A stretch of DNA of 20,000 nt, taken from the IMG/VR virus record IMGVR_UViG_3300027752_001031. One strand, 5' to 3'. A model generated the notes under the pieces. The model was not told where the DNA came from. It worked only from the letters and a program-made list of their open reading frames with translations, and did no database searches. This document shows positions 1 through 20,000 of this stretch, one piece after another. The translations under genes were made by a program, and so were the position numbers. This stretch comes from an uncultured virus (IMG/VR IMGVR_UViG_3300027752_001031) (taxonomy: Duplodnaviria; Heunggongvirae; Uroviricota; Caudoviricetes). Within the stretch, counting starts at the first letter, position 1. Every line of letters begins with the position of its first letter.

Positions 1-819
1 CACGGTAGGACTTCCAAACAAAACGGTTGCTGCTGCATACTGGGCATCGATGGTCACAGCAGCATCTTTAGAATTAATTGTTGCTCCGCTACCCGAAATT
101 GTAATAACTCCAGTACCAATGTTTACGATGTCTACTCTATCTCCCGCAGAAAATACAGAACCTGGAACGGTAATTGTTCTAGTTCCAGTAACAGTTATGA
201 CTTCACCCTTGTCAGCAGCCGTCAGAGTGTAGCTGGCGGTCTTTGCATTTACGGAGGGGGTAAGAGACGCCTTAGCATCTAAAGTAGTCTGTAGGGACGT
301 TACATCGCTGATAGCGTGGGTATGAGATGCGTCAGCCTTAGCTGCAATAGAATTGGTAACGGTAGTAGCAAAGTCTGCATCATCGCCCAATGCTGCAGCA
401 AGTTCGTTTAGGGTATCTAGTGCAGCAGGAGAAGAATCTACCAATGCTGCTACTGCTGAATCTGTATATGAGTTTGCAGTAGATACCGCGTCAGATTCTG
501 CTGTATCGGCATATGTCTCTGTAGCATATCCAGTAAAGTCAACGTTACCTAATTGTGATGCTGGTACATTGGTTGTACCGTCGAGGGTAGCGACACCACT
601 AGCAGTTCCCAAGGAAGCAATCTCAACATAGTCACCCAAAGATGTATTTAAAGTTGTCTGATCGATGAAGTATCCCAGGTTAGCCCAGCTATTAACTCCA
701 TCACCCATTTTGAACTTATTGGTGTCTGATTCCCAACCTAGTTCTCCAGATGCAAGAATGGGGTTAATTGAGGTCCACTGCTCTGCAGTACCCTTGCGCT
801 GTTGCATACGTGTTGACAT
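1..819 (-). CDS. Tail fibre-like protein with Mtd_N-like N-terminus (3' end runs off the window)
   Basis: Not in the ORF track because it is truncated. Manual translation from ATG at 819 gives MSTRMQQRKGTAEQWTSINPILASGELGWESDTNKFKMGDG...LVDSSPAALDTLNELAAALGDD..., open to base 1. AGGAG RBS upstream. Paralog of 4376..4933. Confidence 0.85.
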   Translation of the reverse strand, partial: MSTRMQQRKGTAEQWTSINPILASGELGWESDTNKFKMGDGVNSWANLGYFIDQTTLNTSLGDYVEIASLGTASGVATLDGTTNVPASQLGNVDFTGYATETYADTAESDAVSTANSYTDSAVAALVDSSPAALDTLNELAAALGDDADFATTVTNSIAAKADASHTHAISDVTSLQTTLDAKASLTPSVNAKTASYTLTAADKGEVITVTGTRTITVPGSVFSAGDRVDIVNIGTGVITISGSGATINSKDAAVTIDAQYAAATVLFGSPTV

Positions 820-918
820 GACACTCCTATTTAAGTCTTATTCAATTATACATTATTTTTACAAAGATAATGACTATGACTAAAAGAGCCATAGCCACTA
901 TCCTATAAAAGATGTTTA

Positions 919-1155
919 CTAGATAACTAGTGTGTCTGCTTCTTCTGCAGTTAGTGGCTCTCCTGCAACTAGCTTAGCTTTTGCAGATGCTTTAAGATCT
1001 GCTAGTGCTTGTGCTGCTGCTTCTTTTGCCTGGCGATCTAGCTCTGCCTGTGCCGCCATTTCATCACGCTCTGTGATTTCCTCAGCAGATAGCGGTATGT
1101 ATTTTGTGGTCTTAGCCTTAGCATCAACCACTACCTTCATAGGTGCTTCATTCAT
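919..1155 (-). CDS. Small phage protein, possibly a tail fibre assembly chaperone
   Basis: 78 aa helical protein downstream of fibre-like genes; overlaps the end of the upstream gene. Confidence 0.65.
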   Translation of the reverse strand: MNEAPMKVVVDAKAKTTKYIPLSAEEITERDEMAAQAELDRQAKEAAAQALADLKASAKAKLVAGEPLTAEEADTLVI

Positions 1156-1480
1156 TTACTTCACTCCAATTCTGGGAATCTTCGTCCCATGTGTATAGTT
1201 TATCGTCTGTTGGGTAAGGGGTTGGCGCTGTCCAGTTGCAAGTATCATCTAGTGTCCAAGACTCATAAGGCTTAGGCGGGATAAAGGCATCTAGCTCAGT
1301 GTCATAACTGAATCCTACGCCTGCAAAGTTCTTGCGAATGTTGCCGTTATAGCTTGTCTGAATCCAAGTGCCACCTAGATTTTCTACAAACCAGTCATAG
1401 CCCTCATTGGGAAAGTCGTTGTCTCCAACTAATACCCTGAGAACGATGTTGTCGTTGTCTATCTCTGCAAAATAACTCAT
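1148..1480 (-). CDS. Phage tail-region hypothetical protein
   Basis: 110 aa with WIQTSYN..RKNFAG.G..YD...DAFIPPKP motif, of the kind that often follows glycine-rich virion genes; ATGA overlap with the upstream gene. Confidence 0.8.
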   Translation of the reverse strand: MSYFAEIDNDNIVLRVLVGDNDFPNEGYDWFVENLGGTWIQTSYNGNIRKNFAGVGFSYDTELDAFIPPKPYESWTLDDTCNWTAPTPYPTDDKLYTWDEDSQNWSEVNE

Positions 1481-2814
1481 GCTGCATACCTCACAATTAC
1501 AATTCCAGAACCGCCCGCTGCACCAGTGCCATTACCAACCCCAGCAGTAGAACCGCCAGCACCACCACCACCGCCAGTGTTTACTGTTCCGGCGCTACCT
1601 GCTGAATTATTAGAAGTGCCTTGACCGCCACCGCCATCGCCACCTGGACCAGGGGCACCACCATTGCTTCCACCACCGCCACCGCCAGCACGAATTACAG
1701 CAGTTCCAGATATAGAGCTAGAGACTCCATCTCCACCATGTCTTTGACCATCTGTGTTTCCAGCTTCGCCAGCACCGCCACCACCACCACCGTTAGGGTT
1801 TGAGCCAGCACCACCTGCAAAGCCTTGTCCAGTAGACGGAAAGCCTCCCTCATAACTTGTGCCTTGCGCTGAACCGCCACCGCCGCTTGCTCCGTTGCCG
1901 CCGTCTGCATCAGTAGAACCGCCACCGCCACCGCTAGAGGTTATTGTGCTAAATACTGAGCTAACGCCTGTGCCACCAGAACCGCCACCGCCAGCCGTTC
2001 CACCTGCGCCGACTGTGACCGTGTAGCCAGTTGCCGACAAGCTCAATGCCGTTTCAGCACCAGCGCCACCACCAGAAGTTCCAAAACTAGTTCTGTATCC
2101 GCCAGCACCACCGCCACCGCCCTGAGAACCGCCACCGCCGCCGCCACCTGCGATAACCAGATAGTCACAAGTCAAAGACTCGGTAGGAGTGAATGTGCCT
2201 GAAGATGTAAAGGTGTGAATCCAGTAGCCATCAACGTTAGTAATTGTGCCACCTGTTGCTTTTGGCGGCAATACAAACGATCCTGTTGCCCCAGTTGCAT
2301 CTGCGTTTGTGACTAGGTAGAGCGAGGCTGTTGTGTATTCCACAAAATCGCCTACGGTAGCATAAATCTTGATAGAGGTTATTGCCTCAGCTACATCACG
2401 ATAAAAGTTTGCCACGCCTTGATACGCCTCGGTAGCATTATTTTCGCTAACCGCCATAAAAGTAGCGTATGTGTCCTGAGCAGAACTGAAATTAGAAATG
2501 TAAAGCTCTGCATTACCGAAGGTGTTTGCCGTAGCGCCGTTCTTTTGCAACGAGAGATTTTCAAGAAAGCTTGTTGGACCAACACCCCTGCGGTTAAGAG
2601 TAGAACCGTCACCTGCTATACCTGTTGTGTGATACACAGAGCTAGTATCACCATTGAACTGAAACCTATACTCAGTCGCAATTCCAGAGGCGTTTGACCT
2701 CGCACTAATAAGCACCTTAAGGTCTGCACCATCTACGCCCTCAATAGGGTCAAATTCTATGCTTGAGGCTCCGCTTGAGCCTACCGTTACCGTTTCTAAA
2801 AGTGTGTAAGCCAT
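1477..2814 (-). CDS. Glycine-rich virion/tail-associated protein
   Basis: 445 aa; IHTFTSSGTF, DYLVIAGGGGGG and GGSGIVIVRY motifs with a long Gly-rich C-terminal half; N-terminal domain resembles the next two ORFs. Confidence 0.85.
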   Translation of the reverse strand: MAYTLLETVTVGSSGASSIEFDPIEGVDGADLKVLISARSNASGIATEYRFQFNGDTSSVYHTTGIAGDGSTLNRRGVGPTSFLENLSLQKNGATANTFGNAELYISNFSSAQDTYATFMAVSENNATEAYQGVANFYRDVAEAITSIKIYATVGDFVEYTTASLYLVTNADATGATGSFVLPPKATGGTITNVDGYWIHTFTSSGTFTPTESLTCDYLVIAGGGGGGGSQGGGGGAGGYRTSFGTSGGGAGAETALSLSATGYTVTVGAGGTAGGGGSGGTGVSSVFSTITSSGGGGGSTDADGGNGASGGGGSAQGTSYEGGFPSTGQGFAGGAGSNPNGGGGGGAGEAGNTDGQRHGGDGVSSSISGTAVIRAGGGGGGSNGGAPGPGGDGGGGQGTSNNSAGSAGTVNTGGGGGAGGSTAGVGNGTGAAGGSGIVIVRYAA

Positions 2815-2816
2815 TG

Positions 2817-3308
2817 TTAGACCTCTCCATGTATGCCGAATAATTTAAATGTGCTGCCAATGGCAAAGCTTCCGCTGTTAACACCTATGGCTATAGAGCT
2901 AATTGCGGTATTGCTTGCATAGCGACCCGACACTATTGTTTGTATTGACCCTGTTCTTCCATTGTGAGCAAGCGTAGACTTATGCTTGTCGCTTGCCGAG
3001 TAGTCAAAAATTTCCATTTTTGTAATGTTAGCTACTGTCGTTGTTCCGCTTTCAGTGTTAAAATGCCTAGCGGCAGTTTCAGCACTCGAGCCACTTGAAC
3101 TGCCAGTGTTGTATATATAAACATACTTGTAGTTAGTTCCCCCATCACCGTTCAAAGTGATAAGCCCTTGCACGCTACTCGTAGCGCCTTTGTGTTCAAT
3201 CATCAATACAAGGTCTGAGTAGTCCTGACTAATGCTTCCAAAAGACACTTCACTGGCTGCTACTGCAAGCGTGAGTGTTGCTAGTGGTATGTATGTAGAT
3301 GTAGCCAT
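2817..3308 (-). CDS. Putative virion structural protein (paralog of neighbours)
   Basis: 163 aa; TYIPLATLTL...F.SI.Q.Y.DL...NGD...LFGI pattern shared with 3311..3889 and the N-terminus of 1477..2814. Confidence 0.8.
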   Translation of the reverse strand: MATSTYIPLATLTLAVAASEVSFGSISQDYSDLVLMIEHKGATSSVQGLITLNGDGGTNYKYVYIYNTGSSSGSSAETAARHFNTESGTTTVANITKMEIFDYSASDKHKSTLAHNGRTGSIQTIVSGRYASNTAISSIAIGVNSGSFAIGSTFKLFGIHGEV

Positions 3309-3310
3309 GA

Positions 3311-3889
3311 TCAGCCTTTCACGCCGTAAAGAGAAACCCTAGAGTAAGCCGCAAAATCTCCAACAATGGGAGCGAGAGAAATCTCTGTTAGTGATGCGGT
3401 GTTCATCCACAGCCCTGAGGATAATCCAACCTGTGTTGCATAAGCCGCATCAAGATTCATGCCCCTTAAGCTTCTTGAGGTTGTGTATTTATTTGAGCTA
3501 AACGCATCAGTCAGGTCAACTACAGCAACGCCAAACGCATCTGTGGTGTCACTGGCAGAGGGTTCGGCAAAAGGAATTATGTAGCTAGTGGTAGCCTCGG
3601 CATAAGACGAGACAGTGCTACCATCACCTTTCAAAAAGTGCATCTGGCGATAGTTAGCGGTTGTGTCACCATTGAATGTCATTATGACATTGTTTGAACC
3701 ACTAATAGCCCTAGTGTCTCTAGTTGTAGCCCGTATCTGAAGGTGTTTGTAATCCGAAGCATAGACATCAAGATTCTCAAAAACAATACTGGTCGAGCTA
3801 GTAGATAAAACTTCCGACTCAAGTAGGTCATAGGAACTAGCAGCGCTAGCGCCAGCCGCTCCTAAATATCCAAAAAACCAGGGGGCCAT
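3311..3889 (-). CDS. Putative virion structural protein (paralog of neighbours)
   Basis: 192 aa; YKHLQIR, FNGDT and SLYGVK motifs; tightly packed in the operon. Confidence 0.8.
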   Translation of the reverse strand: MAPWFFGYLGAAGASAASSYDLLESEVLSTSSTSIVFENLDVYASDYKHLQIRATTRDTRAISGSNNVIMTFNGDTTANYRQMHFLKGDGSTVSSYAEATTSYIIPFAEPSASDTTDAFGVAVVDLTDAFSSNKYTTSRSLRGMNLDAAYATQVGLSSGLWMNTASLTEISLAPIVGDFAAYSRVSLYGVKG

Positions 3890-3890
3890 A

Positions 3891-4373
3891 CTATCCTAGA
3901 TCACCAACCAAAACATATACTCCAGAAGCTACGCACTTTACAGATGCTGGTGCATACTGTGCATTTGTTAGAAGTTTTGCACCTTTAGAATTTAGAGTTA
4001 CTCCGCTACCTGCTGCAAATGTAATCTGTAGGGCATTGTTCTGAAGGAAGTCAACCTGCTCTCCAACAGAAAGAACATCATCTACTGTAATAGTAATTGC
4101 TGCAGAGTTTGTAATCAGCTTTCCAGCATCTCCAGATACAAGAGAATAGCTTGTAGCCTTGTCATCGATTGTCTGGCCAGTATCAAAGCCGCCGTCTGTT
4201 CCAGCAGTTCCCTGTACTCCACCATATCCAAGAGCAGTCCATGCAGTTGCACCATCGCCTAGCTTAAATAGGTCTGTGTCTGTCTCAATGCCGATTTCTC
4301 CTACAGCAAGTGTTGGATCATTTGATGTCCAGTTTGCTGCGGTATCGTTACGAAGTTGAATTTGTACTGCCAT
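3891..4373 (-). CDS. Mtd_N-like tail fibre-associated protein
   Basis: IQLRNDTAANWTSNDPTLAVGEIGIETDTDLFKLGDG N-terminus; C-terminal ...YVLVGDL domain similar to that of 9745..10371. Confidence 0.8.
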   Translation of the reverse strand: MAVQIQLRNDTAANWTSNDPTLAVGEIGIETDTDLFKLGDGATAWTALGYGGVQGTAGTDGGFDTGQTIDDKATSYSLVSGDAGKLITNSAAITITVDDVLSVGEQVDFLQNNALQITFAAGSGVTLNSKGAKLLTNAQYAPASVKCVASGVYVLVGDLG

Positions 4374-4375
4374 GA

Positions 4376-4933
4376 TTAGAAGCTCCCTGAAGTTCCACCG
4401 ATGATTGGCGCTAGCCCACCATAGTTAGTATTTGCTTTGCCGCCATCCAGGTTAAAGGCTGGGTCGACATAGTCTGTAATGTCTGCAATCACGTGTGTGT
4501 GTACAGTATTTGCTTTTCCGCTAATAGAAGTATTAATTGTAGTGATAAAGTCTGCATTGTCACCAATAGCAGCGGCTAGTTCATTAAGAGTGTCTAGAGT
4601 AGCTGGTGCTCCATCAACAAGGGCTGCGACTGCAGCGTTAATATCTGCAGTAACATCAATATTTAGTTGAGCAGCTGGAACAAATCCGCTTGCATCCAGG
4701 GTAGCAACACCATTTGCTGCACCAGCAGAAGCTAGTGGAACATAGTCTCCTAGAGATGTAGACAAGGCTGTTGTGTCAATAAAGTAAGTAAGACTTGACC
4801 AAACGTTTACCCCATCACCCATTTTGAACTGATTAGTGTCAGTCTCAAAACCGATTTCTCCTGCAGCTAGAACTGGATTAGCGGTAGTCCACTGAGTCCC
4901 AGTTCCTCGACGCTGTTGCATGCGTGTTGCCAT
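4376..4933 (-). CDS. Mtd_N-like tail fibre-associated protein
   Basis: MQQRRGTGTQWTTANPVLAAGEIGFETDTNQFKMGDG and LDTLNELAAAIGD motifs; AAGGAG RBS. Confidence 0.85.
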   Translation of the reverse strand: MATRMQQRRGTGTQWTTANPVLAAGEIGFETDTNQFKMGDGVNVWSSLTYFIDTTALSTSLGDYVPLASAGAANGVATLDASGFVPAAQLNIDVTADINAAVAALVDGAPATLDTLNELAAAIGDNADFITTINTSISGKANTVHTHVIADITDYVDPAFNLDGGKANTNYGGLAPIIGGTSGSF

Positions 4934-4958
4934 TGATGCTCTCCTTATTTACTACTAT

Positions 4959-4967
4959 ATTATAGCA
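4959..4967 (-). promoter_or_regulatory. Extended -10 promoter (TGCTATAAT) for 4376..4933
   Basis: Minus strand reads TGCTATAAT, then an AAGGAG RBS and ATG. Confidence 0.65.
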
Positions 4968-4973
4968 TTAAAA

Positions 4974-5435
4974 TTAATTAAAGTTATCTGTTGCCGTTCC
5001 ACCATTCCATGTGTTATCCCATGAAGTAGTTGAGGCTGTTCCTGCGTCCTGATAATCAGCACCAGCATCTGTTACGATACCGCCATCATAAAAGCGGGTA
5101 ACGATAAATCCGTTTCCGTCAATTGATGTGTCGTGGATGTGGTCTGGTAGCTCTTCTGCATCTGTAAGAGTTGCAATGTATACCCATACGCCGTTAAAGA
5201 AAATTCCCATGCGACCAAAGGTGCTATCTAGATAGATATCTCCTTCGCTAGCACCCTCTGGTGGGGTAGCAGATCTAGCAAGGTTAAGGTCTTGTAGAAG
5301 TGCATCTACATAACCCTTAGTTGTTAGATGTGTGCTTTGAGTAGGAGTGGCAGCTGTGACAGTACCTCCGAAAGTACCGTCATTTGCTATTTGTATTCCA
5401 TTTTTGACTTTAAAGTCTTTGTTAACTGTAGCCAT
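4974..5435 (-). CDS. Putative tail-associated protein
   Basis: 153 aa; N-terminal MATVNKDFKVK identical to 5462..7219; AGGAG RBS. Confidence 0.8.
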   Translation of the reverse strand: MATVNKDFKVKNGIQIANDGTFGGTVTAATPTQSTHLTTKGYVDALLQDLNLARSATPPEGASEGDIYLDSTFGRMGIFFNGVWVYIATLTDAEELPDHIHDTSIDGNGFIVTRFYDGGIVTDAGADYQDAGTASTTSWDNTWNGGTATDNFN

Positions 5436-5461
5436 TAACTGCCACTCCTTTTCTCAATTTA

Positions 5462-7219
5462 TTATGCTAGTAGTGTTCCCATTACGGTTACTGTAGATGT
5501 GTTGTTGGTTGTTGTAACTAGCAACTCTACGTTTGTACCGTTTATTCCTGCTGAGATAGCTGATGCAGAACCATTGGTTCCAACAATCGCATACTCAGTG
5601 ATCGCAATGTTGTCAGAAGTGTCTAGGGTTACAAGAACCTCTGATACCTCGGTGTGTGTTCCATAAGCAACCTTAACCAAGAACTTTGCTGAGCGGTAGT
5701 CTGCCTTTGCAAAGCTATAAGCTACTGCCTGGGATGCGGTTGCAACTGACAAAGTTGAAGCAACCTGTGTAGCAACAGTGTTGATATCTATCTCTGTGAA
5801 GTTAGGAACTACAGCCTCTAGAGCAGTTACTGCACGAGCATTTGTGAAGTAAAGGTTTGAGCCTTCAGATAGGTCGGTAGTGGAAGAGTCAGCAACGCCG
5901 TTTTCTGCGGTAATGACTAGACCGTTCTCGTCTCCAGTGATGACAATGTTTGTCTTGGTTGCACCAGTTAGAAGAGCAGCAGTAGATACCTTTGCACGAG
6001 TGTCTGTGAAGTACTCGTTGGTAGCACCTTCTGCTATGTCGTCTGTATCTAGTGCAGAGATTGTTGCATTAACACCTGAGGTTAGTCCATCTGCATAGGT
6101 CTTTGCGTCAGCTTCTGCTGTGTCGGCATAGGTCTGGGCACTTGCTAGGGCTGCGTTAGCCTTAGAAGTAGCATCTCCCGAAGCTGTAGCAATAGCATCT
6201 GCTTCTGCTGTGTCCGCGTAGGTCTGGTAAGCAGTGGTGATAGCTGTCTCTCTGCCGTCAGTGTATGCGGCAGCGGTAGCTGCTGCTGCAGCCTCTGCTG
6301 CATCAACATACTGCTTTGGAGCTGCACCTAGTGCAACGGTAGGATCTGCAGAAAGAACTAGCTGTCCAGTCATTGTCGATCCAGACTTAGCAACCTTCTC
6401 ACCAATTGAGGTGGTTAGGTTAGTAATTACATCTGGGTTATCTCCAAGGGCAGCTGCTAGCTCATTTAGGGTGTCTAGGAGTTCTGGAGCACCGTCAACT
6501 AGAGCAGCTACAGAGTTGTCTGTGTAAGTGTTAGCTGTTGTAACAGCGTCTGACTCTGCAGCGTCTGCGTAAGCCTGGTAAGCGGTAGTGATTGCAGTTT
6601 CGCGGCCATCGGTGTACCCGTTAGCAGAAGTGATTGCGTCAGCTTCTGCTGTGTCAGCATAAGTCTGTGCGCTAGTTAGAGCAGCGTTAGCCTTAGTAGT
6701 AGCATCTCCTGCGGCAGTTGTAACTGCGTCGGACTCTGCTGTGTCAGCATAGGTCTTTAGCAATCCGTCTAGCGTAGTGATTTCGCCATCTGTGTAAAGG
6801 TTAGCTGCTGCTTCTGCTGCGTCTGCTGCGACTCCTACCTCGGTGTCTGTAGCAAATGAAGAAGCTAGAGTAACAGCAATTGCTGCGTCTCCAGAACCAT
6901 CGAAGCTTACAGAACCAGTAGCGTCTCCACTAATAGATATTGTACGAGCGGTTGCAAGTGCTGAGGATGTGTCAGCGTTACCAGTTACGTTACCAACGAC
7001 ATCTGCTGTAATTTCGTTTGCAGCGAAGTCTCCGTTTGCGTCACGTAGTACTACCGTGTCTGCGGTTGCTGCTGATGTAGCAGAGCCGCCGATAAGACCA
7101 ATAATATAGTTTTGGTCAGCGGTTGTCTTTGTAAGAATATCAAAATTGTTTACCTTGGCAGTTGTGCCTTCAACAATTAGTCCTGCTTTTACTTTAAAGT
7201 CTTTATTGACTGTTGCCAT
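5462..7219 (-). CDS. Long tail fibre-like protein with internal Ala/Thr/Asp repeats
   Basis: 585 aa; VVLRDANGDF, LATARTISISGDATGSVSFDGS, repeated YADTAEADA, LDTLNELAAALGD and TDDIAEG..N.YFT motifs typical of phage fibres. Confidence 0.85.
   Translation of the reverse strand: MATVNKDFKVKAGLIVEGTTAKVNNFDILTKTTADQNYIIGLIGGSATSAATADTVVLRDANGDFAANEITADVVGNVTGNADTSSALATARTISISGDATGSVSFDGSGDAAIAVTLASSFATDTEVGVAADAAEAAANLYTDGEITTLDGLLKTYADTAESDAVTTAAGDATTKANAALTSAQTYADTAEADAITSANGYTDGRETAITTAYQAYADAAESDAVTTANTYTDNSVAALVDGAPELLDTLNELAAALGDNPDVITNLTTSIGEKVAKSGSTMTGQLVLSADPTVALGAAPKQYVDAAEAAAAATAAAYTDGRETAITTAYQTYADTAEADAIATASGDATSKANAALASAQTYADTAEADAKTYADGLTSGVNATISALDTDDIAEGATNEYFTDTRAKVSTAALLTGATKTNIVITGDENGLVITAENGVADSSTTDLSEGSNLYFTNARAVTALEAVVPNFTEIDINTVATQVASTLSVATASQAVAYSFAKADYRSAKFLVKVAYGTHTEVSEVLVTLDTSDNIAITEYAIVGTNGSASAISAGINGTNVELLVTTTNNTSTVTVMGTLLA
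6104..6708 (-). repeat. Internal duplication within the fibre gene
   Basis: TGCGTCAGCTTCTGCTGTGTC...GCGTTAGCCTTAG.AGTAGCATCTCC occurs at about 6104 and 6635; peptide YTDGRETAITTAYQ occurs twice. Confidence 0.7.
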
Positions 7220-7238
7220 TTTCTATCTCCTAGTTTGA

Positions 7239-7685
7239 TTATGCCTTGAGACCGAGGCGAGCGTATCGCACGGTCACTGGCTTAATGATTGCGTCTGGGG
7301 TAATCGTCAAAGCGACAGTGTCCCCAGTCCTAGAGACATCAATGGTGCCCATGTTCCCATTATTGTCTATTGTGCCGTACTCTGAAACTGATACGTCAGT
7401 ACCGTCCATTAGTAGGGTCAATTCTGTTGCATAGAAGTAGTTGTCGCCTGCTGTAGTCTTTGAGATTGATACAATGTACTTTACCATTCTCCACTCAGTA
7501 GCGTCAAAGCTGTCTATGATGGTGACATTTGAAATGTCGGTAATAACATTCTCATTATTACCAAAAGATCCAAGGTCAGTAGCCTGTGCGGCCGAAGTAT
7601 CGATCAGGTCGATATAATCCTGTTGAGAGGGACGATCTCCAGTCTCAAAGGTTGATTTCACATAATTAAGGGTAGTTCTAGCCAT
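7239..7685 (-). CDS. Putative tail protein
   Basis: 148 aa; FETGDRPSQQDYIDLID motif; C-terminal KY.V....TE.....SEYG domain resembles the C-terminus of 5462..7219; apparently leaderless. Confidence 0.8.
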   Translation of the reverse strand: MARTTLNYVKSTFETGDRPSQQDYIDLIDTSAAQATDLGSFGNNENVITDISNVTIIDSFDATEWRMVKYIVSISKTTAGDNYFYATELTLLMDGTDVSVSEYGTIDNNGNMGTIDVSRTGDTVALTITPDAIIKPVTVRYARLGLKA

Positions 7686-7715
7686 GTATCTATTATAGCG
7701 TGGTTTTAAACAATC

Positions 7716-8024
7716 TTAAATAATATAGTTACTGTAGCCTATGATCTGTATGCCAATTCCAGGTATATTGTTTGCACCGTAACCAGAAACACCAATATTT
7801 GTGAGCCTAATTCTAAATGGTAGAGTATCTTTTATCTTTATTACGGGATTAGGACTTACGATATTAGAAATGGGGTAGGTCTTTGTCTTTATGGACCTTG
7901 TTTTGGGAGACTTGTCTATGATTTTAGAATTTACATCTATATTTGATATTGATGATATGGGGTAGTTCTTCTGCTTAAGTTCTTTTGTTTTATAATCTTT
8001 AGAATAGATTACTGACTTAGCCAT
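7716..8024 (-). CDS. Basic hypothetical protein
   Basis: 102 aa, Lys/Ile-rich, YPIS repeated; TAATG coupling to the upstream gene. Confidence 0.65.
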   Translation of the reverse strand: MAKSVIYSKDYKTKELKQKNYPISSISNIDVNSKIIDKSPKTRSIKTKTYPISNIVSPNPVIKIKDTLPFRIRLTNIGVSGYGANNIPGIGIQIIGYSNYII

Positions 8025-8428
8025 TAATCAGTTACGTCCTCGACGATTACCAACTTACCCTGAGCTACCGTCCAGACTTGGCTGGTTGCTGCATTTGATA
8101 GCTGTATGTCAAAGATATCTCCAGTCTCTAGCTGCAAAGACTCACTAGCCGTTAGGGATACTGTAAACTCTCCTACTGCATCTTCAGCTAAGGCTGCTGG
8201 AGTAAGGGTTAGAATTACTGAGGCAGTGTCAGTTATGACTCCCAAGTCTGCTGCATTGGTTGGCCTCTTTACTTTCATGGCTATGACCCAGTCCGCAATG
8301 GTCAGCGGTGCCTTGTCGTCGTCAGTTACATATACCGTGAATGCAGCGGTATCTCCTCGAACAACTGTCCAAGTAACTTGTGGAGGTATGTTTCCAACGG
8401 AATATCCAGAATCTCTAAGCGTAGCCAT
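8024..8428 (-). CDS. BppU-like (baseplate-associated) domain protein
   Basis: 134 aa; W.VVRGDT..F.V...D...FDIQL pattern shared with 12506..12880 and 13726..14109. Confidence 0.7.
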   Translation of the reverse strand: MATLRDSGYSVGNIPPQVTWTVVRGDTAAFTVYVTDDDKAPLTIADWVIAMKVKRPTNAADLGVITDTASVILTLTPAALAEDAVGEFTVSLTASESLQLETGDIFDIQLSNAATSQVWTVAQGKLVIVEDVTD

Positions 8429-8454
8429 ACTAATAATTATAACACAGCATTGAG

Positions 8455-8483
8455 TTGAATTTTAGGTAAACTACTGCTATACT
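8455..8483 (+). promoter_or_regulatory. Housekeeping-sigma promoter for the hydrolase pair
   Basis: TTGAAT-17 bp-TATACT with TG extension, back-to-back with the minus-strand -10 at 8436-8441. Confidence 0.7.
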
Positions 8484-8498
8484 TATAAGTCTAAACTA

Positions 8499-8528
8499 CG
8501 GCACCCTTAAAAAGGTGTCTTTTCTTTT
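8499..8528 (+). terminator. Terminator-like hairpin in the 5' leader of the NlpC/P60 gene
   Basis: GGCACC-CTTAAAAA-GGTGTC followed by TTTTCTTTT, directly before the AGGAGG RBS. Confidence 0.4.
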
Positions 8529-8540
8529 AGGAGGTACAAC

Positions 8541-9161
8541 TTGAAAAAGATTGTAATACTAGGAGCGGTAGGAATTTTAATGAGCTGTTCGTCAGCTACC
8601 GTTGCGGATGATAGTGGATCATCGTTTAAAGCTACAAGTGTTGTTTACAGTAGTCCAAATGTTTTGGATATTTCTGTAAATCAAAAGATTGATATTATTG
8701 CTTATACCCTTAAGATGTTGAAAGAACAAGAGCAAGAAAAGCTTGAGCAAGCCAGAGCCCTTGCTGTTACAAAAAATGCTAATGCACTTAGGTATCAAAT
8801 ATCTGAGCTGTCAAAACATATTGATAAAACCAGATATGTGTTTAGTGGCTCTACCCCTGCTGGCTGGGACTGCTCAGGTCTTGTAGTATGGTTTTATGGA
8901 GAGCTGGGAATTGAACTTCCTCATTCAGCAACTAAGCAAGGATTTATTAAGCCAAAGTCTTCTACCCCAATGCCTGGAGACATAGTCGTCTTCCAGTATA
9001 ACGGTGCAAAAAACTTTGTTCATTCGGGCATTTACATTGGAAACAACGAAATAATCCATTCTGGATTCCGTGCTGGTATGCCAACAGCAATTATTGATTT
9101 AGATGACCCAGCTTTTAATGGGCAGACACATTACTTTATAAGGTTAATGGATTCAAAATGA
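8541..9161 (+). CDS. Secreted NlpC/P60-family peptidoglycan endopeptidase
   Basis: YVFSG..P.GWDCSGLV (catalytic Cys), PGDIV.F and HSGIYIG...IIH motifs; N-terminal signal or lipoprotein-like peptide; TTG start with AGGAGG RBS. Confidence 0.9.
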   Translation: MKKIVILGAVGILMSCSSATVADDSGSSFKATSVVYSSPNVLDISVNQKIDIIAYTLKMLKEQEQEKLEQARALAVTKNANALRYQISELSKHIDKTRYVFSGSTPAGWDCSGLVVWFYGELGIELPHSATKQGFIKPKSSTPMPGDIVVFQYNGAKNFVHSGIYIGNNEIIHSGFRAGMPTAIIDLDDPAFNGQTHYFIRLMDSK

Positions 9162-9748
9162 GAAACAAAACTATAGCTAAACTTGGCGTGCCCATTTTAT
9201 TAGCAGCAGCTTTAGCCGAGGCTGGTGCAATGCCAAATCTGGCTGTTTTTGCAGATGAGCCTGTTACTACCCAGACACTGGAAATACCTACTAAGGCTAT
9301 GGGCATTCTAGATATAATGATTTTGAATAAAAGATTTAAAAGATCTACCCCTCAGATTGTAGAAGTAGCGCCATGGCTGAAGCCAGAAATGCAGTCTATA
9401 AAAATATCGGACGCTGAACTAGTTGAGGTACTTCGTAATGTTGGGTTCGAGGGGTATGGCTTGAAGATGGCATGGGCTATCGTACAACAAGAGTCAACAT
9501 CTAGAATTTATGCACACAATAGAAATAGGTCTACGGGTGATAACTCATATGGCCTGTTTCAAATTAACATGATTGATGGCCTTGGCCCTAAAAGACTTGA
9601 GAAGTATGGGCTAGAAAAGAATGAAGATCTTTTTACCCCACTAGTAAATGCCCAGGTTGCTTTCAAGATATCTGGTGGTGGAGCTAATTGGGGTGCGTGG
9701 ACAACTTACAAAAAAGCGCAGGAAAACATTAACCAGTTTCCTGGCTAA
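9158..9748 (+). CDS. Secreted lysozyme-like / lytic transglycosylase protein
   Basis: AWAIVQQES (catalytic Glu), DNSYGLFQIN, N...A..I..GG..WGAW motifs; N-terminal signal peptide; ATGA overlap with the NlpC/P60 gene. Confidence 0.85.
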   Translation: MRNKTIAKLGVPILLAAALAEAGAMPNLAVFADEPVTTQTLEIPTKAMGILDIMILNKRFKRSTPQIVEVAPWLKPEMQSIKISDAELVEVLRNVGFEGYGLKMAWAIVQQESTSRIYAHNRNRSTGDNSYGLFQINMIDGLGPKRLEKYGLEKNEDLFTPLVNAQVAFKISGGGANWGAWTTYKKAQENINQFPG

Positions 9749-10371
9749 GCCAAGTCTCCTATTAGCAACCAAGAGTCCGATGCAGTTTTTACAATGGTTG
9801 CACCCGAATACTGCTCCCTTAGAGTTACTAAAGATTCTGCGCTAGCAAGAATTACCCCAGTTGCTGGGGCGATGGTAACTGTACCTAGGCCATATCTAGC
9901 TATGTCAATTCTTTGTCCAATTGCAAATGGTACTGTAGCATTTGTCGGAATTGTAATTGTTCTATTTGATGCTGAATCCATTATGATAAATTGACCAGAG
10001 TCAGACGCCTGAACCGTGTAGTCTGCAATCTTTGTTAAAAGCTCGGAACCATCATTTACGTATCTCCAGGATCCATTGTAGTAATACTGTATCTGGTTTA
10101 TCTGAGCTCCAGCATCTGTCTGTCTAACAAAGCATACAAGACCATTGATAGGTGTTGGCAAAGCTGTGTCTCTTGCTGTAGCGTTTTGAAAATTATTAAT
10201 GCCAGCTTCTGAGCGAACCACGTCCTCGAAGATTACTGTGCTTGAAAAGGTGTTAGTGTTTAACCAGTTATAGGCGGCAGCTGTGTTTGTTGCACCACCG
10301 ACGGCATACCAAGTATCTGTATTTTCATCATACATGTACGCTAGTTTTCCGCTGGTACTTATAGTTGCCAT
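9745..10371 (-). CDS. Putative tail-associated protein
   Basis: 208 aa; TITIPTNATVPFAIGQRIDI...QYSGATIVKT..DSWLLIGDL fibre C-terminal domain; stop codon overlaps that of the convergent gene. Confidence 0.8.
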   Translation of the reverse strand: MATISTSGKLAYMYDENTDTWYAVGGATNTAAAYNWLNTNTFSSTVIFEDVVRSEAGINNFQNATARDTALPTPINGLVCFVRQTDAGAQINQIQYYYNGSWRYVNDGSELLTKIADYTVQASDSGQFIIMDSASNRTITIPTNATVPFAIGQRIDIARYGLGTVTIAPATGVILASAESLVTLREQYSGATIVKTASDSWLLIGDLA

Positions 10372-10673
10372 TAGGAGATCTCTACCCCACTAAAATGAAA
10401 ATTAACTGTTGTTGCAGATGCTGAAGCACTTATAATTTCTAACTCTCCCATTACCTGCTTAATGTCCCAGACTATAGAATCATTTGCCAAAATCTCTGCA
10501 GTTTCCAGTATCGAAACACCATTAAGATCTATAGATACTGTTGCCGAAGTTCCAGCGGTATTTGTTATTATAATATTAGTAACTACTGAAGTAGTTGATG
10601 CTGGGACTGAATAAAGAGTTGTCTCAGTTAGTGATGCTGCTCCACGAAAAAATTGCTTGCTTACTGTTGCCAT
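10371..10673 (-). CDS. Small virion structural protein
   Basis: 100 aa; TTLYSVPASTTSVVTNIIITN...FHFSGVEI; AAAGGAGG RBS. Confidence 0.8.
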   Translation of the reverse strand: MATVSKQFFRGAASLTETTLYSVPASTTSVVTNIIITNTAGTSATVSIDLNGVSILETAEILANDSIVWDIKQVMGELEIISASASATTVNFHFSGVEIS

Positions 10674-10687
10674 AGACTCCTCCTTTC

Positions 10688-11314
10688 TTAGTAAACGCCC
10701 ATAATTGATGATATCTCTAGTGACTGGATATCAATTTGTTCCCAGGATAGCCCTGATGCTTCTGATGATTTTGCTGTAAGTACGTACCCGTTTGTTCCTG
10801 CTGCTAGCCTATTTAAAGAAGATCCACCAATACCAACAAGTAGGTCTCCCTTTGTCTGGACAGCTGTTTCAAAATCGTTGACTCTAATCCAGCTATTTAC
10901 TGCAGCGTCCCAAACAAAAGTTTCTTTTAGTGGGGAGTCTTTATCTACCCAGATCATTCCATCGGCAAGGTTGGTTGTAGGCTGTGTGTCACTGTATAGT
11001 GCCGTAGAATAGACTACACCTTGGTCTGCGGATGATGCAGAGTCCATCCATATAAACCCGTCATCTGGCGACACAGGCTCTGTGACGACATAGTCTGAAC
11101 CAATACCAGATTGATTTATAAGGTCAATCTGTTCCTGAACTGCATTAAGGTGGTATGCAATAGATGGGTTTTGAAGTAGTGCGGTGTTTTCATTTGTAGG
11201 ATTATAAGTTAGAGATCCGTAGTGATATAGCTTTATTGCTTCCTGAATATCTGCGGAATCGGCCAACGAAGGAATCTTCGTATTATATATTGAGCCTATA
11301 TTTTCAGCAGCCAT
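10688..11314 (-). CDS. Putative tail-associated protein
   Basis: 208 aa; P....DG.IW.D motif twice and TKGDLLVG...RLAAGTNGYVLTA..S...GLSW motif. Confidence 0.8.
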   Translation of the reverse strand: MAAENIGSIYNTKIPSLADSADIQEAIKLYHYGSLTYNPTNENTALLQNPSIAYHLNAVQEQIDLINQSGIGSDYVVTEPVSPDDGFIWMDSASSADQGVVYSTALYSDTQPTTNLADGMIWVDKDSPLKETFVWDAAVNSWIRVNDFETAVQTKGDLLVGIGGSSLNRLAAGTNGYVLTAKSSEASGLSWEQIDIQSLEISSIMGVY

Positions 11315-11333
11315 ATTTTATCACCATTTTAAA

Positions 11334-11924
11334 TTATACCACAGTAATGATTAAATGAATAACCTTATTACCAGAGATGGCGGTCCATGTGTCAGAGATG
11401 AGTTCAACGCCAGAGAATGTCATGTTTATGGTAGCTATCCCGCTTGCTACCAGGATACTGTTTATTGTGTAAGCTGCGGAGACAGGGGGTTGAATCGTTA
11501 CCCCAGGAGCTATTGATATCTCATACTGAATGTCATAGTTTTCTGGTATTCCGCCAGTTCCTGAAGAATACCCTGTTGGCAGCTCTATCTCAAACTCTAT
11601 TGTAGATGAGCCTGCTGAGAAGGTTGCACTTTGATTTTTCGCTACTGTATTAGGTACAAGCTTAAATCCTGGAATCCATGCCAAGACCTGAGTCCCTGGA
11701 ATAAAGTTGTGCTGGTATAAGAAAAGATAATTTGCATCGGAGGCTGCGGTGTTTATGCATAGGTCATACCTAGCAATAGCTGGAGAACCTGCTATGTTTC
11801 CTGGTATGTTTGGGTCACCAGAGGATAGATAAAATTGTGAGCCTGGAATACCAAAGATTCCCTTATCTACATTTACTGTTACTGATGCTGGTCCATCTAG
11901 AATTGACAAACTGCTTACCACCAC
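11334..11924 (-). CDS. Virion-module hypothetical protein (paralog of 11931..12506)
   Basis: 196 aa, GTG start; shares GSQ, YL.LYQ, L.PNT and terminal ITVV with its neighbour. Confidence 0.75.
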   Translation of the reverse strand: MVVSSLSILDGPASVTVNVDKGIFGIPGSQFYLSSGDPNIPGNIAGSPAIARYDLCINTAASDANYLFLYQHNFIPGTQVLAWIPGFKLVPNTVAKNQSATFSAGSSTIEFEIELPTGYSSGTGGIPENYDIQYEISIAPGVTIQPPVSAAYTINSILVASGIATINMTFSGVELISDTWTAISGNKVIHLIITVV

Positions 11925-11930
11925 TACCCC

Positions 11931-12506
11931 CTAAACAACCGTAATCAGTAGCTGTACTACCTTTTCAGAGCTGAGCGAAGACCATGTAGATCCATCAAAC
12001 TCTGCTGCAGATATTGTAATTGGCAATACGATGATGCCGTCAAATGTTGACAGCTCTCCTACCGTAATTGATGATGCTACTGGCAAATTATTCACTACGG
12101 TATGCTGAACGTTAAAGTTAGCAGATGTTACGTTGCCTACTCCGCTTAATGGAACTATGTTAATCACTGGAATAAAAACCTGGTACTGTCCATTTACGAA
12201 GGCTCCAGTGACATTGGTTAGGTATGTGTTTGGTATCAGTCTAAGAAGTCTTAGCCAAGTGTTAGAGCCGTCTACGCTAACGTACTGGTAAAGATATAGA
12301 TACTCATCGTCGGATGACGATAGGTTTATGAACATGTCGAAGATCTGTGGGGTTTCTCCAAGAACACCTGGGACTGATGGCTTGCCGAGCCCTACAAATA
12401 TCTGGCTTCCCCTGTCGCCCTGTGGACCAAAGTTAACATTTACTTCTCTGGTTGTTGGGCCACCAAGTACTGTTATGTCATCTGTCGACAGTAGTACTTC
12501 AGCCAT
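11931..12506 (-). CDS. Virion-module hypothetical protein
   Basis: 191 aa; FGPQGDRGSQIFVG.G.P motif; TAATG coupling. Confidence 0.8.
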   Translation of the reverse strand: MAEVLLSTDDITVLGGPTTREVNVNFGPQGDRGSQIFVGLGKPSVPGVLGETPQIFDMFINLSSSDDEYLYLYQYVSVDGSNTWLRLLRLIPNTYLTNVTGAFVNGQYQVFIPVINIVPLSGVGNVTSANFNVQHTVVNNLPVASSITVGELSTFDGIIVLPITISAAEFDGSTWSSLSSEKVVQLLITVV

Positions 12507-12880
12507 TATGCTGCTCCTGTAACCTGATCGGTGACGGTGATGCTACCAGTTAAGAGGGTATAGACGAGATCGTAAGAGCCAACCTGTGTAGTCTTTATTT
12601 CAACATCATACACGTACTGAGTTCCAGCAGTAATTAGTGCTCCGTCTGTGGCCCTAATGGCACAAAGAATGTGGCTGCCGTCTGCAGACTTTTCAGAGAA
12701 TGCCTCTACCTGATTGGCAACACCCGAGGTTCCCCTCTTGTCTGACATTGTAAAAGAAATGTCTGCGTTTGCATAGTTCGTCAGGTCAAAGGCTGCGCCA
12801 GTGGAGTCTTTAGGGTATACCCGAAACTCATAGGTGTCGCCCTTATAATATGAAATATTGAAAGTACCTGGAAATGACAT
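12506..12880 (-). CDS. BppU-like domain protein
   Basis: 124 aa; YKGDTYEF...KD..G..FDLT and YVYDVEI...LL.G.ITV motifs; leaderless start. Confidence 0.75.
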   Translation of the reverse strand: MSFPGTFNISYYKGDTYEFRVYPKDSTGAAFDLTNYANADISFTMSDKRGTSGVANQVEAFSEKSADGSHILCAIRATDGALITAGTQYVYDVEIKTTQVGSYDLVYTLLTGSITVTDQVTGAA

Positions 12881-12897
12881 AAATATATTATAGCACG

Positions 12898-13617
12898 TTA
12901 GCTTACTGAAATGTGCAGTGATTGCATTCTGACCGCACAGTCCAGGTCTGACCTCATCTGTAACACAATGCCAGCAACCCTGTCTGCTTCTTTTTCAAGG
13001 TATACAGTCTGGTTAACCGTGAACTCGTAGTCGTATTGATACTTAAGATTTCCAATAAAGTTTGTAACAGCGCTCTGAGTTCCTGGCATAAGAGACCTAA
13101 GCCACAATTCAGTGTTGTTTCCAAATGTAGATACGTAGATCTTGTAGGATATGTCAATCTTAGAACCCATAGCTAGTGGCTTCATGTTTATTCTCTTGGC
13201 AACGTCGCTATAGAGACCAACACTATCTTTTGGCAAATATCTTTCATTTGTTTTCTTGCTTAGTTCACCAATGCTGACTGTAACCCAGCCATCATCGCCT
13301 CTGTCTGCACCGAGCCTAACAAGCTTATCTGATGAGTTTTCGTAATATCCCCATCCAGGATTTTGTCCAGAAACAGATTGGTAAGACTGTCCATCTTTTC
13401 CGTTTTTGCCAGCAGGTCCTGGTGCTCCCTTTGGTCCTGCTTTTCCATCTGGTCCAGCTTCGCCCTTTTCACCTTTAAGGCCTCGCTGTCCCTCTTGACC
13501 AGGTACTGGCATATAGACTAAGTTAGAAACGTCTGGAGTGGGTGGTTGCTGCTGCTTCATAGCAGATGCGTAGTCAACCTTTTTATTAGATGGAAAATCC
13601 ATATTCTTACCAGACAA
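12898..13617 (-). CDS. Collagen-like (Gly-X-Y) repeat protein
   Basis: GQEGQRGLKGEKGEAGPDGKAGPKGAPGPAGKNGKDGQ; TTG start with AGGAG RBS (an alternative ATG lies 5 codons in). Confidence 0.85.
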   Translation of the reverse strand: MSGKNMDFPSNKKVDYASAMKQQQPPTPDVSNLVYMPVPGQEGQRGLKGEKGEAGPDGKAGPKGAPGPAGKNGKDGQSYQSVSGQNPGWGYYENSSDKLVRLGADRGDDGWVTVSIGELSKKTNERYLPKDSVGLYSDVAKRINMKPLAMGSKIDISYKIYVSTFGNNTELWLRSLMPGTQSAVTNFIGNLKYQYDYEFTVNQTVYLEKEADRVAGIVLQMRSDLDCAVRMQSLHISVS

Positions 13618-13639
13618 AAATGTGCTCCTAATTATTTGT

Positions 13640-13726
13640 TTATTTTACTACAAAAACTTTATCTTTAATTCTAATTATTGCTGGTAAGTGCGTTGTTGGA
13701 GCTGATACTTTAACGACTACTGACAT
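13640..13726 (-). CDS. 28-aa microprotein MSVVVKVSAPTTHLPAIIRIKDKVFVVK
   Basis: Manual translation; GGAGG RBS, TAATG coupling to 13726..14109, fills the intergenic gap. Confidence 0.65.
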   Translation of the reverse strand: MSVVVKVSAPTTHLPAIIRIKDKVFVVK

Positions 13727-14109
13727 TACAGATTTCCTCCAGTTACATCTGAAAGAACTTTTATGGTTCCAAGAACTGGAGTCCAAATAGTGCTTACGTC
13801 TAGAGTTACCTGTAAGTCAAATGCAAGCTCTGCGGATAGTGACCTATAGCCAGTGCCCCAGTACTCTGTTATCTCGTAAGGTGCAGTTATGTCCACATAC
13901 CCAACGCCTGGAGTTACTGTTAGCTGATCCAGGATGTCTCCAGAAAAATCGTAGGTGGTTGCTAGGTACTCCCACGTTGATGTATCGTAATAAGTGGCCT
14001 CGTCGCTATCCAAGAACTCTACTCTAATTGTTGCGGTATCGCCACGTACGACCTGCCAGGTAATGTTGGCGGGGTCGGCACCGAAAACTTCTGGGGAACA
14101 TACAGTCAT
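13726..14109 (-). CDS. BppU-like domain protein
   Basis: 127 aa; WQVVRGDTATIRVEF and FDLQV...WTPV.G.I.V..DVT; paralog of 8024..8428. Confidence 0.75.
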   Translation of the reverse strand: MTVCSPEVFGADPANITWQVVRGDTATIRVEFLDSDEATYYDTSTWEYLATTYDFSGDILDQLTVTPGVGYVDITAPYEITEYWGTGYRSLSAELAFDLQVTLDVSTIWTPVLGTIKVLSDVTGGNL

Positions 14110-14134
14110 AGTAATTAATTATATCACTAAATAT

Positions 14135-14190
14135 TGAAAAGGACTAGCACCCAGAGCGGTGGGTATGAGAGACATTCTGGGTACTAGCCT
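14135..14190 (-). ncRNA. Candidate ~55-nt single-hairpin small RNA
   Basis: TGATATAAT (14197-14205) lies 6 nt before AGGCTAGTACCCAGA-20 nt loop-TCTGGGTGCTAGTCCTTTT; one G-U pair works only on the minus strand. Confidence 0.55.
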
Positions 14191-14350
14191 ATATAGATTA
14201 TATCATAAGGTAACAGAATGATAACGGTAAATGATTATCAATCAATGAAGATTATTCTAAAAAGTAATCAAGAAGTAGAAGATTCTTCGGTAAAGAGTAT
14301 TATATATACAATCGTTATAAACATGTTATAGAAGAAATCAAGAAAAAAGG

Positions 14351-14378
14351 TTGACAATCATCAGAGTTGTGGTATTGT
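14351..14378 (+). promoter_or_regulatory. Promoter-like TTGACA-16 bp-TATTGT with no downstream ORF
   Basis: Consensus -35 and TG-extended -10 pointing into an AT-rich tract. Confidence 0.45.
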
Positions 14379-14484
14379 AGATCTTGTTATATTTATTATA
14401 TATTAAAAACTATTTCTTAAATGACATATCTTCTATATACTATATATAGGTTTATATATAACTGTCATATAAAAAGCTATAATA

Positions 14485-14787
14485 CTACTTATCTTTATTA
14501 CTAGCAAGATAATCTATAAACTTATCATAAAGATCATCCAATTTACGATCGAGCTTTTCAACCTTTAAATAAGTTTCGTTGGAAACGCTATCCGACATAT
14601 TCTGTCGAGCTTCAAGTCTATTTACCTGGTCCTTCATCGAACCACCACCATTTGGCTTAAACTCTGCTCTTATTTCATTAAAGTAGTGTTTGACCAACCA
14701 CCGAACTCCAAGGGCAGTAAAAGATAGTATTGTGGAAACAGAGATTATGATTCCAAGTAGTATTGAGGTTGTCTGCAGCGGGGTCAT
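14485..14787 (-). CDS. Single-TM membrane protein with coiled coil (actinophage holin-like/DUF2746-like)
   Basis: N-terminal hydrophobic helix, then FKPNGGGSMKDQVNRLE, resembling the NGGSSxxD motif of actinophage membrane proteins; leaderless start. Confidence 0.7.
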   Translation of the reverse strand: MTPLQTTSILLGIIISVSTILSFTALGVRWLVKHYFNEIRAEFKPNGGGSMKDQVNRLEARQNMSDSVSNETYLKVEKLDRKLDDLYDKFIDYLASNKDK

Positions 14788-15014
14788 AGTTACTATTATA
14801 GTTTATTTATTTTAAAAACTACTACATGTTGTGTCCCCCAATCGTCTGATATCCAAGCATTTGAGTTCTTTCGATTTTTAAAGCGTAGCGTAAAGTTCGT
14901 CGGCGGAATAAGAGATCCCCAAACACAAAAAAACAGATAAATATGCAATACACTTGCAATTTTCTCTGATGTGTGTTAGTATTCACATATCCAATAGCAA
15001 CCATATATCCCTTT

Positions 15015-15086
15015 ATAACGAAATGATAACGATTATATAACTTTTATGTAACGGTATTATAACGAAAAGGTAACGAATAGATAACG
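15015..15086 (+). repeat. Seven-copy RTAAC array with exact 11-bp period
   Basis: TAAC at 15016, 15027, 15038, 15049, 15060, 15071 and 15082, with variable spacers. Confidence 0.9.
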
Positions 15087-15343
15087 TTTATATAAACTAA
15101 CATATATATCTATAAAAGTATGGTATATAACATAATGGACTATAACAGATAACATTCATATCGAGCTATATGACCTATATCAGCCTATGTCCAATAGCAG
15201 ACAAAGATGTCATCGCCTGGATATATGCAATTAATGCCCATTTCTTGATATCAGACTAGGGTTATGTCTTGTATTGAGGGCTTTTTTGCATCAGAGCAGA
15301 CGAGCTGCTTGTTATACCTTCGAATTTATGATAGACTATATAT

Positions 15344-16093
15344 ATGAGAGATAAAGACACTATAACTGTTTATTGGGCTCCAGCTTCTTTTACTTATGGA
15401 TTAGAGTCTTGGAGTATGTTATACCGTGAGCCAGATTTGCTATTTTCAGAAATATCTAGACCTGGAAGTCTAGGAGACATGAAAAGATGTCCAGCAGCCA
15501 AAGATTTTATGAAGAATACATTTGTCTTTAGGTCAAACATTGCAGATTCGTTTAAGCTACCACCTTCAGAATGGTTAGATGAAAATGCTTTTTTGAGAGA
15601 AGAGTCAGTCCCCCTACCAGTAGACTCAAAGATTTCTATTTTAAAAAGAAGAGCTTCTTCTATCCCTGGACATATTAATGTAGAGTACAACCTTAAATGG
15701 ATTATGTTTTCGGATGAGCCACTAGAAGCTAACTTTACACCTCCTTATTTTCCATCTGTATCCCCTGTAAAGGATTCCTACTTGGCTATTGGTGAATATG
15801 ACATAGGACAATGGTTTAGACCTATAAACTTAGATTATCACATACCTGTAACGGCTACCGACTTTTCTATAAAAGAAAACGATCCACTATTCTTTGTAAA
15901 ATTCAACACAACTAAAAAGATTGTGTTTAAACAATTTAAATACACTCAAGAGTTAAACGAAATGTCTAAAGAGTTTCAGTTCTCTCCATCAATGTACGGT
16001 CTTAATAAAACATTAAGGTCAAGATATCTTGTCGCTAAGAGATCAAAGATGCCTGAAATGGTGCTTGCGGAGATCAGGAAGAACTTGATTTAG
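15344..16093 (+). CDS. Hypothetical protein (CP..KD and YDIG.WFRP motifs; possibly dUTPase-like beta-clip fold)
   Basis: 249-aa ORF; TGATAGACT -10 lies 6 nt before ATG with no RBS. The fold guess is weak. Confidence 0.75.
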   Translation: MRDKDTITVYWAPASFTYGLESWSMLYREPDLLFSEISRPGSLGDMKRCPAAKDFMKNTFVFRSNIADSFKLPPSEWLDENAFLREESVPLPVDSKISILKRRASSIPGHINVEYNLKWIMFSDEPLEANFTPPYFPSVSPVKDSYLAIGEYDIGQWFRPINLDYHIPVTATDFSIKENDPLFFVKFNTTKKIVFKQFKYTQELNEMSKEFQFSPSMYGLNKTLRSRYLVAKRSKMPEMVLAEIRKNLI

Positions 16094-16279
16094 TAATACC
16101 CAAAATCTGAAAAAATCTATATTTGAGGAAATCTGAATATTTCATAACTGTGTACGATACACACACAGGCTAAGATAAAACAAAATACTAGTACGCACTC
16201 ACGCCACCCCTGCCACCCTTATGAGGAATACTAGTGCCTGGTCGTTACCAATTTGTGACAAAAAAACTTTTGCGTTTAT

Positions 16280-16328
16280 CGGCGTGTCGGCTTGACTTTT
16301 TGACATTCTTGGTATAGTCTAGTAGTAT
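16280..16328 (+). promoter_or_regulatory. Tandem early promoters preceded by CGGCGTGTCG
   Basis: TTGACT(16292)-17-TAGTCT(16315) and TTGACA(16300)-17-TAGTAT(16323). Confidence 0.75.
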
Positions 16329-16366
16329 AAATAAAGATAAAGAAATAAAAAGAAAGGAAGTTCAAA

Positions 16367-16513
16367 ATGACTTCAACAGTATCAATCATCAAAGGTGAAT
16401 TTGCTCTATGCGAGATTTGCTCCAACCACACTCCAAGAGTGTCCGTTGTAGAAAACGGCTACCAAGAAATTGGTTGCCAGTATTGCTTCGAAGCCTATGG
16501 TGAAATAAACTAA
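16367..16513 (+). CDS. 48-aa zinc-ribbon-like microprotein
   Basis: MTSTVSIIKGEFALCEICSNHTPRVSVVENGYQEIGCQYCFEAYGEIN; two CxxC; GAAAGGA RBS. Confidence 0.75.
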   Translation: MTSTVSIIKGEFALCEICSNHTPRVSVVENGYQEIGCQYCFEAYGEIN

Positions 16514-16519
16514 CCATAG

Positions 16520-16541
16520 TGTCTGCCCCTAGTAGTATAAT
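16520..16541 (+). promoter_or_regulatory. PafBC-type promoter TGTC-N12-TATAAT
   Basis: TGTCTGCCCCTAGTAGTATAAT. Confidence 0.7.
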
Positions 16542-16562
16542 AATCTTAGAAAGGATAATAAA

Positions 16563-16724
16563 ATGCGATTCAATAAAATAGATAACCTAAACCTCAAAGA
16601 GGTCGAGCAGGAACTAGATACCCTGATAGCTATCGCAGGTGATGAGCCTACACTAGAAACTATCGAAGAAGTATCTGCTCTAATCAAAGTAGCGAGAGCC
16701 TTAGGCTCAGATAGGAAATGGTAA
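16563..16724 (+). CDS. 53-aa hypothetical microprotein
   Basis: MRFNKIDNLNLKEVEQELD...GSDRKW; GAAAGGATAA RBS. Confidence 0.75.
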   Translation: MRFNKIDNLNLKEVEQELDTLIAIAGDEPTLETIEEVSALIKVARALGSDRKW

Positions 16725-16819
16725 TGATAGAATTGACTTTTGACACTTGGGAAGAATTTGATAGGGCTATTGGTTCAATAGTTACCCTTGAAACTGCTAT
16801 CGCTACCCCCAGCGAATAG
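16724..16819 (+). CDS. 31-aa hypothetical microprotein
   Basis: MIELTFDTWEEFDRAIGSIVTLETAIATPSE; TAATG coupling. Confidence 0.6.
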   Translation: MIELTFDTWEEFDRAIGSIVTLETAIATPSE

Positions 16820-16840
16820 CAGGAATTTTTTTCCATTCAT

Positions 16841-16994
16841 CGGCGTGTCGCCTTGACAATATGCAAAAAGGATGCGGGCCAGATCTAGTGGTTAGTAGCC
16901 CTTATGACCACTATATGTAGGCCTAGAAAAAATGTAACAGATTGATAACAATAGGCGTGTTGCACTTGACAAATAGGATAATCTAGTATAGAGT
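16841..16994 (+). promoter_or_regulatory. Regulatory cassette 1: GGCGTGTC motif, tandem NrdR-like boxes, RTAAC pair, promoter
   Basis: CGGCGTGTCGCCTTGACAAT at 16841; boxes at 16876 and 16908; GTAAC/ATAAC at 16934/16945; AGGCGTGTTG at 16953; TTGACA(16966)-17-TAGAGT(16989). Confidence 0.75.
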
Positions 16995-17028
16995 TATAGC
17001 ATAACAAGAAATAGAAAAGGATAAAGAA

Positions 17029-17169
17029 ATGTACAGAATCACAGTAGCAAAAGCAGGGGATCCATTCACTGGCGGACTATACGCCACTACCTCAGTAGAT
17101 AACGCATTGGCTTACTATGAGGCAAATGGTTACACAGTGATAATGATTGAATCAACATCAGTCATCTAA
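17029..17169 (+). CDS. 46-aa hypothetical microprotein
   Basis: MYRITVAKAGDPFTGGLYATTSVDNALAYYEANGYTVIMIESTSVI; AAAGGATAA RBS. Confidence 0.7.
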   Translation: MYRITVAKAGDPFTGGLYATTSVDNALAYYEANGYTVIMIESTSVI

Positions 17170-17173
17170 ACAC

Positions 17174-17202
17174 TTGACAATGTCACACCCACCCTATAGA
17201 CT
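17174..17202 (+). promoter_or_regulatory. Hybrid promoter: TTGACA-17-TAGACT plus TGTC-N12-TAGACT
   Basis: TTGACAATGTCACACCCACCCTATAGACT. Confidence 0.75.
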
Positions 17203-17230
17203 TATAGCATAAATAGAAAAGGATAAGCAA

Positions 17231-17368
17231 ATGAATACCAGGACAGTAATAGGTTCATCAGTAGCCCTAGCAGTAATCTACTTCAGCTACCTAGCAACTA
17301 GGTTGCTTCAGTTGGGCTATGAAATTAGAATCGTCACACCAACAGAGTTTTTCTTGGGTGGTTTCTAA
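17231..17368 (+). CDS. 45-aa membrane microprotein
   Basis: MNTRTVIGSSVALAVIYFSYLATRLLQLGY...; hydrophobic helix; AAAGGATAAG RBS. Confidence 0.7.
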   Translation: MNTRTVIGSSVALAVIYFSYLATRLLQLGYEIRIVTPTEFFLGGF

Positions 17369-17478
17369 TGTGGGATACACTACAGTCTTGGGTGCTAGTA
17401 GCATCACTGGTTATAGGTGTTGGATACACTACCCTTCAGGCATACCGCCTAGCCAAATGGAAAGAAGATAACCAGTAA
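17368..17478 (+). CDS. 36-aa membrane microprotein
   Basis: MWDTLQSWVLVASLVIGVGYTTLQAYRLAKWKEDNQ; TAATG coupling. Confidence 0.65.
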   Translation: MWDTLQSWVLVASLVIGVGYTTLQAYRLAKWKEDNQ

Positions 17479-17480
17479 CA

Positions 17481-17637
17481 CGGCGTGTCGCCTTGACAAT
17501 TTTTTCGATAGGCAGCGCCCCCTACATGTAGTGGTTTAATGATTTAAGAACACTATATGTAGCCCCCCGAAAATTTATAACGAATGTGTAACACTACGGC
17601 GTGTCGTTTGTATAATGTCGGTGACCTGTGATAGGCT
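17481..17637 (+). promoter_or_regulatory. Regulatory cassette 2: GGCGTGTC motif, tandem NrdR-like boxes, RTAAC pair, PafBC-type promoter
   Basis: CGGCGTGTCGCCTTGACAAT at 17481; boxes at 17519 and 17550; ATAAC/GTAAC at 17577/17588; CGGCGTGTCG at 17597; TGTCGGTG-8-TAGGCT at 17616-17637. Confidence 0.8.
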
Positions 17638-17664
17638 ATAGCCATAACAGATAAAGGATAGTAA

Positions 17665-17850
17665 ATGAAATCAGTGTCAATACCAACCAACGATGTAAAC
17701 TCCGTAATGGGTCGCAAGACCACCTGCTCTGGCTGTGGCTATGTCCAGTCAACTGTAACGAGCTACTACCACGACCGCAAGCTTTGGAAGGCAACTCACA
17801 CTCTGGCATTCTGCCGTGATGAGAAATTGTTGCTGATGGCACACAGCTAA
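17665..17850 (+). CDS. 61-aa Cys/His microprotein (possible Zn binding)
   Basis: CSGC...H....C; AAAGGATA RBS; in the ORF track. Confidence 0.7.
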   Translation: MKSVSIPTNDVNSVMGRKTTCSGCGYVQSTVTSYYHDRKLWKATHTLAFCRDEKLLLMAHS

Positions 17851-17852
17851 AA

Positions 17853-17874
17853 TGTCTGACCCCTGTGCTAAGAT
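17853..17874 (+). promoter_or_regulatory. PafBC-type promoter TGTC-N12-TAAGAT
   Basis: TGTCTGACCCCTGTGCTAAGAT. Confidence 0.75.
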
Positions 17875-17900
17875 AAAACTATAATCGAAAGGATAACAAA

Positions 17901-18071
17901 ATGGCATACAGCAGAGAAGCTCACGAGCTACTACAAAAAACACTAGAGGAGCTAATAGCCCAACAAGGCGAATTGGCTTATCCAGCAATGGTTGGCTACC
18001 TAATGGTAAATGTTCCATTGGAAGACGCTAAGCGAATCGCAAAGCACGTTTCAGAAAAGGCGGTGGCATAA
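17901..18071 (+). CDS. 56-aa hypothetical microprotein
   Basis: MAYSREAHELLQKTLEELIAQQGELAYPAMVGYLMVNV...; GAAAGGATAA RBS. Confidence 0.75.
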   Translation: MAYSREAHELLQKTLEELIAQQGELAYPAMVGYLMVNVPLEDAKRIAKHVSEKAVA

Positions 18072-18220
18072 TGTCAGAATCACTTTGTGTCTACTGCCTC
18101 AACATTGTCAATGACTTTGTTTGTCCTAACTGTAATGAGTATGACGGGCTAATGCCCATTCCTGATGCCAAGAGGTATCTAGGCGAAGACTTTCCAGAGG
18201 AGTATAACGAGTATGTCTAA
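18071..18220 (+). CDS. 49-aa zinc-ribbon-like microprotein
   Basis: MSESLCVYCLNIVNDFVCPNCNEYDGLMP...; two CxxC; TAATG coupling. Confidence 0.75.
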   Translation: MSESLCVYCLNIVNDFVCPNCNEYDGLMPIPDAKRYLGEDFPEEYNEYV

Positions 18221-18320
18221 AGAACTAACTACCGCAGAATTAGAGGAACTAATCTTCAAGATAGACTTGATGTTGTCTGATGATACTGGTAAGCTATTCG
18301 TAACAAAGGAGAATAACTAA
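18213..18320 (+). CDS. 35-aa hypothetical microprotein
   Basis: MSKELTTAELEELIFKIDLMLSDDTGKLFVTKENN; GAGGAG RBS. Confidence 0.65.
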   Translation: MSKELTTAELEELIFKIDLMLSDDTGKLFVTKENN

Positions 18321-18457
18321 TGACATTCGGACTTCTAGTAATAATAATTGCCAGCTCATTTTTTGCTGGTGTCCTTACTCAGGGATTGTATGCCGAGGCT
18401 CAAGAGTCTAAGGCTATCGAGAGAAACAAGAGGGCTACATTCATAGCTCCATTCTAA
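18320..18457 (+). CDS. 45-aa membrane microprotein
   Basis: MTFGLLVIIIASSFFAGVLTQGLYAEAQ...; AAGGAG RBS and TAATG coupling. Confidence 0.7.
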   Translation: MTFGLLVIIIASSFFAGVLTQGLYAEAQESKAIERNKRATFIAPF

Positions 18458-18458
18458 A

Positions 18459-18550
18459 TTTGCTCTGGGATTGAAAACCCCAAACCAAGCGAGCAATACA
18501 TATTCCTCCAGCGGAAAGTTTCTTATCCTTTCATTCCGTTGGGGGAATAG
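18459..18550 (+). ncRNA. Candidate structured RNA with anti-Shine-Dalgarno-like loop
   Basis: TTGCTC/GAGCAA-closed domain (18460-18496), then a 16-bp stem 18501-18516/18534-18549 (two G-U pairs valid only on +) with loop AGUUUCUUAUCCUUUCA. Confidence 0.6.
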
Positions 18551-18623
18551 CTGGCGGCCCCCATTAGGTGAAAAAAATTCAATTAAGATCAATTAAGATA
18601 ACCCCCCGAACCCCTGGGTAAAA

Positions 18624-18645
18624 TGTCAGACCCCTGTGTTATAGT
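18624..18645 (+). promoter_or_regulatory. PafBC-type promoter TGTC-N12-TATAGT (leaderless gene follows)
   Basis: TGTCAGACCCCTGTGTTATAGT, 7 nt before the ATG at 18653. Confidence 0.75.
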
Positions 18646-18652
18646 ATAAACT

Positions 18653-18823
18653 ATGAAGAAGAAAACCAAGAAACTAGGAATGGCAAACGAGGCTAGGCGT
18701 AAGCTTGAGTCGCAAGCCCTATTCTTTGAGATGATGAAGAATCCTCACTTGGTCGCTACCCCTAAAAAATACAAAGGCAGTCGCCAGAGTAACATAAATA
18801 AAGCTATTAGAGAGAGTGAATAA
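18653..18823 (+). CDS. 56-aa basic microprotein
   Basis: MKKKTKKLGMANEARRKLESQALFFEMMKNPHLVATPKKYKGSRQSNINKAIRESE. Confidence 0.7.
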   Translation: MKKKTKKLGMANEARRKLESQALFFEMMKNPHLVATPKKYKGSRQSNINKAIRESE

Positions 18824-18924
18824 TGAACTACCCCTGCCAATGTGAATGTGGATGTGAGCAAGGCTACGATTATCAGTATTCAAGTATTTGTACAGAATGT
18901 CAGAATGGAGAGAAACATGGATGA
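18823..18924 (+). CDS. 33-aa Cys-rich microprotein
   Basis: MNYPCQCECGCEQGYDYQYSSICTECQNGEKHG; TAATG coupling. Confidence 0.65.
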   Translation: MNYPCQCECGCEQGYDYQYSSICTECQNGEKHG

Positions 18925-19039
18925 GCAAGCAATAGAGATTAGAGCAAACCTAGCAGAATACTATGCAACCCCCGAAGCCTACACGCTGTTTGACTTTGAA
19001 GAAATCTTCCAGGACCGAGACCCTTTTGAGTTTCTATAA
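18917..19039 (+). CDS. 40-aa acidic microprotein
   Basis: MDEQAIEIRANLAEYYATPEAYTLFDFEEIFQDRDPFEFL; GGAG RBS supports a start at 18917 rather than 18842. Confidence 0.7.
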   Translation: MDEQAIEIRANLAEYYATPEAYTLFDFEEIFQDRDPFEFL

Positions 19040-19061
19040 TGTCTGACCCCTATGTTAGGAT
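19040..19061 (+). promoter_or_regulatory. PafBC-type promoter TGTC-N12-TAGGAT (leaderless gene follows)
   Basis: TGTCTGACCCCTATGTTAGGAT, 6 nt before the ATG at 19068. Confidence 0.75.
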
Positions 19062-19067
19062 ACTAGT

Positions 19068-19208
19068 ATGATAAGTTATGTATGTGAAGACTGTAATCGC
19101 TTTATAAGTAATGTAGACACTGTCTATTCTTATTCCCTCAAAAATGTCTGTGGCAGATGTTATGCTATACAATGTGGACACCCCTCAACAAGAAAGTTGG
19201 TAAAGTAA
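19068..19208 (+). CDS. 46-aa zinc-finger-like microprotein
   Basis: MISYVCEDCNRFISNVDTVYSYSLKNVCGRCYAIQCGHPSTRKLVK; TAATG coupling to the next gene. Confidence 0.6.
   Translation: MISYVCEDCNRFISNVDTVYSYSLKNVCGRCYAIQCGHPSTRKLVK
19145..19166 (+). promoter_or_regulatory. PafBC-type promoter TGTC-N12-TATGCT inside a micro-ORF
   Basis: AATGTCTGTGGCAGATGTTATGCT. Confidence 0.55.
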
Positions 19209-19405
19209 TGAGTAAGTATCCTGATGTTCAAGTAGACCTAGTTGGCGAAGATGGCAACGCTATGGCAATAATGGCTAGAGTGTCTTCCGCTTTACGCCGT
19301 GCAGGAGTTAGCAGGGAAGAACGTGACGCTTACTATGAGCAGTCCACTAGCGGCGACTATGATAATGTATTGCGAGTAGCAATGGAATGGGTGGAGGTAA
19401 ACTAA
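19208..19405 (+). CDS. Small phage protein with GEDGNA motif
   Basis: MSKYPDVQVDLVGEDGNAMAIMARVSSALRRAG...SGDYDNVL; start at the TAATG junction is more likely than 19157. Confidence 0.8.
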   Translation: MSKYPDVQVDLVGEDGNAMAIMARVSSALRRAGVSREERDAYYEQSTSGDYDNVLRVAMEWVEVN

Positions 19406-19677
19406 TGGGCTCACTTCAAGCAGTAGAGATGGCACGGCTATCAAAGAATATAGAAGATGGTATCGCTTGGCACTTACAAAGTAATCACTTTCCTCCAGTG
19501 ACTAGGTCCATGGTCCAGGCTTGCATAGAGTCTATTGACGCTTGCAATGAAGGTAACTTTGATAAACTAATTAGTCTACCCGAAGGAGTAGGGTATAAAG
19601 GACTAACCGTTGCTCCAGCTAATGCTATTGTAGAGCAACACCACCTAGACGCTTGGATAGAATACGAGGACCTATAA
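19405..19677 (+). CDS. Phage hypothetical protein (WHLQSNHFPPV / IVEQHHLDAW motifs)
   Basis: GGAGG RBS and TAATG coupling place the start at 19405. Confidence 0.8.
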   Translation: MGSLQAVEMARLSKNIEDGIAWHLQSNHFPPVTRSMVQACIESIDACNEGNFDKLISLPEGVGYKGLTVAPANAIVEQHHLDAWIEYEDL

Positions 19678-19856
19678 TGAGATACACTGTTGAAGAAACC
19701 TATATCTATCAAGTAGAGGCAGACACGCCAGAGGAGGCTGTCGATGACTTTCATGAGTATGCCCAGGCCGATACCTCCGAAGCCGAGGATGAAACGGGAG
19801 TGGTATTCTTGCAGAACACTCTTACCGTGCATGACACTAGTGGCAAAGAGGTATAG
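19677..19856 (+). CDS. 59-aa acidic hypothetical protein
   Basis: MRYTVEETYIYQVEADTPEEAVDDF...; GAGGA RBS and TAATG coupling. Confidence 0.75.
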   Translation: MRYTVEETYIYQVEADTPEEAVDDFHEYAQADTSEAEDETGVVFLQNTLTVHDTSGKEV

Positions 19857-19993
19857 TGAGTAAATTATCAGAGCACTTTGGGCACGATGTTGTAATCGCT
19901 AAGTATACCGATGGGATATCGGATCCATCCTATTGCGTTGAGTGTGAAACTTGTTATGAAGTTATTCTTGATGAAGAGTTGACAAACGTCTAG
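19856..19993 (+). CDS. 45-aa His/Cys microprotein (H..H...ECETC)
   Basis: GTG start overlapping the upstream TAG; MSKLSEHFGHDVVIAKY...CVECETCYEVILDEELTNV; GAGGT RBS. Confidence 0.7.
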   Translation: MSKLSEHFGHDVVIAKYTDGISDPSYCVECETCYEVILDEELTNV

Positions 19994-20000
19994 CCAGCTG

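Follow-up and report, generated by a model that had tools for sequence, protein, structure and literature searches.

Repeated multi-motif cassettes ahead of small genes in an uncultured Caudoviricetes phage resemble control regions of Actinobacteria

Small regulatory cassettes that recur between phage genes have been described in T4-type phages as PeSLs (promoter-early stem-loop cassettes), in which a promoter joined to a stem-loop is repeated between non-essential small genes and mediates modular shuffling (PMC2839356). The individual elements of the cassettes analyzed here have their counterparts in bacterial control regions. The ChIP/IDAP motif of WhiA is GACACGCC (CGACACGCCGn in an earlier data set), with the same 8 bp as consensus and CGACACGCCG as extended form, and among the targets of WhiA is the recA promoter, whose P1 is PafBC-type and whose P2 is LexA-type (PMC13473873). 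At WhiA/WhiB-activated promoters such as that of sepX in Streptomyces venezuelae, the WhiA box has no fixed orientation or distance from the -35, and WhiB forms the bridge between WhiA and sigma region 4 (PMC10243135). PafBC-dependent (RecA-NDp) promoters (PMC6789036) lack a -35 element and carry a 22-nt motif, tGTCgg(N10)tA(N3)T, with an invariant GTC (PMC8635444). NrdR operators at ribonucleotide reductase promoters consist of two 16-bp boxes with C4, A6, A8, T9, T11 and G13, separated by a linker of 15-16 bp (PMC13584703), and MtrA half-sites have been given as n-A/G-T-a-A-C-a, a direct repeat of RTaACa (PMC6265350), and as GTnACc-N5-GTnAC (PMC5650626).

The locus studied here lies in a stretch of 20,000 nt (the window) from an uncultured aquatic tailed virus (IMG/VR record IMGVR_UViG_3300027752_001031). 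A preliminary description of this DNA had proposed that two intergenic regions begin with an identical 20-mer and carry the same motifs in the same order, that the sequence between the motifs has diverged, and that a partial cassette lies upstream. All of this was borne out: the 20-mer CGGCGTGTCGCCTTGACAAT stands at 16841-16860 and at 17481-17500, the order is shared and each motif class is far above chance, and in the alignment of cassettes A and B 22 of the 49 inter-motif columns are identical compared with 20 of 20 in the 20-mer. In the same alignment box 2 of the NrdR-type pair is identical at 14 of 16 positions and the second GGCGTGTYG (G box) at 8 of 9 when read in register, the aligner having placed it out of register. 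The partial cassette comprises GTTACCAATTTGTGAC at 16244-16259, GGCGTGTCG at 16281 and TTGACA-17-TAGTAT at 16300-16328. The analysis added four points to that description: the phased RTAAC array at 15013-15095, six more PafBC-type promoters reaching to 19166, the lack of a -10 at 16-18 nt from the TTGACA of either 20-mer, and the membership of the cassette in a very large family. The features of the window are as follows.

14210-14225 (plus strand) and 14314-14329 (minus strand): isolated RTAAC-N6-RTAAC pairs, within the AT-rich gap that separates the tail-fibre arm from the small-gene arm
15013-15095, plus strand: phased array of seven 11-bp units, each with RTAAC; six overlapping RTAAC-N6-RTAAC matches at 15015-15085, repeat families D3 and D8, in DNA of 34% G+C
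16244-16259, plus strand: GTTAC-N6-GTGAC direct repeat of the partial cassette, with MtrA/GlnR-type spacing
16281-16328, plus strand: WhiA-like box GGCGTGTCG (16281-16289), 2 nt, TTGACT/TTGACA and a complete sigma-A-type promoter (TTGACA 16300-16305, 17 nt, TAGTAT)
16520-16541, plus strand: PafBC-type promoter TGTCTG-N10-TATAAT, ahead of ORF 16563-16724
16841-16994: cassette A (20-mer, box pair, RTAAC pair, second GGCGTGTYG, promoter)
16841-16860, plus strand: 20-mer of cassette A, with WhiA-like box 16842-16850, CC and TTGACA 16853-16858
16876-16923, no strand assigned: NrdR-type pair A, boxes 16876-16891 and 16908-16923, 16-bp linker (16892-16907)
16934-16949, plus strand: GTAACAGATTGATAAC, RTAAC direct repeat with 11-bp period, cassette A
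16954-16994, plus strand: WhiA-like box GGCGTGTTG (16954-16962), 3 nt, sigma-A-type promoter TTGACA-17-TAGAGT (16966-16994), ahead of ORF 17029-17169
17174-17202, plus strand: sigma-A-type promoter TTGACA-17-TAGACT, ahead of ORF 17231-17368
17481-17637: cassette B, same motif order as cassette A
17481-17500, plus strand: 20-mer of cassette B, with WhiA-like box 17482-17490, CC and TTGACA 17493-17498
17519-17565, no strand assigned: NrdR-type pair B, boxes 17519-17534 and 17550-17565, 15-bp linker (17535-17549)
17566-17575, plus strand: CCCGAAAATT, window copy of the CCCYRRAAWW word of the family, about 80 nt into the cassette
17577-17592, plus strand: ATAACGAATGTGTAAC, RTAAC direct repeat with 11-bp period, cassette B
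17598-17637, plus strand: WhiA-like box GGCGTGTCG (17598-17606), 9 nt, PafBC-type promoter TGTCGGTG-N8-TAGGCT (17616-17637), ahead of ORF 17665-17850
17616-17637, plus strand: the same PafBC-type promoter of cassette B as found by motif scan, TGTCGG-N10-TAGGCT
17853-19166, plus strand: five more PafBC-type promoters (starts 17853, 18274, 18624, 19040, 19145), heading small ORFs; repeat families D1 and D2

Read as its reverse complement, the word GGCGTGTCG is the WhiA motif published for mycobacteria. GGCGTGTYG occurs in the window at 16281, 16842, 16954, 17482 and 17598, always on the plus strand, which is five copies against 0.07 expected; four of the five read CGACACGCC on the minus strand and one CAACACGCC, in keeping with the WhiA consensus. 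The boxes at 16281 and 16954 sit 2-3 nt upstream of the TTGAC(T/A) of complete promoters, and that at 17598 lies 9 nt upstream of a -26 element. The likeness to the WhiA/WhiB-activated promoters of S. venezuelae (sepX, PMC10243135) and of the M. tuberculosis regulon (PMC13473873) extends to a box equal to GACACGCC, placed shortly before the -35, with orientation and spacing that vary among relatives, and to WhiB being encoded by related phages. Unlike those promoters, the phage word is invariant across 17 nt that take in the -35, its two copies in the window lack a -10, and the WhiB partner may be the phage's own. A search 16-18 nt downstream of the TTGACA found no -10 partner in either window copy of the 20-mer, and only some relatives have one, a point against a promoter role of these 20-mers in the window.

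The second recurrent element, TGTCNG-N10-TANNNT, has the -26/-10 layout of PafBC promoters as judged from its sequence. It was found nine times in the window against 0.94 expected, with seven copies co-oriented within 16520-19166, and as a positive control the same pattern matched 10 of 30 actinobacterial recA upstream regions, several of which carry TGTCAGTGG. The phages often have this form too, as does Streptomyces-like recA. A consensus scan for a -35 ahead of these promoters gave weak first hexamers (CTGACC) at 17856 and 19043 only; a GTAACA-17-TATAAT match at 17588-17616 overlaps the -26 element of the cassette B promoter. The resemblance to the recA region includes WhiA-type boxes upstream and, in relatives, a LexA box; host recA P2 is arranged as G box, 2 nt and -35, and in 2 of the 30 recA upstream regions this arrangement is followed by a LexA box. 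What differs is that the candidate PafBC promoters are phage-borne, recur seven times in the window and 11-14 times in relatives, and are fused to exchangeable operator slots.

RTAAC-N6-RTAAC occurs 10 times in the window against 0.22 expected, a number reached in none of 200 shuffles. It fits the A/T-biased MtrA half-site and, equally, a GlnR-type site. The GlnR box, gTnAc-n6-GaAAc, shares the geometry of MtrA sites. Both families have the RTAAC(a)/GTnAC half-site in direct repeats with an 11-bp period, as seen in the repeats at 16934, 17577 and 16244 and in the array at 15015-15085, so that these are best called MtrA- or GlnR-like, the sequence being readable as either binder family. The phage differs from these systems in having up to seven in-phase units at 15013-15095; this seven-unit array was absent from five relatives found via a 249-aa protein.

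The putative NrdR sites follow the published box and linker rules. All four boxes fit all six conserved positions, the linkers are 16 bp (pair A) and 15 bp (pair B), and the A/T content between C4 and G13, expected to be at least about 63%, is 5/8 in box 16876 (at the published lower limit) and 7/8, 6/8 and 7/8 in the others. The window has no further pair of this kind; the shuffle mean is 0.002, and two or more pairs appeared in none of 500 shuffles. Compared with the reductase operators of PMC13584703, which they resemble in box positions, 15/16-bp linker and AT-rich core, the phage pairs differ in lying away from reductase genes, none of which was found near, and in ending 43 and 50 nt upstream of the promoter without overlapping it. 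The preliminary description had named NrdR, MtrA, WhiA/WhiB and PafBC as inputs; the fit of all four to published consensus sites stands, whereas NrdR is weakened by the off-promoter position and MtrA has to share its site with GlnR.

To place the window among its relatives we used the 17-mer core of the 20-mer, which is found exactly in at least 132 viral loci. In a set of 85 loci, dereplicated at 50% shared 12-mers and not to be taken as independent, a co-oriented PafBC-type motif (P motif) lies within 260 nt downstream in 57 loci and on the opposite strand there in none, and the second G box is present in 53, exact TTATCCACA in 34, exact TGTGA-N6-TCACA in 33 and the RTAAC pair in 16. In upstream and shuffled controls the counts mostly stayed within 0-8 of 85; the exceptions were a relaxed CRP-like pattern (24) and the opposite-strand P motif (13). 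The order of motifs, whose conservation in relatives had been suggested as a check, is kept in the one near relative with the same slot content (L150) and the scaffold in 57 of 85 loci, but the NrdR pair occurs in 0 of 85, so this slot content is confined to the present lineage. Other relatives fill the interchangeable slots with DnaA-, CRP-, LexA- or MtrA-like boxes. A scan of viral contigs for TAGTGG...CACNANATNTAG returned at least 120 matches; among those listed, 63 are full six-position pairs and only 7 have a G box nearby, none of them a near relative of the present cassette.

The related phages have genomes of 82-113 kb. In five long relatives GGCGTGTCG is confined to 3-4 kb and the P motifs to 9-10 kb, co-oriented. 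Four of five relatives encode whiB (PF02467), and none of the five has a WYL, WhiA-HTH, Trans_reg_C (OmpR-type) or NrdR gene; the whiB counts refer to relatives' genomes, the window's own genome being represented besides the window by one fragment of 43 kb, which reaches as far as window base 10473. Among the five relatives found via the 249-aa protein, two (L135, L137) contain the cassette words and three do not. In the phage collection searched for relatives, there was no match by DNA or by the 249-aa protein, and the 445-aa tail protein matched two unannotated records. The 17-mer also stands in conserved intergenic DNA of Actinomycetota, adjoining NlpC/P60 genes in three separate groups, although across all bacterial genomes searched (596 Gb) its 95 loci are about as many as chance would give. 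The 10-mer did not exceed its reversed control in one of three high-G+C genomes searched, so whole-genome 10-mer counts in such genomes say little. The host of this tailed phage of about 100 kb is probably an actinobacterium.

On balance, we favor the reading that the cassettes are host-factor-dependent early-promoter control regions which double as recombination modules. Since the cassette words fit published sites of several host regulators, the start-up of the phage is probably tied to the state of the host cell through cassettes repeated ahead of small early genes. We infer both the identity of the binding proteins and the direction of regulation from the motifs. Each cassette opens directly behind the small gene that precedes it, past the stop codon, with a portable half-promoter comprising a WhiA-type box (CGACACGCC on the other strand), 2 nt and TTGACA. 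An operator slot, filled in the present window by the NrdR-type box pair, comes second, and an OmpR/PhoB-type direct repeat (MtrA- or GlnR-like) third, followed by the second WhiA-type box. The last element would be the working promoter, of sigma-A type in cassette A and of PafBC type (a class with a -26 element and a -10 that lacks a -35) in cassette B and the five later units. Host RNA polymerase with sigma-A would read these promoters, activated by host WhiA, perhaps with a phage WhiB partner, and by host PafBC, itself switched on by single-stranded DNA; NrdR, sensing the dATP/ATP state, and an MtrA-like response regulator may modulate the promoters or block read-through from upstream. In a second role, the conserved words would serve as break-and-join points where strains swap gene modules.

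A first alternative, which we regard as rather unlikely, is that part or all of the words are sites for phage-encoded proteins instead of host regulators, such as a stoperator-like repressor on the 17-mer or, as with MotA in T4, a phage factor on the -26 element. In cluster A mycobacteriophages, stoperators occur genome-wide and are the binding sites of the phage repressor. Like the phage word, they are asymmetric words over a -35-like TTGACA, in one orientation and between genes; they differ from it in sequence, and the word here is limited to 3-4 kb and also found in host chromosomes. Identity over all 17 nt in so many loci exceeds the 8-10 nt of the WhiA consensus, the small-gene arm is full of small ORFs without a family, and PafBC has been likened to T4 AsiA/MotA (PMC8635444), all of which would suit a phage protein. 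It would leave unexplained why several actinobacterial families carry this 17-mer in conserved intergenic DNA of their chromosomes and why the boxes equal published host consensus sites, with perfect DnaA, CRP-type and LexA words in relatives; the five relatives, moreover, encode no WYL, WhiA-HTH, OmpR-type or NrdR domain.

Gains and losses of gene modules among related strains fall exactly on the borders of cassettes, and a second alternative is that the cassettes are mainly PeSL-like recombination modules whose words are kept alike by exchange, with regulator binding secondary or absent. The module joints run from 16512/3 to 16840, 16860 to 17196, 17170 to 17628/35, 17870 to 18649 and 18470 to 19038; of the 13 joints listed (5 events), 7 touch a cassette or promoter word on one side, and the 20-mer of cassette A is an indel border in related strains. 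These joints show that the regulatory words double as recombination sites. Identical 20-mers flank a 640-bp unit, and the orphan -35 resembles a recombination scar. Module gain and loss at the cassettes (joints 16840, 16860, 17170/17628, 17870/18649 and 19038) is indeed shared with the PeSLs, repeated small cassettes between small genes that mediate modular shuffling, but these combine a plain sigma-70 promoter with a terminator (PMC2839356), in contrast to the ordered operator-like boxes and -26-type promoter here. A terminator scan found none in the cassettes, and the hairpins that follow the 17-mer in phage relatives have no T tail. As the whole account this alternative is unlikely: exchange alone does not explain the match of the words to host consensus sites, the lineage-specific slot contents on one scaffold, or the survival of six NrdR positions and the 15/16-bp linker while 27 of 49 inter-motif columns differ. 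It is also compatible with host-factor-dependent control and does not exclude it.

We think it improbable that the sites act as a decoy on which WhiA, NrdR and MtrA (in relatives DnaA and LexA) are titrated by replicating phage DNA, reprogramming the host rather than regulating the phage. A few kb hold a concentration of boxes for regulators of division, replication and dNTP supply, neither the NrdR pairs nor the -35 of the 20-mer are positioned as in working promoters, and the seven-unit array at 15013-15095 has no obvious promoter role; a pure sponge, however, would not need box positions fixed relative to promoters, and the numbers are small, with 4-9 GGCGTGTCG boxes per related genome and two NrdR pairs in the window. 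A replication origin or structured RNA, whose hairpins would account for the palindromes in place of operators, is highly improbable: it would fit the AT-rich gap with its iteron-like 11-bp array, the DnaA-type boxes of relatives, the fold of cassette B (z -2.9; 1 of 200 shuffles as good) and the GC-rich hairpin with several compensatory stem variants after the 17-mer in relatives, but there are several cassettes per genome, each followed by a promoter, ribosome site and ATG, the fold of cassette A is at chance (z -1.25) as are the minus strands, no Rfam match was found in the window at E<=1 or, at gathering score, in seven host loci, RNAalifold, applied to 40 cassette heads, gave just the trivial GGCG/CGCC stem and no covarying pair (in an alignment poor near the second hairpin), and hairpins, counted by a loose criterion, are barely above shuffles (45 of 57, where shuffles average 25).

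Extending the reading of host-factor-dependent control to the whole group is more tentative. It is possible that a large group of phages of aquatic actinobacteria, with genomes of about 100 kb, uses a portable multi-input promoter grammar for its early program, in which the fixed WhiA-box/-35 word would recruit host WhiA and phage-made WhiB, the PafBC-type -26/-10 core would fire only once single-stranded DNA appears in the infected cell, exchangeable slots would add NrdR, MtrA, DnaA, CRP or LexA inputs gene by gene, and the same words would be the joints of early-gene shuffling. If so, the host-state logic and the gene content of the phage would evolve by one mechanism. If the boxes are bound as we read them, these would be the first phages described to borrow PafBC sigma adaptation and the WhiA/WhiB pair, with as many as four or five host sensors brought together in a single short cassette; consistent with the preliminary description, no published account of such a multi-input phage cassette was found in the literature searched. 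By acting as recombination sites as well, the regulatory words extend the PeSL idea beyond T4-type phages. If bound in this way, the cassettes would also point to what the whiB genes found in many actinophages do, would open a concrete route to the question of how early gene timing in lytic phages of aquatic actinobacteria, slow-growing and uncultured, is matched to the DNA status, dNTP supply and division of the host, and could serve as natural, compact, sequence-defined test promoters for PafBC, WhiA and NrdR biology.

Several smaller observations concern the same region. The ORFs directly downstream of cassettes A and B encode 46 and 61 aa, without a family, and 17 of the 18 window ORFs have no Pfam match at E<=0.01, the single match being below its cut-off. 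Two RNA-library contigs cover parts of 16280-19735; as contigs cannot show transcript ends and DNA is possible in such libraries, they give no expression evidence. The two boxes of pair B also form a 12-bp inverted repeat. Among related strains, the partial-cassette repeat of one carries 16248 C>T and 16257 G>T, both of which keep GTTAY, and the two substitutions listed for cassette B affect position 16 of a box (17565) and the variable base of TGTCNG (17620). One strain has the 20-mer linked via 13 nt to TAGACT, giving a full promoter with -35, 16-nt spacer and -10.

The cassettes lie in phage DNA of 42% G+C, arranged as follows:

1-14100, minus strand: tail-fibre-like genes
14100-15340: gap of 34% G+C
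15344 onward, plus strand: an arm whose first gene (249 aa) has no assigned family and is followed by ORFs of 45-96 aa

Each unit of the plus-strand arm has its own promoter and its own ribosome site. The two cassettes reported in the preliminary description are indeed found at 16841-16994 (A) and 17481-17637 (B), each opening with the same 20-mer (at 16841 and 17481), with a partial cassette at 16244-16328. When motifs are counted across the window, the WhiA-like G box GGCGTGTYG occurs five times against 0.07 expected, always on the plus strand, the RTAAC pair (RTAAC-N6-RTAAC) ten times against 0.22, and the PafBC-type promoter TGTCNG-N10-TANNNT nine times against 0.94; seven of these promoters share one orientation between 16520 and 19166, with a small ORF after each. 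The order of motifs is common to A and B and the spacing is near-identical, the RTAAC pair standing 20 nt before the second G box in A and 21 nt in B. When A and B are aligned, 22 of 49 inter-motif columns and 5 of 21 columns of the upstream flank match, so the pair is not a fresh duplication and the motif positions have been preferentially kept, as had been proposed. This is a real, non-random and widely conserved regulatory cassette, whose regulatory mechanism we infer from the sequence.

When the motifs are set against published sites, the proposed assignment to WhiA, PafBC, NrdR and MtrA holds in every sequence test applied, with the exception of the placement of the NrdR-type sites relative to promoters and of the specificity for MtrA. 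The word CGGCGTGTCG is the reverse complement of the WhiA word CGACACGCCG. Work on WhiA and WhiB2 of M. tuberculosis, published in 2026, recovered the motif GACACGCC both by ChIP-seq and by in vitro IDAP-seq; it also quotes CGACACGCCGn, which ranked first in an earlier data set, and the M. smegmatis motif cGACACGc (PMC13473873). According to a structural paper on WhiA and WhiB, the WhiA box can stand on either strand at variable spacing to the -35, and WhiA is bridged to sigma region 4 by WhiB (PMC10243135). TGTCNG-N10-TANNNT is the published PafBC motif tGTCgg(N10)tA(N3)T, which combines a -26 element with a -10, lacks a -35 and is read through sigma adaptation (PMC8635444). The NrdR site is described as two 16-bp boxes with C4, A6, A8, T9, T11 and G13, an AT-rich core and a linker of 15-16 bp (PMC13584703); each of the four window boxes has these six bases, the linkers measure 16 and 15 bp, and the two pairs are the only NrdR-type ones in the 20 kb, two being reached in none of 500 shuffles. 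Whereas reductase NrdR operators overlap their promoters, the window pairs stand 43-50 nt upstream of theirs. The MtrA half-site is given as n-A/G-T-a-A-C-a in C. glutamicum and the site as GT(G/A)ACC-N5-GT(G/T)AC in S. coelicolor (PMC6265350, PMC5650626). The window words GTAACAGATTGATAACA, ATAACGAATGTGTAACA and GTTACCAATTTGTGACA fit these published sites. Because a GlnR box shares the geometry of the MtrA direct repeat, we name the RTAAC repeats OmpR/PhoB-type.

The family-wide core of the 20-mer, a 17-mer made of the G box, 2 nt and TTGACA (GGCGTGTCGCCTTGACA), occurs exactly in at least 132 viral loci. In 85 dereplicated loci we compared the 260 nt downstream of it with the 260 nt upstream and with shuffles. 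A co-oriented PafBC-type promoter follows in 57 of the 85 (opposite strand, 0), a second G box in 53, exact TTATCCACA in 34, exact TGTGA-N6-TCACA in 33, an RTAAC pair in 16 and GAAC-N4-GTTC in 4; upstream counts are mostly 0-8 of 85, the exceptions being a relaxed CRP-like pattern (24) and the opposite-strand PafBC-type motif (13), and shuffles give fewer than 2. The scaffold is regular: hairpins reach about +50, the first slot lies within +36 to +78, and CCCYRRAAWW falls near +80; a second slot comes next, after it a G box between +91 and +138, and finally the promoter, the ribosome site and the ATG. In cassette B, which conforms to this scaffold, slot 1 is occupied by the NrdR pair and slot 2 by the RTAAC pair. 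Conservation of order and spacing among relatives stands for the scaffold positions, and the order is kept in L150, a 1.8-kb contig filed in a bacterial bin, where GTTAT-N6-GTTAT and CGACAC come after an NrdR pair (the window order with two words inverted); it does not stand for the NrdR pair, which is found in 0 of the 85. Five relatives (82-113 kb, two complete) have GGCGTGTCG restricted to 3-4 kb, with 0 in the reversed control, and 11-14 PafBC-type promoters within 9-10 kb, all along the gene direction.

Many of the relatives L004-L132 carry two hairpins after the 17-mer, at about +17 to +50, neither with a T tail: the first is CGCCTTGACAAAAGGCG, and the second is GC-rich with compensatory stems (CCCACA/TGTGGG, CCCGCA/TGCGGG, CCCCCA/TGGGGG). 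Further recurrent slot words are a 9-bp tandem of TGTCCGWTTT, seen in 13 of 85, the palindrome TTGAGCGTCTCA with GGAATTACT after it, seen in 16 of 85, and TTGTCAAGT, which faces the first TTGACA. In four other viral contigs (L288, L316, L322, L377) a CGACACGCC box immediately precedes a classical NrdR-controlled promoter laid out as -35, box 1, -10 within the linker and box 2, and the pairing of WhiA-type with NrdR-type sites thus recurs outside the cassette family.

As a positive control, 30 recA loci were drawn from 151 Actinobacteria-phylum genomes. The PafBC pattern matched in 10 of the 30 upstream regions, several leaders having TGTCAGTGG, the commonest phage form. The order G box, 2 nt, -35, LexA box occurs in 2 of the 30, and is shared by the phage 17-mer and by L070 and L091, two relatives with TCGAACAGATGTTCGA. 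The WhiA peak published for recA adjoins a PafBC-type P1 and a LexA-type P2 (PMC13473873). On these likenesses, the phage cassette resembles a recA-type control region in elaborated form. Of the 10 recA leaders with a PafBC -26 element, 5 (L245, L248, L249, L252, L258) also carry the DnaA-box-like TTNTCCACAG, 32-34 nt upstream of that element; among the 85 phage cassettes, 21 have the extended word TTATCCACAG, at spacings that differ from those of the recA leaders.

Related strains were compared through contigs of at least 80% likeness from one brine run, one marine run and two marine RNA-library runs. Among the best-supported matches, the strains differ by entire modules, with borders at cassette words. 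The stretch 16513-16839 (a promoter and two ORFs) is missing in three runs, its right border coinciding exactly with the 20-mer's first letter; two runs lack 17171-17627; 17871-18648, with a PafBC-type promoter at both sides, and 18471-19037, with one at its right side, are each missing in one. Both window 20-mers hold a perfect -35 without a -10; they may serve for docking, act as a roadblock or be a scar. One strain joins the 20-mer via 13 letters to ATAGACT, giving TTGACA, 16 nt and TAGACT, a complete promoter. To judge from this junction, the 20-mer would be a portable half-promoter, and the window copies would lack a -10 because other modules intervene before any is reached. Substitutions among the same best-supported matches appear confined to non-critical positions: those of cassette B are 17565, position 16 of a box, and 17620, the N of TGTCNG, and in the partial cassette GTTAY is kept at both 16248 and 16257.

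Of the proteins that might read these sites, whiB is encoded in four of the five relatives, both complete ones included, the same family search over 14 control genomes matching in Corynebacterium only; WYL, WhiA-HTH, OmpR-type winged-helix and NrdR domains were found in none of the five. The exact 17-mer also occurs in conserved intergenic DNA of Actinomycetota, where three separate lineages (L163, L181, L171) have it immediately before NlpC/P60 cell-wall hydrolase genes, on the opposite strand. Its 95 loci in 596 Gb of bacterial genomes are close to chance expectation, and the weight of the chromosomal copies lies in these conserved contexts, not in their count. Taken together, these results favour host WhiA, NrdR, MtrA-type and PafBC proteins as the likely binders, possibly with phage WhiB too; the many small ORFs without a known family leave room for phage factors. 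In Trueperella, the GCGACA of the box lies 17 nt before GATAAT.

In openly accessible articles on WhiA, PafBC, NrdR and actinophages, freshwater ones included, we found no description of cassettes of this kind, in keeping with the novelty first claimed. A phage collection compared by DNA and protein contained no isolate resembling the window. The virus record of the same phage stops at window base 10473; brine and marine metagenome runs contain pieces with 0 differences to the window over 242-445 nt. The 249-aa product (15344-16093) has no Pfam family, its sole match being PHROG 17480 (no function assigned), with relatives in five viral contigs at 31-37% identity. Upstream of its gene, in the 34% G+C gap, seven phased 11-bp units at 15013-15095 each hold RTAAC; this iteron-like array, not repeated in the five relatives retrieved through the 249-aa protein, may serve as a platform for regulators or as an origin.

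Runs containing window 15300-19900 come, by their labels, from marine, seawater, brine and ice metagenomes and not from lake water. Leaderless genes are common in actinobacteria, and some small genes here are putatively leaderless, with just 6-7 nt from -10 to ATG at the PafBC-type promoters within 18624-18656 and 19040-19070; the 249-aa gene at 15344 is similar (TGATAGACT, 6 nt, ATG).

Follow-up and report, generated by a model that had tools for sequence, protein, structure and literature searches.

A TGTC-box promoter class specific to one family of uncultured phages resembles PafBC-dependent promoters of actinobacteria

The window we analysed, a stretch of 20,000 nucleotides from the uncultured virus record IMGVR_UViG_3300027752_001031, contains a cluster of very small genes, probably host-takeover genes, in which short promoter-like sequences combine a TGTC box with a -10 hexamer. 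The question raised by this locus is what reads these sequences. The preliminary description had likened seven of them to a DNA-damage promoter of mycobacteria, for which the older RecA-NDp consensus is tTGTCRgtg-8nt-TAnnnT, with R at position 5, and had proposed that the phage uses the host activator PafBC as a transcriptional switch. The sites, of which there are eight, are real promoters of a class that is specific to one phage family, and the class is very probably read by host RNA polymerase; which factor recognizes the TGTC box is the part that has to be weighed.

A motif scan of the + strand between 16300 and 19200 returned eight copies of TGTC-N12-TAnnnT (Table 1), whereas the other spacings between 5 and 21 returned none to two each. 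In 2000 dinucleotide-preserving shuffles of the same segment the mean was 0.16 and the maximum 3, so that none reached 8; for the whole window and both strands there were 11 matches compared with 3.41 +/- 1.71 expected, a number reached in 0 of 200 shuffles. The seven sites described before are all present, each with the second hexamer given for it, and the copy at 17616 does read TGTCGGTG-8-TAGGCT, as had been claimed; among the window sites it is the one nearest to the host PafBC consensus. The total of seven was too low, however, as an eighth site at 18274 (TAAGCT) had been overlooked. Six of the seven are intergenic, as described, the exception being the site at 19145. The distance from the end of the site to the next ORF start is 6-41 nt in all eight cases, with the start for the last site (19145) taken as 19208 from a PHROG match; for the site at 18274 it is 24 nt, and in a relative, G002, a similar site precedes an ORF of 43 aa.

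All eight sites carry a -10 TAnnnT of the housekeeping sigma type, directly preceded by TGn in six of them. A perfect -35 is found once (TTGACA with a 17-nt spacer, at 17181), and partial -35-like sequences are TTGATG at 18274 and TTGTAT at 17616. The assertion that most sites lack a -35 holds, since five of the eight score at most 3/6 and have no TTG. The site at 16520 has neither TGn nor a -35 and keeps the TGTC box. Because their ATG lies only 6-7 nt after the -10, the mRNAs of ORFs 18653-18823 and 19068-19208 are probably leaderless. The cluster is the only place with TGTC-box promoters, and its layout is repeated in G002.

Table 1. Promoters and regions around the small-ORF cluster (positions in the window)
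Feature	Coordinates	Strand	Details
AT-rich (34% GC) divergent region with 11-bp phased ATAACG-type repeats	14788..15343		separates leftward structural genes from rightward genes
Small-ORF cluster, 19 ORFs (33-90 aa), 7 with CxxC motifs	16367..19993	+	transcription directed away from structural genes
First promoter of cluster, canonical	16281..16328	+	GGCGTGTCG box 16281-16289, -35 TTGACA 16300-16305, 17-nt spacer, -10 TAGTAT 16323-16328; ahead of ORF 16367-16513
TGTC-box promoter 1, no TGn, no -35	16516..16541	+	TGTC 16520, -10 TATAAT 16536-16541; ahead of ORF 16563-16724
Canonical promoter	16954..16994	+	degenerate box GGCGTGTTG 16954-16962, TTGACA 16966-16971, 17-nt spacer, TAGAGT 16989-16994; ahead of ORF 17029-17169
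Hybrid promoter	17174..17202	+	-35 TTGACA 17174-17179, 17-nt spacer, TGTC 17181, -10 TAGACT 17197-17202; ahead of ORFs 17231-17368, 17368-17478
TGTC-box promoter with GGCGTGTCG box 17598-17606, then TTGTAT	17598..17637	+	TGTCGGTG at 17616, TGa-TAGGCT (-10 at 17632-17637); ahead of ORF 17665-17850
TGTC-box promoter AAAATGTCTGACCCCTGTGCTAAGAT	17849..17874	+	TGTC 17853, TAAGAT; ahead of ORF 17901-18071 and coupled ORFs after it
TGTC-box promoter	18270..18295	+	TGTC 18274, TGg-TAAGCT; inside ORF 18213-18320, ahead of ORF 18320-18457
TGTC-box promoter AAAATGTCAGACCCCTGTGTTATAGT	18620..18645	+	TGTC 18624, TATAGT; ATG of ORF 18653-18823 7 nt past -10
TGTC-box promoter TAATGTCTGACCCCTATGTTAGGAT	19036..19061	+	TGTC 19040, TAGGAT; ATG of ORF 19068-19208 6 nt past -10
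TGTC-box promoter within ORF 19068-19208	19141..19166	+	TGTC 19145, TGt-TATGCT; ahead of 65-aa ORF 19208-19405 (phrog_1933)

The same promoters recur in a large group of uncultured phages with genomes of about 100 kb. We collected 735 unique sites on one strand in 146 IMG/VR loci, and all 55 non-overlapping loci fall into one gene-sharing family. The full family motif is aAAATGTCAGwCCCcTnTGnTAnAmT, followed 6-7 nt on by a start at A; an A occupies the expected start in 73% of the sites, and a purine run resembling a Shine-Dalgarno sequence lies downstream. When the TGTC columns are left unscored, there are 606 matches on the motif strand compared with 45 on the opposite strand, and the TGTC letters are 94-96% conserved; the -10 letters, assessed likewise in unscored columns, are T in 97%, A in 98% and T in 98%. 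The spacing of 12 is found in 721 sites, compared with about 65-267 at other spacings, and under the stricter pattern AATGTC...TGnTAnnnT in 332, compared with at most 11 elsewhere. The other conserved parts are the A-tract (62-77%), CCCC (47-65%) and TG (71-73%). Hundreds of sites have diverged and their spacer varies, yet TGTC is nearly invariant and keeps one register, which reflects selection rather than recent copying. In G002, matches outside the small-gene block lack the flanking consensus, so the motif is confined to the block. Metagenome variants exchange gene cassettes with joints at the promoter borders, so that the promoters move as modules.

Among cultured relatives, which infect Streptomyces and Rhodococcus, genera that have PafBC, the motif is not enriched: a first comparison gave forward/reverse counts of 4/15 and 3/7 (controls 7/17 and 7/9), and a second gave 4/16, 8/12 and 6/11 (controls 11/15, 14/16 and 7/8). 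Since all 55 loci belong to a single gene-sharing family, the motif would be conserved alike whether its reader is a host factor or a phage factor that is itself conserved.

The likeness to PafBC-dependent promoters is one of sequence. PafB/PafC is an HTH-WYL-WCX pair, and transcription from its promoters requires PafBC together with ssDNA and is induced by DNA damage. The in vivo motif of PafBC is given in PMC8635444 as tGTCgg(N10)tA(N3)T, with the 5' part at -23 to -28 and no -35, and the same paper describes the GTC triplet as strictly conserved in actinobacterial recA promoters. The phage class shares the TAnnnT -10, the general lack of a -35 and the invariant GTC within TGTC at about -28 to -25; the distance of 12 nt from TGTC to TAnnnT is identical, in 8/8 sites of the window. 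As in the PafBC motif, a G at position 6 is frequent in the phage class (7/8 window sites and 86% of family sites), and the host phylum is the same. Position 5, however, is A or T in the phage class rather than g: it is a purine in 3/8 and T in 5/8 window sites, and A in 73% and G in 9% of family sites (A/G 82%), where conservation of the consensus gg in M. smegmatis does not itself exceed 50%. The A-tract, CCCC and TGn of the phage box have no counterpart in the published consensus, and the phage class differs further in having at least eight copies per cluster, on phage DNA, with a marine low-GC actinobacterium as host.

The preliminary description had taken its model and its proposed tests from Mycobacterium, but the window's GC content of 42% and the occurrence of its DNA in marine, brine and sea-ice metagenomes show that the host is not Mycobacterium. 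The host is nevertheless actinobacterial: WhiB scores above the Pfam cut-off in 5/5 complete relatives, Streptomyces phages have similar structural genes (with about 55% identity in the protease) and some starts appear leaderless. The window itself has no whiB; a tblastn search with WhiB returned 497 phage records, almost all named for actinobacterial hosts. Judging from these traits the phage is a siphovirus of about 100 kb whose host is a marine actinobacterium of low GC content, and thus belongs to the phylum from which PafBC is known. A literature search on Nanopelagicales and the proteasome locus found no paper.

Among known phage systems, a close parallel in architecture is offered by the middle promoters of T4, which are read through a MotA box together with AsiA ("sigma appropriation"). 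These also combine a host-type -10 with a box that takes the position of the -35, at a short and constant spacing of 12 +/- 1, and they follow a first wave of canonical promoters, as we propose for the phage class; the box sequence differs, however, and the host here is an actinobacterium. In Jay2Jay, a Streptomyces phage of the Stanwilliamsviridae that is distantly related in its structural genes, the terminal repeat likewise holds small genes that each have their own promoter, with -10s of the TG-TAGACT type and TGYC 12 nt upstream in several. In contrast to the window, the Jay2Jay promoters retain a -35 (TTGTAn or TTGCAt, 17-nt spacer) and their TGYC is variable (TGCC, TGCT), and the whole genome shows no enrichment of TGTC-N12-TAnnnT. 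Extended -10 promoters (TGnTAnnnT) share the TGn with most of our sites and can dispense with a -35, but they have no invariant box at -26.

We tentatively consider host PafBC the leading candidate for the reader of this promoter class. The class combines a sigma-A-type -10, usually extended by TGn, with the box AAAATGTCAGwCCCC exactly 12 nt from it, and a factor docking on this -26 box would replace the contact between sigma region 4 and the -35. The best candidate for this factor would be a host activator of the PafBC type (HTH-WYL) acting by "sigma adaptation", and it may be turned on by single-stranded DNA arising from phage DNA entry or replication. As the cluster opens with canonical -35/-10 promoters, which lack the box and would fire first, the TGTC class could form a second wave; the label "early" given to these promoters before is thus itself an interpretation.

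A phage-encoded factor, immediate-early or virion-borne, might instead bind AAAATGTCAGwCCCC and recruit or remodel host sigma A in the manner of MotA/AsiA, in which case the likeness to PafBC would be convergence on an HTH that reads GTC/GAC. We consider this unlikely. The canonical promoters at the start of the cluster could produce such a factor first, the box exceeds the host consensus in length, and the motif does not extend beyond a single phage family and is absent from cultured relatives on PafBC-bearing hosts. PMC8635444 itself likens PafBC to T4 AsiA/MotA. The five complete relatives all carry, besides WhiB, which PMC10243135 describes as a binder of sigma-A region 4, a small ORF whose HTH weakly resembles r4_2, in every case under the cut-off. 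However, the search for a phage WYL/HTH activator that the preliminary description had called for gave WYL in 0/5 and HTH_11 above the cut-off in 0/5 of these relatives, and Sigma70_r2 was found in 0/5. The Pfam models AsiA and MotCF matched 0/5 relatives and none of the control genomes, which makes this result neutral. Only two protein clusters of the small-gene block are common to all five relatives: a DUF932 gene, which sits behind a TGTC-box promoter, and a 100-aa gene, which sits where the block has TGTC-box promoters. The genes that lie ahead of the TGTC-class promoters encode no protein common to all five genomes. The most widespread neighbouring protein (36/55 loci) gave a confident structural model that matched no DNA-binding or other solved structure, and the exact match in register with GTC would have to be a coincidence.

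The extended -10 suggests a different reading, because it may allow RNA polymerase to start without any activator: the promoters would be activator-independent, the box would be an operator for a phage or host shut-off repressor or an element that tunes strength, and the rigid spacing would reflect a copied promoter cassette. The frequency of TGn in the window and the family agrees with this, as do the -35 elements matching at least 5/6 in 107/725 family sites (15%) and the swapping of cassettes at promoter borders. The near-invariance of TGTC at a fixed register beside a varying spacer argues against it, as do the two window sites without TGn, both of which retain the box, the one at 16520 without a -35 as well; we give this reading a low probability. 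To our knowledge, no sigma-adaptation factor other than PafBC has a TGTC box. A different activator of the marine host could still act near -26 by sigma adaptation, and it could be another HTH-WYL protein or belong to a different regulator family. The conserved flanks do differ from the PafBC consensus, and PMC11804915 regards sigma adaptation as probably more widespread in actinobacteria, citing AfsR as a case; however, the GTC register is the same as that of PafBC, and we regard such an activator as quite improbable.

In its full form, the reading that favours PafBC is that a globally spread aquatic family of ~100-kb actinophages, from marine, sea-ice and lake habitats, places between ten and thirty small host-takeover genes in each genome under the ssDNA-sensing PafBC of the host by copying its -26/-10 promoter, so that phage DNA, as it enters or replicates, would itself give the signal for a second wave of transcription. 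We put this forward as a possibility that is still somewhat doubtful. Among the matches listed in a literature search on PafBC, RecA-NDp and phage, no paper linked phage promoters to the motif; PMC12848934 cites a 2025 paper in ACS Infect Dis that deals with pafBC and resistance to mycobacteriophages. If the wiring to PafBC is correct, there would be no earlier case of a phage that takes a host DNA-damage activator as its temporal switch. With a reader of this type, an alarm for DNA damage would also time phage development, in bacteria that rank among the most abundant of aquatic habitats, and sigma adaptation would extend beyond the stress response of mycobacteria to phages. Should the reader be a phage protein, an actinobacterial counterpart of T4 MotA/AsiA would be waiting to be found. 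Either way, the family supplies over 700 natural variants of a -26 box that can be studied, and the promoter class is a simple marker of the family's small-gene cluster.

All seven TGTC-N12-TAnnnT sites of the preliminary description were recovered from the window sequence with their -10 hexamers unchanged, and an eighth is located at 18274. On the plus strand of 16300-19200 the spacing of 12 nt occurs eight times, against zero to two times for each other spacing from 5 to 21, and dinucleotide-preserving shuffles of this stretch (n = 2000) gave a mean of 0.16 sites and a maximum of 3. Over the whole window, both strands included, there are 11 matches where 3.41 +/- 1.71 are expected, a number that none of 200 shuffles reached. 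The alignment of the eight copies extends past both TGTC and TAnnnT: three copies have the 17-mer AATGTCwGACCCCTrTG in common (0.20 expected), and in six a TGn immediately precedes the -10 element. The claim that a -35 element is mostly missing holds as well, with only the site at 17181 having a good one. Each of the eight sites ends 6-41 nt ahead of the next ORF start. The ATGs of the ORFs at 18653 and 19068 are found 7 and 6 nt past the -10 elements of the sites at 18624 and 19040, respectively, which leads us to predict leaderless mRNAs for these genes. Leaderless mRNAs are common in actinobacteria, and in G002, the closest complete relative, an ATG is similarly near the -10 element at three sites.

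Coordinates of the promoter sites and associated features in the window and in a cultured phage
Feature	Coordinates	Strand	Description
TGTC-N12-TAnnnT sites (TGTC position, -10 hexamer)	16520 TATAAT; 17181 TAGACT; 17616 TAGGCT; 17853 TAAGAT; 18274; 18624 TATAGT; 19040 TAGGAT; 19145 TATGCT	plus	
GGCGTGTCG box	16281-16289, 16842-16850, 17482-17490, 17598-17606		degenerate copy at 16954-16962
Hairpin modules	16851-16960, 17492-17600		~200 nt, intergenic; shared blocks
CxxC micro-proteins	16367-16513, 17665-17850, 18071-18220, 18823-18924, 19068-19208, 19856-19993	plus	one or two CxxC pairs
AT-rich region	14000-15343		34% GC, between divergent gene blocks; ATAACG-type repeats phased 11 and 22 nt
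Jay2Jay small-gene promoters	L170 (Streptomyces phage Jay2Jay 1-14000) 7100-10430	minus	TTGTAnnTGYC-N12-TG-TAGACT; -35-bearing cousin of the TGTC motif

When IMG/VR was scanned for the 17-mer, at least 146 stretches were found, several with 3-7 copies, and 55 non-overlapping loci of at least 6 kb form a single gene-sharing family with the window. Among the matches listed, 735 unique sites give the consensus aAAATGTCAGwCCCcTnTGnTAnAmT, and in almost all loci listed the sites are strongly one-stranded (e.g., 29 versus 1, or 17 versus 0). The TGTC itself is conserved even where its columns were left unscored: among the matches listed, 606 such sites versus 45 on the opposite strand were obtained, with T at 96%, G at 94%, T at 96% and C at 95%. 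The spacing of 12 nt is found in 721 sites versus about 65-267 at other spacings among the matches listed, the 267 at spacing 7 being an artefact of the TA within the motif itself; for the more stringent AATGTC...TGnTAnnnT the corresponding numbers are 332 versus at most 11 at any other spacing. A -35 element matching in at least five of six positions is present in 107 of 725 family sites among the matches listed. Past the -10 element, an A (73%) at 6-7 nt is followed by an A-rich leader and then a purine-rich ribosome-binding region. We rejected the possibility that the box is itself a -35 element (CwGACC) with a downstream TATAAC as -10, because conservation reaches 97-100% in the upstream TA...T and only 40-73% in the downstream hexamer, and because A predominates at position 4. 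A WhiA site on the other strand (GACA) was likewise discarded: TGTC is preceded by A instead of G, and the box sits 3' of the expected -35 place.

An IMG/VR fragment identical to the window over 1-10473 carries the portal, protease, capsid and 2494-aa tape-measure genes of a siphovirus; among 50,697 phage records we found no nucleotide matches to the window, near or distant, and neither an Rfam family nor a tRNA is present in the window. G002 (111 kb) has 24 minus-strand and 3 plus-strand sites, 18 of which fall inside one 14-kb stretch, a block of small genes whose transcription is directed away from the structural genes. The sites outside the block do not have the flanking consensus, and the same clustering is seen in the other four complete relatives. 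The genes of G002 (stretches L161-L166) include those for DnaE, RecA, NrdI/E/F, GroES, two carbamoyltransferases, several 2OG-Fe(II) oxygenases and glycosyltransferases, an auxiliary set that is large for a 111-kb siphovirus.

The block starts with canonical TTGAC-N17-TAnnnT promoters, each with a conserved GGCGTGTCG box 5' of it, and the TGTC class comes next; the order in the window is alike, with canonical promoters at 16300 and 16966 and the TGTC class after them. In the cluster's first promoters the box is located 1-3 nt 5' of TTGAC or TTGAT, and at the window copies at 16842 and 17482 TTGACA is present and a -10 element absent. Within the family we counted 129 copies on the motif strand versus 67 on the opposite strand, in 45 of 56 loci, 68 of the 129 being followed by TTGAY; in all five complete genomes the box is restricted to the small-gene block. 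TGTGA-N6-TCACA palindromes, which we take to be CRP/GlxR-like, adjoin it in several relatives (e.g., L060 12891-12950, L062 10898-10960 and L023 9826-9890, all stretches of related phage DNA), and palindromes of this type were not seen in the window. The other strand of GGCGTGTCG includes GACAC, the WhiA consensus (PMC10243135). The phages of the family bearing this box encode WhiB.

The genes that these promoters serve are 19 ORFs of 33-90 aa, none of which belongs to a Pfam family and seven of which have CxxC motifs. The CxxC pairs resemble zinc ribbons, and RNA polymerase or further targets in the host are possible binding partners of these micro-proteins. The two hairpin modules, with long hairpins predicted at about 16881-16921 and 17521-17562 (-25.0 and -22.6 kcal/mol over the folded stretches), have no Rfam match; lying between the first operons, they may serve as terminators or attenuators or encode small RNAs. 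For the AT-rich region, a role as an origin or in regulation is possible. Metagenome contigs join across 17170-17635 and 16513-16840 with a different TGTC-type promoter-like sequence between, so that cassettes of genes seem to be exchanged between strains at promoter borders. Contigs from two marine metatranscriptome runs of one study are 85-99% like the window on parts of 16280-20000; since these are contigs, DNA may have been carried in and starts are unreadable, they cannot count as evidence for expression or for the start sites.

The Mycobacterium host assumed in the preliminary description does not stand, given a GC content of 34-52% along the window (about 42% overall) and the presence of this DNA in marine, brine, seawater and sea-ice metagenomes; runs of 14 studies contain it, and the best run is possibly from the source sample itself. 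Judged from sequence, the host phylum is Actinomycetota. WhiB scores above the Pfam cut-off in each of the five complete relatives but, of 14 control genomes, in Corynebacterium only; a relative's WhiB matches 497 phage records, nearly all with Mycobacterium, Streptomyces, Microbacterium, Rhodococcus or Gordonia host names, and the prohead protease shares about 55% identity, across half its length, with that of Streptomyces phages of the Stanwilliamsviridae. The whiB gene is an actinophage marker, and a Planktophila host has 46.5% GC and its phages 44.8% (PMC10202952). Weak matches of fibre repeats to Synechococcus phages (17% query coverage) had suggested a cyanophage, an idea we dropped given the WhiB and protease results. 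A search of genome contigs with the phage WhiB gave one match, to a Tissierellaceae MAG, which is uninformative on the host, and a protein atlas look-up of WhiB and GroES gave no clue to it.

The older consensus of promoters dependent on PafBC, an actinobacterial DNA-damage activator, is tTGTCRgtg-8-TAnnnT as quoted in the preliminary description. According to a published study, the motif in vivo is tGTCgg(N10)tA(N3)T (lower case, at most 50% conserved), its 5' part is placed at -23 to -28 without a -35 element, the GTC triplet is read by two arginines of the PafB HTH, and throughout the actinobacteria this triplet is strictly conserved in recA promoters (PMC8635444). Other reports extend the motif to further actinobacteria, including Streptomyces (PMC8223512, PMC5087735). 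The phage motif agrees with the in vivo motif at all upper-case positions and in identical register; in the family, position 6 is G in 86% of sites, and position 5 holds a purine in 82%. However, five of the eight window sites have T at position 5, and the A-tract, CCCC run and TGn of the phage box are absent from the published consensus.

The exact register match of the invariant GTC with PafBC, to our knowledge the only actinobacterial activator acting at -26, is hard to put down to chance. This match, together with the lack of a detected phage candidate, makes host PafBC the leading, if tentative, reader of the box, with a probability that we would place somewhat below even. Counted against it are the extra conserved flanks, the distribution in one family, and the extended -10 element, which may permit initiation without an activator. 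The promoters could then be activator-independent and the box an operator or tuning element, which we consider unlikely. That another host activator reads the box appears more doubtful still.

A phage-encoded reader resembling MotA/AsiA of T4 is also improbable; no candidate was found in the five complete relatives. None of the five has a WYL domain (the phage activator the preliminary description had proposed to look for), Sigma70_r2, or HTH_11 above cut-off; AsiA and MotCF also gave no match in any of the five, a result that is uninformative because the control genomes were silent too. All five carry a small ORF whose weak r4_2-like HTH stays below cut-off; in G002 this ORF is found among replication genes. 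Only two of the 37 protein clusters common to all five genomes are within the small-gene block: a DUF932 protein, whose gene is behind a TGTC-box promoter, and a 100-aa protein encoded within the TGTC-box part. The most widespread neighbour (36 of 55 loci) is the 90-aa protein encoded at 19405-19677, which has a confident model (pLDDT 86.8, pTM 0.77) and invariant residues H23, N27, P30, P31, M36, P59 and L81; no match was found in Pfam, among PDB sequences or with Foldseek at E <= 0.001, and the lack of PDB and Foldseek matches means that it offers no clue to the reader.

Among cultured relatives, neither the Streptomyces phages Jay2Jay and Blueeyedbeauty nor the Rhodococcus phages Grayson, Weasels2 and Dorin are enriched in TGTC-N12-TAnnnT over the reversed-pattern control. 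The terminal-repeat promoters of Jay2Jay have TGYC 12 nt 5' of TG-TAGACT, but retain the -35 element. These negatives weaken a general use of PafBC by actinophages, and are neutral or slightly negative for PafBC reading in the aquatic family. Given the missing enrichment in five cultured phages and the -35 element kept in Jay2Jay, the TGTC class without a -35 element is a trait of the aquatic family. The early timing that had been proposed for these promoters is read from the layout of the block, in which canonical promoters come first, and the TGTC class may represent a second wave of transcription.

Follow-up and report, generated by a model that had tools for sequence, protein, structure and literature searches.

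A family of 3'-UTR hairpins with an anti-Shine-Dalgarno-like loop in uncultured phages

Staphylococcus RNAs with C-rich loops, such as the RNAIII hairpins and RsaE, use an unpaired pyrimidine motif in a loop to pair with the Shine-Dalgarno (SD) sequences of several mRNAs. Phage T4 controls its early mRNAs through the repressor RegA and the endoribonuclease RegB, which cuts GGAG; to our knowledge, phage early-gene shut-off is known mainly through proteins. Pairing with an SD can also start from the far end of the same message. The 3' UTR of the Staphylococcus aureus icaR mRNA contains a UCCCCUG that pairs with its own SD (PMC3868564), and in Bacillus subtilis anti-SD-like sequences hundreds of nucleotides downstream pair with ribosome-binding sites (RBSs), promote decay and block initiation (PMC12697547). 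The PeSL stem-loops of the T4-type phages RB49 and phi1 behave like strong terminators in a reporter and belong to hyperplastic early regions (PMC2839356).

Here we set beside these systems a hairpin from an uncultured tailed phage (IMG/VR record IMGVR_UViG_3300027752_001031), of which a stretch of 20,000 nucleotides, hereafter the window, was analysed. As in icaR, an anti-SD-like motif (UUAUCCUUUC, 18523-18532) lies in the 3' UTR of an mRNA, and the complementary SD lies in the 5' leader of the same mRNA, both in the window and in four orthologous contigs (L005-L008); the stretch from 17887 to the hairpin is taken as one mRNA without an intervening terminator solely from its overlapping ORFs. 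A subfamily of such hairpins, found behind a gene for a 48-aa protein, has no matching SD in its own leader. No DNA or protein likeness to cultured phages was found that would place the virus among the T4-type phages.

The hairpin and its place in the early region

Minus-strand tail and tail-fibre genes, recognised with PHROGs, fill positions 1-14800 of the window, and tiny plus-strand genes behind sigma-70-like promoters follow from 15344 onward. The minus-strand structural genes carry AGGAG-type sites or look leaderless (TATAAT, 6-8 nt, ATG); the apparently leaderless genes of the window are those at 7685, 8428, 12880, 14109 and 14787 on the minus strand and at 15344, 18653 and 19068 on the plus strand. 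The hairpin lies in the 3' UTR of a unit of four small genes (17901-18457; Table 1), read here as an early or middle operon, the internal RBSs of which are of the AGGAG/GGCGG type. ORF 18320..18457, the last of the four, stops with TAA at 18455-18457, and the stem begins 43 nt downstream.

The promoter-like box of the next unit, at 18621, stands about 70 nt 3' of the hairpin. Because its ATG lies 7 nt past the extended -10, gene 18653 of this unit is apparently leaderless. The sequence AAGAAACT in its codons 6-8 is complementary to the 5' half of the loop. This complementarity covers 14 nt in L006, 13 nt and a wobble pair in L008, but no more than 8 nt in the window, and G004, a phage contig that also carries a family hairpin, has none; the start of the leaderless gene was therefore dropped as the loop's main target. 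Depletion of anti-SD-like words on the sense strand of the window was indistinguishable from mononucleotide expectation.

Table 1. Coordinates of the hairpin, its surroundings and the matching leaders in the window; energies are those of predicted duplexes with the loop.
Feature	Position	Strand	Basis or remark
5' arm of stem, TATTCCTCCAGCGGAA	18501-18516	+	sequence, folding
Loop, 17 nt, AGTTTCTTATCCTTTCA / AGUUUCUUAUCCUUUCA	18517-18533	+	sequence, duplex prediction
Anti-Shine-Dalgarno-like loop core, UUAUCCUUUC	18523-18532	+	66 nt past stop codon
3' arm of stem, TTCCGTTGGGGGAATA	18534-18549	+	sequence, folding
Upstream small stem TTGCTC / GAGCAA presenting AACCAAGCGA (18483-18492)	18460..18496	+	orthologue alignment
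Leader RBS GAAAGGAUAA (GAAAGGATAA) of the operon ending in the hairpin, candidate cis target	17887..17896	+	-12.9 kcal/mol
Leader RBS GAAAGGAUAA (GAAAGGATAA) of gene 16563, candidate trans target	16549..16558	+	-13.0 kcal/mol
Leader RBS AAAGGAUAA (AAAGGATAA) of gene 17029, candidate trans target	17016..17024	+	-12.9 kcal/mol
Leader RBS AAAGGAUAAG (AAAGGATAAG) of gene 17231, candidate trans target	17218..17227	+	-12.9 kcal/mol
Leader RBS AAAGGAUA (AAAGGATA) of gene 17665, candidate trans target	17653..17660	+	-9.8 kcal/mol
Operon of four small genes (17901-18071, 18071-18220, 18213-18320, 18320-18457)	17901..18457	+	ORF ends overlap 1-8 nt
Promoter-like box AAATGTCTGACCCC...TATAAT ahead of the operon	17851..17885	+	recurs at 18621 and behind relatives' hairpins
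Next unit: promoter-like box, extended -10 TGTTATAGT, apparently leaderless gene 18653-18823	18621..18823	+	sequence, alignment

The stem consists of 16 pairs, two of which are G-U (T18507-G18543 and G18511-T18539) and would be C-A mismatches on the minus strand. Folded as plus-strand RNA, the 55-nt hairpin reaches -24.0 kcal/mol (z -5.07), a value equalled by none of 200 shuffles, against -16.6 kcal/mol (z -3.23) for the minus strand. The 142-nt stretch around it is less marked, with z -2.41 on the plus strand and -1.10 on the minus strand, and the small stem upstream folds weakly (-9.8 kcal/mol, z -2.3). Stem, G-U pairs and 17-nt loop are thus all found where the preliminary description of this DNA had placed them, as are the RBSs at 16549, 17016, 17218, 17653 and 17887 to which it had compared the loop; its statement that structural genes use AGGAG-type sites agrees with what we see, with the addition that several of these genes look leaderless.

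The hairpin does not have the makeup of an intrinsic terminator. The stem is stable, but the loop has 17 nt rather than 3-8, GCTGGCGGCCCCC takes the place of a U-tract directly 3' of the stem, and a terminator consensus scan of the window does not include it; the U-tract of an Hfq-type 3' end, as carried by 3'-UTR-derived sRNAs, is likewise absent. A canonical terminator with a T-run occurs elsewhere in the window, at about 16793-16835, so the missing U-tract at the hairpin is not a habit of the host.

A hairpin family in uncultured phages

The contig G001 represents the same virus; it is identical to window positions 1-10473 and ends there, short of the hairpin. Sequencing runs that contain the region come from marine, ice and brine metagenomes. 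A collection of cultured phages gave no DNA match, near or distant, and blastn with a family hairpin returned just chance matches inside ORFs. Protein searches gave no lead to the host: a tail protein matched two Caudovirales, a 249-aa ORF gave no match, and a DUF-like protein found in a relative occurs widely, in actinophages among others. Rfam yielded no match at the gathering score in the window, and just two chance-level matches (E 3.8 and 7.1) in 18400-18700. In 185,579 bacterial and archaeal genomes, one per species, the 17-mer of the loop occurs 71 times, about the chance number, and none of the 71 occurrences lies in a stem of at least 7 bp (maximum 6). Because the 17-mer is at chance level in these genomes and never in a hairpin, they offer no prophage or host copy and no clue to the host.

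An exact scan of IMG/VR with the loop and the ends of the stem returned four contigs, which we aligned with the window. The flanking genes of these five orthologous operons have strongly diverged. The loop, the 3' arm TTCCGTTGGGGGAAT and the upstream motif AACCAAGCGA are invariant in all five, and the 5' arm varies solely by G-U-compatible substitutions or mismatches. The stem around AACCAAGCGA is swapped for TAGTC/GACTA in L005 and L008, which lack the inner hairpin, and two of the orthologous contigs have a second hairpin with another stem and the same loop. A pattern leaving the loop length free between AACCAAGCGA and the 3' arm recovered just the same four contigs. In L009-L013, which contain distant relatives of the 249-aa ORF, both the RBS class and the hairpin are missing. 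Two RNA runs from one study have small shares of the region; their contigs, which give neither strand nor transcript ends, cover the operon of a relative to about 18470 and 18-40 letters more, ending before or at the hairpin. Such an end was rejected as a transcript end: a DNA contig likewise stops, at 18498, which marks the stop as an assembly break.

The loop reaches well beyond these orthologues. Its 15-mer occurs in 112 IMG/VR stretches, and in 19 of the 80 fetched it forms the loop of a contiguous stem of at least 8 bp, on at least eight unrelated stem sequences. Anchoring on the core gave 47 distinct hairpins, 35 of them credible. An ORF stop lies within 40 nt upstream of 23 of the 35 (median 13 nt), many stems are GGGG...CCCC runs, and a T-run accompanies at most about three. 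Their pairs comprise 348 Watson-Crick, 41 G-U, one A-C and six others, and the longer stem is obtained under plus-strand rules in 24 hairpins and under minus-strand rules in one, with 10 tied. With G-U pairs so far in excess of A-C, the plus-strand RNA is what is selected.

These counts bear on the possibility that the element acts on DNA or on the other strand. An inverted repeat is a hairpin on both strands, and it might be a palindrome (an operator or a cruciform) or a signal or RBS for the overlapping minus-strand ORF 18356..18592, which has 78 aa and a TTG start and towards which the loop would show GAAAGGAUAAG. We consider this very improbable. Besides the pair counts and a minus-strand fold 7 kcal/mol weaker, no start codon stands at a fixed distance past the GGA, because the stems differ; the region of the ORF's N-terminus cannot be aligned among orthologues, and the neighbouring genes are all on the plus strand. 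The G-U versus A-C count also ruled out a CsrA-type GGA loop on the minus strand. The hairpin is therefore, as first proposed, a structure of the plus-strand RNA, and the strand counts and the diversity of stems show that its loop is not the RBS of a translated minus-strand gene.

Covariation was assessed in 19 hairpins with a common 17-nt loop frame, picked for having at least seven pairs in it, a choice that accounts in part for the percentage of paired positions. Changes on both sides were seen at every one of the 12 stem pairs, along with 45 further pair types. The covariation score reached 1.00, compared with 0.26 for shuffles, none of 500 coming as high, and at most 0.36 with slid partners. 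Stem compensation across related phages and conservation of the loop, both named in the preliminary description as tests of its reading, are thus present, the latter on unrelated stems, although the loop's apparent invariance in alignment A2 comes largely from searching with the exact 15-mer. A covariance model built from the family (R1) matches once in the window and once or twice per contig in five related contigs; weak matches (E 0.014 and 0.13) fall on a variant, and distant relatives have none.

Variation in the loop is seen where loci were gathered by other means. Of 80 loci fetched through the conserved 48-aa protein, 78 had a readable 3' UTR. The hairpin is present in 17 of these, with loop variants (CGUUUCUUAUCCUUUCU, CGUUCCUU.., AGUUUCUAAUCC.., AGUUAUUAUCC.. 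and GGUUAUUAUCC..) that keep AUCCUUUC; five have a variant UU(U/C)CUUACCCUUG, and the remainder have other structured modules or plain hairpins. A census free of this search bias, over 737 kb selected by protein likeness or as whole contigs, found 654 distinct hairpins with a stem of at least 9 bp and a loop of 9-20 nt. The loop 7-mers borne by the most distinct stems were UCCUUUC (18), AUCCUUU (13), UAUCCUU (12) and CCUUUCU (12), and further variants were ACUUCCUUUCU, AUAUCCUUUCU, UUGUCCUUUC, AUUUCCUUUG and CCUCCUUUC, the last being the loop of L278. From these 7-mers and variants, what stays constant in the loop is complementary to (A)GAAAGGA, the SD form that dominates the RBSs of these phages. 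The family therefore consists of 3'-UTR hairpins with free stems and a pyrimidine loop of 12-17 nt with the core UCCUUUC, mostly as UUAUCCUUUC. The usual layout is gene, stop codon, hairpin, a box AAATGTC(A/T)GACCCC..TATAAT and the next gene.

This constant layout, with a promoter-like box behind the hairpin, is also what would be expected of a cassette part like PeSL, that is, an attenuator, terminator or 3'-end protector that insulates an early unit from the next promoter, with a loop that is a site for a phage or host protein or a homology patch for modular shuffling and only secondarily resembles an anti-SD. Many stems are GGGG...CCCC, as in the PeSL stem-loops of T4-type phages (PMC2839356). 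At both orthologous sites other phages have quite different modules (classes B and C, plain hairpins), which suggests interchangeable 3'-end modules; L077 has a T-run, the hairpin of L023 is followed by a canonical terminator, conservation exceeds the complement of the RBS, and family members occur in phages without a matching RBS. We regard a role of this kind as possible, if on the unlikely side, and as the chief rival of pairing with RBSs. The host can use U-tract terminators, yet T-runs are rare in the family; loops of 12-17 nt are unusual in terminators, and neither the conservation of the loop instead of the stem nor a core that is the exact complement of an SD would be explained. A candidate binding protein was not found, and for a homology patch, recombination within the loop would join unrelated arms. 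Insulation of this sort and pairing with RBSs are mutually compatible. Were a protein to bind the loop instead, the family would represent a new kind of recognition site at the 3' ends of phage transcripts.

Complementarity between the loop and leader RBSs

Five leader RBSs of the window match the complement of the loop over 8-10 nt, each 3-6 nt ahead of the ATG of the first gene past a promoter-like site. AAAGGAT occurs seven times on the plus strand, five times as a leader RBS, and once on the minus strand, as the loop. Nine-mers matching the 17-nt loop, of which about 0.7 are expected in 20 kb, were found four times, always at an RBS; the stem and flanks gave the other five matches of 9-10 nt, a number expected by chance, and none of these falls on an RBS. 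Predicted duplexes of the loop range from -9.8 to -13.0 kcal/mol with the leaders, compared with -6.2 to -8.2 kcal/mol with the AGGAG/GGCGG sites of the same operon and -2.2 kcal/mol with the leaderless start at 18653. These energies bear out the earlier claim that the loop is antisense to the leader-type RBSs and not to AGGAG-type sites. In addition, all five hairpin operons open with ..TATAATC(A/G)GAAAGGATAA.., 450-630 nt upstream of the hairpin. Conservation goes further than pairing with an RBS needs: it takes in GUUUCUU, which makes up the loop's 5' half, and in the window type the whole 3' arm and AACCAAGCGA as well.

Across phages, the relation between loop and RBS is uneven. We counted translation initiation regions (TIRs, the stretch from RBS to start codon) with a perfect complement of at least 8 nt to the loop. 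G002 has 7 against 0.54 for shuffled loops and G006 has 15 against 2.3 (0 of 100 shuffles in each case); there was no enrichment in G004 (3 against 1.4, 16 of 100 shuffles) or G005 (1 against 1.2, 71 of 100), and no matching TIR in G007 and G008, which carry the variant loop UUACCCUU. A conserved single-stranded seed complementary to several mRNAs, as in sRNAs, is accordingly present in the window, G002 and G006 and lacking in G004, G005, G007 and G008. On the 48-55-kb contigs G007 and G008, AAGGGTAA is no more frequent than expected by chance and never serves as an RBS; covariation of the UUACCCUU loop with an RBS AAGGGUAA was tested and none was found.

Among the 35 hairpins, an upstream TIR perfectly complementary over at least 9 nt accompanies 14, and a downstream one three; for 12 of the 14 at most 5 of 100 shuffled loops reach 9 nt; about 21 have no such upstream TIR in the available DNA. 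In 5-kb loci around the 48-aa gene, and in tests uncorrected for relatedness, UA comes after AAAGGA in 12 of 25 RBSs where the 3' UTR has the hairpin versus 10 of 144 RBSs where it has another module (Fisher 2e-6), and 12 of 33 versus 10 of 138 when any hairpin in the locus is counted (7e-5); counted per locus, the association is 8 of 19 versus 10 of 50 (p 0.07). The two loop bases ahead of UCCUUU are complementary to the two that follow AAAGGA in RBSs of their own locus in 35 of 99 cases, against 23.6 +/- 6.2 when loops are permuted among loci (44 of 2000 permutations). For two variant loops a fitting RBS is present, AAAGGAUAAUAA in L251 and GAAAGGACA in L240. In the largest subfamily, behind the 48-aa gene, the RBS GGAAUAGGAAGC of that gene does not match the loop.

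Together, these comparisons point to a link between loop and RBS that is real but partial, strong in G002, G006 and the five orthologues and absent in G004, G005 and the loop variant UUACCCUU. The preliminary description had the loop address the RBS shared by a class of early genes; complementarity of this reach is present for the five leaders of the window and in G002 and G006, and is lacking in G004, G005 and G007/G008, which have no matching class of RBS. Co-evolution of loop and RBS, to which it had also looked, appears as a weak signal in the permutations of the flanking bases and is not seen for the UUACCCUU variant.

What is firm is that the hairpin is a selected plus-strand 3'-UTR RNA structure that keeps an anti-SD-like loop single-stranded. 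As to its function, we lean, tentatively and allowing that it may well be otherwise, towards pairing of the loop with leaders of the AGAAAGGAUAA type, in cis and/or in trans. The stem (-24 kcal/mol) would keep the loop single-stranded and probably serves, in addition, to mark or protect the transcript's 3' end. The loop would pair with the SD and spacer of these leaders over about 10 bp, at about -13 kcal/mol, a pairing predicted to be stronger than that of the same sites with the generic 16S tail, and the duplex would occlude the ribosome-binding site, with less translation and probably less mRNA stability as a result. From the complementarity we infer that the pairing occurs in the cell, that it represses and that it does so in one of these two modes.

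The nearest target would be in the hairpin's own operon, whose leader, about 620 nt upstream, would be reached in cis as in icaR. With accumulation of the transcript or of a 3' fragment, four other early leaders might become targets in trans. Because the matching RBS is the leader of the hairpin's own operon in all five orthologues, a cis interaction between 3' UTR and 5' UTR fits at least as well as action in trans. Taken singly, each form calls for caution: within the pairing explanation, we would hold cis action with considerable reserve and trans action with rather more. The trans-acting sRNA put forward in the preliminary description is one of these two forms and stands as a candidate; that leaderless phage mRNAs would be spared, and that host mRNAs might be targets, are suggestions drawn from the same complementarity. 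If pairing does take place, it would provide an RNA-only route to early-gene shut-off and a natural, selected example of the long-range anti-SD repression that has been measured in bacteria.

A broader version of the trans mode would make the hairpins an anti-SD-mimic module, placed in multiple 3' UTRs and building up as early genes are transcribed, that switches off AGAAAGGA-type RBSs as a class, in phage early and host mRNAs, or titrates a factor, with leaderless mRNAs escaping. We think this unlikely; if true, it would be the RNA counterpart of T4 RegA/RegB.

The most conserved 7-mer of the loops, UCCUUUC(U), does not include the adjoining AU, and the L278 loop reads CCUCCUUUC; the family reaches phages without the GGAUAA class of RBS, and the window holds many apparently leaderless genes. 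The loop could on these grounds imitate the pyrimidine-rich 3' end of 16S rRNA, or pyrimidine tracts in general, and serve as a decoy for ribosomal protein S1, a maturation factor, or a toxin or nuclease directed at the anti-SD, or else as a general SD sponge favouring leaderless mRNAs. Leaderless mRNAs can do without S1, and there are toxins that cleave the anti-SD; one study reportedly deals with removal of the anti-SD by a MazF. No partner was identified, however, stoichiometric titration of a ribosomal factor or of all SDs would need very high copy numbers, and the weak covariation with the local RBS suits direct pairing better. We therefore judge a mimic of this kind improbable and retain direct pairing with the leaders as the preferred, if tentative, explanation.

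Comparison with known systems

Neither the literature nor Rfam, as searched, was found to describe a hairpin family with free stems and an anti-SD-like loop. Anti-SD pairing from 3' UTRs or hairpin loops is known from bacteria, and cassettes of stem-loop and promoter are known from T4-type phages; what we did not find described is a multi-copy family of phage hairpins that combines free stems with a conserved anti-SD-like loop. As a well-defined family, it supplies an easily mutated element for tests, in uncultured marine phages, of anti-SD action in cis versus trans and of a link to leaderless translation.

Close parallels are icaR and the B. subtilis messages, in which a pyrimidine-rich, anti-SD-like motif likewise lies far downstream and is complementary to the SD region of the first gene. 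Translation block and decay were shown there; here they are proposed. The motif differs here in being displayed in the loop of a strong hairpin, in recurring on different stems in several 3' UTRs per phage genome and in many phages, and in matching the leaders of other transcripts as well.

In this last respect it resembles RNAIII and RsaE, in which a single loop seed reaches a whole group of mRNAs. RNAIII and RsaE are independent sRNAs, each transcribed from its own promoter to its own terminator, and their motif is UCCC, whereas the phage hairpin is part of a 3' UTR, lacks a U-tail and has a loop that is longer and rich in U and C.

The family also resembles the PeSL elements (PMC2839356), whose stem-loops, often with GGGG...CCCC and G-T pairs, adjoin strong early promoters between small orphan genes of a plastic early region, in many copies per genome; behind the hairpins described here, a promoter-like box is the rule. 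As described there, PeSL joins a promoter to a stem with a relatively conserved motif, unlike the free stems and conserved 12-17-nt loop seen here; the window hairpin also stands about 70 nt ahead of the next box, and this box is not a plain -35/-10 promoter.

Finally, if the loop pairs as proposed, it would be, like RegA and RegB of T4, a phage product aimed at the RBS class of early mRNAs and switching that class off. RegA and RegB are proteins; here an RNA loop would act by base pairing.

Repeated elements of the early region

Over its first 10,473 nt (1-10473), the window matches the terminal part of IMG/VR record G001 with 100% identity; this record has 43,259 bases and an estimated completeness of 40%. 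For relatives, genome sizes of ~110-120 kb follow from the CheckV estimates. A box containing TTGAC recurs in the early region, with GGCGTGTTGCACTTGACA as a variant. The copies at 16281 and 16956 provide the -35 of a TTGACA-17-TAnnnT promoter, and no -10 is present downstream of those at 16841 and 17481. This box may act as an operator or a UP-like element for the early promoters. Two paralogous, non-coding elements share a layout in which a GGCGTGTCGCCTTGACAAT box is followed, after ~20-30 nt, by a hairpin and then by C-rich sequence. The hairpin reads ...TAGTGGTT..loop..CCACTATATGTAGG in the first element and CTACATGTAGTGG..17-nt loop..CACTATATGTAG, with one G-U, in the second; possibly, these elements are small RNAs or regulatory sites.

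Positions of sequence features in the window and in related phages
Feature	Source	Position	Strand	Description
Repeated box	window	16281, 16841, 16956, 17481, 17598	+	GGCGTGTCG(C/G)CTTGAC(A)
Paralogous elements, ~100 nt each	window	16838-16935, 17478-17580	+	shared layout
Canonical intrinsic terminator	window	~16793-16835	+	GCTATCGCT..AGCGAATAGC, then AGGAATTTTTTT; 3' of gene 16718-16819
Conserved promoter-like box	window	17851-17885, 18621-18652, ~19040-19067	+	AAATGTC(A/T)GACCCC, ~8 nt, TATAAT or TATAGT
Starts with TATAAT (or near match)	window	7685, 8428, 12880, 14109, 14787	-	6-8 nt 5' of ATG
Starts with TATAAT (or near match)	window	15344, 18653, 19068	+	6-8 nt 5' of ATG
Tandem repeat	window	18581-18600	+	CAATTAAGAT CAATTAAGAT, between the anti-Shine-Dalgarno-like hairpin and next promoter box
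(A)CGTCCTGGCCATGAC(G)	L270, L273, L272, G002 (L130)	1577, 2268, 2180, ~981		
(A)CGTCCTGGCCATGAC(G) at ORF start	L230, L274	2207, 1557		

Hairpins and neighboring sequences in related phages

Two family hairpins in the L230 phage (285 and 2661), the first with a T-run, have different stems and a common rare loop variant, AGUUUCUAAUCCUUUCA, a hint of a match between loop variants and some feature particular to that phage; no GGAUUAG RBS was seen in the 5 kb of L230. Downstream of several family hairpins, the conserved (A)CGTCCTGGCCATGAC(G) reaches into the 5' end of the following small gene, and at the place equivalent to the tandem repeat of the window, L304, L307 and G004 carry similar words reading CAATTAAGA. 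In L216-L292, the hairpin's site in the 3' UTR of the conserved 48-aa gene can be occupied by other conserved modules: class B (GCUGGGUAUCA..AAACUGCCCA), in which a GAG/CUC change is compensatory, and class C, a 55-nt structure (GUGGCGUUAGACUACAUAAAAGGGUGAAUCAGAGUC..CCCUGCCAC).

Promoter-like box and apparent leaderless genes

In the promoter-like box, AAATGTC(A/T)GACCCC replaces a normal -35, and the sequence looks like a middle-type promoter dependent on a phage factor. The same box is present 3' of hairpins in L020-L093 and L213-L292, and in L286, L287 and L290 the 3' arm of a hairpin consists of the box. Eight gene starts in the window, on both strands, have a TATAAT-like sequence immediately upstream and lack a Shine-Dalgarno sequence. 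The eight genes are apparently expressed from leaderless mRNAs, an unusually high number for one phage region.
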